Shown: piece after piece, positions 1 through 64,000 of the stretch
How positions within the stretch are numbered: position 1 is the first letter of the stretch
Layout of the letters: the number at the start of each line of letters is the position of its first letter
Notes under the pieces: model-generated
What the model was told of the DNA's origin: nothing
The model's input: only the letters and a program-made list of their open reading frames with translations
The model's database searches: none
Translations under genes and position numbers: made by a program
DNA from: Patescibacteria group bacterium
GTDB taxonomy: Bacteria; Patescibacteriota; Patescibacteriia; Buchananbacterales; UBA6539
Reading direction: 5' to 3'
NCBI GenBank assembly: GCA_041662625.1
Contig: JBAZSB010000001.1
Coordinates: 471,093 to 535,092, forward strand
DNA: 64,000 nucleotides

Positions 1-582
1 GGAAGTAATCCTGGGACAATGATAATTTTTAGAATTATACAGATAAAAAGCCGGATAAGGTAAAGAATCCAAATCCTCAATTAATTCTCGCCGTTTATTG
101 ACCACAACCTTATTCTGATTATCTCGATAAGCTAAACCATCAATAGTTTCCAAAGCTTTCCCTGAGACTAATTCAAGCAAAGTAATTTCACCCTCCCCAA
201 AAACTGCAAAATCAAAATTGTGCTTCTCAACCACTTCCGCTGGAAAAATCGAGGAATGAACGCCACCGGCAATAACTTTTATTGAATTATCAAATGATTT
301 AATCCGATTAACTAAATCACTGGCATCTTTTAATAGGCCAGTGGTAAAAGTAATACCAACAAAATTTGGTTGGAACCTCTTTAAGGATAGATCCAAATCC
401 TTCAAAGGTTCTTGAGAAATACTTAAATCCAAAATCTGAGTTGGATAACCGTCATCTAATAAGGCTGCCGCTAAAGCGGCTAAAGAGAGATAAGGAATAT
501 GAGGGATTGCTACACTAATCTTTGATTCCTTAAAAATTTTAATGGCGGTACTAGGACAAATTAATAGAACTCGTGCTTTCAT
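1..582 (-). CDS. B12-binding-domain radical SAM protein, N-terminal part; the gene continues beyond the window start
   Basis: Manual minus-strand translation from the ATG at ~582 gives MKARVLLICPSTAIKIFKESKISVAIPHIPYLSLAALAA...IKVIAGGVHSSIFPAEV. This matches the cobalamin-binding N-domain of class B radical SAM enzymes. No stop codon occurs before position 1. Confidence 0.5.
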   Translation of the reverse strand, partial: MKARVLLICPSTAIKIFKESKISVAIPHIPYLSLAALAAALLDDGYPTQILDLSISQEPLKDLDLSLKRFQPNFVGITFTTGLLKDASDLVNRIKSFDNSIKVIAGGVHSSIFPAEVVEKHNFDFAVFGEGEITLLELVSGKALETIDGLAYRDNQNKVVVNKRRELIEDLDSLPYPAFYLYNSKNYHCPRITS

Positions 583-684
583 TATTCAAATTATTAGCTT
601 GATTATTAATCAATAATACCTTATCATTATTATATAAAATTTGTTTTTGGTCAAGGCTGATTTAAAATTTTTTATCATTAATTT

Positions 685-1803
685 ATGGCTCAACCAAGCA
701 AAATTTTATATCTTGTTACCCAATCAGAATGGGGCGGCGCCCAGCGCTATATTTTTGATTTAGCAACGCATCTTGCCAGTGACTATAAAGTCGCTGTTGC
801 CGCTGGTGGTAATGATGAGTTATTTGCCAAATTAGACGAAAAAAATGTTGAAAATTACAAATTAAAAAATTTAGTCCGCCAGATTAATTTGACAAAAGAC
901 ATCCAAGCTTACTTTGAAATTAAAAAATTAATAAAAAAAATTAAACCGGATATTTTACACCTCAATAGTAGTAAAGCCGGAGTTATTGGCGCCATTGCTG
1001 GCCGACATGCCAATGTAAAAAAAATAATCTATACCGTTCATGGCTTTGTTTTCAATGAACCGATGGCCGGTTGGCAAAAACAAATTTATATTTGGGCAGA
1101 AAAATTCTCTGCTAAATATAAAGATAAATTAATTTGCGTTTCGGAATATGACCGACAGGTGGGAATTAAAAATAAAATTACTTCCGCAGATAAATTAATT
1201 ACTATCAATAATGGTATTGAACCAATAAGTTTTTTGAATAAAGCAACTGCCAGACAACAACTAAACTTACCGCCAGATAAAATAATTGTCGGAACTATTG
1301 CTAATTTCTATTTAACTAAAGGTTTAGCTTACTTGATTACGGCGGCCAAAGAAATTATAAAAATTATGCCCGACGTTATTTTCCGACTAATCGGCTTTGG
1401 GCGGCTAGAAAACCAACTCAAAACTGAAATTAAAAAGTTAAACTTAGAAAATAAAATTTATTTGGGAAAAGTTGAAAACGCCAAAGAATATCTGCTAGCT
1501 TTTGATCTCTTTGTTTTACCTTCAGTCAAGGAAGGCTTTTCTTATACGATTTTAGAAGCCATGCAAGCCGGCCTACCGATTGTGGCTACTTTGGTTGGTG
1601 GACTACCAGAAATGATTTCTGACAGCAATAATGGCTTATTAGTTCCGCCAGCTGATCCTAATGCATTGGCCCAAGCAATAATTAAACTTTTAGAAAATAA
1701 AGACTTGGCCACTCAATTAGGCAACCAAGCGAAAATCGACGTTAATCAAAAGTTTAGTTTGGCTAAAATGATTTCTGAAACAGCAAAAGTTTATCAAAGC
1801 TAA
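685..1803 (+). CDS. GT-B glycosyltransferase, family 4 (GT1/GT4-like)
   Basis: 372-aa ORF. N-terminal YLVTQSEWGGAQRYIFDLA and C-terminal EGFSYTILEAMQAGLPIVAT are typical GT4 motifs (E-x7-E region). Confidence 0.8.
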   Translation: MAQPSKILYLVTQSEWGGAQRYIFDLATHLASDYKVAVAAGGNDELFAKLDEKNVENYKLKNLVRQINLTKDIQAYFEIKKLIKKIKPDILHLNSSKAGVIGAIAGRHANVKKIIYTVHGFVFNEPMAGWQKQIYIWAEKFSAKYKDKLICVSEYDRQVGIKNKITSADKLITINNGIEPISFLNKATARQQLNLPPDKIIVGTIANFYLTKGLAYLITAAKEIIKIMPDVIFRLIGFGRLENQLKTEIKKLNLENKIYLGKVENAKEYLLAFDLFVLPSVKEGFSYTILEAMQAGLPIVATLVGGLPEMISDSNNGLLVPPADPNALAQAIIKLLENKDLATQLGNQAKIDVNQKFSLAKMISETAKVYQS

Positions 1804-1804
1804 A

Positions 1805-3463
1805 TTATTGCCAGTGATAAACGGCAAAGACGTTGCGGCCATCAGGCCGTTTTATTGTTTCTGGTTTTATATCTTTTAGCTGCTCGGCTAATGCTGCTGC
1901 ACCAGTAGTTCTTTCCTCAGCAGGTTTTTGTAACATGCTGGAATCAATAATCTTAAAAAAGTAGAAATCACCAACTCCCTGTTCAGTCCAAAATTTTTGA
2001 TTTTCTTTTAGGTAATCGTCAGCTGTTATGATTGGCCAACCTTGATAAACCATCCGGCGATGGAAAAGCCAAAGGGTGGCTAAATCATACATATTGCCAT
2101 CGTAAATCAGCAAAATAGGGGCTGGTTTTAACTTTTCCTTTTCCGCCCTCACTAAAGACTTGGCTTTAATATCTTCTAGAAATGGATAGCTGGCGGTGAA
2201 AGTGACAGCGGGTTTTTTATTATTTAACAGTTGGATTAAATATGTGTCTAATTGGTTATAACCATAACTATAACTTTCCTTTTTTAATTGAGAATAAGTG
2301 ATATTTTCCCAACCTAATGGATGGTAAACAAGTAAAGTATTAATTGTAAAAAATAACTCAAAAATCGCTAAAATTAGCAAGAAAATAACAACAATTAATT
2401 TCTTCTGCTGGGCGACAAACCAAGCGACTAATAAAACAATGAAGGGAACAACCAAACTTAAAAAACGGGGTAACGGTCCAATCAATAAAAATAAGAATAG
2501 ATAACTAAAAATAGTTAAAAGCAAAAGACCCAGTTTTTGGTCATGATGCTTCTTAAGATAATACAAAGCAAAAAATACACTGACAACTGTAAACAAAAAC
2601 ATCGGCCCCAAAATTCCAAAAAACAAATTGGGTATTAGATCAAGCAGGCGGCTGGAAAAACTGCCGATTTGCATTTTGCCGGGCAAATACTGCCATTCCC
2701 CTACCGTTTGACCGAAAAGATAGGAAAATTGCAGGTCAAAATGATTAGTCGCTTGATACAATTTAATATTATAGATTAGCACCGGACTAAAAATCAAAAC
2801 TGCTAAAACCAAACCCAGCCAAAAACCTTTTTTCTTCAGCTGATCTCGATTGGTAAAAAACGAGTAAATTAAAAAAATCGGAAAAATAATAAAGGCCGTA
2901 TATTTTGTCAGCATTGCTAAACCCAAACTAATCCCCCACTGCCAGTGCTGCCTATCAGTTAAATTTTTAAAAAATAAATAAAATGTTAATAAACTGAAAA
3001 AAATTACTAATGATTCTTGTAAACCAATCCGGCTGACCCAGCTATGGTTAACTGAAACGGCTAAAAGTAGGGCCGCGAATAAACCAACTTCTTTGCCAAA
3101 AAGCTTGCGGCCAATTAAATAAATTAAAAAAACCGACCCCACTCCAGCTAAGACAAAAGGCAAGCGCAAAACCAATAAACTTTGACCGAATAGACTAAAA
3201 AATAAATGCTGAATCAGAAAAACCAAAGGCGGATGATCATGGAAAGATAATTTAACCCAAAAAGGCAGGTTATCAGAAAACCACTCATAAGGAGTGGTCT
3301 GATAGGGTGAGGCAAAAAAATCAAGGTAGCCGACTGAACGAAAAGCAATTAAAGCTTCATCGGTAATTACATCAGCACTAGTCAGATGATAAAACCTTAA
3401 AAACAAAGCCAGAATAATAATTCCTAAAATAAGCCAATGCTCTTTTTTCATAATAAGTTTCAA
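1805..3463 (-). CDS. GT-C fold membrane glycosyltransferase (ArnT / PMT-like, GT39/83 family)
   Basis: 552-aa polytopic membrane protein. N-terminal HWLILGIIILALFLRFYHL..DE motif loop is typical of dolichyl/undecaprenyl-phosphate-sugar dependent GT-C enzymes. It is a paralog of 4216..5970. Confidence 0.65.
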   Translation of the reverse strand: MKLIMKKEHWLILGIIILALFLRFYHLTSADVITDEALIAFRSVGYLDFFASPYQTTPYEWFSDNLPFWVKLSFHDHPPLVFLIQHLFFSLFGQSLLVLRLPFVLAGVGSVFLIYLIGRKLFGKEVGLFAALLLAVSVNHSWVSRIGLQESLVIFFSLLTFYLFFKNLTDRQHWQWGISLGLAMLTKYTAFIIFPIFLIYSFFTNRDQLKKKGFWLGLVLAVLIFSPVLIYNIKLYQATNHFDLQFSYLFGQTVGEWQYLPGKMQIGSFSSRLLDLIPNLFFGILGPMFLFTVVSVFFALYYLKKHHDQKLGLLLLTIFSYLFLFLLIGPLPRFLSLVVPFIVLLVAWFVAQQKKLIVVIFLLILAIFELFFTINTLLVYHPLGWENITYSQLKKESYSYGYNQLDTYLIQLLNNKKPAVTFTASYPFLEDIKAKSLVRAEKEKLKPAPILLIYDGNMYDLATLWLFHRRMVYQGWPIITADDYLKENQKFWTEQGVGDFYFFKIIDSSMLQKPAEERTTGAAALAEQLKDIKPETIKRPDGRNVFAVYHWQ

Positions 3464-3530
3464 CTCTAATCAGCAAAATGTTCTCCCAATGTAAAGTTTG
3501 GGATTACAGATTTTATTTGACTAACCAAAA

Positions 3531-4208
3531 TTAACGGATTAATTTTTGGATTTCCTGTTTAACTATTTCGTCATCCGGATAAATTTCTAAGTGTTGACGA
3601 TAATAGTCAATAGCCTCTTCTGTGCGACCCTGACTTTGATAAAAATTTGCCAAGAGTGCCATTAAATCGCTTCTCGGATTATTTTTAATGCCTTCCAATA
3701 ATATTTCTTCGGCTTTTTTGGGGTCCTTGAGATTATCCAGGTAAAAAGAAAAGAAATTCCGATAGAACATGGCATTCTTTTCCTCACCCATTGAATTTTC
3801 AATTGCTTTACGTATTACTGGCTCAACTTTATCATATTCTTTGGTAAAATTAATGTATAAATCCGCTAAATTATTAAAGGAAATGCTGTTACTCGGCCGA
3901 TATTCACCGGCTTTAAACCAAGCAGCTTCGGCTCCTTTGTAATCACCCAGGTGTTTTTTAATCATTCCTAATTCCAGCCAACCATCCAATTGATCAGGGT
4001 TTTCATTAAGTGATGAGACAGCTTTATCAAATCGCTCTTGATATTCTTTTTTTTGCCAATCAGCCAAATTTTGATCAACCACTTTGAATTCAAATAAATT
4101 ATTTTCTTCTACCGGCACTCCACTCTTCGGCCAATAATAATAGGCTAAAAAGCCAACTGCTCCCAGCAAAATAACAAGGGCGATAAGAGATTGAATTTTT
4201 TTGTTCAT
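3531..4208 (-). CDS. TPR-repeat protein with N-terminal membrane anchor
   Basis: 225 aa with an N-terminal TM helix followed by TPR-like repeats (AEAAWFKAGEY..., EEAIDYYRQHLEIYPDD). It lies between the two GT-C paralogs. Confidence 0.6.
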   Translation of the reverse strand: MNKKIQSLIALVILLGAVGFLAYYYWPKSGVPVEENNLFEFKVVDQNLADWQKKEYQERFDKAVSSLNENPDQLDGWLELGMIKKHLGDYKGAEAAWFKAGEYRPSNSISFNNLADLYINFTKEYDKVEPVIRKAIENSMGEEKNAMFYRNFFSFYLDNLKDPKKAEEILLEGIKNNPRSDLMALLANFYQSQGRTEEAIDYYRQHLEIYPDDEIVKQEIQKLIR

Positions 4209-4215
4209 AGGTTTT

Positions 4216-5970
4216 TTAATTATTTAATTTTAATTTATAAACTTTAAAAGAAAGTTCATTGTTAATATTATAGATATCATGGACCTCAACAGCTATTGGT
4301 TCAAAGGCTTGCGCAACCTGGGCCGCAGCAAGCTGATTTATTTTTTGTTCATTATCGGTTACCAAAAATTTATTAAGTCCCCAAATATAATAGACATCTT
4401 TTACTTTGGCTTGCCCCAAAAAGTCTAACCACTGGTCAAAGGGGACAAATCGTCCTAGCTCAGCCGCCGAAATAAAAGTTACTTTATAATAAATTGCCCA
4501 GCGGCGGAAATACCAAAGGGAAGCAAACCAATTAAGCGTTGGATCATAGATAAAAAAATCTTTGCCAGCCAAATCTTTGGTTGTATCAACCATTAAATCA
4601 CCAGATTTATTAATAGTAATCATTTTGTCCTGATTAAAATTGTGAATTTGTGACAAATAGTTTTCTAACTGATTAAAACCATGGTTTTCAAAACGGCTAT
4701 TTGAGTAATGCTTTACTGGCTGACCGACGGGCTTTAAAAAAATATTGGTATTCAAATTATAAAGTAACTCAATAATAATTATAGAAGTTAGAACCAAAAA
4801 ATAAACCGCCATTTTTATTTTTTTACCAAGACGTTTTAACAAATGTGGATCTTGATATATCTGAATAACTCCCCAAGCCAAAATAATAGCCAAAAATGGA
4901 CTAATTATTGATAAGTAGCGGTCGCCCGCCCCAATGAACATGAACTGAACAATTATAAAAAATAAAGCCAATAAAACCAAAAAATTTTTATCGTTTTTAA
5001 AATTTAAAAAAGTAAAAAATATAAAATAGAAAAAGCAAGCTAAAAGGGCTAAACAGACTGGCAAAGAAGCTGACTGATAAATTACTGAAAAAATATTGAT
5101 TAATTCATTAAAATGATTCTGAGTTAAATTATTTTGGGCAAATATCGGCCAATCATTGGAAATATCCTGCCGAAATAACTGAGAAAACTGCAGATCAAAA
5201 TGTTGCCTCGTCTGGTAAAGTTCAATATTATAAAACACAACAGGGGAAATAACCAAAAAAGCAATAACCATACCAGCAATTAAATACCTACTGATAAATT
5301 GTTTTCTTTCTTTAAACAGAAGATAAAAGAAAACAACAGGAATTATAAAAAGAGTAACATACTTAGTCAAAAGGCAAAGACCCAGACTTAATCCGAAAAA
5401 AATAAAATAAAAATTATTTTTTAAACTCAACAAAAATAAAAGTAAGGTCAGAATTATAAAAAATATAGAAATGCCTTCCAAATAACCAATCCGGCTGATC
5501 CAGCTAAAATAGGAAAAAACCGCCAAAAATAAACTGGCAAGTAATGCCGTCTTTTCCCCATAAAGTTGTTTAACCAAAAAATAAAGCAAGATAACTGAGC
5601 CAACTCCAGCCAAAGCAAAAGGTAATTTGGCGGTAAAATTAGAGATGCCAAAAACTTTAAAAAACAAATGTTGAATCATAAAAACTAAAGGCGGCGCATC
5701 ATGAAAAGACAATTTTGACCACCAAGGGATATTACTAAACCAAACAATTGGGGTAGTTTGGGTATTAACAGAATCAACAAAATCAAAATAACCAATTGCT
5801 CGAAAGGAGTAAATGGCATCATCAGCTTGAATATCAGCCCGGTTAAGACGGAAAAAAATCAAAAAAGAAGCTAAAACAACAATTAAAAATAGCCACAACC
5901 AAGGCTTTTTTAAAAAACTTTTATGCTCCATAGATAATCTAATTTTATCAATAAATTTGATTTTTTTCAA
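4216..5970 (-). CDS. GT-C fold membrane glycosyltransferase (ArnT / PMT-like), paralog of 1805..3463
   Basis: 584 aa. It shares motifs with the upstream paralog: FSNIPWWSKLSFHDAPPLVFMIQHLFF vs FSDNLPFWVKLSFHDHPPLVFLIQHLFF, and YNIELYQTRQHFDLQF vs YNIKLYQATNHFDLQF. Confidence 0.65.
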   Translation of the reverse strand: MKKIKFIDKIRLSMEHKSFLKKPWLWLFLIVVLASFLIFFRLNRADIQADDAIYSFRAIGYFDFVDSVNTQTTPIVWFSNIPWWSKLSFHDAPPLVFMIQHLFFKVFGISNFTAKLPFALAGVGSVILLYFLVKQLYGEKTALLASLFLAVFSYFSWISRIGYLEGISIFFIILTLLLFLLSLKNNFYFIFFGLSLGLCLLTKYVTLFIIPVVFFYLLFKERKQFISRYLIAGMVIAFLVISPVVFYNIELYQTRQHFDLQFSQLFRQDISNDWPIFAQNNLTQNHFNELINIFSVIYQSASLPVCLALLACFFYFIFFTFLNFKNDKNFLVLLALFFIIVQFMFIGAGDRYLSIISPFLAIILAWGVIQIYQDPHLLKRLGKKIKMAVYFLVLTSIIIIELLYNLNTNIFLKPVGQPVKHYSNSRFENHGFNQLENYLSQIHNFNQDKMITINKSGDLMVDTTKDLAGKDFFIYDPTLNWFASLWYFRRWAIYYKVTFISAAELGRFVPFDQWLDFLGQAKVKDVYYIWGLNKFLVTDNEQKINQLAAAQVAQAFEPIAVEVHDIYNINNELSFKVYKLKLNN

Positions 5971-6011
5971 GGTTTACCCAATCAGAAACAAAATTTCTAA
6001 TGGAGTAAAAC

Positions 6012-6060
6012 AAAGAGCCCCTCCCCCCGCCGTGAGGCGGGAAAAGAGGAGCTCTTCTTT
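6012..6060 (-). terminator. GC-rich nested hairpin (CCCGCC-GTGA-GGCGGG inside AGAGC/GCTCT) followed by a T-run on the minus strand. Likely a rho-independent terminator of the large surface-protein gene.
   Basis: Seen directly in an otherwise AT-rich intergenic region, directly 3' of the 6101..9841 minus-strand gene. Confidence 0.5.
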
Positions 6061-6100
6061 ATCGTTTCAACTTTTACTTACAAGAGGAAAACTGGCTTAA

Positions 6101-9100
6101 TTATTTACTCCAAGTAGTACCACTAGTCGTGGCTGATATATAAGATGGAGGAGAACCAGCATCCGTTACTAAGTAGCCATTATACCACTGCTCGGCTGTT
6201 GAAGTACAAGTACTTGAGGAATTCTTTGTACCCGACATCCTCCACCAATCAGTCCAAACGAAATTATAGAGTTCACCATAATTATAAGCGCTTGGATCTT
6301 TCAAGTAGAGAGCGAGATTACTGCCACCCGTAGTGATAGCAGACGAATCAGCCATGAATTTAGTGTTGACTGTACCACCAGTTGGAGTAGTCGGATGACT
6401 ACAGAAACTTGAAGCACATTCGATATCACCCTTCACCTGATAAGTCTGGGAACTACCAGCAGCAATGATTGATTCGCTGGGCAGTAAATTGGTCAGAGCT
6501 GTGCCTACTGCGAAAGCTGGAATTGCACCGTCAGTGGTCAAGAAAAACTTCTGAACAATAGTACCCTTACTTCCACCGGCGTCAATGAATGTTGAAGAAG
6601 CTGTCCCGACTTTTGTTCCACCAGCATACAAGTAGACGTTGGTAACAGTAGCAGTAGTAGTAGTCATTAAGAAACTAACACTCATTAAACCAATATCACC
6701 ACCGCTATCAGCCGCCACGGTAAACTGACTTAAGACTTTGGTATTAGTCCCAGCCGGAATTGTTCCACCGGTTTCAGTTAAGGTAACCTTAGGAATACTT
6801 CTGACTAAGGTCAAGCTTTTACCACTAGCAGTACTTAAGCTAGCTGTAACTTCTTGACCGGACTCAGCACCTTTAGCTACGATGTCACCAGCACCGCTGA
6901 TTGACAGATAGAAACCTTGATAAGAAGATGCAAAACCAGCAGTATCACCATTAAGCTCATAATTTACTACCGGCGTATCAACCTTAAAGGTTAAGGTAAC
7001 TGTAGTGTCTTTTGGTATTACTAATGGATTACTGGTGAGATCCAATAAAGCAGTTTTACTGGCCGCATCAGTGGCAGTTGGCACTACTGAGCCAACTAAA
7101 GTACTACCATTATACAGGTATAATGTATCGATCTGATCAAAGCCACCGCTGTTGACCTGTTCGGCGGTAACATACATCTTTTCAATGTTAATGTTTTCCT
7201 TTGTCCCCTGAATCAATAATACTGCAGCACTAACACCAGCAGTATTACCTGGAATAAAGCCGGCTTTGGGTGTAGCGGATGATTGGGTTAAAGTCAAAGT
7301 CCCAGTAGTAGTAAATGTTTGGGCTTGACCATCGCTTTGGCTAACAGTAATTATTGCATCTAAAGCGCTACTATTACCTTTGGCTGTGATATGGTCAGAA
7401 CCAGTCTTATCCGGTAAACCAACGGTAATTGAACCGGAAGTCGCTGAAGTGGCAATATCACCTTTTATCGTTAAGGTTTTACTTGTTCCCTTGGTAATGA
7501 CTAAGGGTGTAGACAAGGTAAAGGTGGAGGTAGCGGAATTACCAGCTGCAGTCTTGCCGGAAGTATCGGAATCCGGATCATTGGTCACGGAAAGTTCCGT
7601 ACTACCATTCCACAAGCTCCAGTTAGAAACTTGTGACGGATTAGCAGTTGAAGAATGGACTGCTACTTTAACGGCAGTAACCTTAATATCTTCACCAGAA
7701 GATTCGGCGCCGATAATAATATTAGCAAAGGTATGACCTTTGGTTCCGCCTACAACTGTTGCTGCACCCGGAGTCGGTGAAACTGAAATGGCTAAAGCTG
7801 CACTTTGAACAGTCATCGTTGCCGAAGTCTGCTCAGAATATGGGGTCGGATAAATAGTTAAACCGGTATTTTCACCCTTCGCTACGATTGTGGCAGCTGT
7901 GGCTGAAACGGCAGGTTTAATGTGAGCAATAATCGTATCACCAGTGCCAAAATCTGAATCTAAGTCGGCTTTAACCGTGTAAATATGGACCCCGACAGGA
8001 ACAGTAACCGTGTCAGTAGAAGTAGCTACTAATATAGCTGTTTTAGTAGTACCACCGTCGTCATAATACTTTAATGTTGGATCATCTGGACCAGCAACAA
8101 TTACACCATTTTCGTCATAAACACTCACATTTGTTAAGTCAACTGTGGTGTCAGTGCCTAAATTGCCAGTAGAAGTAGTTATTTTGAAAGCAATCGGCAA
8201 AGACGTAATTTCAACCGCTTCGCCTTTGGCTTCAAACTCAAACTTGCCTAAAACTATCTGGGTATCATCTTCTGGAATATTGGCATTACTTAAGGTGGAT
8301 GAACCAATTCTTAGAGAACCGGTACTAACGGTGGTAAGAGGCGCCGTCCAGAAAGGTTCGGCATCAACAGTACAACCGCTGCCGCAAGCCACTTTGACTT
8401 CTGAACCATAAAGCTGGCCTTTAGCCCGAATATCAGATTCATCATTGACGTCAAAGCGGATGGTTCGAGCAGAACCACTAGCAATATCTAACTGCAGGTC
8501 AAACTGGACTGATCTACCTTTAGCAATTAAGACAGGACTGGCTGATAAATCAAAAGTTACCACACCATCCACAGGTTCGGCCACGGTCTTAACAACAGCA
8601 TCATCAACCAATAAATCTAAATTGGCGACGTCGCTGTCACTGGCGGTTCCCCCTTGCTTGAAGGAAATCTGGGTGACTTTAAAGTCTTCCACTGAACCAG
8701 CAGTTAATTTAACACCGGAAGCGATGTAATTGGTTACGCCAACCTTTTGGGTTGAAGCGCTTGGATTATTACTACCATTGTAAGTCGTCAAAGTACCAAT
8801 GGTCACGGTACCGTTAAGGGTCTGATAATTACCCACTATTGGCAAAGTGCCAATTACGGCGGCAGTCCCGCTCAAAGTAATGCTGTATAAATCCAATGAT
8901 GGGATTTCACCAGCATAGGAAGCAGTCGCCCCCATATTACCAGCGAGGTAAATGGTTTTGGTCGTACCCGCGGTAACGGTAATATCCTTGTTGAATACCG
9001 CCTGATGGGTGGAATTTAAGGTTTTGGTTGTACCAATTCTAACATCAGTAGCGGCATCAATTAAGGCAATTGAACTAAATGGCGTATCAGAGGCCACAGT

Positions 9101-9841
9101 TCCGCCTCGTCTAACAACTAATTGATCAATAACAATGTCACCATCAGCTGAAGCAGTTAGGTTAACCTTGGTAAATTTGTTGTTGATTGAATTAGCAACA
9201 ACAATGCCAGAGGCTGCAGTATCAGAGGCTAAAGCAACAGTTAAACTTGTGCCGGTAGAAACAGCACCGCCACTCGTTAAGTTCTTATCATCATTAATCG
9301 AGGTAGCTGCTGAAGTTTCTGCCGCTTTGTCAAAATCAGAAGCAGCATCAATGTCAGCACCAACGGTGTAGTTGACAAAGAAAGCATCAGAGATATCATC
9401 AACTGATGTTGTTGCCCAATTAGCACCGTATAAAGTTTCGGCAATAGCGCCGGTTGTTACCCAGTGTAAAGTTCCATTAGCTCCAACCGCATAGACTTTA
9501 GGATCAGTATTGATTTTCACTAATTTGACTCCTGGTCTGTAGGTAACATTGCCACCAATAGCATAAGAGCTCATCTCGGTTGAAGAGACGATCTGGACAC
9601 CAGAAAAGTCTGGATACCAAGTTTTATATGTTTTCTCATTTGGGAAAACATATCTCTTGCTATCAGCACCAAGGTAATAAACAGCTTTACAAGGGTCATT
9701 GACCTCAGCACCAGCAGCACACTGGAGCTTAATCAAATCACCGGAAACAGCTGCACCTACTGAGAAGGGAATAGCGAGTATTCCTACTGACCAAACTATA
9801 GTCGCAACGGCAACACTGTAGGTTAATACTTTTTTAATCAT
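6101..9841 (-). CDS. Very large secreted / cell-surface protein (1246 aa), Ser/Thr/Gly-rich, repetitive; likely S-layer- or adhesin-like
   Basis: N-terminal signal peptide (MIKKVLTYSVAVATIVWSVGILAIPFSVGA). Extreme Thr/Ser/Gly/Val composition with many beta-strand-like repeats. The internal opposite-strand ORFs are artefacts. Confidence 0.6.
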   Translation of the reverse strand: MIKKVLTYSVAVATIVWSVGILAIPFSVGAAVSGDLIKLQCAAGAEVNDPCKAVYYLGADSKRYVFPNEKTYKTWYPDFSGVQIVSSTEMSSYAIGGNVTYRPGVKLVKINTDPKVYAVGANGTLHWVTTGAIAETLYGANWATTSVDDISDAFFVNYTVGADIDAASDFDKAAETSAATSINDDKNLTSGGAVSTGTSLTVALASDTAASGIVVANSINNKFTKVNLTASADGDIVIDQLVVRRGGTVASDTPFSSIALIDAATDVRIGTTKTLNSTHQAVFNKDITVTAGTTKTIYLAGNMGATASYAGEIPSLDLYSITLSGTAAVIGTLPIVGNYQTLNGTVTIGTLTTYNGSNNPSASTQKVGVTNYIASGVKLTAGSVEDFKVTQISFKQGGTASDSDVANLDLLVDDAVVKTVAEPVDGVVTFDLSASPVLIAKGRSVQFDLQLDIASGSARTIRFDVNDESDIRAKGQLYGSEVKVACGSGCTVDAEPFWTAPLTTVSTGSLRIGSSTLSNANIPEDDTQIVLGKFEFEAKGEAVEITSLPIAFKITTSTGNLGTDTTVDLTNVSVYDENGVIVAGPDDPTLKYYDDGGTTKTAILVATSTDTVTVPVGVHIYTVKADLDSDFGTGDTIIAHIKPAVSATAATIVAKGENTGLTIYPTPYSEQTSATMTVQSAALAISVSPTPGAATVVGGTKGHTFANIIIGAESSGEDIKVTAVKVAVHSSTANPSQVSNWSLWNGSTELSVTNDPDSDTSGKTAAGNSATSTFTLSTPLVITKGTSKTLTIKGDIATSATSGSITVGLPDKTGSDHITAKGNSSALDAIITVSQSDGQAQTFTTTGTLTLTQSSATPKAGFIPGNTAGVSAAVLLIQGTKENINIEKMYVTAEQVNSGGFDQIDTLYLYNGSTLVGSVVPTATDAASKTALLDLTSNPLVIPKDTTVTLTFKVDTPVVNYELNGDTAGFASSYQGFYLSISGAGDIVAKGAESGQEVTASLSTASGKSLTLVRSIPKVTLTETGGTIPAGTNTKVLSQFTVAADSGGDIGLMSVSFLMTTTTATVTNVYLYAGGTKVGTASSTFIDAGGSKGTIVQKFFLTTDGAIPAFAVGTALTNLLPSESIIAAGSSQTYQVKGDIECASSFCSHPTTPTGGTVNTKFMADSSAITTGGSNLALYLKDPSAYNYGELYNFVWTDWWRMSGTKNSSSTCTSTAEQWYNGYLVTDAGSPPSYISATTSGTTWSK

Positions 9842-10115
9842 TTTTAATTTTTCCTTTCTTAGTTCATTAATCTCTTTAGTTAGGTTTGATCTTGTTACGC
9901 CTAGGCTAAATTAACAACATCAGCTGAGTCCCGATTTCACATCGGGACATCTAAATCCAGCTGTCCTTGCTCAATTCAAGGTTCCTGCTTTTACAGGATC
10001 GACCTTTGCCTTAAATAAGTAAGGGGATTTAGACCCTAATTGCTCCAAAAAGTCTAATGAACTTTTATTTTACCCAACTTTATATATTAAGCTTGTTGGG
10101 TGCAAAATTACTAAA

Positions 10116-11051
10116 TTATTTAACGCTACTATTAGTACTTGGCTCTATTTCGGCAGCATCTTGTTCTTCTGGTGTCAAAATCTGAATTATTGAAGCTTCT
10201 AATGCATCCCCTTCTTCAGTACTATCTGTCTTAGTTTGATCTGGCTCAACTGGGGTTTCAGCACCATCAATCACACCATTATCTTGATTCGGCTCTTGTT
10301 CTTCAGTCGCCTGATTAGCTTCGGCGACTAACTGCTGAGCGGACAAGCTAGTCTCTTGGGCTGATTGAACGGCTTCAGCTACCATTTGCTCCACCCCCAG
10401 CTTTTCCGCGTCTGATAACCCTTCAACAGTTTTATCAACACTCTTTGCCATCTCTTCAGTCTTGGAACTGACCGTTAGGGCCATCCTTAAAGTTGTTTCT
10501 TTATCTTCAGTAGTGGCGATGTTTTGGTCGGCTTCCTTGATTTTATTCAAATGATCATTGACTGCCACCACATTATTTTTAAATTCTTTAACTACGGCTT
10601 CAATGTTTTTCTTTTTTTGCTGCGGATCAACATTGACTTGGGCGATAATCTTATCAAGTTCAGCCACTCGCTTTTGAGCAAATTCAATTTTTAACTCGAC
10701 TTTGTTTTCATCTCCCGTCACTAAAGCCATGTGAGTCTTTTCTAAGGTTAATTTCAGTGGGTATAAAGTCTCACCGGGCAAACTATAAAAAGCAGCATTA
10801 ATCGTTAAGCTGCTTCCTAAAAATACGCCTAAAACCAAAAGCATAATAAATGCCGGCTCAAACACTAAACGCTGACTTAAAGTTTGAGCTAAAACAGTAA
10901 AGTATCCCTTTAGTCCCACGCCTACTGATTGATATTGGTTTTTTGAATTAATTTGCTGTAATAAAATATCCCGACTCAAAGTTAACCACTCTGATCGGGG
11001 CTGAATCTCTTTTTTTAAACCTTTGATTTCTTGAATGATACTATCTTTCAT
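10116..11051 (-). CDS. Putative anti-sigma factor-like membrane protein (single TM, coiled-coil, acidic C-terminal tail)
   Basis: 311 aa. It overlaps the upstream ECF sigma gene by 11 nt. There is one TM helix (FIMLLVLGVFLGSSLTI) and a coiled-coil periplasmic region. Confidence 0.4.
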   Translation of the reverse strand: MKDSIIQEIKGLKKEIQPRSEWLTLSRDILLQQINSKNQYQSVGVGLKGYFTVLAQTLSQRLVFEPAFIMLLVLGVFLGSSLTINAAFYSLPGETLYPLKLTLEKTHMALVTGDENKVELKIEFAQKRVAELDKIIAQVNVDPQQKKKNIEAVVKEFKNNVVAVNDHLNKIKEADQNIATTEDKETTLRMALTVSSKTEEMAKSVDKTVEGLSDAEKLGVEQMVAEAVQSAQETSLSAQQLVAEANQATEEQEPNQDNGVIDGAETPVEPDQTKTDSTEEGDALEASIIQILTPEEQDAAEIEPSTNSSVK

Positions 11052-11604
11052 TTTTATTTAATAGTTCACGACAAACCTTGATGGCTCGATGAAGTAAAAC
11101 TCTCACCGAACCTTTTGACTTATCTAAGACATTAGCAATCTCACTGATTGAAAGTTCTTCAATGAAACGGAGAATAACGATTTCTCGATACTCATCTTTC
11201 ATCTGTCTGAGAACTTTCTCAATATTTTTCATCTCAAATTCAGTGTCAATCTGAAACAATAAACTTTGCTGGCGATAGTCTTCAACATTCAACAACGATT
11301 CTTGATCTTGAGTAAAATCCTTTCGGGCGCTCTGACGATAAAAATCAATAACTAAATTCCGGGCAGCTTTATAAAGTAAAGCCTTTAAATTTTCAATCTT
11401 CTCGTCTGTCTCGGTAACATACTGCCAAATTTTCAAAAATACTTCCGAAGTCAAGTCTTCGGCATCTTGACGCGTCGCCACCTTAAAATAAATAAATCTG
11501 TAGATGGGCGTTACATACAGATCATAAATTTGGGCAAAAGCCTCGGGATCTTTCTTTTTCAACCTTAATAATAGCAGTTTTTCCTGAAGTTTAGAAGTGG
11601 GCAT
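11041..11604 (-). CDS. RNA polymerase sigma-70 family ECF sigma factor
   Basis: 187 aa. Region 2 (YRFIYFKVATRQDAEDLTSEVFLKIWQ) and region 4 HTH (LSISEIANVLDKSKGSVRVLLHRA) are recognisable. Confidence 0.8.
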   Translation of the reverse strand: MPTSKLQEKLLLLRLKKKDPEAFAQIYDLYVTPIYRFIYFKVATRQDAEDLTSEVFLKIWQYVTETDEKIENLKALLYKAARNLVIDFYRQSARKDFTQDQESLLNVEDYRQQSLLFQIDTEFEMKNIEKVLRQMKDEYREIVILRFIEELSISEIANVLDKSKGSVRVLLHRAIKVCRELLNKNER

Positions 11605-11848
11605 TAAGTATACATTAATTAAGACGTAATAAATAAATAAATGTTACAGCAATAAACTATACTATAACTATTTTCTTGAAGTAAGTCAATGATTATGACC
11701 TAAAACCTGAAGCTTGGACCTTATGGCTCAAAGCTTGTTTTGTAGCTTGAGGTTACAGGTTTCAAGATATTTGACTAATTTTTCTTAATTTATTACTATA
11801 TAAATGGACTAATTGTCCAGACTAATCTAGACAAATAATGCTATTTCT

Positions 11849-12136
11849 ATGCCCAATGTAATTCGGGTCTCGGTCTCAGAAGCCAGCCGGCTTTTTGGGG
11901 TCGAACCAAAAACTGTTAGACGAGCGATCAAGGACCAAAAACTCAAATACATTGTTGTCCAAGGCCGATATAAGATTAATTTTAGCAGCCTCTTGGAATG
12001 GTCACAAGGCAAAATGACCACTAAAAATAAACTGGCTGATCGGGGTATTGGCCAATATGTGGATAAGTGGAAAATTAAAAACAAGCTCTACTCCCCCAAT
12101 CCAGAGCTGGTTGGAGAGAATAAACCCAAAAGATAA
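11849..12136 (+). CDS. Small helix-turn-helix DNA-binding protein
   Basis: 95 aa. SEASRLFGVEPKTVRRAIKDQKL is an HTH-like segment. Its own SD-like site and the terminator follow. Confidence 0.45.
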   Translation: MPNVIRVSVSEASRLFGVEPKTVRRAIKDQKLKYIVVQGRYKINFSSLLEWSQGKMTTKNKLADRGIGQYVDKWKIKNKLYSPNPELVGENKPKR

Positions 12137-12142
12137 AACAAA

Positions 12143-12183
12143 AAAAATCGCCTTTTAGATAAACTCAAGGCGATTTTTTTGTA
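12143..12183. terminator. Bidirectional rho-independent terminator (ATCGCCTT...AAGGCGAT stem flanked by A-run / T-run)
   Basis: The hairpin with flanking poly-A/poly-T serves both the + strand HTH gene and the - strand htrA-like gene. Confidence 0.6.
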
Positions 12184-12202
12184 ATATACTTCTAAACTAA
12201 AA

Positions 12203-13366
12203 TTAGTCAGGCAAAATTACTAGAGTTACTGTTTTAGTTATTGTCTTACCGGCTCTCAATATCTCTAAATCAATCTCATCACCCCCCTGGTACTGTTGAA
12301 TCAATTCCGTTAAGCTACTATTTTTATCAATTTGCTGACCATCAACACTGACAACAATATCGGCTTCTTGGAGGCCGGCATCTGAGGCTGGTGTCCCCTT
12401 CTTTGGACTTTGATAAACTAATGCTCCGCGATTTAATCCCTGAGTTAAATTTTCATTTAAACCAAACACCCAGGCTAAATCAATATAACTAACACCGAGA
12501 AATGGTCGCTTAACTATACTGCTACGCAAAACATCTAAAACGATTGGCCGAAACTGATTGATCGGTACAGCGGTTACCAATTTATCGTCTTGACTGATCT
12601 CTTTAATTATACCAATCACCTCTCCCCCAAGATTAATTAAAGGGCTGCCTAAATAGGTATCATCTAAAACACCGTTTAGCGAAATTGATCGGTTATATTC
12701 TTCCGAAGAAATAACAAAGTTATCGCCTGAAGTAATATTAATGTAATCGGTGTTTTTAATATTAACCACCATCGCCTCACCTAAATTATTCAAAGTAATA
12801 GCCAACTGACCCAAAGTGGCTTCATCAGAGTCCCCCAAGACAACCACCGGTAGATTACTAGCTGAAATTTTTAAAAAAACTACACTGGTAGTGGCATCAA
12901 TTATTAAATTATCAATCGTAAAAGTTTTTCCAGCATAAACCACGACCAGCTGGTCAGGCTTATAATTTTTGAAAATTTCACCAAAACTAACTAGCCAGCC
13001 ATCACTGGTTAAAATAAAACCGTTAGTTTTTAAATCTTGGGGTAAATAAATTTGATTTAAAGCATTGTTACTGGAAGATTTTTTAGAATAAATACCAACC
13101 AATCCCGGAGTAACTTTCTCAATTGATTTATTAACCTCAAAATCTTGCTGAATACCTAAAAATCTTGTAACTCGTCTTAGTTCGGGAATAACTGAAGAAG
13201 CACCGGCATTCGTATTCAAAATATCTACCGTATAACTATCGCGCCAAGGATCAATATAAACATCAGCCACAATCTGACCAACGACACCGGCGGCAAAACC
13301 AAATACCATAGATAAAATTACTACCTGGGAAATAAATTGCTCTTTTTGCTTTTTAAATAATTTCAT
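12203..13366 (-). CDS. HtrA/DegP-like trypsin-fold protease with C-terminal PDZ domain; the catalytic Ser motif is atypical
   Basis: 387 aa with an N-terminal TM helix and a protease core (GEVIGII). The canonical GNSGGPL is replaced by LGSPLINLGG. The PDZ domain (PFLGVSYIDL...GALV) is present. Confidence 0.55.
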   Translation of the reverse strand: MKLFKKQKEQFISQVVILSMVFGFAAGVVGQIVADVYIDPWRDSYTVDILNTNAGASSVIPELRRVTRFLGIQQDFEVNKSIEKVTPGLVGIYSKKSSSNNALNQIYLPQDLKTNGFILTSDGWLVSFGEIFKNYKPDQLVVVYAGKTFTIDNLIIDATTSVVFLKISASNLPVVVLGDSDEATLGQLAITLNNLGEAMVVNIKNTDYINITSGDNFVISSEEYNRSISLNGVLDDTYLGSPLINLGGEVIGIIKEISQDDKLVTAVPINQFRPIVLDVLRSSIVKRPFLGVSYIDLAWVFGLNENLTQGLNRGALVYQSPKKGTPASDAGLQEADIVVSVDGQQIDKNSSLTELIQQYQGGDEIDLEILRAGKTITKTVTLVILPD

Positions 13367-13370
13367 ATTT

Positions 13371-14135
13371 TTAAAACCATTTAGCCGTAGCTAAAATAAT
13401 AATTAAAGCTAAAACACTAATTAATAAATAACGTTTGACTACTTTACTTTCCTTAATCTCCAAAAGCCAATTACGGGCTAAGCCGCCTACAAGGTAATAA
13501 CTAATAGTGACAATTAAACCACTAACATAAACGCTGGTTGGTAAGAATATGGCCGCCCAAAAAATTTCAGAAATTAAAATGGTAACCACTAAAATATAAG
13601 GCAAAGCGGCCGCAAAAGTCTTGCCACTGGTCCAAGCTAATTGGTAATTTAGCAAAATATTAACTACCATGAAAATAATTAATAAAATTACCCAAGAAAA
13701 ACCTAAAAAAATAGCCAGGCTATAAAAACCACTAGCGATTAAAAAAATGGTGATTAAACCCAAATGAATGATGATATTTTCTAGAGAATAAGCCTGATAT
13801 TTAATCCGAAGATGAAATTTCAAAAATACTACTTCAAAAAAAGCCCAGAATAAGATTACCACACAGACCAAAAAAGCCTGCTTGAAAAATTGACCTTCTA
13901 AAAAAATAAAAAAAAGTAAAGTCCCGGCAAAAAGTAACAGCGGCGTCAATAAAATCTGCCAAAAATTTGGGCTAAAAAGTTTCCGGCCAACTAGCTGCCA
14001 AACACTTAAAATAATTAAACCTAAAGCCAACGGCATTAACCAATAGATCTGTTTTGGCATCACTAATAGCTGCTCAAATAGAAAAAAAATGACTAGGGCT
14101 ATTAAGACGGGAATAATTCGATTAACTGCTTTCAT
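13371..14135 (-). CDS. Polytopic membrane protein, unknown function
   Basis: 254 aa with ~7 predicted TM helices. Confidence 0.4.
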   Translation of the reverse strand: MKAVNRIIPVLIALVIFFLFEQLLVMPKQIYWLMPLALGLIILSVWQLVGRKLFSPNFWQILLTPLLLFAGTLLFFIFLEGQFFKQAFLVCVVILFWAFFEVVFLKFHLRIKYQAYSLENIIIHLGLITIFLIASGFYSLAIFLGFSWVILLIIFMVVNILLNYQLAWTSGKTFAAALPYILVVTILISEIFWAAIFLPTSVYVSGLIVTISYYLVGGLARNWLLEIKESKVVKRYLLISVLALIIILATAKWF

Positions 14136-14138
14136 TTT

Positions 14139-15050
14139 TTACTTTGACTTTAATTCTTTAAGCTTCTTCAACTGTTCAACGTCAAGCCCAATACTTTTCA
14201 GCTTTTCGATCGTGTCCGGTGCCAAATTATCAAAATCATAATTAGATATCTTCTCTTTTTCTACATTGTCTAGCTGATCAATGACTTTAATGAGGCTAGT
14301 GACGCTATCTCTAATAAGTCCAATATCAATGGCAAGTCGCAAAATTAATTTACCATCTTTCAATTCAAGCGCCGGCGTGCGGGATTTATCGGAATTGACT
14401 TGATTCAAATCGATATTATAAAGAGTGGTGTGTTTATCTCCGGATTTCTCCAAGTATTTATGAACCGACCAATTAACCAGACTGGGTGGCAAATTTAAAT
14501 TACCAACTTTAAATTGAGTGATCTGATAAGAATAGGGGGCCCCTTCTGGTTTGGATATTTTAACCTTCAAAGTGAGGTTTACTTTAATTGGTCTAAGCAT
14601 TAAACCAAAAAATTCAATTTCACCCTCATTAATCACGATTTGGGTATTTTGAGCAAACTTAGGTTTTTCTTGTTTAGCTAAATTTTGGCGGATAATGAAA
14701 GTCAATTCTTCTTCCGTTAGCTCCATGGTGGTCATTTTTGTCGTCTGGTCATATTGATAACTGGCTGGTCTTCGAATAAAATCTTCTGGATTGTCGATTA
14801 CTATTAACCGGCTTGGCGAAGGCACTCGGTAAAAAATTTGAGAAAGAACTGGAATTTCAATAATGCCGGCTTTGGCTATTAAAGCAACTAAAATAATCAA
14901 AATGAAAATAAACAAAAATCCGGCCAGACGTAAGCAACTGGTTTTAACTGATCGTTTTTTAGCCCTTCTTTCTTTTTTCGGCGGCTTTGGCTTGGGCTTA
15001 AGATCTTGTGAGGGCAATAAATTTTCTTCTTTGAGATCAATCCGAGCCAT
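14139..15050 (-). CDS. Membrane-anchored protein with basic N-terminus, unknown function
   Basis: 303 aa. Lys/Pro-rich N-terminus, then a TM helix and an extracytoplasmic domain. Confidence 0.4.
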   Translation of the reverse strand: MARIDLKEENLLPSQDLKPKPKPPKKERRAKKRSVKTSCLRLAGFLFIFILIILVALIAKAGIIEIPVLSQIFYRVPSPSRLIVIDNPEDFIRRPASYQYDQTTKMTTMELTEEELTFIIRQNLAKQEKPKFAQNTQIVINEGEIEFFGLMLRPIKVNLTLKVKISKPEGAPYSYQITQFKVGNLNLPPSLVNWSVHKYLEKSGDKHTTLYNIDLNQVNSDKSRTPALELKDGKLILRLAIDIGLIRDSVTSLIKVIDQLDNVEKEKISNYDFDNLAPDTIEKLKSIGLDVEQLKKLKELKSK

Positions 15051-15062
15051 AAAAATGATTAA

Positions 15063-15458
15063 TTATTCAAGCCACGGGTATTCGGTTTTTAAAGCCTGAA
15101 TCTTTGCTTGTCCGTCTTCTATCTTATTTTGGTCTGAAGCCAGTTGTCCTTGCTCAAGTGATTCAAAGGCAACAACCAAACTGAAATGAAGATCCAGGTA
15201 TTGGGCCGGCGCTTTTAAAGCCAAAATTTTATCCTTAATACCTAAAATTTTATTACTTTCCCAATAGGGTTTCAAAATTTCAACCAAATTCGATTCATAA
15301 TCGGCCACTAAATCCTTTTGTTCCTCTGGTTTTGGTTGATTTTGCATATTTTGGTTGCTTATAGGCTCTGACTTGTTAGAACAGCCAACCATAACAAAAC
15401 CAAAAAAAGCTAAAATTACAAAAATAAAAACTTTTCTAGTGCCAAAAATTTTTCTCAT
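15063..15458 (-). CDS. Lipoprotein (lipobox LAFFGFVMVGC)
   Basis: 131 aa with a signal peptide and lipobox Cys. Confidence 0.45.
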   Translation of the reverse strand: MRKIFGTRKVFIFVILAFFGFVMVGCSNKSEPISNQNMQNQPKPEEQKDLVADYESNLVEILKPYWESNKILGIKDKILALKAPAQYLDLHFSLVVAFESLEQGQLASDQNKIEDGQAKIQALKTEYPWLE

Positions 15459-15470
15459 TAGCTTATTAAT

Positions 15471-15806
15471 TTAATAGATAAATGAGATTAAAATAAATGA
15501 TAAAATTCCGACGATGGCCAAAGTGACCAGAGTAACTATGGCCGTCATTAAAGCCTCGGCAAAACGCTTCTGAAAAGCTAAATAAACCGGATAACCAAGA
15601 ACTAGAATTCCCGAAACCGCAGCGCTAAAAACGAATAGGAGCAAAACTAGTAATGGACCAGCTATCCCTGGCGGATCATGGGGCATTGCATTACCAATAA
15701 TAGTAATCAAGGAAGCAATCAATAAAATATAAATTGCTTCCGCAATCCCGCCCAAAAAACCAAATCTAAGAACTTCTGATTCATTAATTTTTTGTTTTTT
15801 GAACAT
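15471..15806 (-). CDS. Small membrane protein
   Basis: 111 aa with 3 TM helices. Confidence 0.4.
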   Translation of the reverse strand: MFKKQKINESEVLRFGFLGGIAEAIYILLIASLITIIGNAMPHDPPGIAGPLLVLLLFVFSAAVSGILVLGYPVYLAFQKRFAEALMTAIVTLVTLAIVGILSFILISFIY

Positions 15807-15841
15807 AGATTTAGGTATTAGTAATTAGGTATTAGGGATTA

Positions 15842-16180
15842 CTAAAACGCCATTTCGCCCCGGCTCATTTCCATCTCTACCCAATTATCACCGGCTGGAT
15901 CATAACGATAAGCTTTAAATTTATGAACTTTTTCCGTATCGGAATAAACATACTCAACTCTCGTATCACTACCAATCCGCCGTGAACCAATAGTTTTTTT
16001 ATCCAAAACTAAAGGTTTGGTCGTTCGCTCCAGCTTCATTCGCCCTAGTGGTCCTTTAAACTCAATAATTTCAGCTGTGCCCGGACCAATCTCTTCGGGT
16101 AAATCTTCGGTTCGATGATCAATAACTTCAAAGTTGTCTTTAACTTGAGCGATAGTATTTTGCCATTTTTCATCAGTCAT
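15842..16180 (-). CDS. Hypothetical protein
   Basis: 112-aa ORF with consistent codon usage. Confidence 0.35.
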   Translation of the reverse strand: MTDEKWQNTIAQVKDNFEVIDHRTEDLPEEIGPGTAEIIEFKGPLGRMKLERTTKPLVLDKKTIGSRRIGSDTRVEYVYSDTEKVHKFKAYRYDPAGDNWVEMEMSRGEMAF

Positions 16181-16274
16181 AGTTTAGGAAGTAGTGAGTA
16201 GACCAGTAGATTAGTAGGACGGTAGGTAAAAATCCTTATTCCCCTACCAATCTACCGATCTACAACCCTACCAA

Positions 16275-17318
16275 CTAGTAATAAGTACTTAAAGTATCGC
16301 CAGTGCCGGTCCGATTAATATAAGTTTGCCGATCAATTAAACCTTGCTCATATAAACTTTTGAGTGAAGAGCGCATAGTAACCATCCCTTCGCTTCTGCC
16401 AGTTTGCATCGCTGAAGTAATATGAGTGATTTTATCTTCCCGGATCAAATTAGCAATTGCCGGCGTGTTAATCATTACTTCTCGGCTGACAACTACTCCA
16501 CCGTCTTTTTTCGGCAACATTTGCTGGCAGATAACAGCTCGCAAAACTGAAGCCAACTGCATCAAAATTTGTTGCTGGCGATGGGAAGGAAACATATCGA
16601 CAATTCTTTCAATAGTTTCAGCCGCCGTATTCGTATGGAGAGTTGAAATTACCAAGTGACCGGTTTCCGCCGCCGTTAATGTAGCCGAAATTGTTTCCAG
16701 ATCCCGCATTTCACCCACCATAATTACATTTGGATCCTGGCGCAAGGCTCTTTTTAAGGCTTCATGAAAAGAATGAGTATCACGGCCTAATTCCCGCTGT
16801 TCAATAATACTTTGTTCTTCTTTAAAAATAAATTCAATTGGATCTTCAATCGTAATAATATGAGCTTTCCGTTCTTTATTGATTAAATTAATCAAAACGG
16901 CTAAAGTGGTAGATTTTCCCGAACCCGATGGACCGGTGACTAAAATTAGACCTTGATTGAGGTGACTTAATTTATAGATTGATTCATCAAAATAAATTTC
17001 TTTAGGTGTAGGAATGTGCTCTGGGATTACCCGGGCTGCCAGACCAATTAAACCTTCTTGCTGATGTAAATTAATTCTGAAGTGGCCACCAGCGATATCC
17101 AAAGCAAAATCAAGTTCTTTTTCTTTTTTAAAAACAGCCACATCACTTTCACTCATTAATGAAAAAATGGCTGCTTCTAACTCATGGGGATCTAAATTAT
17201 CCTCAGTGATAACTGCCAAGTTACCATCAATTCTTAAAGTTGGTTTATTATTGGCAACCAAATGAAGATCAGAAGCACTCTTTTTTATTGCCAGGGCAAA
17301 ATATTGTTTTATATCCAT
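16275..17318 (-). CDS. pilT: Type IV pilus retraction ATPase PilT (twitching motility)
   Basis: 347 aa. It carries Walker A GPSGSGKST, IEDPIEF and the AIANLIRE motif. Its length is typical of PilT. Confidence 0.75.
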   Translation of the reverse strand: MDIKQYFALAIKKSASDLHLVANNKPTLRIDGNLAVITEDNLDPHELEAAIFSLMSESDVAVFKKEKELDFALDIAGGHFRINLHQQEGLIGLAARVIPEHIPTPKEIYFDESIYKLSHLNQGLILVTGPSGSGKSTTLAVLINLINKERKAHIITIEDPIEFIFKEEQSIIEQRELGRDTHSFHEALKRALRQDPNVIMVGEMRDLETISATLTAAETGHLVISTLHTNTAAETIERIVDMFPSHRQQQILMQLASVLRAVICQQMLPKKDGGVVVSREVMINTPAIANLIREDKITHITSAMQTGRSEGMVTMRSSLKSLYEQGLIDRQTYINRTGTGDTLSTYY

Positions 17319-17447
17319 AAGTTTAGTTAATCAGTAAATCGCTTAATTAACTTGATTCACTGATATTATATGTTCGCCTACGGCGACCATGAAATTACGT
17401 CGCTCGGTCCCGATGAAAACAAGTTTTCATCTGTCCCTCGCTAGTAA

Positions 17448-17894
17448 TTATAGCACAAAATCCTGCTGTTTTAAAAGAAACTGGTGGGCTCTCTTTAAAG
17501 AATCTTGGCCTTCCTGATAAAATAATCTTTCTAAGGCAGTGTCAAAATCAAACCAGCCATAGTCCAAATGTTCATCAGAAACTTTCACTTTATCATCTTT
17601 AGTCTCGCCGAGAAAAAAAATTGCCTTCTTATAAACTTTTTCTTTGACTCCATTCTCAATCTGAGTATCAAAATCATAGTCATATTCATCGATAAAACCA
17701 TCAACAATTTTAATTTGAGTAATTCCGGTTTCTTCTTTAAGCTCTCGTAGTGCTGATTCTAATTCCGTCTCTAAACCCTCTTGGCGGCCTTTGGGAAAAT
17801 TCCAATACTCACCGCCGTGATGCAAAAGCAGATAGCGAATGCCCTGGCCTTCTTTTCTAAAAGTGATGATGCCAATAGTTTTTTCACGTAGCAT
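17448..17894 (-). CDS. NUDIX hydrolase
   Basis: 148 aa. Nudix box GRQEGLETELESALRELKEETGI. Confidence 0.75.
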   Translation of the reverse strand: MLREKTIGIITFRKEGQGIRYLLLHHGGEYWNFPKGRQEGLETELESALRELKEETGITQIKIVDGFIDEYDYDFDTQIENGVKEKVYKKAIFFLGETKDDKVKVSDEHLDYGWFDFDTALERLFYQEGQDSLKRAHQFLLKQQDFVL

Positions 17895-17962
17895 AGTTTT
17901 AGATTAGTAGGTTAGTAGACCGGTAGATTGGTAGGTTCCTACTGTCCTACATTCCTACCACC

Positions 17963-19288
17963 CTACTTTCCTAAATACTTTCTTCCCTTCAACTTCTCCG
18001 GTAAGTATTCTTGCTCTTCTTTCCAGTCGTAGTTGGGTGAATACTTATAATCTCTGCCATAATTTAAATCTTTCATCAGTTTGGTCGGGGCATTACGTAA
18101 ATGCAAAGGCACTGGTTCGTCCATAGTATTTTTTACGTCTTCTTGGACTCGACCATAAGCCTGGTAGACTTCGACTGATTTCTTGGCCCGGGCCATATAA
18201 ACCACACATTGAGCCAAAATAATGTTACATTCCGGCATCCCGATGAAGTGGCAGCCTTGGTAGCAAGCCACGGCCTGCTCTAAGGCTTTGGGGTCAGCCA
18301 GACCAATATCTTCAACCGCCATCCGCACTAAGCGCCGGGCAACATAGAGCGGATCTTCACCGGCTTCCAGCATTCGCCCCAGCCAATAAAGCGCCGCATC
18401 GGCATTACCGCCACGAACTGACTTATGCAAAGCCGAAATAATGTTATAGTGCTGCTCGCCGTCTTTATCATATAAATAACTTGATTTCTGGAGTGACTCT
18501 TTGATGATTTTATTGTCTAAAACAATTTTACCTTGAGAATTCGGTTTTGTCGATTTAACGGCAAATTCCAAAGCATTCAAAGCAACCCGGGCATCACCAT
18601 TAGCTAAAGACGCTAAGTAGCGGCTGGCCTCATCATTAAGACTAATTTTTAAATTAGGAAAGCCAAGTTTTAAAGCCCGCTCTAAAATTTTTTCAATATC
18701 ATGATCACTCAGTTGATTTAAAACAAAAACTCGGCAGCGCGACAGTAAAGCCGACACGACTTCAAAACTCGGATTTTCAGTGGTTGCCCCAATTAAAGTA
18801 ATAATCCCCCGCTCGACATAAGGCAATAAGCCGTCCTGTTGGGCTTTATTCCAGCGGTGAATTTCGTCAATAAATAAAATCGTCCGCCGGCCGTGAAGCT
18901 TGCGCCGCTCCTGAGCCTCTTTGATTACTTCCCGAAATTCTTTCACCCCGGAATTAACCGCTGACATTTGGACAAAAATTGATTTTGTCATTTTGGCGAT
19001 GATGCGAGCCAGTGTGCTTTTGCCCGTTCCCGGCGGCCCCCAAAAAATCATGGAAGGAATCTCGTCTTTTTCCATGGCTTGACGCAAGAGCTTGCCCGAA
19101 CCGACCACTTCTTTTTGACCAACAAAATCCGCCAAGCTCTCTGGCCGCAGGCGGTCAGCCAAGGGAGCATTGGCTTTTAGATCGGCTTTAAATTTTTGGT
19201 CGAATAGATCATCCATAAATAATTTTGAATTTTTAAACTCTAATTTTGAATCAATACTATAATATTTAAATATTAGAAATTGATTCAA
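17963..19288 (-). CDS. rarA: Replication-associated recombination protein A (AAA+ ATPase RarA/MgsA); the real start is probably the internal Met ~24 codons downstream of the ORF start
   Basis: Walker A GPPGTGKSTLAR, sensor motifs and the MgsA C-terminal domain are present. The first 24 codons overlap a conserved intergenic motif. Confidence 0.85.
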   Translation of the reverse strand: MNQFLIFKYYSIDSKLEFKNSKLFMDDLFDQKFKADLKANAPLADRLRPESLADFVGQKEVVGSGKLLRQAMEKDEIPSMIFWGPPGTGKSTLARIIAKMTKSIFVQMSAVNSGVKEFREVIKEAQERRKLHGRRTILFIDEIHRWNKAQQDGLLPYVERGIITLIGATTENPSFEVVSALLSRCRVFVLNQLSDHDIEKILERALKLGFPNLKISLNDEASRYLASLANGDARVALNALEFAVKSTKPNSQGKIVLDNKIIKESLQKSSYLYDKDGEQHYNIISALHKSVRGGNADAALYWLGRMLEAGEDPLYVARRLVRMAVEDIGLADPKALEQAVACYQGCHFIGMPECNIILAQCVVYMARAKKSVEVYQAYGRVQEDVKNTMDEPVPLHLRNAPTKLMKDLNYGRDYKYSPNYDWKEEQEYLPEKLKGRKYLGK

Positions 19289-19313
19289 AATTCAAAATTT
19301 AAAATTAATCTTT
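19217..19313 (-). promoter_or_regulatory. Recurring ~47-nt upstream element (coding-strand TTGAATCAATTTCTAATATTTAAATATTATAGTATTGATTCAAAATT) with two TTGAWTCAA palindromes flanking a -10-like TATTAT/TATAGT. Other copies are at 23682-23787, 47755-47849 and 55858-55973.
   Basis: Four hand-aligned occurrences, all directly upstream of minus-strand genes (rarA, the OFOR beta subunit, the 46795..47754 membrane gene, map). The spacing fits -35 TTGAAT, 18 nt, -10. Confidence 0.45.
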
Positions 19314-20006
19314 TTACCTGCCAAATCGCCTCTGTCTCTTATTATAGTCTTTAATAATTTTATCCAGATCTTTCTGGTTAAAATCCGGCCAGTGTTTTTT
19401 GATAAAAACTAGTTCTGAATAAACCGATTGCCAGGTCAAAAAATTAGACAAACGCTGTTCGCCGGAAGTTCTGATAATCAAGTCGGGATCGGCGATACCT
19501 TGGGTCCAAAGATTTTTAGAAATTAAATTTTCATTAATTTTTTGAGCAGGGGTCTTTTTACTGATTATTTTTTTGACCGCTTGCAAAATATCTGGTCGGC
19601 CGCCATAAGAAATCGCCAGATTAAATAATAACTTCCGATTATTTTTTGTTTTGCTTTCTGCCGCCTTAATCAATTTTTGAATATCTGGCGCCAATCTTTC
19701 CCGCTGGCCGATGACCTTGAGGCGTACCCCTTGTCGATCAAGTTCGGAAATATCCCGGCTTAAAGCCTGACGGAAAAGATTCATCAGATAATTTACCTCG
19801 GTTTTCTTCCGGCTCCAGTTCTCGGTGGAAAAAGCATAAACCGTCAAAATCTTGATCCCTTTATCAATACACCACCGACTCGCTTCCTTCATTTTACTAT
19901 AACCACGGCGGTGGCCTTCGAGGCTGGGCAAACTGCGATTTTTCGCCCAGCGCCGATTACCGTCCATAATTATACCAATATGGGTTATAGGGGTTTTAAG
20001 CCTCAT
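19314..20006 (-). CDS. uppS: Undecaprenyl-diphosphate synthase (cis-prenyltransferase)
   Basis: GIIMDGNRRWA and the RTSGEQRLSNFL motifs. Confidence 0.9.
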   Translation of the reverse strand: MRLKTPITHIGIIMDGNRRWAKNRSLPSLEGHRRGYSKMKEASRWCIDKGIKILTVYAFSTENWSRKKTEVNYLMNLFRQALSRDISELDRQGVRLKVIGQRERLAPDIQKLIKAAESKTKNNRKLLFNLAISYGGRPDILQAVKKIISKKTPAQKINENLISKNLWTQGIADPDLIIRTSGEQRLSNFLTWQSVYSELVFIKKHWPDFNQKDLDKIIKDYNKRQRRFGR

Positions 20007-20101
20007 AAAATGGCAAATTTTAACGAATAAAGGCTACCTTATTCTACCGCTAAAGCCATTTTTGGTCAAAACCGTGATTATTTTAAAATCTGGTTAAAAC
20101 A

Positions 20102-20130
20102 TTGACAAAATTATAGAAATATGCTATAGT
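20102..20130 (+). promoter_or_regulatory. Near-consensus sigma-70 promoter (TTGACA-17nt-TATAGT) at the start of the GC-rich segment. A leader hairpin TATCTCTTGGCGCAAGAGATA follows at ~20137-20157.
   Basis: Hexamers and spacing read directly from the sequence. Confidence 0.45.
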
Positions 20131-20206
20131 GTAATGTATCTCTTGGCGCAAGAGATAGGGCTGCGAAAGAATTGGCAAACCACACAAATGTGAAAGGAGA
20201 CTTGAC

Positions 20207-20599
20207 ATGTGGTGGAAGCTGTTCATTCGTAGCTGTATCGGATCCTTGATTTTGGCTCTTGTAGCCGGCCTGATCGCCACGCGATTGGGTGATAGCAGCA
20301 GAGCTGGCTTAATTGCCAAGTACGTCTGCTGGCTGGGAATCGGGATCCCAAGTGCCATCTGCATCATAGTGGCTGTACGCCAGTTCATGGTTTCCATGAT
20401 TACTGGGATACACCGCCTGATAAAAGGGCACTCGCAATTCATTGGCGGACTACTGGTCGTCTTTGGTTTCGGCATCGCCGCTGGCCTTGGGGGCGCGGAG
20501 ACTGACTACGACAGTGTTCTGCCAAATATCATCGCCGGCCTTGTCGGACTGGCAATGATGTTCCTCGGGACTAAGCTGTTGCAAAACAGCAAAGTCTAG
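20207..20599 (+). CDS. GC-rich (~52%) small membrane protein, 4 TM, unknown function
   Basis: 130 aa with a strong SD AAAGGAGA 7 nt upstream. Its composition contrasts with the ~35% GC neighbours. Confidence 0.5.
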   Translation: MWWKLFIRSCIGSLILALVAGLIATRLGDSSRAGLIAKYVCWLGIGIPSAICIIVAVRQFMVSMITGIHRLIKGHSQFIGGLLVVFGFGIAAGLGGAETDYDSVLPNIIAGLVGLAMMFLGTKLLQNSKV

Positions 20600-20621
20600 G
20601 TACCCACAACCGACATCATCG

Positions 20622-20690
20622 AGGCCGCTTGCTTGGTCACCTCCCTCCTTACGGGTGACTTCTCAAAGCGGCCTCGCCTTTTTTTATTTA
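20622..20690 (+). terminator. Rho-independent terminator (GAGGCCGCTT...AAGCGGCCTC stem + T-run)
   Basis: GC-rich hairpin followed by TTTTTTTATTT. Confidence 0.55.
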
Positions 20691-20800
20691 CTTATCTTTT
20701 TTAAAAGATTATAATATAAGTAGAGGTCATTCATAGTCCATATCATCTGTTCTCCTCTGATAAAGGCCTGATTATCATCATCGGGCAAAGGAGGTGTCAG

Positions 20801-21151
20801 ATGACAACTTACTCTTTTGGCGGTGTAGCCAAAGAAAAAGAACCGAAACAAAGCTGCATCGAGGATGTTGTAGCTAGGCACCGAAATGGCAAAGGAGATC
20901 AAGCCGATCTAGAGGCTGCTCTGAAAGATTTGAAGACGCTTTGCGTCTTTGAACCTTCACTCCAGGAAAAAACCGGCCCGAACAAAACGTTGATAGTCGA
21001 TGTCCCGCTACGGCGGTTAACACTGGAGCAACTTCGGGCAATACTGATCGGCAACAAAGCTGAAATCCGGTTTGGATTTCTGTGGTTAGGGAAACTGACG
21101 ATAAGTAAGAAATCGGTGGTCTACCGCCGAGTTCGTTCCTTGCGCCACTAG
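20801..21151 (+). CDS. GC-rich soluble hypothetical protein
   Basis: 116 aa. SD AAGGAGGT, an upstream TATAAT, and a downstream hairpin GCGACAAAATTGACTTAA..TTAAGTCAATTCTGTCGC + T-run (~21155-21210). Confidence 0.45.
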   Translation: MTTYSFGGVAKEKEPKQSCIEDVVARHRNGKGDQADLEAALKDLKTLCVFEPSLQEKTGPNKTLIVDVPLRRLTLEQLRAILIGNKAEIRFGFLWLGKLTISKKSVVYRRVRSLRH

Positions 21152-21286
21152 CTTTCCCGGCGACAAAATTGACTTAAAGCGATGACTTAAGTCAATTCTG
21201 TCGCTTTTTCTTTAAAGATAATATAACTGCTGGCTGACTACTTACCGGGTTGATTTTTTGTTTGAAACTATCTAGACTGAAATATA

Positions 21287-21415
21287 CGGGCTGTAGCGCA
21301 GCTGCCCCGATGTCCGCCTTTGGCGGAATCGGGATCCCGACATTGCCAAAGGCAATCGTCGGGAGCTAGCGCGCATCGTTGGGCCTGCCCGCGTTGCTTT
21401 CACTGCGGGGTTAAA
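21287..21415 (+). other. tRNA-like 5' half. It has an acceptor strand CGGGCTG, a D-arm GCGC/GCGC with a ~58-nt structured insertion in the D-loop, and an anticodon-stem-like CATCG followed by TTGGGCC.
   Basis: It is closely similar to the 5' half of the adjacent tRNA-Pro (TAGCGCAGCTGG...CTAGCGCGCATCGTT) but has no matching 3' half nearby. Confidence 0.35.
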
Positions 21416-21441
21416 ATTAGAAATCTAAAACCGTTCTGAGT

Positions 21442-21515
21442 CGGGGTATAGCGCAGCTGGCTAGCGCGCATCGTTCGGGACGATGAGGTCGCCGGTTCGA
21501 ATCCGGCTACCCCGA
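21442..21515 (+). tRNA. tRNA-Pro (anticodon CGG), 74 nt, no encoded CCA
   Basis: Hand-folded cloverleaf: acceptor CGGGGTA/TACCCCG, D-stem GCGC/GCGC, anticodon stem CATCG/CGATG, loop TTCGGGA, T-arm GCCGG-TTCGAAT-CCGGC, discriminator A. It is flanked by an 11-bp extension of the acceptor stem (CCGTTCTGAGT / ACTCAGAACGG) plus a T-run. Confidence 0.85.
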
Positions 21516-21554
21516 CTCAGAACGGTTTTTCTAAAAAAGCAATGCGAAAGCAGG

Positions 21555-21620
21555 CGGGGAGGTCGTGGGTTTTCCGACGTGAAGTCGGAATCCCGACCAA
21601 ATGGTCGGGACAAATCCCAC
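21555..21620 (+). other. tRNA-like 3' half. It has a variable-loop AGGTC, a T-arm-like GTCGG-GACAAAT-CCCAC, an acceptor 3' strand CAGCCCG, discriminator A and an encoded CCA.
   Basis: The 3' acceptor strand is exactly complementary to the 5' strand CGGGCTG at 21287. Relative to tRNA-Pro there are compensatory changes at two stem positions. Confidence 0.35.
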
Positions 21621-21972
21621 CAGCCCGACCAAATTAAATAACTTTAAATCATTTCGCTCAATTAGGCGATTTTTTGTTTTTCCCTGTAACAACTACCAAA
21701 ATCCAACGTCTAAGTTATGCTAAAGGGGAAAACAAACCCCAAAAAACAACTAAATAAAAATACAAAAATAACCCAAAGGCCTTAAAGAAAAATGCTTCTT
21801 GAAAGCTCAGGAGGACCCGCGCCGAGGTTATTAGCTTGTATACCTAATCACCAACTTAAACTTAACACCAAAGCAACAACCCCCAAACCTAGCACATACC
21901 TCGGTAAGCCGAGGTTATTTTTATCTGCCAGTCGATTCACATAACGTAGTTCTTTGAAAGGAGGTGGCAGTC

Positions 21973-22428
21973 ATGAAACCGAACGTAAGTAACGGCCATG
22001 CTGTCTCAGCAATCAAGCGACTGTCTGCCGCGCGTGCTGCCAGAAATATTGTGGGGCTCAACAGCATTTATCTGCTAACTCTAATCGTCACCATTGCCAC
22101 TCTGGCAATGTTCTGGATCGAATTTCTCTTCCCGAAGTATCACGTCGGGCTCACCCGCTCCTTTGTTTACTACAGTCTTCTGACTTTCTATGTAGTCTGC
22201 AAAGAAGCTTACCGGTGGGTCGGCTGGCACGGAGAGAAAAGAGTTGGCGCTGTATGGGTGCTGATCTGGTGGACTTCAACTTTCCTGATGGAAGTAATCA
22301 GCTTCCTGGGTCAGGAGCGGTTCACCCCCCTTGAGGAACAATATCTGGTGACAGTGGCAGTATCAGTCAACTTCTTGCTCTCGCGATTATCGAGATGTCT
22401 CTACGAAAGACGCCTGTCTAGGCGGTAA
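21973..22428 (+). CDS. GC-rich small membrane protein (3-4 TM), unknown function
   Basis: SD AAGGAGGT lies 6 nt before the ATG at 21973. The terminator GGAGAGAGGCTCCCCTCTCTCC + T-run follows at ~22440-22480. Confidence 0.5.
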   Translation: MKPNVSNGHAVSAIKRLSAARAARNIVGLNSIYLLTLIVTIATLAMFWIEFLFPKYHVGLTRSFVYYSLLTFYVVCKEAYRWVGWHGEKRVGAVWVLIWWTSTFLMEVISFLGQERFTPLEEQYLVTVAVSVNFLLSRLSRCLYERRLSRR

Positions 22429-22580
22429 ATCGCGAAGACCAAGAATTCCGGAGAGAGGCTCCCCTCTCTCCCTCTTTTATATCAAAATTAGGTTAGGTTG
22501 AAAAAATCACTTTAAAATCATACAATAAATATATCACTACGTTCCTTGGCCGAGGTTCAACAGAAAAGGAGGGCACCAAG

Positions 22581-22775
22581 ATGGATAAACCCAAGCATTC
22601 CAGCCATCACCGCCATACGCCCAAACCGACCTCGCCTCAAAAAGGAAAGGTCGTGAAAGAAAATGTCGTAAAACAATGGCTGTGGTTTTTGCTCTGGTGT
22701 TCCTGGTTTGGCCACAACATCAAAGGCTGCGAAGCCTGCCCCCGTTGCGGCCAATACCCCTGGTCACCAAAATAA
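22581..22775 (+). CDS. Small His-rich / Cys-motif protein with one TM segment
   Basis: 64 aa. SD AAGGAGGG. HSSHHRH N-terminus and CEACPRCG motif. A hairpin terminator lies downstream. Confidence 0.4.
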   Translation: MDKPKHSSHHRHTPKPTSPQKGKVVKENVVKQWLWFLLWCSWFGHNIKGCEACPRCGQYPWSPK

Positions 22776-22826
22776 AAGCACCTCTCCGCTTCCGGAAGGT
22801 GCTTTCGCTTTATATTTTTACATCTT

Positions 22827-23681
22827 TTATCTAAATTCTTTCAAGAGCTCGCTAATCTCCCCCTTTTTAACCTCTTGCTTGGCTAAAGGCAGCTTACTCA
22901 ATTGGGGCAACTGACTTTCATAGGTAGGACAGATGCTTCGATAAATTACACCAATAGGCAGTTTTTCTGTTTCCCCGGCTTTTTGGTAAGCGGAAAATTT
23001 ATCATCTGGCTTATAACCAACATCATCCAGCTTATAAACTTTAGCTTTATATTGCTCGCGGATATCTTTATCGTTGAAGATGACGCAGGGCTGTAAAACA
23101 TCAACCAAAGAAAAGCCCGGATGAGCAATGGCTTTTTTGAAAAGTTCTTTGAGATGAACCACTTCATCAGCATAACCTTGGGCCACAAAAGTTGCCCCAG
23201 CGGTAATGGCCACTTGCATACCGTTTAAAGGATATTCAATCAAGCCATCCGGCGTTGATTTGGTTTTTTCACAATGCTCAGTAGTCGGCGAGGCCTGACC
23301 GGTAGTTAAACTGTAGCGATGATTATTATGAATGATATAAGTGAGATCAACATTGCCCCGGCAAGTATGAACAAAATGATTACCACCTTCACCGTATCCC
23401 CCGCCGTCGCCGGAAATGGCAATGACTTTCAAATCATGGTTCGCCAGTTTAACCGCATAAGCCACCGGTAACGGCCGGCCATGAAGGCTATGAAAACCAT
23501 AAAGCTTATGCCAATTGGCGCCATTGCCGCAACAACCAATATCAAAACTCATTACCACTTGATGCGGCTCTAAATTCAGCTCAGCCAAAGCCTGACGCAG
23601 GGCGGTCCAAATACCAAAATTACCGCAGCCTGGACACCAGGTCGGCTTAACTTGAGTCATAAAATCAATATCTTTGGCCAT
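22827..23681 (-). CDS. 2-oxoacid:ferredoxin oxidoreductase beta subunit (TPP-binding)
   Basis: 284 aa. WCPGCGNFGI and GDGG TPP-binding motifs. Confidence 0.8.
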   Translation of the reverse strand: MAKDIDFMTQVKPTWCPGCGNFGIWTALRQALAELNLEPHQVVMSFDIGCCGNGANWHKLYGFHSLHGRPLPVAYAVKLANHDLKVIAISGDGGGYGEGGNHFVHTCRGNVDLTYIIHNNHRYSLTTGQASPTTEHCEKTKSTPDGLIEYPLNGMQVAITAGATFVAQGYADEVVHLKELFKKAIAHPGFSLVDVLQPCVIFNDKDIREQYKAKVYKLDDVGYKPDDKFSAYQKAGETEKLPIGVIYRSICPTYESQLPQLSKLPLAKQEVKKGEISELLKEFR

Positions 23682-23787
23682 ACTTTATCAATTTTTAATT
23701 TTGAATTTCTAATTTTGAATAAATTTCTAATAATTCAATATTCTAATATTCAAAATTGATTAAAAATTTAAAATTAAAAATTCGAAA

Positions 23788-25548
23788 TTATTTCAAGTTT
23801 TTAATCAGCTCGACCACTTCTTCCGGGAAAAACTGGGCGCCATTATATTTATTTAGTCTTTGGTCAACTTTGATCCCAGCCACTTCCTGCAAAATGTTGG
23901 CGAGCTGGCCATCATAATTATTTTCAATACAAACTAACTTCTTTACGCCTTTCAAAGCCTTCTGCAGTTTTTCTACACCAAGCGGCCACGGTGCGACCAA
24001 GTGCAAATAATTGACATCAGCCAAAACTTTCAACGCTTCCAAAACCGGACCTTTAACCGAACCCCAGCCGATCAAAGTCAGTTTGGCTGATTTGGGACCA
24101 AATAATTCCGGGGCCGGCAAATCTTTTAAAACACCGCCAAGCTTGGCCGAACGCTTTTCCACCATTTGATTACGAATCTGCGGGGTAAAGCCTTCAATCG
24201 TAAAACCAAGCTCATCATGCTCGTCACTGTTGGCCAAGTAAACTCCGCCTTTTTGGCCGGGAATTGAACGGGGTGAAACCCCGGACTTAGTGACTAAATA
24301 GCGTTTAAATTCAGCCATCTTATTCAGTTGCTCATCAGTTAATAACTGCCCGCGGTCAATTTCAACCTTGGCTAAATCCGGTGGCAGAATTGATTGGTGA
24401 CCTTCGGAAATATATTTATCCAGCAGAATAAAAACGGGAATCTGCCATTTTTCAGCAATATTAAAGGCTTGGGTAGTTAAATAAAAAGCTTCAATCGGAT
24501 CGCCCGGAGCCAGAATTACCCGGACGAACTCGCCATGGCCGGCATGAGCTAAATAGGCTAAATCACCTTGTTCTGTCCAGGTGGGCAGGCCGGTGGCCGG
24601 ACCGGGCCGTTGTGATTCAAAAATAACTACTGGTGTTTCCGTTATCCCGGCTAAAGCCAAAGCCTCAGTCATTAAAGCAAACCCGCCGCCGGAAGTGGCA
24701 GTTGCCGCTCTGACTCCGGCAAAGTTGGCACCAATTGCCATATGGATGGCCGAAATCTCGTCTTCGGGGTGTTTGACTACCATGCCGGTCTTTTGCTGCC
24801 AAGCCGCCAGGTTATGCAAAATTGATGAAGCTGGTGTCATCGGATAAGAGGCAAAAAATTTACAATCCGCTGCAACCGCACCCAGACAGGCCGTGTCATT
24901 GGAAGTAACAATAATGGAATCTTTATTTTTGCCTACTGCCTTAAGTTTATAAGGAAATTTCTCCGCTTCCAAATTAGCTTTGGCGTAATCATAGCCAAAT
25001 TTGGCCGCCGTAATATTCATGGCTACTACTTCCTCACCCTTACCGGCAAAAGCATCTTTAATTACTTCATTTAAAATTTCTAAGTTAAAATCCAGTAAAG
25101 CCGCACTGGCGCCGGTAATAATGATATTAGCCGCAATTGGCTTAATTTGGGCTTGGCTGGCTAATTTTTCCAAAGGCAACGGGTAAACCTTGACGCCTTT
25201 GGTTTCCCCGGGCTTAATTTCAAATTTATCGCTATCATATAAAATCACGCCATCAGACATCATATCGGGCAGACAATAATCAAAGGCCTCACGGTTTAAG
25301 GCAATTAAGAGCTGGGTTTTTTGGTAAATCGCCATTACCGGCTCCTGACCAACGCTAACCCGATAGGTTACTAAACCGCCGCGGATCCGGGAAGGATATT
25401 CTGAGCTGTCAAAAGTAAAAAGGCCGCCGCGAACACAGGCCTTAGTAAAAATCAGGCCAGCTATTTGCTGTCCCCCGCCGGCAATACCGCCGATTTTCCA
25501 GGTAAAAATATTGTTGTTACTATCTTTCATGCTTTTATATTTTAGCAC
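23788..25548 (-). CDS. 2-oxoacid:ferredoxin oxidoreductase alpha subunit with fused N-terminal gamma domain
   Basis: 586 aa. The gamma-like N-terminal domain (KIGGIAGGGQQIAGLIFTKA) is followed by an alpha-subunit pyrimidine-binding domain. Confidence 0.8.
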   Translation of the reverse strand: MLKYKSMKDSNNNIFTWKIGGIAGGGQQIAGLIFTKACVRGGLFTFDSSEYPSRIRGGLVTYRVSVGQEPVMAIYQKTQLLIALNREAFDYCLPDMMSDGVILYDSDKFEIKPGETKGVKVYPLPLEKLASQAQIKPIAANIIITGASAALLDFNLEILNEVIKDAFAGKGEEVVAMNITAAKFGYDYAKANLEAEKFPYKLKAVGKNKDSIIVTSNDTACLGAVAADCKFFASYPMTPASSILHNLAAWQQKTGMVVKHPEDEISAIHMAIGANFAGVRAATATSGGGFALMTEALALAGITETPVVIFESQRPGPATGLPTWTEQGDLAYLAHAGHGEFVRVILAPGDPIEAFYLTTQAFNIAEKWQIPVFILLDKYISEGHQSILPPDLAKVEIDRGQLLTDEQLNKMAEFKRYLVTKSGVSPRSIPGQKGGVYLANSDEHDELGFTIEGFTPQIRNQMVEKRSAKLGGVLKDLPAPELFGPKSAKLTLIGWGSVKGPVLEALKVLADVNYLHLVAPWPLGVEKLQKALKGVKKLVCIENNYDGQLANILQEVAGIKVDQRLNKYNGAQFFPEEVVELIKNLK

Positions 25549-25621
25549 AAAGGCTATAAATTTAAAAGGAGTAAAAAATAAAAAGCTGTTTAATTTCTTA
25601 ATTTATTAATTTTTTATTTTC

Positions 25622-26965
25622 TTAATACTGCAGCACCATCTTCGGTTCTTTGGTTTCTTTAAATTGATGTTTAACCACTTTTTCAATATTATAGGTGCCA
25701 AATTTAGGTGCTTCCAGAAAACCTTGGATAGCCGCCTCGGCAAACCAGCCGGAATTAACCCAGTCAAAAAGCCATTCATTACAATACCTTGGGTCATCTT
25801 GGCTGGCCGCGGCACCAATTGTCCTTAGCCAGGTCCGGTTGAATTCCTCTTGCGAACCAATCGGCGGGGCAATGATAATCGGCAAACCTAGGGCGGCGTA
25901 AAAACTAAGTTCTGACGGCTTAGTCCATAAAATATCAGTTGTCCGTAAAGCGGTGTTAAACTTTTTGAAATAACTTTCTTTGTTTTCGGCAAAAATTATT
26001 TTTACTCCTCTCTCAATTTCTTTGGCCAACCCCGCTGCTTTGGCGGCTTGACGAAAATAACGGCTCAAGCTGTTATGAATGCCGGCCACCAAAATCATCC
26101 GAATTCTTTTGGTCAAAATATCATTTTTCAAACTATTCAAAGCGGTTGTGCCAATCTCCCGTTGGGCGCCGGCACCGCCGACCGAAAACATTAAAGTCAA
26201 AGGATGATTGCTTTTAGGTGGCAATTTTTTAATCCCCAAATGCCGCTGGATTGTTTCCCGATCTTTGTCCCAGTATCTCTTTTTTGGATCTAAATTGATC
26301 AGCCGCTTGATTAGATCATCTTTTAAAACACTTAATTTGGAATTACCGATATTTTCCAAAGGTAAGGGAAAGCCGGTTAAAAATATTTTTTCTGTCCGAA
26401 CGCCATAAAGTTTAAGCCGTTCAACCACCCGGTAACTTGGGGCAAAATAATTAATCCGGCTGGCACTGGGATCTTTCGGCGCCCAGGCCCGATTAATATC
26501 ACTGTCGGTTGCCAAACAATAAATTTCTCCGGGATAATTAAAAACTTCGGCCATAAACGCGGGAATAAAAAAAGTGGCAATCAAAGGCACTGGCTTTTTT
26601 GCCAACGTATTAATCAAATGCTTGCCCCAACCTTGGCTTTCAATCAGATAGTAAATTTGCTTAACCTGCATGCTTAAATTAGAAAGATCACGTCGGGGAT
26701 AAAATTTTGGAATCTTTTGCAAATTATCATAAAACCTCCAGGCGGGTTGACCAACGAGAGGCAAATTTTTGAACCGGGACATAAATTCATAAAACTCTCG
26801 GCTTTGCCGCCATAAATTCCGGTCTTTGCTGGGAATACCCGGATAAGTATTGGCTGTGATGATCCGGTTTCTGTAAGCCAAATACTTTAAAGGATAAGCC
26901 GCCCTTTGGTGGCCATAACCCATATCAACAGAAACTACCCATGCCTTTCGGTTATTCTTCAACAT
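25622..26965 (-). CDS. Putative GT-B glycosyltransferase (MGDG-synthase / UgtP / MurG-like, GT28-type N-terminus)
   Basis: 447 aa. The N-terminal WVVSVDMGYGHQRAAYPL resembles the GxGHxxAA motif of GT28 enzymes. Confidence 0.45.
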   Translation of the reverse strand: MLKNNRKAWVVSVDMGYGHQRAAYPLKYLAYRNRIITANTYPGIPSKDRNLWRQSREFYEFMSRFKNLPLVGQPAWRFYDNLQKIPKFYPRRDLSNLSMQVKQIYYLIESQGWGKHLINTLAKKPVPLIATFFIPAFMAEVFNYPGEIYCLATDSDINRAWAPKDPSASRINYFAPSYRVVERLKLYGVRTEKIFLTGFPLPLENIGNSKLSVLKDDLIKRLINLDPKKRYWDKDRETIQRHLGIKKLPPKSNHPLTLMFSVGGAGAQREIGTTALNSLKNDILTKRIRMILVAGIHNSLSRYFRQAAKAAGLAKEIERGVKIIFAENKESYFKKFNTALRTTDILWTKPSELSFYAALGLPIIIAPPIGSQEEFNRTWLRTIGAAASQDDPRYCNEWLFDWVNSGWFAEAAIQGFLEAPKFGTYNIEKVVKHQFKETKEPKMVLQY

Positions 26966-27067
26966 ATTTTGTATAAATAATTAAGAAAATAAGAAATTAA
27001 GAAATTAAGGCTAAAATATGGCTTTAATTTTTTAATTTTTTAATTTTTTAATTTCTTATTCCTAGTT

Positions 27068-28381
27068 TCACCCTGCTTTAATTTTACCAAAAAATTGCCT
27101 TAAACAAAAGATTAAAAATAAAATGCCTAAAGGTACTAATTGCAAATTAACCCAGGCCAAAGCACTTAAATCATAAGCTTGAGCGGTCAATAAAATAACA
27201 CTATTATAAGCCAGAAATATCAGACCAATCATTAAAGCCAAATAACGCAGGGCAAAATTACGTCCACTAAGCTTAAGCTTAAAAAGAATAATTGCTAAAA
27301 TCACTGACCAAAGCCAATTAAAATCGCTGAAAGTATCGAGCCGATTACCAAGACGAAAAACCAGCCAGGGAAAAATTGTCACAACCGGCCAAAGCCAATA
27401 CAAAAATAATTGTTTCAGACGATATTTTTTCTTTAACCAAAAAACTAAAGTGGTGGCTAAAATGAAAGGAAAAATAATCCACAAACCATCGTTTTTAATC
27501 CAAAGACTAAAAGCTAGCGCAATACCCGAAAAATAGAAAAAAGAATTGCCGGCCCCGGCCAAATAATAAAAAAAGCTGGCAATGGTCAAAAATAGAAATA
27601 CCGAGAAAAACAAATCAATATAAGAAACTTGGGTATAGAAATAAAGCAAAGGTAAGCTGCTTAAAAGATACAAACCAAGCAATTTTAACCAACGATTGAC
27701 CTGCAAAGGCAGGGAAAAATAAAAAATTAACAGCAGCATCAGGTAATAAAAGACGCTGGCTAAATTAATGTAGCGATCTTCAAAACTGCCAGCAGCTTGG
27801 GCCAGCCAAACTTTAAAAATCGGATCAAAAAGCGGAGAGTTTTTACTGTCCCCAAAATCAAAAAAACTGGATTCTTCTAAGCTAGCAGTCTTGCCGGTAT
27901 AGATCACTTCCGCCTTAAGATTCGAATTATCGGAGGCAGCGAGGTCATAAACTGGAATATTAGTTATCCGCCAAACACTGGCTACTAGCTGAGCTAAGAT
28001 TATCAAAATTAAAATGCCTAAGGCCAATTGCTGCCCTTTTGACCAATGAAAAAAACTTTTAATTTGTTTAGTCAAAAATGGCTTTAATCTTTTCAAGTTG
28101 GGCCAAGGAATTTTACGTTCAAAAATAAAAATCACCAGGCCAAAACCAAATATTTGGCCAACCGCCGAGTAGACAAAGACCCAAGGTGCCAGTTCAAAAC
28201 CGCCAAAAACATTAGTAGCAAAAACATCGAGGGTAAAGCCAACCAGGCCAATCAGCCAGCCGGTAAAAAACTTAAAGCCAAAACTAAAATTTTTTGATCG
28301 ATCAATTAAATAAATCAAAAGGTAGCCGCGCGGCCAAATCAGGCAAATTGCCAAAATTATTTTTAACCAAACCCAAATCAT
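27068..28381 (-). CDS. Large polytopic membrane protein (possible GT-C-like or polymerase-like), unknown function
   Basis: 437 aa with >10 TM helices. Confidence 0.4.
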   Translation of the reverse strand: MIWVWLKIILAICLIWPRGYLLIYLIDRSKNFSFGFKFFTGWLIGLVGFTLDVFATNVFGGFELAPWVFVYSAVGQIFGFGLVIFIFERKIPWPNLKRLKPFLTKQIKSFFHWSKGQQLALGILILIILAQLVASVWRITNIPVYDLAASDNSNLKAEVIYTGKTASLEESSFFDFGDSKNSPLFDPIFKVWLAQAAGSFEDRYINLASVFYYLMLLLIFYFSLPLQVNRWLKLLGLYLLSSLPLLYFYTQVSYIDLFFSVFLFLTIASFFYYLAGAGNSFFYFSGIALAFSLWIKNDGLWIIFPFILATTLVFWLKKKYRLKQLFLYWLWPVVTIFPWLVFRLGNRLDTFSDFNWLWSVILAIILFKLKLSGRNFALRYLALMIGLIFLAYNSVILLTAQAYDLSALAWVNLQLVPLGILFLIFCLRQFFGKIKAG

Positions 28382-28550
28382 TTTTCTCTAAAAATTTGTT
28401 AATACATAAAGCCTTGCAAGAAGGCTGCTCAAAACTACTAAAATTCACTTGATCATACTTTCATTTTACCTGATTTTTCCCAATAAAAAAAGGAGTCAAA
28501 CGCCCTCGCCACCAATTCGACTCCAATGTGCTCAAAATTGCTAGTTTGTC

Positions 28551-29036
28551 CTAGCCGCCCCGCCGCTTGGCCGCCTTCTCCTGCATCGTTTTGATCTGAC
28601 CTTCAAGTAAGGCCAAAGGAACATTGGTGTCGGCGGCTAACTTCTCCGCCAAAATCTTGCGGCGCCGAGCCTCCCAAATCACTGCTCCCTGGAGCAAATC
28701 AAAGGGTGGCTTGCCTTCGTCCGCCCGTTCTTGATTGATAGGGGCCAAAACAATTATAGCTTCGATCATATCAGCGGCGCTAAACGCAAAGTCATAGCCT
28801 TGCGCTAAAAGACCCTGCATGACCAACAGCAGCCGGTCATGAAACCGGCCAGGAACAATGGCGGTACCCAGGACCTGCTCGGCCAATTTGACTCTTAGGG
28901 GGTCAACCCCAAGGTATAACCGCCAATAGTCAGCCGCGCTAAGACCGGCCTTCCTTCTTTTCGTTTCTTCAGTTGATGCAGCGGGTTGAGCGGCGCCCGG
29001 CACACCTTTATCTCTTCGAGACCAAGGCCAATTCAT
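28551..29036 (-). CDS. GC-rich (~58%) hypothetical protein
   Basis: 161 aa. Strong SD GGAGGAAAG 7 nt upstream. The composition is foreign to its surroundings. Confidence 0.45.
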   Translation of the reverse strand: MNWPWSRRDKGVPGAAQPAASTEETKRRKAGLSAADYWRLYLGVDPLRVKLAEQVLGTAIVPGRFHDRLLLVMQGLLAQGYDFAFSAADMIEAIIVLAPINQERADEGKPPFDLLQGAVIWEARRRKILAEKLAADTNVPLALLEGQIKTMQEKAAKRRGG

Positions 29037-29148
29037 CGGCTTTCCTCCACTGGTTACAAACTCCCTCCGTTAGTAAAGTATCTTAGCAGAAACTGAATTA
29101 CTTTTCAATATCGATAATCACCAAAGATGTTATGTGGGACGGGGGTTT

Positions 29149-29264
29149 GGGGGTCAACATTGACCCTTCGACAAGCTCAGGGTCACTTCGAGCAAGGTCG
29201 AGAAGTGAGCCCAACGCGAGCAAAAGATAGTTTGATTGGCACCAAAGGCGAATTGTTGACCCCC
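29149..29264. repeat. GC-rich ~116-bp element bounded by 10-11-bp terminal inverted repeats GGGGGTCAAC(A)/ (T)GTTGACCCCC. It belongs to a dispersed family; relatives are at ~29270-29370, 34417-34475 (inverted), 35395-35460 (inverted) and 39470-39555.
   Basis: Shared words CCCTTCGAC(A/T)A(C/G)GCT, TCGAGCAAG, GAGCGAAGC, GGAGGCGAAA. Members are 55-60% GC within ~30% GC spacers. Confidence 0.45.
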
Positions 29265-29439
29265 AAAACTTTTGGTTACTTTTGGTTACAAAAGTAACCC
29301 TCGCCGCCTCTCGATAAACTCGAAGCGGCCTTGAGCGAAGCCGAAAGGCCGGAGGCGAAAGACGAAAAGAGATTTAGAAGCTAAATCAACCTAGGTGATG
29401 ATGACAGAAAAATAGCTTGATAGAACTGAGTTTGATCTA

Positions 29440-29475
29440 ATAACAAAAGAGAACCGTGTGTCCACGGAACTCTTT
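29440..29475 (-). terminator. Rho-independent terminator of hup (AGAGTTCCGTG-GACA-CACGGTTCTCT + T-run on the minus strand)
   Basis: Hairpin directly 3' of the HU gene. Confidence 0.5.
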
Positions 29476-29495
29476 TGCAAAACAATGTTACTCAA

Positions 29496-29777
29496 TTACA
29501 ATATTGCTTCTTTGGCCACTTTGGAAACTCGGAATTTAACCACGGTTTTGGCCGGGATCTTGATTTCTTCACCAGTGGCTGGGTTGCGGCCCATTCTGGC
29601 TTTCCGGTTGACTTTAACTAATTTGCCGACACCCGAAATGGTAAATTCACCGCTGCTTTTTACTTCTTTGTAAGCCAGCTCTACAAACTTGTCTAAAAAG
29701 CTAGCGACGTCTTTTTTACTCATGCCTGTGCTTTCAGCTAAAGCGGCAAGCACTTGTGATTTTGTCATTTTTGCCAT
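29496..29777 (-). CDS. hup: DNA-binding protein HU
   Basis: 93 aa; MAKMTKSQVLAALAESTGMSKKDVASFLDKFVELA...RNPATGEEIKIPAKTVVKFR is the HU/IHF fold signature. Confidence 0.85.
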   Translation of the reverse strand: MAKMTKSQVLAALAESTGMSKKDVASFLDKFVELAYKEVKSSGEFTISGVGKLVKVNRKARMGRNPATGEEIKIPAKTVVKFRVSKVAKEAIL

Positions 29778-29985
29778 AGTTTTACTTAATTTTATTTAAG
29801 TTATTATAAATTGTGCTTTTCTAACTTATCCACATTATACCTCGAAAGAATAAAAAAAGCCAATAAAAACCGGGGTTTTATCAGCCTAAAGACTCAAATT
29901 GTCAACCTTAGCCGACTGACTAAAGAGATTTTTTCCCTAAAATAAGGGCTTTTTAGACTAATCACCCGGACCATAACTAAACCCC

Positions 29986-30582
29986 CTAAATGGCCGGGTT
30001 TTGGCCCACTTTTCCTTGAATTCTGAAACCAAGTTTGATTGCCACTAATATTGTTAAACTGGCCAGACAAATATAAAAAGGAAAGGCTAACAGAATAAAA
30101 TTTAACTGGCCAACAGCAATACAAGCCAGCAAGCCGCCAACAAAAGTCAAAACCCAGGCGCTGACCGTTTCCGTTGCCGGCTTTTGGTAAGATTTCATTG
30201 CCGTTAGCACTGCCCCAATCGCATCAACCAAAATAACTAAAAATAAAGCCACGACCGCTTCTTTGGTTAAATACCATAAAAATAAACTGACACCAACACC
30301 AATCAAAGAAATAAAATCTCTTTTCATCAAACCGCCAACGCCGTATTTGATTGCCAAAATAAAAATACACAAATCCCCTATAGCCTGCGCCCCGGTCATA
30401 ACCAAAGAATAAGACGCCCCTTCGGCAAACTGGGAGAAAAAAGAAATCAATCCCAGAATTGCCCAGATTAACCAGGAAACTCTTTGGGGTTTTGTTTTGT
30501 GCAAAAAAATATCCTTAAGGTAAGGCCCAAAAGACAACAGGATTGCTATCCCCGATAAATACCCGGCGATTTCAGTAATCAT
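29986..30582 (-). CDS. Membrane protein (6 TM), unknown function
   Basis: 198 aa, hydrophobic. Confidence 0.4.
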   Translation of the reverse strand: MITEIAGYLSGIAILLSFGPYLKDIFLHKTKPQRVSWLIWAILGLISFFSQFAEGASYSLVMTGAQAIGDLCIFILAIKYGVGGLMKRDFISLIGVGVSLFLWYLTKEAVVALFLVILVDAIGAVLTAMKSYQKPATETVSAWVLTFVGGLLACIAVGQLNFILLAFPFYICLASLTILVAIKLGFRIQGKVGQNPAI

Positions 30583-30616
30583 AAATTAAGTTTTGCCAAA
30601 ATTATTTTTTCCCTAC

Positions 30617-31801
30617 CTACTCTTGTTCTGCGGCTGGCTGTTGTTCTGTCAGTTTTTTACAACTCTCCACCAAAGCCGAAGCGACCCGCTCTTTTTCTTT
30701 ATTCTCCCACTCAGTAATCTGGGTTTCCAAGGTTTTAATCTCGGCTTCCAAAGCGGTTAATTTGGCTTGCCGTTCAGCATTGGCGGCTTTGCTATTAGCC
30801 AGAACCTGGTCAACCACGCCTTTATTAATTTGCTGCTGCTTTAAAATATTAATTTCGGCTTCACTGATATCAGCCGAAGGCACGCTGGCTTCAGCTGCAC
30901 TTTGAACAAACTTAGTCGCCACTTTATACGGATCACCTAAACTTTCTACGGCCGTCAAAGCAGTTTTGGCGCCAACACTGGTTGCCTGGCCAGTTAATGT
31001 TGACTTATCAATGGCTAAATCCGAATTCGCGGGAATTAAAGCTTGAAAAGATTTTAAGCCGGAAGCAATGCTTTGCACCGCGCTGCCAGCGGAAGTCATT
31101 ATTTTACTGTAAGCGCTGCCGGCCTGGACTCCACTTTTAATTGTTGAGGTAGTTACCCAAGACAGCCGCCAAAAAGCTTTGAGCAAATTGGTTTTTTGGT
31201 TTTGGACTATCGCCTGGCGGTATTCATTCAAACCCGCCTGCATCTCATTTTCAATTTCAATATCGCGCGACAGTTCAAAAGTTTCTACTAACTTGGCAAT
31301 CATTGAATTATAAGCAGCCAGGGCTTGCTGGGCTTCATAGCTGCGATCAGTCGGCTCAATTGCGTTATCAATATCAGAATATTTTTTCCAGTCCGCATCA
31401 ACTTCATCTTCTTCATCGGCGTCGGTATCAGCATCGGAATCAGCTAAGCAGCCTTCTTTGTCTGCAGTATAACCACTATCACAATAATTGCAGGTGTAGT
31501 CATCCATGTAGCCATTAGCACCCTGGCAACGGCTGGCAAAATCAGCGCTGGCCGTCTTTAACCATTTATCATACTCTTCCTGGACATATTTATCTGCTTC
31601 TTTTTTACTCATGCCGATTTCATCGCAATACTGGCCGTGAAAAGCGCATTTACAGTACTGAAAACTAATCTGAATACCGCAAAACTCGTCTTTGATGTCG
31701 GGTTTTTCAAAATCCTCAGTCCGGCTGACACCCTCGGGTTTGATACCGCAGCCGGCTAAAAATAAGATTAAAACTGCACTGACCAAAATTAATCTTCTCA
31801 T
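30617..31801 (-). CDS. Lipoprotein with Cys-rich N-domain, acidic linker and C-terminal coiled coil
   Basis: 394 aa. Lipobox LAGC, 12 Cys in the first 120 residues, a DADTDADEEDEVD linker, and a coiled coil at the end. Confidence 0.45.
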   Translation of the reverse strand: MRRLILVSAVLILFLAGCGIKPEGVSRTEDFEKPDIKDEFCGIQISFQYCKCAFHGQYCDEIGMSKKEADKYVQEEYDKWLKTASADFASRCQGANGYMDDYTCNYCDSGYTADKEGCLADSDADTDADEEDEVDADWKKYSDIDNAIEPTDRSYEAQQALAAYNSMIAKLVETFELSRDIEIENEMQAGLNEYRQAIVQNQKTNLLKAFWRLSWVTTSTIKSGVQAGSAYSKIMTSAGSAVQSIASGLKSFQALIPANSDLAIDKSTLTGQATSVGAKTALTAVESLGDPYKVATKFVQSAAEASVPSADISEAEINILKQQQINKGVVDQVLANSKAANAERQAKLTALEAEIKTLETQITEWENKEKERVASALVESCKKLTEQQPAAEQE

Positions 31802-31885
31802 AGGCTTAAAAGTAAATTATTATATTTTCAGTATATCAAAAAACACCCTTAGGATAAAGGGAGTTTTGGGACAGGCAGCTTTATT

Positions 31886-32068
31886 TTATTTTTTACCAAA
31901 CTTATTATCAATCTTTGCTTTAATCTTTTTCCGTCTTTCGTATCTCTTACCCCAGTTATAGTCATCGATTTTTCTTTCCAGTATTACAACAATTATTCCA
32001 ATACCTAAACCTGCTGCCAAAAGTAATCCTAAAAATCTATATATTCCTTGTAATTGTGGATCAACCAT
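31886..32068 (-). CDS. Small membrane protein with basic C-terminus
   Basis: 60-aa ORF, one TM. Confidence 0.3.
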   Translation of the reverse strand: MVDPQLQGIYRFLGLLLAAGLGIGIIVVILERKIDDYNWGKRYERRKKIKAKIDNKFGKK

Positions 32069-32127
32069 ATTATTTAATTAATTTTATTTAGCAAGTGAAC
32101 TGGCTAGCCGCCTTAAATGAAGCACCA

Positions 32128-32931
32128 TTAACTACCCCATTCATTTCTTAAGTAATTTTGTATGATTTTAAAATCGCTACCAGCTAATTTTTTTAGATAT
32201 TCTTCAAATTTTGTAAAATCAACCACATCTATAAGAAAATATTCATTGTGCTCTTGGCTCCCATTGGTAATATAACTATAGTTAACCTCTAGCTCAAAAT
32301 AATTATCCTCAAGCTTAGAATATTTATCTTCTCCAATATTTATTCTGAATATTTTTTCAAAATTATTACAGAGTATGATTGGATAATGTATAACTTCTTG
32401 CTTGTATCTTTCTCTAATCGGTTTTGGATTTATGGAAAATCCACCACGATTTTTGTAATAAACCATCCCATTTAAAGTTTGATTAAGTGCTCTGTAAAAT
32501 TCTTCATTTTCGTGTAGCTTTTGTAAGCTAGCACTTGATGAAAATAATTTAGCTACCTTTTTATCTTCAAAATGATGGTGCTGATCTATAGTTATATTGT
32601 CTTTGTGATGCGGTAAACATGTGTTGTTCACTATCATATCTTCTGCTGCATTTGTGTTCTTATTATCAAACCAAAAAACAATACTATTGTTAATATACTT
32701 ACATTCTATAAATAATTGAATTATTAAAAATCCATATCGCTGTTCCCATTCTATGACATCCAGTCTTTTTTCAGCAATAATATCAATTTCACGCGGTTTA
32801 GCGGTTTGGTTATCATTATAGTACGGACTAACCAATATATACCATCCTAAACTTCTAAGAAATGTTATCACTTGGGAATGCAAAGTATTTCCACTATTAT
32901 CAATTATTTTTTGAATGCCGTTTATTGTCAT
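32128..32931 (-). CDS. Very AT-rich hypothetical protein with a possible PD-(D/E)xK nuclease-like motif
   Basis: 267 aa. EIDIIAEK ... LFIECKY spacing resembles D...(D/E)xK. GC is ~28%, below the local average. Confidence 0.3.
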   Translation of the reverse strand: MTINGIQKIIDNSGNTLHSQVITFLRSLGWYILVSPYYNDNQTAKPREIDIIAEKRLDVIEWEQRYGFLIIQLFIECKYINNSIVFWFDNKNTNAAEDMIVNNTCLPHHKDNITIDQHHHFEDKKVAKLFSSSASLQKLHENEEFYRALNQTLNGMVYYKNRGGFSINPKPIRERYKQEVIHYPIILCNNFEKIFRINIGEDKYSKLEDNYFELEVNYSYITNGSQEHNEYFLIDVVDFTKFEEYLKKLAGSDFKIIQNYLRNEWGS

Positions 32932-33000
32932 TTATAATTTTACAAAATTTGAAATTAGTTAATGGTATTCCACCCAGCTTATTTTATCCAAACTAGCTAA

Positions 33001-33687
33001 TTATTTATTGTTTATTGCTTTACATACGTTACCAATCTTCTTAAAGCCTGTACTACAATACCAACTGCTTCCGGCGATATAAGCATTAGCGGGAGCTACT
33101 ACTTTAACGCAATTGCTACCGACCTTCTTAAAACCATTATTACAGTACCAATTACTTCCCGCAATATACGCATTCTCTGGTGCAATTACTTTGACACAAG
33201 AATTGCTGACTTTTTTATACCCATTATTACAATACCAACTACTTCCAGCGACATAAGCATTCGCAGGGGCTACTACTTTGACACAATTATTGCCAACTTT
33301 CTTAAAACCATTATTACAGTACCAATTACTTCCCGCGATATAAGCATTTGCTGGTGCTACAACTTTAACGCAACTATTGCCTATCTTTTTGTAACCGCTG
33401 TCACAGCTAAAAGTAATTCCTGAAGTATAAGCATTATTTGGTACTTTTTTTAGCGGACAATCGTAACAATCCTTATAATAGCCACTGGGTGGATAAATTA
33501 CTCCGCCACTAGCCGGGTAAGTTGGGTACTGGCAAGGATGCCCTGCATCTCCACAGGTATACGAACCCGAATCGGATGGACAAGAATGCCAACGATGGCA
33601 ACCTGACTGGTGTGCCTCAGCTGGCGTAAACAAAAAAGGAATACAAAATATTCCCAAAAAACTAAGCAAAAAGATAATTTTTCTCAT
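33001..33687 (-). CDS. Secreted Cys-rich protein with ~4.5 tandem 29-aa repeats
   Basis: Signal peptide, then repeats of CVKVVAPANAYIAGSNWYCNNGFKKVGNN (87-bp DNA period at ~33010-33420). Confidence 0.55.
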   Translation of the reverse strand: MRKIIFLLSFLGIFCIPFLFTPAEAHQSGCHRWHSCPSDSGSYTCGDAGHPCQYPTYPASGGVIYPPSGYYKDCYDCPLKKVPNNAYTSGITFSCDSGYKKIGNSCVKVVAPANAYIAGSNWYCNNGFKKVGNNCVKVVAPANAYVAGSSWYCNNGYKKVSNSCVKVIAPENAYIAGSNWYCNNGFKKVGSNCVKVVAPANAYIAGSSWYCSTGFKKIGNVCKAINNK

Positions 33688-33875
33688 ACGCTATGTTGAT
33701 TATTTTACCCCTTAATTTTCCCTCTTTTTCGCTAATTTGTCAAAAAAAGAGATTCTTCCCCCGACTTTGCCGGGGTCAGAATGACAAAGTAAAACTAAAA
33801 AAGCCGGCTTAGGGCCGGATATTGACAGATATTTCAAATCTGCTAAAATAAAATCATTCACTACGAAAAAGACCC

Positions 33876-34415
33876 TTATAAGGTTCCGTCCTTATCGGGG
33901 GCTTTTTCATATCTGGCAGCTAAAATTGACTGCTGATTATTAATATAGGCGATCTTGGCTCCGGTTCTTTTTAAAAGGACGGAACATTTTTCTTCAACAC
34001 TTGGCGATAATATGGTTAAAATTTTATTTTTTATTAATAAAAATTTTATTAAACTTGAATAATCACCGTCGCTGGTCACAATAACTGCCTTTTCAAAATT
34101 ATTCTCAAATGCGTCGCATACCACTTGCAATACCAAATCGGCGTCACAATTCCCTTTTGGTTTACCGGAGCCATCATATATTACTTCCTTAAAAATCAAA
34201 GTGAATCCTGATTTTTGCAAATAAATATACAAATCTTTATATTCTGGTATCAAGCCGATGAAAATATAGGCTCGTTTTACTCCATATTTTTCAAAAAGCC
34301 AGACCCGAAATTTTACATAATCAAGTTTCCAGCCTGATTCTTTAATAGCCTTATGCAAGTTAGCCCCATCAATAAAGGCATAATTGTTTTCTTTTTGATA
34401 CATAAAAAGCGCCAA
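33876..34415 (-). CDS. NYN-domain (LabA/DUF88-like, PIN-like) protein
   Basis: 179 aa. FIDGANL, CDADL and TSDGDY acidic motifs are typical of the NYN family. Confidence 0.7.
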   Translation of the reverse strand: MALFMYQKENNYAFIDGANLHKAIKESGWKLDYVKFRVWLFEKYGVKRAYIFIGLIPEYKDLYIYLQKSGFTLIFKEVIYDGSGKPKGNCDADLVLQVVCDAFENNFEKAVIVTSDGDYSSLIKFLLIKNKILTILSPSVEEKCSVLLKRTGAKIAYINNQQSILAARYEKAPDKDGTL

Positions 34416-34579
34416 AAAGCGCTATGTTTATCTCGCCGTAGCCCCAAAGCGTAGTCGAAGGGCGGAGGCGGATTGATTACTATATTTAATTTACAAGTTT
34501 ATAGTATTACATCTGGTAAACCTTGTCAAACAAAAAGCCCGCCTGAAGCGGGCTGGATGAATGGCTTAGAATTACAGGG

Positions 34580-34765
34580 TTACTTATCGTTAAAACTGTT
34601 AAAGCATTTTTTACAATACTGCAATTTATTTTTTATTTTACCTTCCTGGGTAATTTCAAACAACTCATAAGATTCTTTGCCGCAGTTTTGGCAATATCTT
34701 GATTCCCCGGTTATAAACTTCCTGACCCCCCTTAGTTTTACCTTGGCCGCCTTTATCTTTTCCAT
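34580..34765 (-). CDS. Small zinc-ribbon protein (CxxC...CxxC)
   Basis: 61 aa; CQNCG ... CKKCF. Confidence 0.4.
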   Translation of the reverse strand: MEKIKAAKVKLRGVRKFITGESRYCQNCGKESYELFEITQEGKIKNKLQYCKKCFNSFNDK

Positions 34766-34778
34766 ATTATTGTCTTGA

Positions 34779-35303
34779 TTATTTTCTTTTTTTAGTCTTC
34801 AATTTCTTGGCCGCCGGTTTGCTTTTTTTGCTCTCTTTTGTTGCCAAGGCTTTCTTTACTTCTTTAGCAGCCGGCAGAGAAGCGGTCGGGTTTAAAGCTT
34901 GTAAAATCTTATCAAGTTTGGCGTTTAAAATTTCAAACTGTTGCCTGGTTTGATCCGGGGCTTTAGGGGAAGAAGAACTGCTCCCTTTGCTAAAACAGTT
35001 GCTGCAGTATACTGGCTTATCACCCGAGGGCCGGAAAGGCACTTCACATTTATTGCCGCATTTGGCACAGGTAGCCTGATACATTCTTTTATCTCTGTCT
35101 CTGCCACCCGGTCGGTTAAAATCCCGCCGTGGCCCCTGCTGTTGCTGACGCCGGTTTTTGAAGCAATCATTGCAGTAAACTGGTTTGTCGCCAGAAGGTC
35201 GAAAAGGCACTTCGCAGGCATTGCCGCAAGCAGCACAAGTAGCCTGATATTTGGCCTGGGAGTCTTTATGGTCGAATTCTTTGGTTTTGTTGAAAAGTTT
35301 CAT
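34779..35303 (-). CDS. Protein with two tandem CxxC-x17-CxxC zinc-ribbon modules and a Lys-rich tail
   Basis: Internal duplication YQATCAACGNACEVPFRPSGDKPVYCNDCF / YQATCAKCGNKCEVPFRPSGDKPVYCSNCF. Confidence 0.5.
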   Translation of the reverse strand: MKLFNKTKEFDHKDSQAKYQATCAACGNACEVPFRPSGDKPVYCNDCFKNRRQQQQGPRRDFNRPGGRDRDKRMYQATCAKCGNKCEVPFRPSGDKPVYCSNCFSKGSSSSSPKAPDQTRQQFEILNAKLDKILQALNPTASLPAAKEVKKALATKESKKSKPAAKKLKTKKRK

Positions 35304-35459
35304 ATTTTTTTTCTTACCTTGATTTAATCTACTTTTTTAAGTATCCCACATCCTGGAACAAAAGTCAATTTTGAATCAAACAAAAAATAGCCGGGTAAAC
35401 CAGCTGTTTTTGGACAAAGCCGCGTCGTTTGCGAACGGCGTGACAAGGCTCGCTTTGGG

Positions 35460-35798
35460 CTAACAACTACATTTTGCCTTTCTTGCCACTTTTAATAATT
35501 TAATAATCTGCTCCTCATTGATATCTTTCAATGAATATATTTTTATGTGCCGCATTGTCTTACCATTTCCTTCAAACAAATCTAATTCTTTTTTTGATAA
35601 ACCGCGGGTAGCAAATCCTATATTAACATGATCCTTTAAGGCAACAACATAATATTTCTTTCCATACCAGGGCACACCTACCCAAATCTTCTCTTTAACT
35701 TTCGGCAATGCTTTCGTTATAATCTTATGCAATTTCTGACAAATTTCTTTTTGCGGTGATTTTTGTTTTTTGATATAATTGTTGATTTCTTGATTCAT
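35460..35798 (-). CDS. DUF1801 (YdhG-like) domain protein
   Basis: 112 aa; the pattern KIWVGVPWYGKKYYVVALKDHVNIGF fits the DUF1801 fold. Confidence 0.55.
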   Translation of the reverse strand: MNQEINNYIKKQKSPQKEICQKLHKIITKALPKVKEKIWVGVPWYGKKYYVVALKDHVNIGFATRGLSKKELDLFEGNGKTMRHIKIYSLKDINEEQIIKLLKVARKAKCSC

Positions 35799-35820
35799 AA
35801 GTGAGTAATGTTTAATGTGT

Positions 35821-36264
35821 TTATTCTAGCTTAGCGATTTTAGCAAAGATAAAACATGTCCCACTTATAAATAAAAAATGAACTATTCCTATAATTGTAC
35901 CGCCAAAAAATGTAGAGTGCGGAAAAGTGAAATAATAATATATTCCGAAAATAACAGTTCCTAGTATGCCAATTATAATTGACTTTAAAATCGATTTTAT
36001 ATTTTTTTTAAAAGTAAAAATATAGACCAAGAAGAAGACAAGGGAAACAACAATACTTTTAGTAAAACCATAATAGGTTGGCGCTAAATAAGATTCGTAC
36101 ACAAAACCAGGATCTTTGTCATACAATAAAGGATCCAGTATAAACCTATGCCCGATATATAGTTCCAAAATGCCCACTAAAAATCCGGCAGCGATAGAAT
36201 AAAAAAATAATTTAAGAGTAAATAATCCTAGTCTTTCATTTACCATATTTTTTTTAATTAACAA
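35821..36264 (-). CDS. Membrane protein (4 TM)
   Basis: 147 aa, hydrophobic. Confidence 0.4.
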   Translation of the reverse strand: MLIKKNMVNERLGLFTLKLFFYSIAAGFLVGILELYIGHRFILDPLLYDKDPGFVYESYLAPTYYGFTKSIVVSLVFFLVYIFTFKKNIKSILKSIIIGILGTVIFGIYYYFTFPHSTFFGGTIIGIVHFLFISGTCFIFAKIAKLE

Positions 36265-36598
36265 TTATTTTTCCTTTCATGTTTGAATGAATGGCGCAAA
36301 CATAGTCGTAAGTGCCCACATTATCAAATTTAAACTCAAAGGAATCTCCCCGATTTAAATTGTTAGAATTAAATGTGTCCGATTTGATTTTGTGGACTAC
36401 TGAATCCTCATTGGTCCAAATTACAGTCGTGCCTTTGGCGATAGACAAAACCGCCGGGTTAAAAGAAAAATTTTGAATGACAATGTTATTGCCTGTCGTA
36501 ACGGGCTGACCCTGATTGATTGGCTGAGCGCTTTGTTGGGCGCAACCAGCTAAGATCAAACTTAAACCCAAGAAGGCGAATGGAAGTATTTTTTTCAT
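36254..36598 (-). CDS. Cupredoxin (plastocyanin/amicyanin-like type-1 copper) lipoprotein
   Basis: Lipobox ILAGC. Ligand pattern His (VVHKI) ... Cys-x2-His-x2-Met (YVCAIHSNM). Confidence 0.65.
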   Translation of the reverse strand: MKKILPFAFLGLSLILAGCAQQSAQPINQGQPVTTGNNIVIQNFSFNPAVLSIAKGTTVIWTNEDSVVHKIKSDTFNSNNLNRGDSFEFKFDNVGTYDYVCAIHSNMKGKIIVN

Positions 36599-36665
36599 AT
36601 TTTTTGTTAATCTTTAGTTATTTTTATTATACCAAAAAACCGCCTACTCGGCGATTTTTTGTCCA

Positions 36666-36736
36666 CAGGGGTGGAAGGAATCGAACCCTCGTATCCGGTT
36701 TTGGAGACCGACGTTCTACCACTGAACTACACCCCC
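36666..36736 (-). tRNA. tRNA-Trp (anticodon CCA)
   Basis: Hand-folded: acceptor GGGGGTG/CACCCCT, D-stem GTTC/GAAC, anticodon stem TCGGT/ACCGG with loop CTCCAAA, T-arm GAGGG-TTCGATT-CCTTC. Confidence 0.85.
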
Positions 36737-37091
36737 ATAAAAGTCATCCCGAACTCGGTTCGGGATCTCATAAAATATTTAAGAGATTCTGAAACAAGTT
36801 CAGAATGACAATAAGAGTATTACTTTGTTTCTTTATGCACGGTATGTTTTTTGCAGTGCCGACAGAATTTATTTAATTCCAGCCGGGTTTTAAGAGTTTT
36901 TTTATTTTTTTTGGAAAAATAATTGACTCTTTTACATTCCTTGCACTCTAATCGAATCAAGTTGTCCTGGGACATAAATTTAACAGGTTAACAATTAACA
37001 ATTAACAATTAACTTGAATTGCTAAACTGATAATTGATAACTATGATTAATAGTTAATTATTAATAGTTAATAGTTAATTGTTTGAAGTGG

Positions 37092-37164
37092 AGCCAACGG
37101 TCGGATTCGGACCGACGACCTACAGTTTACAAAACTGTTGCTCTACCAACTGAGCTACGTTGGC
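37092..37164 (-). tRNA. tRNA-Thr (anticodon UGU); CCA encoded at 37089-37091
   Basis: Acceptor GCCAACG/CGTTGGC, anticodon stem ACAGT/ACTGT, loop TTTGTAA, T-arm GTCGG-TCCGAAT-CCGAC. Confidence 0.85.
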
Positions 37165-37167
37165 TGG

Positions 37168-37249
37168 TGGGTGGAGCAGGATTCGAACCTACGTAGGCAA
37201 AGCCAGCTGATTTACAGTCAGCCCTCGTTGACCACTTGAGTATCCACCC
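37168..37249 (-). tRNA. tRNA-Tyr (anticodon GUA), class II long variable arm; CCA encoded at 37165-37167, directly abutting the 5' end of tRNA-Thr
   Basis: Acceptor GGGTGGA/TCCACCC, anticodon stem GCTGA/TCAGC with loop CTGTAAA, variable arm TGGCTTTGCCTAC, T-arm GTAGG-TTCGAAT-CCTGC. Confidence 0.85.
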
Positions 37250-37269
37250 ATATATACAACATTTGACAG

Positions 37270-37626
37270 TTAACATTTAACAATTAACGACTTGGAAAAA
37301 CCACCTAATTGCTTAGCAATATTTTCACAATCAATTGCTAACTTTTCAAACATCTCAATGCTTATAAGGTTATTATCTCTCATCACATCCAAACAAGCAA
37401 AAACTTCACTAACCGAGCCCAAGGCTATCTGCAGGAATCTATAAAATTCCTTATCCGACTTTTTTGCTGAACCTTCGGCAATGTTTAAGATTACAGAGAG
37501 AGCCGCTCTTCTAATCTGATCCTTTAAACTGAAATCTTTCAGGTTATCGGAGACTTTAAGTATATTTCTATAGAATTCCTTAGCTTTAATGTAAACCTCA
37601 AAGTCTAAAAAACGAAAGGTTTTCAT
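37270..37626 (-). CDS. Four-helix-bundle protein of the 23S rRNA intervening-sequence (IVS) protein family
   Basis: 118 aa; IRRAALSVILNIAEGSAKKSDKEFYRFLQIALGSVSEVFACL matches the IVS-protein signature. It is embedded in a tRNA cluster. Confidence 0.75.
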   Translation of the reverse strand: MKTFRFLDFEVYIKAKEFYRNILKVSDNLKDFSLKDQIRRAALSVILNIAEGSAKKSDKEFYRFLQIALGSVSEVFACLDVMRDNNLISIEMFEKLAIDCENIAKQLGGFSKSLIVKC

Positions 37627-37701
37627 AGCGCAAAAAATTAGTAATAAATGCGCTATGTTGAAAGCTAAATGCTAATTGTCAACTGTTAATTGTTTATCTG
37701 G

Positions 37702-37774
37702 AGCCCACTCGCGGATTTGAACCGCGGACCTACTCCTTACCATGGAGTTGCTCTACCAACTGAGCTAAGTGGGC
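37702..37774 (-). tRNA. tRNA-Thr (anticodon GGU); CCA encoded at 37699-37701
   Basis: Acceptor GCCCACT/AGTGGGC, anticodon stem ACTCC/GGAGT with loop ATGGTAA, T-arm CGCGG-TTCAAAT-CCGCG. Confidence 0.85.
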
Positions 37775-38625
37775 AAATTATCAATTTCCTCTTTTAATTC
37801 GTCTAATTTTTGGTTTAAAGGATCAGCTTTTCTTAAGCCATTAAAAACCTGTTTCGCCAGGTTTTTATTCTTTATCATTATACTGATTTTCAGTAATAAG
37901 TCAAGGAAACGCGGATTACTTGGTTCCAACTCCACGGCTTTCTGAAAACTAACGATAGCATAATTATTTCTTCCTTCAAGCTGATAAATATAACCTAAAT
38001 CGGCATAGTAGTTGGCCAATCGGTGCTTCAGACCACTAGTTTCAATATCAACTTTACTTTTACTGACTAATTTAGTTAAATGACGAAAAGTTTCCCGGGA
38101 TTTTTTATAATCTTTGTTTCTTCGGTAAACTTCAGCCAAAAATTCATAGGCTTCCAGGTTTTTTCTGTCCAACTCTAAAACGGAAATACAAACCTCTTCA
38201 ATCTTGATTAAATCTTCTTCGGCTAAATATTTTTCGGCTGACTCCAATTTTTCCTTTATCTCTTGAGTGATATCAATTGCCTTTAAGGGCGGCTTTTGGA
38301 CACTTTGCTTTTCTAATTCTTTTACTTTTTGATAAAGATCACTACCGGCTGCTGACAAAACTTCCAGCAAAGGTGCAATAACCTGGTTTAAAATATTTTT
38401 TAAATTCAAAAGAATCCGATTCAAGCGCTCAACCATAATCCTATTTTTGACCTTAGTTTCTTTTTCTTGAGCAATCGACTCAATATTAATCGCTGCCAGG
38501 CTGGGAAACTTTTTGACGGTAACAAAAATTATAATCACCAGACTAATCAAAATGATAATTAAAGGGATAATATAGAAAAGCATAAATGTAAAAATTAAAC
38601 GGCGCAAAATTAATTGGCCGCTCAA
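37765..38625 (-). CDS. TPR-repeat protein with N-terminal TM helix. The stop codon TAG lies inside the first 10 nt of tRNA-Thr(GGU).
   Basis: 286 aa with TPR-like repeats (YQLEGRNNYAIVSFQKAVELEPSNP). The 3' end reads ...gat aat ttg ccc act tag, overlapping the tRNA 5' end. Confidence 0.55.
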   Translation of the reverse strand: MSGQLILRRLIFTFMLFYIIPLIIILISLVIIIFVTVKKFPSLAAINIESIAQEKETKVKNRIMVERLNRILLNLKNILNQVIAPLLEVLSAAGSDLYQKVKELEKQSVQKPPLKAIDITQEIKEKLESAEKYLAEEDLIKIEEVCISVLELDRKNLEAYEFLAEVYRRNKDYKKSRETFRHLTKLVSKSKVDIETSGLKHRLANYYADLGYIYQLEGRNNYAIVSFQKAVELEPSNPRFLDLLLKISIMIKNKNLAKQVFNGLRKADPLNQKLDELKEEIDNLPT

Positions 38626-38633
38626 ACTTTTAG

Positions 38634-39389
38634 TTAATAGCTGTTATTAATCAGGGAGATGAATTCTTCAGTATTTAAACTGGCGCCGCCGACCAGTACG
38701 CCGGAGGTATTTTCTAAATTAACGAAAGCCGAAACATTACTGTGATCAACACTACCGCCATAAACGATTCTAAAATTATTCCTCACTAGATCAGGAGGGA
38801 AAATATCAAATAAAGTCTGCCTGATCACTTGGTGAGCTGAGCCCGCCTCCGCCGGACTGATTGCCTGGCCAGTGCCAATGACCCAAACCGGCTCATAAGC
38901 GATAATTATTTCTTTTTTACCGATATCAATTCCTTCAAAGGCACGGGTAGTTTGTCTGATCAAGACATAATCTTGAGCCCCCTGCTGCCGCTGCTCAAAA
39001 GTTTCTCCCACACAAACAATCGGTGTTAAGCCAGAAGCCAAAGCTATCCGGATTTTTCGATGGACGATTTCATCGGTTTCCTGCAAATATTTCCGCCGTT
39101 CTGAATGGCCTAAAATTACAAAATCGCAGCCGGTTTCCCGCAATTGGCCCGCGGAAACTTCACCGGTATAGGCGCCTTCGGCTTCCCAAAAACAGTCCTG
39201 AGCCCCTAATTTAATGTTGCTGCCTTTCAAAATTTTACCAACTTCTAAAAGACAAGGAAAAGAAGGGCAAATTACGACTTCTGAGTCTTTGGCAACTTTT
39301 TTCTTGATTGCCCCGGCTAACTCCTGACTTTGCGCCAGACCGAGTTTCATTTTCCAATTGGCAATAATAATTGGCTTTTTTGTGTCCAT
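38634..39389 (-). CDS. tpiA: Triosephosphate isomerase
   Basis: IIANWKM, GHSERR, AYEPVWVIGTG motifs. Confidence 0.9.
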   Translation of the reverse strand: MDTKKPIIIANWKMKLGLAQSQELAGAIKKKVAKDSEVVICPSFPCLLEVGKILKGSNIKLGAQDCFWEAEGAYTGEVSAGQLRETGCDFVILGHSERRKYLQETDEIVHRKIRIALASGLTPIVCVGETFEQRQQGAQDYVLIRQTTRAFEGIDIGKKEIIIAYEPVWVIGTGQAISPAEAGSAHQVIRQTLFDIFPPDLVRNNFRIVYGGSVDHSNVSAFVNLENTSGVLVGGASLNTEEFISLINNSY

Positions 39390-39556
39390 ATTTAGCTATT
39401 TTAATAAAAATTTCGAATATTTAATGCCATCTTATTATACAACATCTGTAGTATTTTTCAATTCTTAGTTACAAATTATAATTTTGAAATTCGACCATTC
39501 GACTCCGCTCAGGTCGCCTCGAGCAAGCGAAGCGAGTCGAGAGGCGAAATTAAAAA

Positions 39557-40465
39557 TTATTCCGGCCAGCTGTAATTCCTAAACACCCATTCCACTAATC
39601 CTTTGGCTTCCTGCCAGCGGTCATCAATCGTTTCTGAGCCAAGCAATACTAAAGTTAAACTGGGCCCAGAAATTTTTTGGACTCGCAGCAATAAACAATA
39701 ACCCGCTTCATCCAAATAGCCGGTCTTGGCACCAAGCACTTGGTAATTTGGACCATTCAAAAAGCTATCAAGCAGCCGATCAGTACTAAAAACTTTAACT
39801 TGTCGTTGATTATTGATTACTTGAAATTTATAAATTTCAGTGGTAAGGGCTTGAGTAATTTCTGGTTTAGCGAAAGCCGCTTGAGCTAATTTAAGCAAAT
39901 CAGCCGGACTGGAAACGTTAAGTGGATCAATCCCGCTGGGCTCAAGAAAATAGCTGTTGGTCATTCCCAGTTCTTTTGCCTTTTTATTCATGGCAGCATT
40001 AAATTCAGTAATTCCGGAATTCCGGGCTAAAGCCACAGCAGCTTCATTGGCCGAACCAATCAACATTAAATAAAATAAATCTTTAACCGTTGCCTCTTCC
40101 CCCGACATTAGATAAATCATTCCCCCTTCCCGCTTATCTCCCGGACTGATTTTAACGACTTGCTCCCAATCAGGTTTAGTATCCAAAATGACTAAGGCAG
40201 TCATTAGTTTGGTGATACTGGCAATCGGCGTTATAGCTAACGAGTTTTTATTATAAAGAACAGAACCAGAGTTGTCGTCAACGATCAAAATACTTTTGGC
40301 GGTAGTTTTAAGACCAAAGCTTTCATTAACCAGCCTTTGGGGTGAACCGGCTTGGCCAACATTTGGTTGACGATAAGAATAATCAACCGCTTTATCGGTT
40401 AAAAAGTTAAAGCCAGCAGGGATTAAGAGGCTGGCCAAAATTAGGCTGGTAAGAAAATTTAACAT
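39557..40465 (-). CDS. D-alanyl-D-alanine carboxypeptidase (S11 peptidase, PBP5/6-like)
   Basis: 302 aa. SITKLMTALV (SxxK), SGS/SAN and KTG motifs. Signal peptide. Confidence 0.7.
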   Translation of the reverse strand: MLNFLTSLILASLLIPAGFNFLTDKAVDYSYRQPNVGQAGSPQRLVNESFGLKTTAKSILIVDDNSGSVLYNKNSLAITPIASITKLMTALVILDTKPDWEQVVKISPGDKREGGMIYLMSGEEATVKDLFYLMLIGSANEAAVALARNSGITEFNAAMNKKAKELGMTNSYFLEPSGIDPLNVSSPADLLKLAQAAFAKPEITQALTTEIYKFQVINNQRQVKVFSTDRLLDSFLNGPNYQVLGAKTGYLDEAGYCLLLRVQKISGPSLTLVLLGSETIDDRWQEAKGLVEWVFRNYSWPE

Positions 40466-40486
40466 ATTTTAAGAAATCAGATGTCT

Positions 40487-41056
40487 CTATTTACTGCTAT
40501 CTGATTTCTGTTCACTGTTTTCTGGACTTAAGATCTTTTCCAGACTTTCACTGGAGTTAAGCTTATCATAATCGGGCAATTCTTGAGGCTGATTAATGCC
40601 TAAAAATTTCAAAAAGTCAAAAGTAATGTTATAAACTGTCTGCATCTTTTTTCGATCTTCCCGGCTTTCAACTAATCCCCTAATTAAAAGATGGCGTAAA
40701 ATAATGGCGCAATTCACGCCGCGGATTTGTTCCAGCTCGGCCCGGCTCACCGGCCCCCGATAAGCAACAATGGTCAAAGTCTCCAAAGCCGCTCGGCTCA
40801 ATTCGCCAGTTGTCTCTTCCTTAATAAAATCTTTGACTAACTTCGAATTATCCGGATGAGTGACCAATTGAACCTTATCGCCAATTTTTTGCACCTGAAT
40901 TCCTTTGTCAGCTTGATTGTAATCGGCCATTAATTCGTTAATAGCCGTCTCCACTTTATCTTTTTCGGATTTAGTCAAATCAGTCAAACGCTTAACAGAA
41001 AAAGGCTGGTTAGAAATGAAAAGCAGACTTTCAATTTTTGCTTTTAGACTTGCCAT
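40487..41056 (-). CDS. scpB: Segregation and condensation protein B
   Basis: KIESLLFISNQPFSVKRL...RGLVE winged-helix pair typical of ScpB. Confidence 0.8.
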   Translation of the reverse strand: MASLKAKIESLLFISNQPFSVKRLTDLTKSEKDKVETAINELMADYNQADKGIQVQKIGDKVQLVTHPDNSKLVKDFIKEETTGELSRAALETLTIVAYRGPVSRAELEQIRGVNCAIILRHLLIRGLVESREDRKKMQTVYNITFDFLKFLGINQPQELPDYDKLNSSESLEKILSPENSEQKSDSSK

Positions 41057-41213
41057 AAGAAATAATAAAAATATGAATAATTATACTAAAATTTATAAGG
41101 ATTTTCAATAATCAAATCAATAAAAGAGTGTTAACATTGACTTTTTTTTAAAAATAATGTAATATATCTAGTCGAAATGGGATAGGCCCATAAAGACACC
41201 AAGGAGGAACACC

Positions 41214-41774
41214 ATGAGAAATCTGAGCGTAGTAATCGCCCTAGTCGCTGTCTTGTTGATCAGCACTGCCGCCCACGCGGCCCAGCAGGTCACCATTGAC
41301 CTCGACAAGCTGACTCCGGAAGCGGCGGCCGAACTGATGAAGCTCAAGAAGGCGGCGGAAAACCCGGAACCGGAGATGCCAACGGCGGAACAGTTGGAAA
41401 ACTACGTCGACCTCGGGGCAAAGATTGGCCAAGCCATCGCAGCCACGTGCAAAGAGCTGTCCGTAGAGGTCAACGAGTTCGTCAGAACGCCGGTTGGGAT
41501 GATCACCATGGGGTTGATCATCTGGAAGGTGGCAGGCACCGAAATCTGGGGTATCGTTGGCGGCACATCCGTCTGGGTAGTTATCACTCTTATTCTCATG
41601 TGGTCTTTCCACTACTTCCACATGAGCAAAAAGGTGAAAGGTAAAGAAGGCGACGAATGGGTCCGACGATATGAATTCAGCGACTGGACATATGAAGCCT
41701 GGTCGGCTGGCATCCACCTGGTATGTTGGGCGGCGATCACTATCACCTGCCTCGTCATCGTCTTCTACCACTAG
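41214..41774 (+). CDS. GC-rich (~60%) secreted/membrane protein, unknown function; inserted between scpA-associated genes and scpB
   Basis: 186 aa with a signal peptide and 3 TM helices. SD AAGGAGGAAC. Upstream TTGACT-17-TAATAT promoter. Composition is foreign to its surroundings. Confidence 0.5.
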   Translation: MRNLSVVIALVAVLLISTAAHAAQQVTIDLDKLTPEAAAELMKLKKAAENPEPEMPTAEQLENYVDLGAKIGQAIAATCKELSVEVNEFVRTPVGMITMGLIIWKVAGTEIWGIVGGTSVWVVITLILMWSFHYFHMSKKVKGKEGDEWVRRYEFSDWTYEAWSAGIHLVCWAAITITCLVIVFYH

Positions 41775-41853
41775 CAACCAGCACCCCCACCCACCCGCGA
41801 TCTCATGAAATTGTCGGAGCCCGGAGTAGCATTGCTACCTGGGTTCCTTTTCT

Positions 41854-42897
41854 TTATTCTAATTTTCTCACTATTCCCCGATTAGCATCCACTTCCACTC
41901 GGTCACCATTTTTAAAAACCAATGTGGCAACTTTTGCTCCGACGATACAAGGAATTTTTAGTTCTCTGGCAACTACCGCCGCATGAGAATTCAAGCCACC
42001 AAAATCAGTAATCAGGGCTTTAACTTGCTTAAAATAAGGATAGTATTCCGGCACCGTTCTTGGCGAAACAATAATTTTCCCTTGATATTTCTTTTTGAAA
42101 TCAGCCAATTTTTTGATAATCAGGACATGCCCTTGAACCAAGCCGGGCTGAGCGCTTATTCCTTTCACCATCTTAAGACTTTTGGCCACTCGAATTTTTT
42201 TAAAACCTTCTTTTTTCAAAATACGGCGGGCCGCTTGACCGGTATAAATTACCGTTTTATCCTTGGTTGTTAACTCAACAAAAAATTTTTTCCGCCTGGC
42301 TAGCTCGCTTTTTGGCAACACAGAGCCTTTGAACAATTCATCAAACAAATAATAATCAAAGTTTTTGAATTTCTTAAATCTCTTTTTCAAATAAGGATAA
42401 ATTTTATTGTATTCCTGGTAACCCTTTTTTGATATCATCTCTCTTAATTCAGCATTTTGATTCAATAACTTTTGAATTAACTTTTGTTCTCTCTGACTGA
42501 AAGCAGGAAACTGCTGATATTTCTTCATCAGAAACTGCTCCAAAAAATAACTGTAAATCACGAAAGTACCCGCCTTTCGCCAAAGCTTTAACACCGAATC
42601 AATTGGCTGACCGTTTACTTTCCGGTATTTTTTCAGCAAACTAAAAAATTTTTTAAAGTGCCCGCCAATTAGTCCCTGGGAGTAATATTTTTTTATCCAG
42701 GCGGCATTTTCTTTGTCTTCTTTGCTACTGACAAAAACCCAGTTGCGATCCTTTTGGCCAATAATCAGTAAGCGGCTGACTTGCAAACTCGTTGTTTCGT
42801 CAAGATACAAATAGCATTGTTTTAAAAATTCTCTTTTGAGCAAAGAAGTCGGGCTATCAATGAAAAGCACCCATCTTCGGCTTTGGAATCGAGCCAT
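41854..42897 (-). CDS. Protein with C-terminal PEP-utilizing-enzyme mobile domain (PEP synthase / dikinase-like phosphotransfer domain)
   Basis: C-terminal GGLNSHAAVVARELKIPCIVGAK is the phosphohistidine swivel-domain signature. Confidence 0.5.
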   Translation of the reverse strand: MARFQSRRWVLFIDSPTSLLKREFLKQCYLYLDETTSLQVSRLLIIGQKDRNWVFVSSKEDKENAAWIKKYYSQGLIGGHFKKFFSLLKKYRKVNGQPIDSVLKLWRKAGTFVIYSYFLEQFLMKKYQQFPAFSQREQKLIQKLLNQNAELREMISKKGYQEYNKIYPYLKKRFKKFKNFDYYLFDELFKGSVLPKSELARRKKFFVELTTKDKTVIYTGQAARRILKKEGFKKIRVAKSLKMVKGISAQPGLVQGHVLIIKKLADFKKKYQGKIIVSPRTVPEYYPYFKQVKALITDFGGLNSHAAVVARELKIPCIVGAKVATLVFKNGDRVEVDANRGIVRKLE

Positions 42898-42902
42898 ATA
42901 TT

Positions 42903-43640
42903 TTAAGGGAGTCTTTCAATTTCAATATCGTCAAAAATTTTGCTTTGCTTAACCACAATCGTTCTTTGTTTAATTAATTCCAAAAGCGCCAAAAAACTCA
43001 CGATCACTTCAGTTTTATCCTTGGCTTCTTTCAAAATATCAGAAAACCGGGTGCTGGCTTGCTGAAAAATTCGCTCCCGCAGCTGGGCAATTTTTTCCTG
43101 AATATTGATAGTTTTGCGAACAACTTCAGTTGGCAAATTCAAAAATGGATCAAGGCCAGAAATAATATCGGCAAACACTTCGCGCAATTTATCTTTAACC
43201 AATTTAGGCGGCGGGGCAAAACCAATCTCCTCGCTTGCCAAAAGTTTTTCCCGGGAAAAACCAAAATGCTTTTTAGAAATCATCCCTTGAATTACCTTCA
43301 TCGCTTCCAGGTATTCTTTGTAAATCTTCAACTGTTTGGTTAGTTCTTCGCCTTCCTCTTCCTCGCCCCATTCCAAAAACGGCAAAAGCGCCCTTGACTT
43401 GATTAAAAGTAAGCGCGCGGCCACCACTAAAAAATCCGCTAGATCGGTGGCTTGGATCTGATCTTTGGCTACCTGATTAAGAGTCTGAATATATTGTTCC
43501 GTCACCTGAGCCAAAGAGACTTGGGTAATTTCCAGCTTTTGTTCTTCAATCAGCTGTAAAAGTAAATCTAAGGGCCCTTCAAACTGGGCAACTTTAATTT
43601 TATGCATAAATCCAGTAAATCCAGTAAACCAGTAAATCAA
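42903..43640 (-). CDS. scpA: Segregation and condensation protein A
   Basis: FEGPLDLLLQLIEEQKLEITQVSLAQVTEQY is an ScpA signature. Confidence 0.8.
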   Translation of the reverse strand: MIYWFTGFTGFMHKIKVAQFEGPLDLLLQLIEEQKLEITQVSLAQVTEQYIQTLNQVAKDQIQATDLADFLVVAARLLLIKSRALLPFLEWGEEEEGEELTKQLKIYKEYLEAMKVIQGMISKKHFGFSREKLLASEEIGFAPPPKLVKDKLREVFADIISGLDPFLNLPTEVVRKTINIQEKIAQLRERIFQQASTRFSDILKEAKDKTEVIVSFLALLELIKQRTIVVKQSKIFDDIEIERLP

Positions 43641-43681
43641 GCCGGCCAGCTAGCCCACTGGATTTACTGATCTATATTACT

Positions 43682-43987
43682 CTACTTAACTTCCTGCTTC
43701 TCTTCTGGGTGAAAAACTAAATCAATTTTGACTCCACCAACGAGGGGGGCTAACAAATTATACAAAAAACCAACAATCAACCCAAAAAGGGCACCAACTA
43801 AAAGACCAATCAAAGGAACGATTAAAAGCCAGATCAAAGAAAAAATACTCCCATAGTATCCGCTAAGACTAAAAGTTAATACGGCAAAAACAATACCAAA
43901 AATAAAAGGCAAAAGTGATATAACGGCACCCAGCAAAGCTGAAAAACGGATAAAACCGGTTAAATCAATTTTTTTAACTTCATACAT
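43682..43987 (-). CDS. Small membrane protein
   Basis: 101 aa, 2-3 TM. Confidence 0.4.
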   Translation of the reverse strand: MYEVKKIDLTGFIRFSALLGAVISLLPFIFGIVFAVLTFSLSGYYGSIFSLIWLLIVPLIGLLVGALFGLIVGFLYNLLAPLVGGVKIDLVFHPEEKQEVK

Positions 43988-43989
43988 AA

Positions 43990-44580
43990 TTAAACTTCTC
44001 CCGTTTTATAGGCCATCTTTTTTTGGATAAAAAAGATTAAAGCCGAAAAAATTATGGCTAAAACGATCAAAATTATATAAACTGCGGCATTTTTATATTT
44101 CACTACCACAAAATAACCTGTTTCAACAATCAGATGTAAAATCATCCAAAAGGCAAAAGCGATATAACCACCAACCAAAACTCGATAAGGACTGTTTTCG
44201 TGCTTTAAATAAACCAAATAATAGAACAGAAAAGTCAGAAGAAATATCGGAATGATAAACGCCGAGTGGAGCAAAATTTTATAAAGCAGATAGTTATCCT
44301 TTTGTTCCTGCGGGTAATAAACCCGGGCCGGCGAAAGAGCTGATTTTTCAGAAGCATAGTTTTGGTAAACGCCACTATAGCTATAATCTGAAACACTGTC
44401 AGTTTTTTCAACCAGCGGATTAGCCACTTTGTTGATATCAAAGATTATCCGTTCTCCCAACAGGATCAAAACAATCGCTAAGATGATGGCTAAAACTACC
44501 GCCATCGCCGAAACGGCGTGTTTCTTTTTTGGTTTTGGCGCCGCCAAAGGGGCAGTCGCTTGCAGAATGTCCTGATTCAT
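43990..44580 (-). CDS. Membrane protein
   Basis: 196 aa, 4 TM. Confidence 0.4.
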   Translation of the reverse strand: MNQDILQATAPLAAPKPKKKHAVSAMAVVLAIILAIVLILLGERIIFDINKVANPLVEKTDSVSDYSYSGVYQNYASEKSALSPARVYYPQEQKDNYLLYKILLHSAFIIPIFLLTFLFYYLVYLKHENSPYRVLVGGYIAFAFWMILHLIVETGYFVVVKYKNAAVYIILIVLAIIFSALIFFIQKKMAYKTGEV

Positions 44581-44590
44581 AAATTTTTCA

Positions 44591-45721
44591 TTATTTTTTA
44601 AATGTTAAATAGATAATTATAACCAATAAGACTAGGGTTAAAACCCCGCCAATGGCTAAAGTCACGGCTAAAATTATTTTTGAATGCCTCACTGACTGGG
44701 GCGCATTGATGGTGTCGTCATTTCCCGCTTGCCGGAAAAATAAATCACTAGTCATTTCCGCCTGCCTCATTTGCCGCTGCAGTTTGGTTAAATAATATTT
44801 ATCCCCGCTGATTTTTTTCCAGGGATTACCCGAATCATCGTAGGCCAACTTTTCAATTTTATCTTTTTCCACCCAGCCGGCATAGAGAGTATTGAATTGG
44901 GGAAGTTCTTGTTTATGACCGGCAAAAACATAAAGTAAAATATTGACCTGATCGGGCGGATAAGGATAACGAGCAGTCTTTGATACTGGCGGCATTACTT
45001 GGACATTTGTTATCTGGTCGGGTGAAACTTGGATTGTTCCATCATACTGATTTGTTCCCTCGTATTGAACATTAGTCGAAGAAATCTTCAGCGGGTAAAC
45101 AATTTTATCCGTTGTAAAACTCAACTGCAAAGGAATAGCGTGACCGGTCCTAAACTGTTCATCCAAATTATTGGACAAATACTGAGCATCAACTTTAACG
45201 GCGGTAAAATACCAATCATCCTTGATATAATCATCCAAAATATAGGTGGCGTTGTCCGGAAATTTATAACCATGATCATTCAGCCACTGGTATAAATCAT
45301 TGGCATTAGTGGCGGCTAAGACCGTAACATCATAATAATCAATCTGCTTAGTTTCAATTACCGTCACTCCACTTTTTACCTGGCCGGTCGCCCCAAGCCC
45401 CAACTCCATGGGTCGGGCCTGATCATAATAATAGTTTACACTTGTCAATTCATCCAGGGCAGTAAATAATTCATCAGAAGATTTATTTACCTGAGGTCGA
45501 CTGGGCGTCGGAATAATCCAGGCAAAATCTTTGGCATTGCCGCGGAAAGTAATGGAGATAATCAAATCTTCAAGGTTATTTTCATAAAAAATAACCGCCT
45601 TTTGGTCGGTTTCAAACATGTAATAATTAGGTGGCGGAACAATCATCCCGTCAGCCAAAACCAAGCTGGGAACTAAAATCGTCAAAGCCAAAAAAAATAT
45701 TAATAACGCAATTTTTTTCAT
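44591..45721 (-). CDS. Secreted protein with C-terminal TM anchor, unknown function
   Basis: 376 aa with a signal peptide and a C-terminal hydrophobic helix. Confidence 0.4.
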   Translation of the reverse strand: MKKIALLIFFLALTILVPSLVLADGMIVPPPNYYMFETDQKAVIFYENNLEDLIISITFRGNAKDFAWIIPTPSRPQVNKSSDELFTALDELTSVNYYYDQARPMELGLGATGQVKSGVTVIETKQIDYYDVTVLAATNANDLYQWLNDHGYKFPDNATYILDDYIKDDWYFTAVKVDAQYLSNNLDEQFRTGHAIPLQLSFTTDKIVYPLKISSTNVQYEGTNQYDGTIQVSPDQITNVQVMPPVSKTARYPYPPDQVNILLYVFAGHKQELPQFNTLYAGWVEKDKIEKLAYDDSGNPWKKISGDKYYLTKLQRQMRQAEMTSDLFFRQAGNDDTINAPQSVRHSKIILAVTLAIGGVLTLVLLVIIIYLTFKK

Positions 45722-45882
45722 AAAGAAATTATTAATTATTAAATTATTTTCTTTTTTTATTTTAACTTTCTACGTTTTATTTTATTAACTAAACTAACTA
45801 TTGACTGATTATTAAGCTAAGTGCTAAGATACTATACTGTTTTGGAAATGGACAAGGGTATTCCAAACAAAGGAGAAATGCC

Positions 45883-46185
45883 GTGGTAACGTTACAAAAA
45901 GTGTCAATGTATCGCTTGGTGATTGTGGACGGAATGCCAGTAATTGTTCCGGACCAAATCAATGACGCTCTTGATGCGGGGGCCACTGTCAAAGGGTTGG
46001 TCAAAATTGTTCCGGACCAAACCAATGACGCTCTTGATGCGGGGGCCACTGTCCAAGAGTTGGCCAAAGCCGAGCCCTGCCCGCACTGCCAGCGGGGCAC
46101 CAGCTTTCTCGTTCTCCTCCAAGGAGACGAAACGAGCCGCTCTGAGCATCGCTACTGCCTGAACTGTGGCGAAAAGACTGAATAA
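45883..46185 (+). CDS. GC-rich small protein with internal 21-aa tandem duplication and C-terminal CxxC...CxxC zinc ribbon; GTG start
   Basis: SD AAAGGAGA. 63-bp direct repeat encoding IVPDQ(I/T)NDALDAGATV(K/Q). CPHCQRG...CLNCGEK. Confidence 0.45.
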   Translation: MVTLQKVSMYRLVIVDGMPVIVPDQINDALDAGATVKGLVKIVPDQTNDALDAGATVQELAKAEPCPHCQRGTSFLVLLQGDETSRSEHRYCLNCGEKTE

Positions 46186-46191
46186 GTCTGA

Positions 46192-46776
46192 CTATCTCCT
46201 CTTTGCTTTTGCTCTCTTACGACCTGACCGCTTGGTCGGTCTTTTTTTTGCTGCTTTTTTCGGTTTTTTCTTGGCCACTTTTTTCTTTGGCTTGGCCTGC
46301 AATTTATATCCGCCCGCCTTGGCAAAATTAGCTAACTTGGCTTGTTCCAAATCAATAAAATCTTTGGCTTTCATCCGGACTGAATCGGTGAAACTGCCGG
46401 CGGACAAAATTATGTCTTTAGTTTTCAACAAGCTTTTATCGACCCAGACTTCAACTTGGTGCAGCCCGCCAAAAGCCGTCATCGTTCCGGGCTTAACCTT
46501 AAAAATTTTCAGCATCACTTTTTCGTTAGGAATAGAAATCTTTTTAACTTTCAGGGCCTGCTTCAGCTTCTTTAAGTCAATTCTCATATGAGCCGGCACC
46601 ACCGCAATAATATAAGCTTTATCCGCAGCAATTAAAAGACTTTTAGCTATATCCTTAAGTTCCCGGCGCAAAGTTTGGGCCGCATCATAGGCGGTGTAAA
46701 CGGTTTTATGGGTCAGCTCATCATATTTAGCCATTTTTTTGTCTAAATACTTTTTGGTGTTTTTAGGGATAGACAT
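46192..46776 (-). CDS. YbaK/ProX-type aminoacyl-tRNA deacylase domain protein with Lys-rich C-terminal tail
   Basis: 194 aa; the central domain resembles YbaK (Cys-tRNA(Pro) deacylase) and the C-terminus is highly basic. Confidence 0.6.
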   Translation of the reverse strand: MSIPKNTKKYLDKKMAKYDELTHKTVYTAYDAAQTLRRELKDIAKSLLIAADKAYIIAVVPAHMRIDLKKLKQALKVKKISIPNEKVMLKIFKVKPGTMTAFGGLHQVEVWVDKSLLKTKDIILSAGSFTDSVRMKAKDFIDLEQAKLANFAKAGGYKLQAKPKKKVAKKKPKKAAKKRPTKRSGRKRAKAKRR

Positions 46777-46794
46777 AAAGTTAAATGTTAATTG

Positions 46795-47754
46795 TTAATT
46801 GTTGATCGCTTCCACCTGAGGTACAAACTCAGGTCCTGTCTTACTATTTAAAGAATCAATCACCATTGAATTAAAACACTGATAGCCAACCTGATGATAA
46901 GACCAATCTTTGTTCCCGCCATAGTAGCCATAATCCGACTCATTGGGGTCAACAGCTAAAGAAAAAGTGGCACAAAGCTCGTACTCTTTTTGCCCAAGCA
47001 CTCTGTAGTCATAGGCCTTTTTAGTTTGGGGATCCTTAAATTGGGAAAATTTGGCAGCCGATAAATCAAGGGGCAATTCTTTATTTTGCCAATAATAATC
47101 ACCAATCAGACCATCAATGTTGTACAAATCATTGATTCTTTGCTGATCGAGTTTGACCGCCCGGGCGTGGGCCGGCGAATCAACAACGGCAAAGCCGCCA
47201 ATTACTGCCGCTAAAGTGATAATAATAACAAGGCCAAATGAAATCTGAGAAGTCAGACTCCTTTTACTGAAATCTTTTCTGATTAAATCATAAAGGTAAT
47301 AGCCAAAGATACTGCCGGCGATTACTAAAATCACTAGGGTTTTCAAAATTACCGGTAAGGCATAATCGCCGTCCAAAAAACGGAAAAGCTGATAAATCAG
47401 CCGGCCAATAATGGTCAGGGCGGAAACAAAAAGCATTAAATAAGTCAGCCAGCGGTGAATCCCACTTTTATGATCGAGTTTACCAAGTTTGTAATTATGA
47501 TGAAGCCAAGCCGAAACCGCTAAAAATATTGGCGTTATAATCACGACCGAAGCAATGCCCACCTTAAGCGGACTTTGAGAAAATCGGGCCACGTAGTCGA
47601 TTGCTTTAGCGGGGACAAATTTATTAATCAGCTGAAATAAAATCATGCCTAAAGAAATTGCCAGCCAGCCAACAGTGGCCAAACTTAATAAATTCAAAAA
47701 AGCGTCCAAGGCTCCCTTGCCCTTGAGTTGATTGGATTTAGATGATTTTTTCAT
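46795..47754 (-). CDS. Membrane protein with C-terminal extracytoplasmic domain
   Basis: 319 aa, 5 TM N-terminal. Confidence 0.4.
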   Translation of the reverse strand: MKKSSKSNQLKGKGALDAFLNLLSLATVGWLAISLGMILFQLINKFVPAKAIDYVARFSQSPLKVGIASVVIITPIFLAVSAWLHHNYKLGKLDHKSGIHRWLTYLMLFVSALTIIGRLIYQLFRFLDGDYALPVILKTLVILVIAGSIFGYYLYDLIRKDFSKRSLTSQISFGLVIIITLAAVIGGFAVVDSPAHARAVKLDQQRINDLYNIDGLIGDYYWQNKELPLDLSAAKFSQFKDPQTKKAYDYRVLGQKEYELCATFSLAVDPNESDYGYYGGNKDWSYHQVGYQCFNSMVIDSLNSKTGPEFVPQVEAINN

Positions 47755-47849
47755 ATTTTTTAATCAATTTTTAATTTTTAATTTCAAATTTTGATTCAAT
47801 ATTATAATATTCTAATGTCCAAAATTGATTCAAAATTAAAAATTCAAAA

Positions 47850-48155
47850 TTATTTATTCTTCAGGGGTAGTTTTTGCTGCACCCCTAATAACCGACGCGC
47901 AATTTTTGCTCCTTTCGGCGTCAATTTCACCTGCCTAATAAACCACTTGTGGGGTGTTTTCCAGCCGTAACCAATCACCAGTTCTTTTTTAATCAACCGT
48001 TCAACACTTTTAGTAATAGTATTAACCAAATCTTTTGGTTTAGGCTTAGCTTTCGAATTAGTATAAAATCTCTCCAGATTTGCCTTAGAAATTACCTTAT
48101 CTTTGGCTTGGACGCATTGTTTCAAGATATATTTTTGTAATGTGGACAGTTTCAT
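47850..48155 (-). CDS. Small basic protein, possible DNA-binding
   Basis: 101 aa, Lys/Arg-rich. Immediately preceded by a 15-bp perfect inverted repeat. Confidence 0.4.
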   Translation of the reverse strand: MKLSTLQKYILKQCVQAKDKVISKANLERFYTNSKAKPKPKDLVNTITKSVERLIKKELVIGYGWKTPHKWFIRQVKLTPKGAKIARRLLGVQQKLPLKNK

Positions 48156-48216
48156 AAATATGATACCAATCTACAAATATTCGTAGATTCGCATACATTC
48201 GTAGATTGGTATCATG

Positions 48217-48885
48217 TTATAAAAGCTTAAACTTATTAATCTCCAGATCAAATTTATAGCCTAAATATTTTGCCGCCACCCGACAGAAAGTCATTCTTTC
48301 AGTAAAAATTTCGAAGTACTCCAAAGGAGCGGAAAATTTGGTATCAAGTTTTAAACGCAGGACAATTAATTTTTTATCGGGCAGAACAATTAAATCATTA
48401 TCAACAATAGCGTAATTAACCCGGTCATGGATATCTTTGTGCGGATTACCACTTTTGGTTTTTTTCACCCTCGAGCGATGAACATCACTTTTATCGGCCA
48501 AAATCAAAATAGCTGTTACTTTATTGACAATTTTCAAATCATCTTTATCATGGCTGACAATAGCCTGAGCCACGGTGGAAACATCATTAGGATCATCAAC
48601 TTCATTTAAAAAAACTTGGGAAAACAACAAAGCCGACCAGTAATGGTGTTGATGGCGGCCTAAAAAATTCCCCATGTCATGGCAATAACCGGCTACCGCG
48701 GCAAGCTGCTGAATATTGGCCGACATTCCAATTTTTTTGGCAATGCTTTGCGCCCGGTCAGCCGCAATATTAATGTGGCGGAAACCATGGTCGGTGAAGC
48801 CTAGAGAATCTAAATAAATTTGTGTCTGCTGGACAAAATCCTTGATTTTGGGATTTTTTTTGACCAAATCTAAAGTAAGTTTCAT
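48217..48885 (-). CDS. HD-domain phosphohydrolase
   Basis: H...HD motif (GFRHINIAADRAQ...GYCHDMGN). Confidence 0.65.
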   Translation of the reverse strand: MKLTLDLVKKNPKIKDFVQQTQIYLDSLGFTDHGFRHINIAADRAQSIAKKIGMSANIQQLAAVAGYCHDMGNFLGRHQHHYWSALLFSQVFLNEVDDPNDVSTVAQAIVSHDKDDLKIVNKVTAILILADKSDVHRSRVKKTKSGNPHKDIHDRVNYAIVDNDLIVLPDKKLIVLRLKLDTKFSAPLEYFEIFTERMTFCRVAAKYLGYKFDLEINKFKLL

Positions 48886-48896
48886 ATTTATTTCAG

Positions 48897-49346
48897 CTAT
48901 TCGTTATTTCCCTTGATTGGACTTTCACCACTCGCTGGCTGGCATTCACCGCGATAAAAAGCCCATTCATCACATTCTGAACCGTCGCTAAACTTACATA
49001 TACCGGACTGGCTGCCGTCATCGGCGGTTTTAATTTCCACTGTGCCGCCCTTCTGCTCACAGTTGACTGAAGCGGGGTTAGCTATTCCTACCGGCGTTTG
49101 CGGCATAATAGTTGGCTCGGTGGTCGTACCGGGATGGCATTTGACACCTTTGCATTGAGCGGTCGGACATTCAGCAAACTCACAATTTGGCCCTTGTCGC
49201 CCGACAGATGAACCATCAGAACAAATCTTTGCTTCCATAGTACATGCCCCTCTTCCGTCCTCCTCAACCTTGACGAACGGATTAATGGTGCAGCCTGCCA
49301 AAATTAATAATCCTACTACGGCTAATAAAAAAGTAATTTTTTTCAT
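48897..49346 (-). CDS. Cys-rich lipoprotein
   Basis: Lipobox LLILAGC; 12 Cys in the mature part. Confidence 0.45.
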   Translation of the reverse strand: MKKITFLLAVVGLLILAGCTINPFVKVEEDGRGACTMEAKICSDGSSVGRQGPNCEFAECPTAQCKGVKCHPGTTTEPTIMPQTPVGIANPASVNCEQKGGTVEIKTADDGSQSGICKFSDGSECDEWAFYRGECQPASGESPIKGNNE

Positions 49347-49391
49347 GGGTTTATAGTTAACTGTTAAATGTTAATGGTTAACTGTTAATTG

Positions 49392-50822
49392 TTAGTCAGC
49401 CATAGCTGTATCAAAGCCTTCCTCGGCTTCAACGCCTTTGGCTAAATCAATGTTAGCTTCCTTTAAGGCTTTCTTACTGGCTGGACTGGGTGCACCCATC
49501 ATCAAATCGCGGCTGTCGCCAGTTTTGGGAAAAACTATGACTTCGCGAATATTGGGTTCATTTTGTAAAATCGCCATAATCCGATCAATGCCCGGCGCAA
49601 TCCCGCCATGCGGCGGCGCCCCGTAAGTAAAAGCTTCCAGCATATGGCCAAACCTAGCCTGGATTTCTTTTTCCCCGACTCCTAAAAGTTCAAAAACTTT
49701 TTGCTGGACTTCCCGCAGATGAATCCTGATTGAGCCGCCGGCAATTTCAAAACCGTTTAAGACTAAATCATAACCATAGGCCCGCCATTTTCTTGGCTCA
49801 TCCGGGTATTTTTTCATATCTTCCAAGTTTGGCATGGTAAAAGGATGATGACTGGCGACTAATTTCTTTTCAGTTTCGGAATATTTAAACATGGGCGGAT
49901 CAATCAGCCACATGAAAGCCACTTCATTGGAATCTTCTTTGTTAGTTCTCAAGTCAGGCTTATCGGTTTTGTATTTTTTCAAACATTCAGCATGGGTCAG
50001 GCGCGGGAACGGTTTAGCCGTGATTTTCTTTTCCGGATACAAAGTTTCAACCAGCTTAATCATCATCGGTTCCATTAACGAAAATATATCTTCTTGATCA
50101 ACAAAACTCATTTCTAAGTCCAGCTGAGTAAATTCCGCCTGGCGGTCACCGCGGGTATCTTCATCACGAAAGCAGCGGGCAATCTGAAAATATTTTTCCG
50201 CACCGCCAACCATCAGTAATTGCTTAAATTGCTGGGGTGACTGGGGCAAGACATAAAATTGGCCTGGCCAAAGCCGGGCAGGCACTAAAAATTCTCTGGC
50301 CCCTTCCGGCGTGCCTTTGGTTAAAATTGGCGTTTCCACTTCCAAGAAACCCTGCTGATCCAAATAATCACGGATAAATTTGACCACCCGATGGCGCATG
50401 ATCATGTTATTTTTCATCCGTTCCGACCGCAAATCCAAATAGCGGTATTTCAACCGAATTTCCTCGCTGACTTGGCTGGTATCTTTATCTAATTCAAAAG
50501 GTGGAGTTTTTGCCTCATTTAGAATTTCCAATTCCTCCCCTCTCATCTCTACGGTGCCAGTGGCAATCTTTTCATTGACCATATTTTTGGGCCTTTGGTT
50601 GATTGTCCCTTTAATTCTGACTACAAATTCCGACCGCAAGCTATTGGCTAATTTATGAGCCCCTGCAAAAGTCGGCTCAAAAACCACCTGCAAAATGCCG
50701 CTGCGGTCCCGCAGGTCAATAAAAATAATTTTGCCATGATCGCGCCGGGTATGGACCCAACCTCTGACTTCAACCTTCTGCCCAACTTGATTTACTACCT
50801 CTGCGATTGCTGTTCTTGCCAT
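49392..50822 (-). CDS. aspS: Aspartate--tRNA ligase (compact form without a recognisable GAD insertion)
   Basis: N-terminal OB fold. LPQSPQQFKQLLMVGG..FQIARCFRDEDTRGDRQAEFTQLD (class II motif 2, AspRS-type QSPQ signature). Motif 3 GGIAPGIDR. Confidence 0.75.
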   Translation of the reverse strand: MARTAIAEVVNQVGQKVEVRGWVHTRRDHGKIIFIDLRDRSGILQVVFEPTFAGAHKLANSLRSEFVVRIKGTINQRPKNMVNEKIATGTVEMRGEELEILNEAKTPPFELDKDTSQVSEEIRLKYRYLDLRSERMKNNMIMRHRVVKFIRDYLDQQGFLEVETPILTKGTPEGAREFLVPARLWPGQFYVLPQSPQQFKQLLMVGGAEKYFQIARCFRDEDTRGDRQAEFTQLDLEMSFVDQEDIFSLMEPMMIKLVETLYPEKKITAKPFPRLTHAECLKKYKTDKPDLRTNKEDSNEVAFMWLIDPPMFKYSETEKKLVASHHPFTMPNLEDMKKYPDEPRKWRAYGYDLVLNGFEIAGGSIRIHLREVQQKVFELLGVGEKEIQARFGHMLEAFTYGAPPHGGIAPGIDRIMAILQNEPNIREVIVFPKTGDSRDLMMGAPSPASKKALKEANIDLAKGVEAEEGFDTAMAD

Positions 50823-51032
50823 AAAAATAATAAAAAATAGGATGAATTAGTACTTATATCATATAATTTTTTGCGATTTCTGGCAACCCTGATACCAAAC
50901 CATTTGGTCTAAAAAGACTTGACAAAAAAAGAAATATAAGTTAGGATAAAAATCTGAACCTTTTTGAGTTGTGTCTTTGTATTTTGTTTTTGCCGGAGAG
51001 GCTAACTGTAATCGGAAAGGAGGTGATTCCGA

Positions 51033-51272
51033 ATGAGTATAACAGTAGCCATACAGTGTAAGGGTGGGGTGGCCCAGTTGATTCGAGCTGCTCTGCAGCA
51101 GCGTTCACCCCTGAGGGTGACCAAAGACCAACTCGAGCAACTCGCCAAAGTGGGCGGAGCCCACATAACCGAAAGGAAGGAGGGACAGCACGATGTTCGA
51201 GTGGTTTCGATACCAGGAGAGGAAGACCAACGCTTGGAATTCCTCGCCCCTGCCGACAGACTCGGCACATGA
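51033..51272 (+). CDS. GC-rich small hypothetical protein
   Basis: 79 aa. SD GGAAAGGAGGTG. Terminator GGCCCAGG...CCTGGGCC + T-run at ~51290-51335. Confidence 0.35.
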   Translation: MSITVAIQCKGGVAQLIRAALQQRSPLRVTKDQLEQLAKVGGAHITERKEGQHDVRVVSIPGEEDQRLEFLAPADRLGT

Positions 51273-51403
51273 ACATATTCACCCTCCACCAGATGGCCCA
51301 GGACAACGATCATATCGCCTGGGCCTCATTTTTTTTAAAAAAAAATCGCCTCGCCTTGGAAAACTTCCCAAGAGCGAGGCGGTGAAAACATCATACGATA
51401 ACC

Positions 51404-52672
51404 TCAGGCGATTGCCGGCTCCCATTCCGGATCAATACCCATGAAGGCTTTCGTATCTTGGTAGAGCGCACGGCCTACCGTGTCAATGTCGACTTCGTTC
51501 AATGGTGTACCTGCGGCCAACTTGGCCCACACAGTAATAGGGTAAAACCGCACAACATTGGTACCCATTACTGCGACCTCAGTCAACATATCCCCACTGT
51601 TACCGGGGACAAAGACGTCGCAGATGTTGTCGGTGCCGATACGAATCGGAATTCGCCACTTGATTAACTCCAGCAGGCGTGCTACCGAATTGTGCATCGG
51701 CGCCGTAATCGGCCGTAACCGGCGCATCGAAATCGCCGCTGTCGGACAGATGATCACACCGATATTGAGGCGCTTAAGGTCCTTCAGCAGTTGCCGAAAC
51801 TTCTCTTCCGTGTAGGACGACGGGCTGATCATGTGAACGACCCAGATCTTCGGTTTTCCGGAGGCAAACCAATCGATCGCTTTCTGTTCCATGCCGTCTA
51901 TCACGCGGATTAGTCGGATCGTCCCTTCTTCGCTTGGATCATCCGCCTGATCCAGATGGAGATGCACTTCTTTGCGCAACCGGTAGGCAAGCTCCAGAAT
52001 CCGCCGGATGTGCTGTTCAAATCCGATCTTACCGTCTCGGCTACCTCGCACCGAGATATCGAAGTCATCCTTCTCCGGTAAAGCAGTAATGAAATCGGAG
52101 TCCTTGGCCGCTTTGAGATAGGTTTCCCAGCGACCGCTCCCCTGTTTGAAACCGAAGATTGGACTCGGTCCGATCTGCAGATCAATTTGACCTGCGAATT
52201 CAGCCTTAAGCTCGCGCAGAATTCGCCAGGCCAAAAGACCACCTTCGGCAATACCAGGGCACACGTCGCAGCAGGTGCTTAAACGTGTTGTCCCAAAAGC
52301 AATACAACGCCGAAGCACGCGACTTACCCGCTCGCGCAGGTCCTTCTCAGTGTAAGCTGGACCCCGGTGAATGTAACCGACCAGGTTCTGCTTCACGGTC
52401 AGCGGCATAATCGCTGCATCCAACGGATTCAAGCTGATCTGACTCAGATACATCGGGTCAAGCGTATCAGCCCGATCTAGATGAGCATGCCAATTGCTGA
52501 ACCCGCCCAAAGCCTCGACTTGTTCCAAGAGCTGCCGCGAATACGGATCTAGGATCCGATTTGGCAACACGACTGTTCCCTTCTCTGACCGTACTCCTCG
52601 TGCTCCTCTTGCCTTTTTTACACTCTTCACCATGATTTCCTCTCCTTCAATGTTGCTGCCGGGTTTCTTCAC
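51404..52672 (-). CDS. codA: Cytosine deaminase-like metal-dependent amidohydrolase
   Basis: NWHAHLD metal-binding motif. GQIDLQIGPSPIFGF, VHLHLDQADD and GTDNICDVFVPGNSGDML align with the conserved CodA blocks (HIHLD, WIDLQIVAFPQEG, VHCDEIDD, GHDDVFDPWYPLGTANML). Local GC is ~55%. Confidence 0.6.
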   Translation of the reverse strand: MKKPGSNIEGEEIMVKSVKKARGARGVRSEKGTVVLPNRILDPYSRQLLEQVEALGGFSNWHAHLDRADTLDPMYLSQISLNPLDAAIMPLTVKQNLVGYIHRGPAYTEKDLRERVSRVLRRCIAFGTTRLSTCCDVCPGIAEGGLLAWRILRELKAEFAGQIDLQIGPSPIFGFKQGSGRWETYLKAAKDSDFITALPEKDDFDISVRGSRDGKIGFEQHIRRILELAYRLRKEVHLHLDQADDPSEEGTIRLIRVIDGMEQKAIDWFASGKPKIWVVHMISPSSYTEEKFRQLLKDLKRLNIGVIICPTAAISMRRLRPITAPMHNSVARLLELIKWRIPIRIGTDNICDVFVPGNSGDMLTEVAVMGTNVVRFYPITVWAKLAAGTPLNEVDIDTVGRALYQDTKAFMGIDPEWEPAIA

Positions 52673-52755
52673 TACGACACTGCCACTGCTGTCTTTCCAT
52701 CCTCTCCCAAAAAACTCCTTTCCTCACTACATTTACCATAGACTTCCGCTCCTTC

Positions 52756-53697
52756 TCAATGTTGCTGTTGCTGCCGGGTTTCTTTACTACGACGCCACTC
52801 TTCGAAACTGGAGAAACCGTGTCTCTCCAGCCATTCGCTGATGCCCAAAATGATGCGGGGCATCGCCGAAGCCGGATGGCCGAAGTTGGCTGTGCCAACT
52901 GCCACAGCTTGGGCACCTGCCCAAAAGAACTTCATTGCATCCGCCGCCTCAGTAATGCCACCCATCCCGATGACCGGAATTCTGATGTCAGGGCAATGAC
53001 AGACCTGCCAAACACAACGTAGAGCTACGCGTAGAATTCCAGGACCTGAGACGCCGCCGGTGATGTTAGCCAAAACCGGCTGACCAGTTTCCGGATTGAT
53101 GTCCATGCCCAAAAGCGTGTTGATCAGGGATAAGACATCAGCTCCACCTGCTTGTGCTGCCTTGGCAATAGCCACGATGTCAGTGACGTTGGGCGTCAGT
53201 TTGGCAATCAATGGCACCTTAGCCCGCGACCTGATAGCCGAAACTAACTCATAGGTCAGTTTAGGATCTTGGCCAAACGACATGCCCATCTTCACGTTGG
53301 GGCACGAAATGTTAGCCTCGATCATATCAATGCCCGAACCGTCCAGTCTTGCCGTCAGTTCGACGTATTCCTCAACTGTCGTACCCGAGATATTGACAAC
53401 CACGCGCCGGCCCAAGGCTTTGATTGGCAGCAGCTTACGTGCCAAAAAGTCCTCAATCCCATCTCCGGCCAAACCAATGGCATTCAGTATCACGCCACGG
53501 TTGGTGTCATACAGTCTGGGTGTCGGATTACCGGGAACTGGCTTCAGCTTGACAGTCTTGCTGACGATTGCGCCAGGTTTTGGGTCTTCCAAGAGCTGCT
53601 CGCCCTCTTCGTCCCAAGTGCCGGACGCATTCATGACCGGGTTACCAAGAAGTACACCGGCCAGAGTAGTGCTCAGATCAACTTTACGTGAGTTCAT
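52756..53697 (-). CDS. pyrD: Dihydroorotate dehydrogenase catalytic subunit (class 1B)
   Basis: NASGT, NISCPN (active-site Cys) and the GGI..A motif. It overlaps pyrK by 14 nt. Confidence 0.8.
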   Translation of the reverse strand: MNSRKVDLSTTLAGVLLGNPVMNASGTWDEEGEQLLEDPKPGAIVSKTVKLKPVPGNPTPRLYDTNRGVILNAIGLAGDGIEDFLARKLLPIKALGRRVVVNISGTTVEEYVELTARLDGSGIDMIEANISCPNVKMGMSFGQDPKLTYELVSAIRSRAKVPLIAKLTPNVTDIVAIAKAAQAGGADVLSLINTLLGMDINPETGQPVLANITGGVSGPGILRVALRCVWQVCHCPDIRIPVIGMGGITEAADAMKFFWAGAQAVAVGTANFGHPASAMPRIILGISEWLERHGFSSFEEWRRSKETRQQQQH

Positions 53698-54484
53698 ACC
53701 AGTTTACCTCCTCTGCCGGAAATACCGGGCCGTCTTTGCAGACGTATTTTGGGAAACCACTTAGCATCGGTACAGCGCACGACTTGCAGGCGTAAATCCC
53801 GCCGCAACCCATCACTTGCTCGATGAACGCCAAACAGCTTACTCCGGCTTCTTGGGCTAAGAGAGCCACCTGCTTCATCATTGGCTTGGGGCCACAAGTG
53901 ATGATCTGGACTTTGTCCGACGACGGCAAACCGTCTCTGCTAAGAATCTCTCGCAGGAGATCGACTGCCGTCTTGCTGTCCTCGGCTTGGGTGACATAGT
54001 TAAAGGTCGCACCGATTCTTTCGAAATCAGCTTGACCAAAAACCTGAGCCCGATTCCGAAAACCACAACCGACAATCACACGCGCAGAAGTCTGCTCATT
54101 GATCTCCCTGGCCGGGAAATGCATCGAGGCCAAACCGCAGCCGCCAGCGATCATCAGAAAACACTCAATCGCTGGATCGATGATTATGCCCTGGCCAATT
54201 GGGCCAAGGATTTCCACATCTTGGCCAGCTTTCCAGCCAGCGTACGCCCGGGTGTTAGGTCCAGCATCCTGAATCACCAGATCAATAACATCATCTCTTC
54301 GTGAGTAGACGGTGAACGGCCGACGGCAGTTCGCCGAAGGTATTCCGGGTTCGATTGTGACAAACTGCCCAGGCTTAACCCTGGCAGCAATTCTCGGACA
54401 ACACAGAGCAGCCTTTACAATCCCTTGGGCTATCTGGGTGACCGATGACACAACCGCCATATCAACTACCTTACTTGCGCTCAT
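53684..54484 (-). CDS. pyrK: Dihydroorotate dehydrogenase electron-transfer subunit (FAD/NAD-binding, 2Fe-2S)
   Basis: RPFTV FAD motif. C-terminal CGGIYACKSC cluster-binding Cys triad plus a fourth Cys. Confidence 0.75.
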   Translation of the reverse strand: MSASKVVDMAVVSSVTQIAQGIVKAALCCPRIAARVKPGQFVTIEPGIPSANCRRPFTVYSRRDDVIDLVIQDAGPNTRAYAGWKAGQDVEILGPIGQGIIIDPAIECFLMIAGGCGLASMHFPAREINEQTSARVIVGCGFRNRAQVFGQADFERIGATFNYVTQAEDSKTAVDLLREILSRDGLPSSDKVQIITCGPKPMMKQVALLAQEAGVSCLAFIEQVMGCGGIYACKSCAVPMLSGFPKYVCKDGPVFPAEEVNWYELT

Positions 54485-54783
54485 TCTATCTCCTCCCTAC
54501 CTCGGTTGAAAATGCCTAAATTGACACAAAAAAAATAGGGCTTCCCCCTATTCCCTAATGGATTGTCAAGGTACTTGACAACCCCCTCCCCAGAATAGTA
54601 TCAGAATCAAGTTGTTTAGTCAAGATCATTATTTTTAGCTATTTCTTAATAATCTAAAGATAAAATACCCAAATTAGTGCTTACAAAAAATGCGGCTTTA
54701 AAGCCGCCGCCTGACGGCTGGAAACCGTCTTTGGGTGTTAAACAACACCTTTTTATCTATCCTAAGGTAAATTAATCTGCATG

Positions 54784-55344
54784 TCAAATCTTCATTTTAA
54801 CTAAAAATTTCTCCGTTTGTAATTCCGCCTCTAACTGATTTTTTAAAAACTGATTTAATTTCTTTGGGTCAGCAGCTATACTGGCATTTGGAGCCAGCCC
54901 TAAAAGTGACAATAATTTAATGATAAAAGCCTGCTTAACCACTCGCCATTCCTTGTCTTTAAATAAATTATCATTGACTACAGATAAATACTTTGCCAAC
55001 AAATTAAAAATATTGCTGTCCGGCTGATCAGTTTCAGTCAATTTATCAACCAGCTCTAAGGCAAAGCTTCCTAAAACAATTTTTTTTAAATCCATACCAA
55101 GGCGGGGAAAATTTGTGACTAAAACTGCTCCGGCAATATGGCTATAGTTTTTTCCCGGCGCAATCATTAAATCAATCAGGCCAAACATTTTCAAACTACT
55201 GTTAAGCTTGCTTTGGATTTTTTTTGTCCCCCGACCCAAAGCTATAACCTTGCCATAGTTTTGGGTGTAGATACTAAAAAGCTGATCAGCTTCAGCGTGA
55301 TCAGTCTTTTTGAGGATTAGGCCAATGGTTTGGTAGGTGGACAT
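54784..55344 (-). CDS. recO: DNA repair protein RecO (short form)
   Basis: The N-terminal OB-fold pattern MSTYQTIGLILKKTDHAEADQLFSIYTQNYGKVIALGRG matches RecO. At 186 aa it is shorter than typical. Confidence 0.55.
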   Translation of the reverse strand: MSTYQTIGLILKKTDHAEADQLFSIYTQNYGKVIALGRGTKKIQSKLNSSLKMFGLIDLMIAPGKNYSHIAGAVLVTNFPRLGMDLKKIVLGSFALELVDKLTETDQPDSNIFNLLAKYLSVVNDNLFKDKEWRVVKQAFIIKLLSLLGLAPNASIAADPKKLNQFLKNQLEAELQTEKFLVKMKI

Positions 55345-55422
55345 ATTAGGAATTTAGGAGGTTAGGAATTTAGGAGGTTAGGGAGATGCGCTTTTATTTC
55401 TAATTCCTAAATTCCTAATTTC
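55345..55422. repeat. Long imperfect hairpin built from tandem 8-nt words (TTAGGAATTTAGGAGG x2 ... CTAATTCCTAAATTCCTAATTTCCTA). Other members of the same class are at 16181-16274, 17895-17962, 26966-27067, 48158-48222 and 59048-59108.
   Basis: Tandem short words are followed by their reverse complements, always in intergenic spacers at gene 3' ends. Confidence 0.45.
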
Positions 55423-55857
55423 CTAGTGCCTTATTTTCTTATCTAAGTAACTCTGCAGTATTAACATCGCTGCCACAGCATCATCCGGACCTTTTTTGAC
55501 CAAATCACGCCGCAAGCCGTTAGCCATTTTTGTACTCAAACGCTCATCCTCAACTTCAATTGGCAAATCAAAATTTCCTTTTAGCCAATTAACAAAACTT
55601 AAAACTTCCTGCATTTGTTTATTCTGTAAATCAATCCGCCGCCAAAAAGTTCTTTTATGCCCATTTTGCATACTGACCGGCACACCGATTACAATCTGTT
55701 TGATATTATATTTTTGGCAAATCATTTTTAAGCCGGCCAAAACTTCCGGATTGGTGGTATTGGGCAAAATTTCCAAAGGCAAAGCGAACTTTTGCCCCTC
55801 ATCAGAAACTGCTAAGCCTATTTTTTTAGCACCATAATCAATGCCTAAAATTGCCAT
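55423..55857 (-). CDS. ruvX: Holliday-junction resolvase-like / pre-16S rRNA nuclease YqgF
   Basis: MAILGIDYGAKKIGLAVSD and the RNase H-like acidic residues. Confidence 0.8.
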   Translation of the reverse strand: MAILGIDYGAKKIGLAVSDEGQKFALPLEILPNTTNPEVLAGLKMICQKYNIKQIVIGVPVSMQNGHKRTFWRRIDLQNKQMQEVLSFVNWLKGNFDLPIEVEDERLSTKMANGLRRDLVKKGPDDAVAAMLILQSYLDKKIRH

Positions 55858-55973
55858 AAACTCAATTTTTAATTTTGAATTTCAATTTCCCGCCGCAGCG
55901 GGATCCTCAATTTTTCACCAAATCATAGATTTGGGGGAAATCGGGACAATATTATAATATTCAAAATTCGAAT

Positions 55974-56753
55974 TTAATTAGTGATGGTTATTATCTCATG
56001 TCCATTATTCGTCACGACAATAGTATGCTCAAAATGGGCACCTAAGCTGCCATCAGCCACCACAACGCTCCATTCATCCTCCAGAGTTTTGATTAAATAG
56101 TCACCGGCACTGACCATTGGTTCAATCGCTAAAACCATACCGGCTTTCAGTTCACAATCTTTCTGGCTCTTATCAACATAATTAGGAATTCTTGGATCTT
56201 CATGGACCTGATAACCCACGCCGTGGCCGACCAATTGCCTGATGACGGAAAAACCCTGGGCTTCAACATATTGCTGGATACTACGGGAAATATCCGAGAT
56301 GTGATTGCCCGGCTTAACTTGATCAATCCCTATTTCTAATGATCTTTTGGTCACTTTAATTAATTTCCGGGCCAGTTGGCTGACTTTACCAATCCCAATG
56401 GTTACGGCCATATCTGTAAAAAACCCGCCATCCTTTGGGTATTTCATCCCGATATCAATATTTAAAACATCCCCGGTTTTAAGCTGATAGTTTGAAGCTG
56501 GGGTATGAACGATTTGGTCATTGACTGAAGCGCAGATGGTGGTAGGAAAAGCCGGCTCACCCTGGCGGCTGCGGTAATTCTTAAAAGAAGGGATTCCGCC
56601 CTTCTCTGTAATCAAGTGTTCGGCTAACTGATCTAAATCAATTGTCTTAACGCCGGGTTCAGCTTTTCTGACTAATTCGGCTAAAACTTCGGCCAAAATC
56701 CGGCCGCCTTGGCGCAAAACTTCAATTTCCTCAGGGGTTTTTATAGTAACCAT
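55974..56753 (-). CDS. map: Methionine aminopeptidase type I
   Basis: Pita-bread fold. Metal ligands D..D..H..E..E in blocks DIGMKY, GHGVGYQVHE, EPMVS and FEHTIVVT. Confidence 0.9.
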   Translation of the reverse strand: MVTIKTPEEIEVLRQGGRILAEVLAELVRKAEPGVKTIDLDQLAEHLITEKGGIPSFKNYRSRQGEPAFPTTICASVNDQIVHTPASNYQLKTGDVLNIDIGMKYPKDGGFFTDMAVTIGIGKVSQLARKLIKVTKRSLEIGIDQVKPGNHISDISRSIQQYVEAQGFSVIRQLVGHGVGYQVHEDPRIPNYVDKSQKDCELKAGMVLAIEPMVSAGDYLIKTLEDEWSVVVADGSLGAHFEHTIVVTNNGHEIITITN

Positions 56754-56859
56754 AGTAGTAAATTATAAATGTCAAATTACAAATTTCAAACACTTTGATT
56801 TTGCGTTTAGAATTTGAGATTTAAAATTTGGAATTTGTTTGTTATTTGTAATTTGGAAT

Positions 56860-57498
56860 TTAGAATTTTTTCTTGATGATTTCTTCAACCTGCTGATAGA
56901 CTTCCTCAATCGACTTGGAGCCGTCAACCCGGTGTAAAATACCAGACTTTTCATAAATTGCCAAAAGCGGTTCAGTTTCAGTATGGTAGATTTCCAGCCG
57001 CTTTCGGATTGCGTCCGGTGTATCATCATCACGTTTGAATAACTCACCGCCGCATTTGTCGCAAACCCCCGGACTTTTCGGCGGATTATTCAAAGGATGA
57101 TAGCTCAAACCGCATTTGCAGGCTAAACGGTCAGCCAATCTAGCGATTGCTTCGGCATCAGTTAATTCAATGGCAATAGCCAAATCAATTTTAGTAATCC
57201 CAGCCAAGAATTCAAGCTGGCTTTTATTCCTCGGATAGCCATCCAAAACAAACCCGGTGGCACAATCAGGCTGATGAATCCGGTTTTGGACAATTTCATT
57301 AGTCAGTTCATCGGGCACCAAATGACCGACATTAATATATTCAGCAACTTTTTTACCTAATTCGGTTTGATTTTTTAAGTGATAACGAAAAATATCGCCA
57401 GTGGAAATATAAGGCCAAGCATGCCTTCTGGCGATTAATTCAGCTTGTGTTCCTTTACCTGATCCTTGCGGACCAAAGATTATAATTTTCATAATCAT
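56860..57498 (-). CDS. adk: Adenylate kinase with zinc-binding LID (CKCG...CDKCG)
   Basis: GPQGSGKGTQA P-loop, NMP-binding and LID motifs. Confidence 0.9.
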   Translation of the reverse strand: MIMKIIIFGPQGSGKGTQAELIARRHAWPYISTGDIFRYHLKNQTELGKKVAEYINVGHLVPDELTNEIVQNRIHQPDCATGFVLDGYPRNKSQLEFLAGITKIDLAIAIELTDAEAIARLADRLACKCGLSYHPLNNPPKSPGVCDKCGGELFKRDDDTPDAIRKRLEIYHTETEPLLAIYEKSGILHRVDGSKSIEEVYQQVEEIIKKKF

Positions 57499-57735
57499 TT
57501 ACTTAATCAGCATCAACAAATTCTCCTCATCAAATTCGGAAATTTCACCTTTCTCTCTTAACTCCCCAACTACTTTTTTTATCTCTTCTGCACTCACTCC
57601 CCCATCAATTAGCTCTTTAACTAACGCACCATAGACATTCGGCTGTTCCCGATAATCTAAGCTTTTGATTTGATATAAAGCATCTTTAATCTGCTGTCTG
57701 TTTTTGAAAACTTTTTTGGCAGAAAATAAAGCCAT
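57499..57735 (-). CDS. Small hypothetical protein between secY and adk
   Basis: 78-aa ORF. The usual infA/rpmJ genes are not present in this position. Confidence 0.35.
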   Translation of the reverse strand: MALFSAKKVFKNRQQIKDALYQIKSLDYREQPNVYGALVKELIDGGVSAEEIKKVVGELREKGEISEFDEENLLMLIK

Positions 57736-57769
57736 AAGTTAACTGTCAAATGTTAACTGTAAACTGTTA

Positions 57770-59047
57770 TTATAGGCCTTCGTAATCCCGCATTGTTAGC
57801 TGGGATTCGATCTGTTTATAGGTTTCAATCACTACAGACACAACAATCAGCAAACTGGTACCACCAATAGTCAGACTGGCCATTCCAGTGAAACCCTGTA
57901 AAATCAAAGGTAAAACAGCAATAATACCTAAAAATAAAGCCCCCGCTAAAATGATTCGATTAGTTGTATTAGTCAGGTATTCTTCCGTATGCTTACCCGG
58001 CCTAATCCCGGGAATAAAACCACCTTGTTTTTGAAGATTTTCCGAAATCTGATCAGGCTTGAATACCACTTCTGTGTAGAAATAGGTAAAACCAAAAACC
58101 AAAACAAAATATAAAATACCGTAAAAAAGCTGGTTTTGAAAAAGGGCAATCGTCTTTTCGGCAATACTGACTAGAATTGCGGTTTTTGCGCTCAAGAAAA
58201 ATTGAGCAATCATAGGTGGGAACAAAATAATGGAAATGGCAAAAATAATCGGGATGACTCCGGCCATATTAACTCGCAATGGCAAGTGAGTGTTGACACC
58301 GCCATACATTTTCATTCCCCTGACCCGCTTAGCATAGGAAACCGGGACATTACGTTGACCCTCAGTGATTATTACCACCCCAACAATAGTTAAAAGCGCA
58401 ATCCCGGCAAACAAAAATAAAGTTATAATTTGTGATTTATCAAAAACTAAAAAAGTCTGCTGGATAGCACTCGGCAGCTGGGCCACAATGCCGGCGAAAA
58501 TAAATAAAGAAATACCATTACCAATATGTTTTTCAGAAATTAGTTCACCAAGCCACATCAAAAAAACAGTTCCAGCCGTAGCCGTCACTAAAATCATTAC
58601 TAACCGCCAAGGGGTTAAATCAGTAAAAATTTCTACGCTTGACTGTCGCAACAAAGCAATCAGACCATAAGCCTGCATCATCCCTAAAGGAACAGTCAAG
58701 ATTCGTGTCCATTGGTTAATTTTATGCCGACCGGCTTCACCATCTTTGGAAATTTCTTCCAGGCGCGGAACAATCATTACTAAAAGTTGAAAGATAATTG
58801 AAGCGGTAATGTAAGGGGCAACACCCATGGCGACAATGGAAAAACTTTCCATTCCCCCGCCGGACAAAATATTCATGATGCCCAAAAGTTGATTAGCGGC
58901 AAAAAAATCTTTGATTGCTGCTGTATTAATACCAGGTATCGGAATATGAGCGGCAATTCGAAAAATAACCAGCATTGCGGCAACAAACAAAATGCTGTCT
59001 CTTAAATCTTTAATTTTCCAAATTTGAATCAATTTTTTCCACCACAT
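57770..59047 (-). CDS. secY: Preprotein translocase subunit SecY
   Basis: 425 aa, 10 TM. Position after rplO in the spc operon. Confidence 0.9.
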   Translation of the reverse strand: MWWKKLIQIWKIKDLRDSILFVAAMLVIFRIAAHIPIPGINTAAIKDFFAANQLLGIMNILSGGGMESFSIVAMGVAPYITASIIFQLLVMIVPRLEEISKDGEAGRHKINQWTRILTVPLGMMQAYGLIALLRQSSVEIFTDLTPWRLVMILVTATAGTVFLMWLGELISEKHIGNGISLFIFAGIVAQLPSAIQQTFLVFDKSQIITLFLFAGIALLTIVGVVIITEGQRNVPVSYAKRVRGMKMYGGVNTHLPLRVNMAGVIPIIFAISIILFPPMIAQFFLSAKTAILVSIAEKTIALFQNQLFYGILYFVLVFGFTYFYTEVVFKPDQISENLQKQGGFIPGIRPGKHTEEYLTNTTNRIILAGALFLGIIAVLPLILQGFTGMASLTIGGTSLLIVVSVVIETYKQIESQLTMRDYEGL

Positions 59048-59108
59048 TTTATCAGTTGTAAGTGAGTAAGCCGAGATAAGCCGAGATAAGTTAAATTCTT
59101 ATCTGGAC

Positions 59109-59573
59109 TTATTTCTTATCTTGGCTTGCCAGCTGGACTTGGCCGCCTGCTTCTATTATAGCTTTTTTTGCTGATTCTGAGAAACTGTCAGCACTAACGG
59201 TAAATTTCTTGGTTAATTTGCCATCGCCTAAAATTTTCACGCCAGTTTTTGCCGTTTTAATTAAATTTTTAGCAATTAATTTTTTAGCGTTAATTAGTTC
59301 TCCTGCTTCAAAACTACTTTCCAGTTGATCTAAATTGACTATTACCATTTTTGGCTTTAAACTCCTAAAACCGCCAATTTTCGGTTTATTTCTTAGACGT
59401 TGCTTTTAACCTCGGCGCTTTAAACCACCTTTACCGCCCGAACGGGATTTTTGGCCTTTCAAGCCGCGCGTACTATAAGTTCCATGGCCAGAAGCATTCC
59501 CGCGACCAACTCGCTTGGATTTTTTTCTGGCTTTTTTATTAACTTTTAAATTGTGTAAAGTTAGTTCAGACAT
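59109..59573 (-). CDS. rplO: Ribosomal protein L15 containing an in-frame TAA at codon 55 (+ strand 59406-59408). The track ORF 59109..59348 is only the C-terminal part.
   Basis: Manual translation from the ATG at 59573 gives [80 protein letters not shown].... It aligns with bacterial L15 across the stop (E. coli ..[30 protein letters not shown]..). Confidence 0.6.
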
Positions 59574-59577
59574 AGAT

Positions 59578-60144
59578 TTAACTAGCAGCTTTCTTAGTTT
59601 CTACTTGAGCCGCCTTATCGGCATTTTTATCACCCGTTTCCACTTTCGGCTCAACCTTTTTTAACATCTGCAAGGCTTTAATGGTTGCTTTAACATTATT
59701 AATTTTATTATTAGTACCCAAAATTTTTGCCACAACGTTAGAAACTCCGGCCAAATCTAAAACCATTCGAACTGCCCCGCCGGCAATAATCCCAGTACCT
59801 TTAGGAGCCGGCTTAATAAGAATTCTGGCGGCACCAAATTTAACATCAACCCGATGAGGGATAGTTTCATTGATAATCGGAATGCTAACTAAGTTTTTTC
59901 TTGCTTTAGTCACGGCTTTATTAACCGCCAAAGTTACATCCGCCCCTTTAGCCACGGCTGAACCAACCTTGCCCTTCCGATCCCCAATTACAACACAAGC
60001 ACGAAATCGCATCCGTTTACCGCCGGCCATCACCCGAGTGACTCGAGCGATATCAATGATTACCTGATCAAATTCTCTGTCAGCACCCTTATCCGCCCCT
60101 TGGTTTCTCGGACCTCTATTAGATTTTTTATTACCAGTTGTCAT
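59578..60144 (-). CDS. rpsE: Ribosomal protein S5
   Basis: IDIARVTRVMAGGKRMRFRACVVIGD, GTGIIAGGAVR. Confidence 0.9.
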   Translation of the reverse strand: MTTGNKKSNRGPRNQGADKGADREFDQVIIDIARVTRVMAGGKRMRFRACVVIGDRKGKVGSAVAKGADVTLAVNKAVTKARKNLVSIPIINETIPHRVDVKFGAARILIKPAPKGTGIIAGGAVRMVLDLAGVSNVVAKILGTNNKINNVKATIKALQMLKKVEPKVETGDKNADKAAQVETKKAAS

Positions 60145-60162
60145 AATTATAAAATTTATAGA

Positions 60163-60522
60163 TTAGAACTCAAGTCCACCCTTTCTGGCACCATCAGCGG
60201 CGGCTTTAATTCGGCCATGATACTGGTAGCTTGATTTATCAAAAACTACTTTTTTAATTCCCGATTTAATTGCTTTACTGGCGATTAATTCTCCGACTTT
60301 AAAAGCCATATCCGTCTTTTTAATTCTGCTCCCTTTGATTTCGGTATCTTTAGCAAAAGCTAATGTTGCCCCTTTCTGGTCATCAATCAATTGAGCATAT
60401 AAATGTTTAAGACTCCGAAAAACTACCAGGCGGGGTTTTTTGGCCGTGCCAAAAATTTTTGCCCGAATTCGGCCTTTCCGGCGTAATCGCTTTTGTTGTT
60501 TAATAATCTCTTTTTTTGCCAT
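60163..60522 (-). CDS. rplR: Ribosomal protein L18
   Basis: LVVFRSLKHLYAQLIDD...FDKSSYQYHGRIKAAADGAR. Confidence 0.9.
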   Translation of the reverse strand: MAKKEIIKQQKRLRRKGRIRAKIFGTAKKPRLVVFRSLKHLYAQLIDDQKGATLAFAKDTEIKGSRIKKTDMAFKVGELIASKAIKSGIKKVVFDKSSYQYHGRIKAAADGARKGGLEF

Positions 60523-60574
60523 ATCCCGTTAAAAATTTATTTAATTTAATTTATTATTCATTAAATTAATTGGG

Positions 60575-61120
60575 CTATTCACCCTTGACTGCTGACTTCC
60601 CAACTTTTCTTCTGATTATCTCGTCCGTATATTTTATCCCCTTACCTTTATAAGGTTCGGGCTTTCTCATTGACCTAATCTCCGCGGCGGTCTGACCAAC
60701 GACTTGCTTGTCAATGCCAGAAACAGTAATGATATTTTTTTCAACTTTGATTTCAATTCCAGTGGGAATATTATATTCAATCGGGTGAGAATAACCTAAA
60801 TGCAAAACCAAATTGCTTCCTTGGACTGCTGCTTTATAACCAATACCATTAACCTCAAGTTGTTTAGAAAAACCTTGGGTGACACCAATAATCATATTGG
60901 CAATCAGGCGTCGAAATAAACCCCAAAGGGATTTTTGCTGTTTAAGTTGAGGATTCTTAACCAAAAGTGATATTTCATTATCTTTCTTTTCCACCATAAC
61001 CAAAGGATTAATTTCTTGAGTTAATTCACCTTTTGGTCCCTTAACAAAAATTTTATTATCAGTAATCTTTACCTCCACCCCTTCAGGAATTACGATTAAT
61101 TGTTTACCAATTCGACTCAT
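60575..61120 (-). CDS. rplF: Ribosomal protein L6
   Basis: MSRIGKQLIVIPEGVEV...GYSHPIEY. Confidence 0.9.
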   Translation of the reverse strand: MSRIGKQLIVIPEGVEVKITDNKIFVKGPKGELTQEINPLVMVEKKDNEISLLVKNPQLKQQKSLWGLFRRLIANMIIGVTQGFSKQLEVNGIGYKAAVQGSNLVLHLGYSHPIEYNIPTGIEIKVEKNIITVSGIDKQVVGQTAAEIRSMRKPEPYKGKGIKYTDEIIRRKVGKSAVKGE

Positions 61121-61124
61121 ATTT

Positions 61125-61526
61125 TTAATATATTTCGCAAATTATTTCACCACCGAGCTTATTTTTTCTTGCTTCCTTGTTGGTCATTAAGCCGGAAGAA
61201 GTGGAAATAATTGCAATACCTAAACTATTTAAAACTCTTGGCAATTCGTCTTTTGCAGCATAAACGCGCCGGCCTGGCTTACTGATTCTTTTGATGCTGG
61301 TAATCGCTGGCTGGCTACCTTGATATTTTAAAACAATTTTTATTTCATCATAATTATTGCCATTACTCCCCTTTTCAATCTTTTCGACATTTTTAACATA
61401 GCCCTTTTCTTTTAAAATCCCGGCAATTCCGAACTTTATTTTAGAAAAAGGTAAAACCACCTCTGGCTTTCTTACCGCCAAGGCATTACGAATTCTAGTT
61501 AACATATCCGCGATTGGATCAGTCAT
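61125..61526 (-). CDS. rpsH: Ribosomal protein S8
   Basis: [15 protein letters not shown]. Confidence 0.9.
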
Positions 61527-61568
61527 ATAAATCTAATTTAGATTATTATTCATTATACATTAGTTATC

Positions 61569-61754
61569 TTACCAACTTGATTTTCTAATCCCCGGAATTT
61601 GACCATTATTAGCTAATTCCCGAAAGCAGATGCGGCACAGATTAAAATCCCGCATATAACCTCGAACGCGACCACAACGCCAGCATCGTCTGACTATCCG
61701 ACTAGAATACTTTGGAGTTTTATTTGATTTTGCAATTTTTGCTTGGGTTGCCAT
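61569..61754 (-). CDS. rpsN: Ribosomal protein S14, zinc-binding type Z (61 aa)
   Basis: CWRCGRVRGYMRDFNLCRICF Cys4 motif. Confidence 0.85.
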   Translation of the reverse strand: MATQAKIAKSNKTPKYSSRIVRRCWRCGRVRGYMRDFNLCRICFRELANNGQIPGIRKSSW

Positions 61755-61761
61755 AAATTAA

Positions 61762-62304
61762 TTATTCTTTACTAAAAGGAAAACCTAAAAGTCTTAGTAA
61801 TTCTAAACTTTCTTCTCGACTTTTAGCGGTAGTCACAATGGAAACTTGCAGACCGTGAATTTTTTCAACTTCATCAGATTTAATTTCCGGAAAAGCAATA
61901 TTTTCTTTAAAACCGATATTTAAATTTCCCCGCTGATCAACAGAATTAGGATTTAGGCCGCGGAAGTCTCTGACCCGAGGCAAGGTAGCATTAATTAATT
62001 TATCAACAAAGTCATCCCGTCTTTTACCTCTTAAAGTTACCATCATACCGACGATTAAGCCTTTTCTGATTTTAAAATTAGATATTGATTGCTTAGCGGC
62101 AGTTTTAATTGGTCGCTGACCGGTAATCCGCGTTAAAGTACCTTCGGCGACTTCATTAAACTTGGCGTCTTTTAAACCAGGGCCAGTTCCAATATTAACT
62201 ACCACTTTTTCAATCCGAGGAATTGCTAAATCATTTTTATAACCAAATTTCTTCTTGAGGGCGGGTGCAACTTCCTTTTTATATTTTTCTTGTAAACGAC
62301 TCAT
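61762..62304 (-). CDS. rplE: Ribosomal protein L5
   Basis: MSRLQEKYKKEVAPALKKKFGYKN...GMMVTLRG. Confidence 0.9.
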   Translation of the reverse strand: MSRLQEKYKKEVAPALKKKFGYKNDLAIPRIEKVVVNIGTGPGLKDAKFNEVAEGTLTRITGQRPIKTAAKQSISNFKIRKGLIVGMMVTLRGKRRDDFVDKLINATLPRVRDFRGLNPNSVDQRGNLNIGFKENIAFPEIKSDEVEKIHGLQVSIVTTAKSREESLELLRLLGFPFSKE

Positions 62305-62308
62305 ACTT

Positions 62309-62617
62309 TTAGATTATTTCTTTACATTTTTTACAAATTCGAACTTTTTTCTGATTGACCAAAATCTTATAACCAGGATGAGTGACCTTATTACAACGAG
62401 AGCAAACTAAGGCGATATTACTAATTGCCAAAGGGGCGGGAAACTGGATGCGTTGGCCTTTTTCACCTTGCTTTTTTGGCCGCATATTTTTAAATAGTAA
62501 ATTAACTCCCTCAACTGAAACTTTGTTGCGTTTATTAAAAATCTGTAAAACTTTACCCGTTTTACCTTCATCCTTACCCGTTAAAACTTTTACTTTGTCA
62601 CCTTTTTTTACCTTCAT
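62309..62617 (-). CDS. rplX: Ribosomal protein L24 (KOW domain)
   Basis: MKVKKGDKVKVLTGKDEGKTGKVLQI. Confidence 0.85.
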   Translation of the reverse strand: MKVKKGDKVKVLTGKDEGKTGKVLQIFNKRNKVSVEGVNLLFKNMRPKKQGEKGQRIQFPAPLAISNIALVCSRCNKVTHPGYKILVNQKKVRICKKCKEII

Positions 62618-62655
62618 AATATGTTAATTGCTAACTGTTAATTGTTAAATGTTGT
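62618..62655 (-). promoter_or_regulatory. Tandem TTAACAATTAAC-type units (coding-strand ...ACATTTAACAATTAACAGTTAGCAATTAACATATT-ATG) directly upstream of rplX. Related copies are at 36960-37090, 37250-37290, 37655-37695, 46777-46810, 49347-49391 and 57736-57769.
   Basis: The motif ends within ~5-10 nt of start codons in at least five places. Confidence 0.4.
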
Positions 62656-63027
62656 CTATACCACTTCTGGGGCTAATGAAATTATTTTATTAAATCCTTG
62701 ATTTCTTAACTCTCGGGCCACGGGACCAAAAATCCGGGTACCTTGAGGTTCTTTATTTTTTTGATCAATGATCACTGCAGCATTATCATCAAAGCGGACA
62801 TAAGAACCATCTTTCCGACGAATTTCTTTTCTGGTTCGAACAATCACGGCATGCAAAACTTCGCCTTTCTTAACGGCGCTATGGGGTACTGCCTCTTTAA
62901 CCGAAACCGTGATGATATCACCGATTCGGGCATAACGTTTTTTGTTTCCACCTAATACCTTAATACACTGGAGTTTTTTGGCACCAGTATTATCGGCAAC
63001 TTTTAACATTGTACGTAATTGAATCAT
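62656..63027 (-). CDS. rplN: Ribosomal protein L14
   Basis: [27 protein letters not shown]. Confidence 0.9.
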
Positions 63028-63086
63028 ATTTTTAGCTTATAGCTTATAGCTTATAGGAATTTTCACTACATCCTAACAGCTACAAG

Positions 63087-63335
63087 CTAACTAATTACTC
63101 GCCACTTTTTATCTTTGCTGATCGGCCGACACTCGATAAAATTTACCTTATCACCAATTTTATATTTATTCTCGGGATCATGAACTTTGTATTTCTTAGA
63201 TACGGTATAACGTTTTAAATACTTGGGGTGAAGACGGGTTCCTCTAACTTCCACCACAATGGTTTTATCGTTTTTATTAGAAACTACAGTACCGACAAAT
63301 TTTCTTTTAATTACTTTTTTCTTGTCTTGAATCAT
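63087..63335 (-). CDS. rpsQ: Ribosomal protein S17
   Basis: GTVVSNKNDKTIVVEVRGTRLHPKYLKRY. Confidence 0.85.
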   Translation of the reverse strand: MIQDKKKVIKRKFVGTVVSNKNDKTIVVEVRGTRLHPKYLKRYTVSKKYKVHDPENKYKIGDKVNFIECRPISKDKKWRVIS

Positions 63336-63339
63336 AAAA

Positions 63340-63567
63340 TTATTTATTGGTTTTAACTCCCGATCTATTCTTTTGACTTAATAAAAACATTATCTGGGCC
63401 AAAGTCTTTTTCACTTTACGAACTTCCCTGACATTTTTCAACTGCTCCGAAGAAACCTTAAATCTCAATTCACGCGACTTCTCCCGCCATTCAGCTAAAA
63501 GCTTTTGTAATTCTTTATCGGATTTAGTTTTTAACTCTTTAAATTTCATAATCAGCTTATTTAACAA
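63340..63567 (-). CDS. rpmC: Ribosomal protein L29
   Basis: 75 aa, coiled-coil. Position between rplP and rpsQ. Confidence 0.7.
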
Positions 63568-63961
63568 TAAAACTAGTCTTAATCGGTAATTTATGCGCTG
63601 CTAACCGCATTGCCTCTTTAGCTTTTTCTTCTGTTACGCCGTCCATTTCAAACAAAATCATACCCGGTTTGATTACGGCGACATAATGATCAACCGGTCC
63701 CTTACCTGAACCCATGGTAGATTGTTCACCTTTCTGGGTCACCGGTTTGTCAGGAAAAACTCTAATCCAAATTTTACCACCTCGTTTAATAAAACGAGTC
63801 ATCGCGCGACGGGCAGCTTCAATTTGCCTCGCCGTCAGCCAACAATTACCTAATCCTTTCAAAGCATATTTGCCAAAACTAACGGTGGTCCCTGCTGACG
63901 CGGTACCCTTGAGTCTACCTTTATGCCACTTTCGATGTTTTACTTTTTTTGGTGATAACAT
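63557..63961 (-). CDS. rplP: Ribosomal protein L16
   Basis: [19 protein letters not shown]...[10 protein letters not shown]. Confidence 0.9.
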
Positions 63962-63965
63962 ATCT

Positions 63966-64000
63966 TACTTCTTGGTTATAATATTTTTATTATTTGGTTC
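63966..64000 (-). CDS. rpsC: Probable 3' end of the rpsC (S3) gene, truncated by the window edge
   Basis: The minus-strand frame reads ...EPNNKNIITKK*, ending at TAA (~63966), directly upstream of rplP as in the S10/spc operon order. Confidence 0.3.

Follow-up and report, generated by a model that had tools for sequence, protein, structure and literature searches.

A GC-rich block in the ultra-small genome of a Buchananbacteria-like Patescibacterium appears to be best explained, overall, as an operon of pyrK, pyrD and the gene of an analogous dihydroorotase in an old, variable slot between recO and aspS, a reading that we consider evenly balanced. In this view, the three genes form an operon that has its own promoter, terminator and attenuator-like leader. 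The slot would be variable in a lineage-specific manner, and the small gene next to the operon is convergent and conserved. If this is true, the amidohydrolase encoded by the third gene would be a non-orthologous dihydroorotase feeding PyrD.

Composition and organization of the block

The GC-rich block spans positions 50968-54520 (3553 nt) of the window, i.e. the whole 64-kb stretch of DNA analysed. Its GC content is 52.9% compared with 39.0% elsewhere in the window, a sharp step of ~14 GC points, and the GC3 values of its genes are 0.56-0.60, versus 0.37-0.46 for flanking genes. A preliminary description of this DNA had reported the GC-rich island, but its figure of ~55% must be lowered to about 53%, and the start that it gave, 50941, is where a spurious ORF, the minus-strand shadow of a 79-aa gene, ends. 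Its other structural observations hold, namely the minus-strand pyrK (53684-54484), pyrD (52756-53697) and amidohydrolase (51404-52672 as first called) genes, the 14-nt overlap between the pyrK stop and the pyrD start (53684-53697), and the NWHAHLD, QIDLQIG and GTDNICDVF blocks in the amidohydrolase translation. For the latter protein, the GTG start at 52672 was replaced by the ATG at 52633, preceded by the ribosome-binding site GAAGGAG, as the best start, which yields a 409-residue protein (51404..52633, minus strand). The same gene order was found in three independent assemblies (a 20-kb ENA contig, a 7.6-kb Logan contig and a 922-kb NCBI/JGI contig), and thus the block is not an assembly chimera.

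Upstream of pyrK, a consensus scan revealed a sigma-70-like promoter on the minus strand (TTGACT-17-TACTAT with TG, 54595..54623; a pattern match only), whose sequence is conserved in L009, the locus of the closest relative. It is followed by a 5' leader with two hairpins (54528..54584, minus strand; inverted repeat I1), with a folding energy of -37.4 kcal/mol and a z-score of -3.4. Hairpin 1 (54560-54584) reads GGGUUGUCAAG-UAC-CUUGACAAUCC, and hairpin 2 with a run of eight U (54528-54556) resembles an intrinsic-terminator-type attenuator ~45 nt before the pyrK start codon. This leader motif occurs once in the window. It is near-identical in L009, and in L095, whose PyrK is only 39% identical, the same two-hairpin layout is found with another terminator stem. 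A promoter-proximal hairpin followed by a U8 intrinsic terminator 5' of the first pyr gene, and kept alongside the operon both in L009 and in L095, is reminiscent of UTP-sensitive or PyrR-type pyr attenuation leaders. Unlike those, the leader matches neither the PyrR element nor any other Rfam family and has no evident leader peptide, and the comparison involves three examples only.

The terminators previously described as back-to-back were confirmed as strong hairpins followed by U-runs. That of the pyrK-pyrD-amidohydrolase unit is at 51337..51381 on the minus strand (-26.5 kcal/mol, z -5.3, then U9), and that of the 79-aa gene at 51292..51336 on the plus strand (-19.4 kcal/mol, z -4.5, then U8). 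The pyrD-amidohydrolase junction (52630..52793, minus strand) harbours a direct duplication, with a 28-nt repeat at 96% identity and a spacing of 115, in which the 3' end of pyrD (~52738-52793) repeats the 5' UTR, ribosome-binding site and start of the amidohydrolase gene (~52630-52678). A longer alignment of the two copies was also obtained, and the duplication encloses a 30-codon ORF (52647-52739).

A class 1B dihydroorotate dehydrogenase

The 313-residue PyrD protein (52756..53697, minus strand) matches Pfam DHO_dh (2.3e-65), exceeds the cut-offs of the equivalog models NF005574 (328.8 bits for a cut-off of 269) and TIGR01037 (296.4 for 270) and retains the catalytic Cys residue in NISCPN, in agreement with its earlier assignment as a class 1B catalytic subunit. 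The 266-residue PyrK-like electron-transfer subunit (53684..54484, minus strand) has FAD/NAD-binding domains and a C-terminal four-Cys 2Fe-2S domain (Pfam DHODB_Fe-S_bind, 34.2 bits for a cut-off of 23.9, plus NAD_binding_1), which supports its identity as well. These signatures establish the predicted function of the pair as a class 1B, NAD-linked flavin/Fe-S dihydroorotate dehydrogenase interconverting dihydroorotate and orotate. As in the PyrDB-PyrK systems of Lactococcus, Bacillus and Clostridia (NF005574, TIGR01037, PRK00054), the genes are translationally coupled, with pyrK 5' of pyrD. They differ from those systems by a divergent PyrK (100-115 bits with the best NCBIfam models, under the cut-offs of 219-220), by a GC content ~14 points above that of the genome, by evolving faster than their flanks (PyrK is 68% identical to that of L009, versus 95% for SecY) and by their host, a Patescibacterium, in which the pathway is usually absent. 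As the preliminary description had assumed for pyrimidines, Patescibacteria are mostly devoid of de novo nucleotide synthesis, with 93% of genomes concerned (bioRxiv 10.64898/2026.06.21.733656).

An orphan amidohydrolase family

The amidohydrolase has no match in Pfam. Its best curated family is NF005365 (PRK06886.1, an equivalog model named 'hypothetical protein', without a functional name), with 143.9 bits, 5.8e-42 over residues 45-387, far under the cut-off of 340. A distant relative, L092, passes that cut-off (347.7), so that the window protein can be assigned to the broader NF005365 family, the Patescibacteria clade being a separate subfamily. The protein belongs to a small PRK06886-related family that has no characterized member, with 359 cluster representatives mainly from Patescibacteria and some from archaeal MAGs.

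The nearest solved relatives by profile and fold are CodA/5-methylcytosine deaminase (PDB 1K6W, 4R7W) and AtzC (2QT3, 4CQB), with CodA (4e-28) and AtzC (3e-20) as the only PDB profile matches. The AlphaFold2 model (pLDDT 86.7) is likewise a (beta/alpha)8 barrel, with Foldseek TM scores of ~0.62 to CodA/AtzC, but identity is just 16-22% and the model is devoid of the N/C-terminal beta-sandwich domain. The residues H49, H51, K81, Q229, H267, D335 and N336 are invariant in the family, as are numerous Arg and Lys residues, and the metal site (HxH, H, H, D) is kept, with H49, H51, H226, D335 and H267 aligning with CodA H61, H63, H214, D313 and H246. In contrast, CodA Gln156 is replaced by a hydrophobic residue, Asp314 by Asn, and Glu217 of the deaminase HxxE motif by Q229, the resulting HxxQ showing no variation among 30 close and 22 diverse members. 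To our knowledge, from the CodA/ADA literature, the HxxE Glu is used by all deaminases of the amidohydrolase superfamily and is essential. Because Gln invariably stands in for this Glu and no curated cut-off is reached (40-50 bits with the NCBIfam CodA models, for cut-offs of 403-483), we infer that the protein is not the codA-like cytosine deaminase proposed earlier, but represents a CodA/AtzC-derived family whose proton-shuttle Glu has been replaced.

A possible analogous dihydroorotase

The gene neighbourhood and one type of domain fusion suggest, tentatively and at slightly less than balanced confidence, that the amidohydrolase is an analogous (non-orthologous) dihydroorotase. It would catalyse the cyclic-amide step between carbamoyl-aspartate and dihydroorotate, adjacent to the PyrD step. 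Family members just 27-60% identical are found next to a dihydroorotate dehydrogenase gene in at least five different arrangements. In addition to the pyrK-pyrD-amidohydrolase order of the window, a DHOD-like gene is directly up- or downstream of the family member in L033, L039, L043 and L060. In L091 and L092/L093, the amidohydrolase is fused to an N-terminal MGS-like domain whose best match is the C-terminal allosteric domain of CarB, and each fusion gene faces a convergent DHODH gene, that of L091 coding for a bona fide class 2 enzyme (320 bits for a cut-off of 267). In L094, the amidohydrolase gene is divergent from pyrF-pyrE-like-pyrD. All these pyrimidine-linked members retain the same invariant residues, and no canonical pyrC was seen in the family's pyrimidine-gene neighbourhoods. 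The window harbours no pyrB, pyrC, pyrE, pyrF or carAB gene in its 64 kb.

The family resembles canonical PyrC proteins (types I-III) by its HxH...H...H...D amidohydrolase-superfamily barrel, by its genomic links with pyrD, pyrE and pyrF and by the proposed reaction, and the fusions are evocative of CAD (CPSase-DHOase-ATCase), in which the order is also CPSase then DHOase. However, no sequence relationship with canonical dihydroorotases was detected using Pfam, NCBIfam, PDB profiles or Foldseek, and K188, the beta4-end lysine that might be a carboxylated bridging ligand, varies between K and R in the family. Furthermore, in the clade above 50% identity and for loci with enough flank, most Patescibacteria copies have housekeeping genes (prmC, rplU, rmuC) as neighbours and lack any pyr gene within 6 kb; since the pathway is reportedly lacking in most Patescibacteria, a dihydroorotase would have no obvious partner there.

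An old slot with changing cargo

In two more distant relatives, L003 and L006 (the latter from Candidatus Buchananbacteria), an amidohydrolase gene and a small gene occupy the same recO-aspS slot. The amidohydrolases of the window, L003 and L006 form one clade in NJ trees, the only type of tree used here, and those of L003 and L006 are also GC-rich (57% and 56.6%, respectively, versus ~42%). Between the window and the relatives sharing the slot, identity is 59-85% for the flanks and 59% for the amidohydrolase, and four-fold synonymous sites are saturated, so that GC-richness must be a maintained property rather than an un-ameliorated scar. Synteny, equal GC-richness, the single clade and saturated synonymous sites show that neither the amidohydrolase nor the small gene is a recent import and that both have long resided in the slot. 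The composition, which the preliminary description had read as foreign, is no sign of a recent acquisition from outside. GC-richness is long maintained in the slot cargo and, generally, in Patescibacteria members of the amidohydrolase family. Vertical persistence could nevertheless be mimicked if alleles had repeatedly been replaced by those of GC-richer relatives, e.g. L095.

The remaining cargo varies. The slot contains pyrK, pyrD and an ATCase-like gene in L095 and in L009, whose SecY is 95% identical, and the ATCase-like gene alone in L096. The ATCase-like protein is aberrant, with STGTE in place of the STRTR carbamoyl-phosphate motif. After pyrD, L009 has a remnant that resembles the 5' end of the amidohydrolase gene, with one repeat copy kept. 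We infer that pyrK-pyrD and the leader may have been added upstream within a sub-lineage and that, in the closest relative, the amidohydrolase gene would later have been swapped for the ATCase-like gene. The residency of the amidohydrolase and small genes, together with the changing pyrK-pyrD and ATCase-like cargo, defines a long-lived variable 'pyrimidine slot', repeatedly re-filled with cargo that stays GC-rich.

Alternative explanations

The whole 3.5-kb block might instead be a recent foreign island, with pyrK, pyrD and a cytosine deaminase gene from a GC-rich donor. The sharp compositional step would fit, as would the scarcity of pyrK-pyrD, found in few relatives. Close homologues number only 3-4 (86, 74 and 67% identity), followed by Clostridia-type class 1B PyrD at ~50%, and L007 carries pyrK-pyrD at a different locus. 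PyrD also has a higher four-fold-site identity to L009 (0.72) than the flanks (0.59), a hint that close relatives may later have exchanged the gene. However, in the NJ tree, PyrD and its close relatives form a sister group of the Clostridia-type sequences rather than branching within them, and no integrase, tRNA gene or flanking direct (att-like) repeat was found at the block. The amidohydrolase belongs to an overwhelmingly Patescibacteria family and lacks the deaminase Glu, and the syntenic, monophyletic and equally GC-rich genes of L003 and L006 largely refute this view for the amidohydrolase and 79-aa genes. We consider a recent island very unlikely for the block as a whole; of the horizontally acquired module initially envisaged, a lateral origin remains plausible for pyrK-pyrD.

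The amidohydrolase might also be a salvage enzyme, deaminase or hydrolase, whose substrate would be a free base, a nucleoside or a nucleotide derived from scavenged RNA or DNA (e.g. cytosine or a modified pyrimidine), with its proximity to pyrD reflecting only a shared 'pyrimidine' regulon or hot-spot chance; taken jointly, we regard these two propositions as unlikely. They are consistent with the nearest solved structures, with the lack of pyr neighbours for most Patescibacteria members, with invariant Arg/Lys residues that could bind phosphate and with the dependence of these organisms on salvaged nucleotides (bioRxiv 10.64898/2026.06.21.733656). The invariant Gln at the position of the deaminase Glu, the recurrent DHODH adjacency among divergent members and the CarB-type fusion argue against them. 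A catabolic cluster, similar to orotate fermentation, is another scenario, which appears highly improbable to us: PyrK/PyrD would reduce orotate with NADH, the amidohydrolase would open dihydroorotate to carbamoyl-aspartate, and the ATCase-like enzyme would phosphorolyse the latter to carbamoyl phosphate, with ATP formed via carbamate kinase. The dihydroorotase and DHODH reactions are both reversible, and the initial description of class 1B DHODH, in Clostridium oroticum, was that of an NADH-dependent orotate reductase. The alternation of amidohydrolase and ATCase-like genes in the slot and the fact that neither pyrE nor pyrF was seen near the window cluster would also agree with catabolism. 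In contrast, L094 links the family to the biosynthetic steps of pyrE-like and pyrF genes, the CarB-domain fusion and the attenuator leader with its U-tract are both typical features of pyr regulation in biosynthesis, the STRTR motif is missing from the ATCase-like protein, and no carbamate kinase was seen.

The convergent 79-aa gene

The small GC-rich gene (51033..51272, plus strand) is convergent with the amidohydrolase gene and divergent from aspS. Its strong Shine-Dalgarno sequence, noted previously, is AGGAGG, 8 nt before the ATG, and a consensus scan yielded a promoter-like site (TTGACA-17-TAGGAT, 50919..50947, plus strand; a pattern match only). The protein matches no Pfam or NCBIfam model. 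Positional homologues of 83-109 residues are found in L003, L006, L009 and L095, and the four aligned proteins (window, L003, L006 and L009) share 23-35% identity, with codon-position identity in the order 2>1>3, indicating that this ORF is a real gene.

Layout and composition of the GC-rich block

The GC-rich block (window positions 50968-54520, 3553 nt) is bounded by recO (54784-55344) and aspS (49392-50822), at the end of a core gene order that runs r-protein operon, secY, a 78-aa ORF, adk, map, ruvX and recO. The window as a whole has a GC content of ~39% and a core gene set typical of Patescibacteria. On the minus strand, the block encodes a pyrK-like gene (53684-54484), pyrD (52756-53697), whose start overlaps the pyrK stop by 14 nt, and, after a spacer of 122 nt, an orphan amidohydrolase of 409 residues (best start ATG 52633, ORF 51404-52633). 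The gene for a 79-aa protein (51033-51272, plus strand) is convergent with the latter, and two strong terminators, each a hairpin with a U-tract, lie back to back between the two. The gene coordinates and hairpins agree with the preliminary description, which had proposed pyrK and pyrD overlapping by 14 nt, an amidohydrolase, a 79-aa plus-strand ORF and back-to-back terminators. Three different starts of the amidohydrolase are on record (51404-52672, minus strand), giving proteins of 422 (IMG), 409 (ENA/Logan) and 374 residues (NCBI MFA6254910.1). The NCBI start cuts off a conserved N-terminal LxPYD motif, and ATG 52633, with its GAAGGAG ribosome-binding site, agrees with the family alignment.

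The GC content of the block is 52.9%, compared with 39.0% in the rest of the window. This surplus is present at codon positions 1, 2 and 3, with GC3 values of 0.56-0.60 for the block genes versus 0.37-0.46 for their neighbours, and both base composition and codon usage are atypical. The enrichment announced for this island is thus real, at a figure of ~53% rather than 55%. The GC-rich stretch 50968-51400 consists of the 79-aa gene and the terminators, and the minus-strand ORFs of 121 and 103 codons found there are shadows of that gene. A structured RNA as the cause of its composition was discarded, as Rfam searches (at gathering thresholds and at E<=1) and ARAGORN yielded nothing in this stretch. 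The same gene arrangement is found in three independent assemblies, including a 922,082-bp contig of an NCBI 'Patescibacteria group bacterium' MAG, which together with synteny in relatives rules out an assembly chimera. Of the named relatives, Candidatus Buchananbacteria is the closest (locus L006, protein P0124).

A class 1B dihydroorotate dehydrogenase with a conserved leader

The identities proposed for pyrK and pyrD are borne out. PyrD exceeds the curated class 1B cut-offs (NF005574, 328.8 bits for a cut-off of 269; TIGR01037, 296.4 for 270), matches the Pfam DHO_dh family with an E-value of 2.3e-65 and harbours the catalytic Cys of class 1 enzymes (NISCPN from residue 129), as do its homologues in L007, L009 and L095. 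The 14-nt overlap is also found in L007. PyrK possesses NAD/FAD-binding domains and a C-terminal 2Fe-2S domain (PF10418, 34.2 bits for a cut-off of 23.9, residues 222-260), in which the translation reveals the four-Cys pattern C-x5-C-x2-C...C. With best scores of 115.2 (cut-off 220) and 100.1 (219), it falls under the NCBIfam equivalog cut-offs, and judging from its sequence it is a divergent member of the electron-transfer subunits of dihydroorotate dehydrogenases (DHODH).

Only a handful of close pyrK-pyrD homologues exist (86, 74 and 67% identity); the next step down, at ~50%, leads to Clostridia-type class 1B enzymes. In a neighbour-joining (NJ) tree, the PyrD clade is sister to the latter sequences, not nested among them. 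As to a donor lineage of pyrD, this tree is not decisive, and the named near matches are only three (Clostridiales, Enterocloster and Cuneatibacter). Our literature search found nothing on DHODH in Patescibacteria. Among the few redox enzymes of the window is a two-gene 2-oxoacid:ferredoxin oxidoreductase (22827-25548, minus strand; a POR gamma/alpha fusion and a beta subunit), a potential source or sink of reducing equivalents for an NAD-linked DHODH.

A promoter-like site upstream of pyrK is followed by a 110-nt leader with two hairpins (promoter and leader at 54528-54623, minus strand). The first, conserved hairpin reads GGGUUGUCAAG-UAC-CUUGACAAUCC, and the second runs into U8. Counterparts are found in the relatives L009 (~9040-9150), where the leader is almost identical, and L095 (~6120-6200), which displays the same two-hairpin architecture with another terminator stem although its PyrK is only 39% identical. 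All conform to GGUUGUC...GACAAYC followed by a terminator with a U-run, and the hairpin motif occurs once in the window. Attenuators are common to many pyr operons. The pyrK leader, with its three examples, looks like one and is a candidate new pyr attenuator; an Rfam search that included the PyrR element matched it to no family.

The amidohydrolase is not a cytosine deaminase

The third minus-strand gene had been likened to codA. Its product has no match at E<=0.01 in Pfam, including the amidohydrolase families, and its best curated match is NF005365 (PRK06886, 'hypothetical protein'), with 143.9 bits for an equivalog cut-off of 340. The NCBIfam CodA models gave 49.9, 43.0 and 40.1 bits, their cut-offs being 403, 438 and 483. 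CodA (4e-28) and AtzC (3e-20) are the only solved structures matched by the family profiles. An AlphaFold2 model (pLDDT 86.7, pTM 0.87) superimposes on both with a TM score of ~0.62 at 16-22% identity. It comprises the eight barrel strands alone, with residues 1-22 disordered and a helical C-terminus, and lacks the accessory beta-sandwich that the N- and C-termini of CodA build.

We aligned 30 close and 22 diverse members of the family, the latter down to 27% identity. The metal ligands of CodA (HxH of strand 1, His of strand 5 and Asp of strand 8) are shared as H49, H51, H226 and D335, which are invariant or nearly so, and H267 is also among the retained metal-site residues. In contrast, Glu217 of CodA, the proton shuttle of its HxxE motif, is replaced by Gln229 (H226-L-D-Q229), which is invariant in all 30 close and all 22 diverse members. 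Similarly, Gln156 of CodA corresponds to a hydrophobic residue and Asp314 to Asn. The missing Glu, the missed CodA cut-offs and the absence of the beta-sandwich from the model all speak against a cytosine deaminase. Because acidic pocket residues are now amides, K81 never varies and position 188 takes only Lys or Arg, we infer that the pocket may have been re-tuned for an anionic substrate.

This family is small, with 359 representatives after 50% clustering of 1.84 billion proteins, and consists almost entirely of metagenomic sequences. Sources are named in few cases, as Patescibacteria, Pacebacteria, 'archaeon', Nitrososphaera and Nanoarchaeota. We found no mention of PRK06886 in the literature.

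Genomic links of the amidohydrolase with pyrimidine synthesis

In the large Patescibacteria clade of the family (>50% identity), the gene lies among housekeeping genes, including prmC (22 loci), rplU and rmuC. This housekeeping synteny is uninformative and was dropped as a functional hint. Many Patescibacteria carriers have no nearby pyrD. In the window, pyrK, pyrD and the amidohydrolase gene are all on one strand. Members of a GC-richer clade have a class-1-like dihydroorotate dehydrogenase gene in divergent orientation immediately next to the amidohydrolase gene, either upstream (L039, L060) or downstream (L033, L043). On the 930-kb contig of L094, a member whose identity is 30-32%, depending on whether alignment or search is used, is divergently adjacent to pyrF, a pyrE-like gene and pyrD. 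Finally, members of 27-30% identity harbour an N-terminal MGS-like domain (P0374 in L091, 8001-9443; P0305 in L092 and L093, 6001-7455; also P0312, P0321 and P0329). Their genes are located between ftsH and recG, beside and convergent with DHODH genes, of which that of L091 codes for a genuine class 2 DHODH (320 bits for a cut-off of 267). The best match of the MGS-like domain is the C-terminal allosteric domain of the carbamoyl-phosphate synthase large subunit CarB (positions 941-1045 of 1058), and the domain precedes the hydrolase as CPSase precedes DHOase in CAD. The fused protein of L092 clears the NF005365 cut-off (347.7 versus 340).

Linkage to de novo pyrimidine genes is thus found in the window, in L033, L039, L043 and L060, in L091, in L092/L093 and in L094, and all of these neighbourhoods lack a canonical pyrC. 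Because the amidohydrolase-superfamily step that connects to PyrD is that of dihydroorotase, we propose on the basis of guilt by association and one Rosetta-stone fusion that the orphan amidohydrolase is an analogous dihydroorotase. No model or structure of the DHOase families appeared among its sequence, NCBIfam, Pfam or fold matches, and we found nothing in the literature on a CodA-like dihydroorotase. In DHOases of types II and III and in most of type I, a carboxylated Lys at the end of strand 4 bridges the binuclear Zn centre. K188 is the sole basic residue near that position in the amidohydrolase; as Lys and Arg alternate there across the family, a binuclear site with a carboxylated K188 was ruled out. 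A mononuclear site has been reported for the type I DHOase of Aquifex (PMC3880350), and by analogy a mononuclear metal site is possible in the present family.

An old and variable pyrimidine slot

The block had been presented as a horizontally acquired module. To what extent this holds differs between its genes. In the Patescibacteria locus L003 (272-kb contig) and in the Candidatus Buchananbacteria locus L006, the order secY-adk-map-ruvX-recO is followed by the amidohydrolase gene, a small convergent ORF and aspS, as in the window. Identity to the window proteins is 59-85% for the flanks and 59% for the amidohydrolase, and the three amidohydrolases form one clade in an NJ tree of 80 homologues. 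The amidohydrolase and 79-aa genes, being syntenic and monophyletic, are therefore not a foreign island; horizontal acquisition is plausible for pyrK-pyrD only, and as an old event.

The history of pyrK-pyrD is patchier. These genes also occupy the recO-aspS slot in L009 and L095, and they are found at a different locus in L007. L009 belongs to a very close relative (SecY 95% and AspRS 93% identical); in its slot, pyrK-pyrD are followed by the gene for a 607-aa aberrant ATCase-like protein (11092-12915), with no amidohydrolase gene. The same trio is present in L095 (ATCase-like gene at 8001-9821), where PyrD is only 41% identical, and the ATCase-like gene occurs alone in L096 (1288-3195). These proteins of 594-635 residues harbour an OTCace_N domain with the HPTQ motif retained and the carbamoyl-phosphate motif reading STGTE instead of STRTR, as well as a Cys-rich C-terminal extension of ~230 residues that has no Pfam match. 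A collection of 5.8 billion proteins contains only five of them, none encoded on the 922-kb contig of the window.

The junction between pyrD and the amidohydrolase gene carries a direct duplication, in which the 3' end of pyrD (52738-52793, minus strand) is a copy of the 5' UTR, ribosome-binding site and start of the amidohydrolase gene (52630-52678). The repeat measures 28 nt (96% identity, spacing 115), with similarity extending into the flanks and a 30-codon ORF between the copies, and it looks like a recombination scar. Because one copy persists after pyrD in L009 (10900-10990), we suggest that the ancestor of L009 also carried the amidohydrolase gene at the slot.

Origin of the GC excess

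The atypical composition had been taken as a sign of foreignness. Yet the amidohydrolase gene and the small ORF are present at the same locus in L003 and L006, as are pyrK-pyrD in L009 and L095, and in each genome compared the GC content of every cargo gene is higher than that of its flanks. The amidohydrolase gene is equally GC-rich in L003 and L006 (57 and 56.6%, versus ~42%; GC3 up to 0.71). Between the window and L003, identity at four-fold degenerate sites is at or near saturation (0.30 for SecY and 0.40 for the amidohydrolase, for a random expectation of 0.28). Since synonymous sites are close to saturated between carriers, their common GC-richness cannot stem from a recent import that has yet to ameliorate, and the composition does not indicate recency. 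Mobile-element borders were also rejected: no integrase or other mobility gene is called in the block, no tRNA lies in or beside it, and no att-like direct repeats flank it, the sole direct repeat being the internal junction duplication. The picture is that of a variable 'pyrimidine slot' behind recO that is as old as the lineage, rather than of a recent island.

Among 68 metagenomic loci with adequate flanks, the amidohydrolase gene exceeds its own flanks by 6.3 GC points on average and by 19 at most. In 16 of 54 loci, each of them within or beside the Patescibacteria clade, its GC3 is more than 2 sd over that of its neighbours; the more distant homologues show no GC excess. Across the Patescibacteria clade (loci L010-L089, e.g. 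L052/L053, L034, L016 and L022), the gene is systematically GC-richer than its host genome, by as much as 19 points (57% versus 38%). As GC-richer relatives of the same synteny exist (L095, flank GC3 0.55-0.63), the cargo GC may come from repeated replacement of alleles by those of such relatives. In addition, four-fold identity to L009 is 0.72 for PyrD versus 0.59 for the flanks, despite a lower protein identity of PyrD, which may reflect subsequent exchange or other mutational conditions, and cargo proteins evolve faster than flank proteins. These three observations would be consistent with GC-biased gene conversion acting at a recombination hot spot.

Taking the two lines together, our tentative reading, possible rather than probable, is that the PRK06886-related, CodA-derived amidohydrolases constitute a new non-orthologous class of dihydroorotases filling the 'missing pyrC' of reduced genomes, among them those of Patescibacteria and some archaeal MAGs, and that pyrimidine genes pass between members of the clade at the recO-aspS slot, a recombination hot spot that would keep them GC-rich, e.g. 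by GC-biased gene conversion. The view that Patescibacteria cannot make nucleotides derives from annotation by known enzyme families. If our reading is correct, standard annotation under-calls late pyrimidine synthesis in Patescibacteria, some archaeal MAGs and reduced genomes, and some ultra-small bacteria could turn scavenged carbamoyl-aspartate or dihydroorotate into orotate and then UMP. It would also give a function to the long-standing 'hypothetical protein' family PRK06886 and its relatives, and mean that dihydroorotase chemistry arose a second time, independently, within the amidohydrolase superfamily, here on a deaminase scaffold. This analysis adds the testable hypothesis of a CodA-derived orphan family as an analogous dihydroorotase, the conserved attenuator-like pyr leader and the variable pyrimidine slot. 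As to method, the locus is a warning: its 14-point GC excess is stable and lineage-old, and gene transfer in these genomes is mis-dated if compositional 'foreignness' is the sole criterion.

Other ORFs of the window

Base composition is mosaic outside the block as well, since the window contains several further small GC-rich ORFs (20207-20599, 21964-22428, 41214-41774 and 45883-46185 on the plus strand; 28551-29036 on the minus strand). They have 50-55% GC and GC3 values up to 0.72, and several are membrane proteins as predicted by eye; a Pfam scan of 28551-29036 and 41214-41774 gave no match. A 1246-aa ORF with no Pfam match on record (6101-9841, minus strand, 43% GC) lies downstream of a sigma-70/DUF5667 pair. 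The 78-aa ORF of the secY-adk gap (57499-57735, minus strand), which belongs to no Pfam family, is 73% identical in L003, and an ORF of similar size is found there in L009 and L095.

Follow-up and report, generated by a model that had tools for sequence, protein, structure and literature searches.

Coding sequence that continues in frame and remains conserved beyond a stop codon is the configuration of programmed read-through and of stop codon reassignment. The latter has precedent in the candidate phyla radiation (CPR), given that some Patescibacteria use a reassigned stop: UGA encodes Gly in Gracilibacteria and Absconditabacteria (code 25). Consensus errors in metagenome-assembled genomes (MAGs), for their part, give rise to spurious pseudogenes.

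For the ribosomal protein uL15 (L15, encoded by rplO), genuine loss alleles have also been described. M. smegmatis is viable with rplO frameshift nulls, which recur when selection by antibiotics is low-level and which compromise assembly of the 70S ribosome (Gomez et al., 2017; PMC5319836). This is the relevant evidence on L15 dispensability; PMC6467006 merely cites a paper on yeast L15. L15 is also described as dispensable in E. coli and B. subtilis in the work of Shoji (2011) and Akanuma (2012), as cited in PMC5319836. The M. smegmatis alleles are the closest real-biology analogue of the locus considered here, with an early truncation of L15 (at aa 26–28 of 147 in M. smegmatis, and at aa 55 of 154 here) in an otherwise intact ribosomal operon. 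However, the mycobacterial alleles are frameshifts that emerged in the laboratory under antibiotic selection and were verified by allelic exchange (Gomez et al., 2017; PMC5319836), whereas the present, putative allele combines a nonsense and a missense change in one uncultured MAG.

The stretch of DNA that was analysed (64,000 nucleotides; hereafter, the window) contains an rplO gene with an in-frame TAA at codon 56. The gene is the ordinary rplO of a Buchananbacteria-like CPR bacterium. The TAA is probably one half of a two-base local consensus error in a single deposited assembly, and most likely is not a biological signal; the interruption fits no class of recoding.

The interrupted rplO gene

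The rplO gene occupies positions 59109..59573 on the minus strand (154 codons plus stop), and was identified by translation, by profile matches to TIGR01071 and PF00828, and by synteny. Translation from 59573 to 59109 gives 55 sense codons, a TAA at 59408–59406, 98 further L15 codons, and a terminal TAA at 59111–59109. The first-pass annotation had reported the internal TAA at its exact coordinates but numbered it codon 55; 55 sense codons precede it, which makes it codon 56. It had also described a typical L15 N-terminus with conserved L15 sequence resuming in the same frame after the stop. With the stop entered as X, the translated product indeed matches the rplO equivalog profile TIGR01071 from end to end (108.9 bits, against a cut-off of 77.95; model positions 2–144 of 144). 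The match to PF00828 has an E-value of 8e-20, and residues 5–147 of the read-through product align with the uL15 chains of solved ribosomes. As the same annotation had noted, TAA is a normal stop elsewhere in the window: it terminates 46 of the 69 non-overlapping open reading frames (ORFs) that are 100 aa or longer, with rpsE and rplO among them (TAG, 19; TGA, 4).

The gene is part of an S10/spc ribosomal operon on the minus strand of the window, in the order L16, L29, S17, L14, L24, L5, S14, S8, L6, L18, S5, L15, SecY, a 78-aa ORF, Adk, and Map. Both neighbors of rplO are intact: upstream is rpsE (S5; 59578..60144, minus strand), the TAA of which ends 4 nt before the rplO ATG, and downstream is secY (57770..59047, minus strand; deposited as MFA6254918.1). 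This placement of rplO between rpsE and secY is the same on sibling contigs of the same species and on related contigs. Compared with bacterial uL15 in general, the window gene has a full-length match when read through, the expected spc position, and 99% identity to an intact 154-aa orthologue of the same species; it differs in having TAA at codon 56 and Arg in place of a conserved Leu at codon 59, both of which are private to this record. Four same-species contigs and 77 related genomes have the uninterrupted frame that the window rplO lacks.

The TAA divides the gene into an N-terminal fragment ORF of 55 aa (59406..59573, minus strand) and a C-terminal fragment ORF of 79 aa that starts from internal Met76 (59109..59348, minus strand) and carries PF00828. 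In the annotation of the MAG, the 55-aa piece is entered as a "hypothetical protein" (WC675_02675; MFA6254919.1), and NCBI lists no protein for the C-terminal piece; IMG labels both pieces as L15.

Several other features of this region were observed. No rpmD (L30) gene separates rpsE from rplO (window positions 59573–59578), where the S5 stop lies 4 nt from the L15 start; the absence of uL30 is usual in CPR/Patescibacteria. The 78-aa ORF between secY and adk (57499–57735, minus strand) has no Pfam match, and its stop abuts the adk start; it is kept at the same place, also with 78 aa, in a species that is only 85% identical (L005/L006). Gene starts in the window between 40000 and 64000, including those of all ribosomal protein genes, mostly have A/T-rich leaders without a Shine-Dalgarno-like motif, and a clear GGAGG at 7–9 nt was found at only 2 of 29 sampled real gene starts (54484 and 53697).

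Relatives and independent assemblies

A protein search with the window L15 returned 7,908 relatives, the best of which (P0001) is an intact protein of 154 aa with 99% identity; outside the two abnormal codons, the window L15 is identical to it. The alignment of orthologs that had been proposed as a check on the residue at the stop (drawn from Buchananbacteria, Parcubacteria, and other Patescibacteria) has Leu in the codon-56 column in 28/28 of the closest proteins, the local consensus of which is RRGLKQLLRNKPK. The sense codons that had been suggested for this position (GAA, CAA, or TAC) do not fit, in that every relative has TTA (Leu), a single T-to-A change from TAA. The second abnormal codon had been missed: it lies three codons downstream of the TAA (59397..59399, minus strand) and reads CGT (Arg), where close relatives have CTT. 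The codon-59 column is Leu in all close relatives and is hydrophobic (L, I, M, or F) in 59 of the 77 more distant genomes. The private bases, on the coding strand, are A at 59407 and G at 59398.

The intact L15 protein P0001 is encoded on four independently assembled contigs, from JGI, Logan, and ENA assemblies (ENA ERZ27249449, JGI 3300014208, Logan SRR18595301, and Logan SRR6484324). These sibling contigs align to the window without gaps at 99.70–99.97% identity, and all four have T at 59407 (TTA, vs TAA in the window) and T at 59398 (CTT, vs CGT in the window). In the rplO contig of SRR18595301, the two rplO bases are the sole mismatches to the window in 5,710 bp, and three contigs from this run (14,431 bp in total) are identical to the window save for these two bases. 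Across 14,580 positions that are covered by at least two samples, the two rplO bases are the only differences private to the window. When sibling contigs from other parts of the window were added, coverage rose to ~50.8 kb, with no indels relative to the window. A site alignment has T conserved at 59407 and 59398 also in two species with 85–90% DNA identity. JGI 3300014208 is the metagenome of GW1, a groundwater well affected by leachate at a landfill in Southern Ontario; this sample is very rich in Patescibacteria and was sequenced by 2 × 150 HiSeq (PMC9723747). The Logan contigs of the two runs (SRR18595301 and SRR6484324) both end exactly at 58291, inside secY, which suggests a shared assembly-graph branch point caused by strain variation or a repeat.

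Given that protein databases under-represent broken genes, DNA was also tested. From 80 GTDB genome loci that were fetched via SecY, 77 had an rplO match, and none of these 77 loci has an internal stop in rplO. Two cases that were flagged among them are natural C-terminal stops, and two partial rplO alignments (L042 and L059) reflect a cut at the end of the locus and plain divergence, not interruptions.

The TAA allele itself has one known location. Exact look-ups of the 55-aa and 79-aa fragments place both only on one contig of 922,082 bp (NCBI and IMG), which belongs to a MAG labelled "Patescibacteria group bacterium"; since the stop is present in the deposited record, it is not an artefact of the extraction of the window. 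All window proteins that were looked up also sit on a contig of 0.2–1 Mb, the intact L15 being the exception. A pattern that allowed any base at both positions found nothing in GTDB representative genomes, and in JGI metagenomes found just the intact JGI contig. Neither exact fragment look-ups nor pattern scans of genome and metagenome contigs recovered a second copy of the TAA allele from an independent sample or assembly.

Character of the two private substitutions

The two rplO changes (59407 T>A and 59398 T>G, coding strand) are 9 bp apart, and both are transversions at the second codon position, one of them nonsense and the other Leu59Arg. By our own arithmetic, the chance of two random differences in ~14.5 kb falling within 9 bp of each other is ~1e-3, and it is therefore best to regard the two changes as one event. 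Apart from this pair, 45 coding SNPs distinguish the window from its siblings: 27 are synonymous and 18 are mostly conservative replacements; none is nonsense, and only six are at codon position 2. Because it combines a nonsense and a radical change at position 2, where the other SNPs are mostly synonymous or conservative, the rplO pair is without the selection signature of real polymorphisms. Another pair with 9-bp spacing (8555/8564) consists of two synonymous third-position polymorphisms. The two rplO changes are private, adjacent, and apparently unselected, and the presence of the second substitution 9 bp from the TAA is the strongest clue for one local event as opposed to a selected feature.

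Two mutational routes to such a pair were considered and rejected. For ectopic gene conversion, a 12-mer and a 16-mer carrying the mutations have no second copy in the window, even at 1–2 mismatches. A quasi-palindrome template switch would perfect the local hairpin, whereas the double change makes it less stable (from -21.6 to -18.4 kcal/mol).

Origin of the interruption

On the reading that we favor, of a two-base consensus error, the changes most likely arose in sequencing, assembly, polishing, or curation, and not in the cell, as judged from sequence comparison. An artefact that is systematic, or that was introduced in polishing or curation, would have to be assumed, or else the choice of a minority haplotype by the assembler; the real rplO of the organism would then read ...RRGLKQLLRNKPK..., and encode an ordinary uL15 of 154 aa. 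The variant is limited to one assembly and is contradicted by independent assemblies of the same strain, and it is clustered without sign of selection. Further, uL15 is conserved universally, and the changes strike one of its most conserved stretches. With these traits, including blindness to coding effect, the interruption most resembles the spurious pseudogenes that arise from consensus errors in MAGs; it differs from them in that the surrounding assembly is unusually clean. The latter counts against an error: across ~50 kb aligned to sibling contigs of Illumina origin, the window shows no indels, and it has no further private changes. Also, the 922-kb length of the contig implies good coverage, and therefore random read errors should not reach the consensus. 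A generally error-prone assembly was rejected as a source, given the lack of indels in ~50 kb and the finding that other closely spaced differences are synonymous third-position polymorphisms.

The principal alternative is that a single multi-nucleotide mutation in rplO generated a very recent, strain-private null allele, which we consider possible but unlikely. Cells with this allele would make a 55-aa stub, with or without the 79-aa C-terminal piece, and have ribosomes that lack functional uL15, with the allele maintained by drift or by selection under stress; this scenario is equally doubtful. In its favor, the allele is found in the deposited consensus of a long, otherwise clean contig; the loss of L15 is tolerated in other bacteria, and so is not lethal in principle (PMC5319836); and the habitat, leachate-impacted landfill groundwater (PMC9723747), is plausibly stressful. 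Nevertheless, the allele occurs in one assembly only, with no recovery from independent samples or assemblies, and the otherwise identical strain of SRR18595301 has an intact gene. Two substitutions 9 bp apart would require a rare multi-nucleotide event, and the resulting allele would have to become the majority despite strong purifying selection on uL15 in every relative. There are also no further signs of decay in rplO, and the population has not otherwise diverged from the strain with the intact gene. Slightly less probable still is that a real multi-nucleotide mutation has risen to majority in one population of a Buchananbacteria-like CPR bacterium in landfill groundwater, which would then live without functional uL15. 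If true, loss of uL15 would come on top of the usual CPR lack of uL30, as a natural counterpart of the stress-selected rplO nulls of mycobacteria; and a wild CPR population that tolerates the loss of uL15 would be moderately interesting for the study of minimal ribosomes. Neither a consensus error nor a null allele is a new kind of explanation.

The first-pass annotation had listed sequencing or assembly error, a genuine nonsense mutation, and programmed read-through without choosing among them. The first two still stand, with error favored, but read-through is removed by the absence of the stop from the four same-species assemblies, the 28 close proteins, and the 77 genomes, and by the usage of TAA. 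All forms of recoding and of functional splitting, taken together, are very improbable.

For programmed read-through or suppression, an amino acid would be put in at the TAA via a suppressor tRNA or a stimulatory context, and full-length uL15 would be made. This agrees with the frame and the conserved L15 sequence running on directly after the stop, yet it is highly unlikely, in that the stop is present in no relative, even at 99.97% identity. The five tRNAs of the 64-kb window are ordinary (Pro-CGG, Trp-CCA, Thr-UGU, Tyr-GUA, and Thr-GGU), and no suppressor with a UUA anticodon is among them; one could lie in the remaining ~858 kb of the genome. Neither a special stop context nor a stimulatory downstream structure was found: the TAA-A context is common to 18 of the 46 ordinary TAA terminators, of which it is one of the two commonest contexts, and the downstream hairpin is the one weakened by the double change. 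Read-through would also leave Leu59Arg unexplained. A conserved recoding site is ruled out by the same 28 proteins, four sibling contigs, and 77 genome loci. The locus resembles known cases of read-through and reassignment (e.g., code 25) in that, within a Patescibacteria genome, conserved coding sequence resumes after an in-frame stop, but differs from them in that relatives do not share the stop, TAA serves as the main terminator, the window has no suppressor tRNA, and no other gene is affected.

A functional split gene, in which residues 1–55 and a piece re-initiated at Met76 would come together on the ribosome, is similarly far-fetched. In its favor, 13 nt separate an AGGAG from the downstream Met76 ATG, and the C-terminal piece contains the whole PF00828 domain. 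Against this, residues 56–75 would be lost, including the invariant P64, K65, G67, G68, and F69, and no relative is split. The AGGAG (within F-R-S codons) and Met76 are ordinary coding sequence in intact relatives. Moreover, among 29 sampled real gene starts, 26 have no Shine-Dalgarno-like motif, and the spacing at the two clear sites is 7–9 nt, not 13. Re-initiation at Met76 was rejected on these grounds, the AGGAG being shared with intact relatives as coding sequence in an organism that seldom uses Shine-Dalgarno sites.

An alternative genetic code, in which this lineage would read TAA as a sense codon, has negligible probability despite the reassigned stop of some other Patescibacteria, and is excluded by the stop usage of the window and the lack of any other interrupted gene: most long ORFs end in TAA, an in-frame TAA occurs in no other conserved gene of the 64 kb, and relatives use TTA (Leu) at the site. 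A scan of the window for same-frame open stretches parted by one stop found no other coding-strand gene interrupted in this way; what it otherwise picked up were neighboring genes that share a frame by chance, or non-coding frames.

Annotation and strain variation in the window

With a consensus error as the preferred reading, the biological consequence is small, and the practical point is one of annotation. In the deposited MAG, a ribosomal protein that is essential and conserved universally is broken up into a "hypothetical protein" and a remainder that carries no annotation. Ribosomal-protein phylogenies that use uL15 are affected, as are completeness scores, and marker sets would score the genome as being without uL15.

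Strain differences were also observed elsewhere in the window. The acceptor stem of tRNA-Pro(CGG) (21442–21516; region 21287–21530) is perfect, and a 14-nt inverted repeat (AAACCGTTCTGAGT ... ACTCAGAACGGTTT) flanks the tRNA. A partial, interrupted copy of the 5' part of this tRNA lies ~150 bp upstream of it. In one sibling contig (L016, from ERZ27249449), the 138 bp between the two tRNA-Pro copies are missing, leaving a chimeric tRNA with a C5-C68 mismatch; this difference reflects either an indel that distinguishes the strains, between short direct repeats, or a collapse of the L016 MEGAHIT contig.

Differences between strains cluster in short, dense patches. One comprises 21 SNPs in 208 bp (28888–29095), across the N-terminus and upstream region of a 161-aa ORF (28551–29036). 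Others are eight SNPs at 25340–25405, near the N-terminus of a 586-aa POR-like ORF; seven at 62307–62384, at the C-terminus of L24, which are common to two samples; and five at 2279–2333, in a 552-aa ORF. These patches suggest short recombination tracts or locally hypervariable segments.
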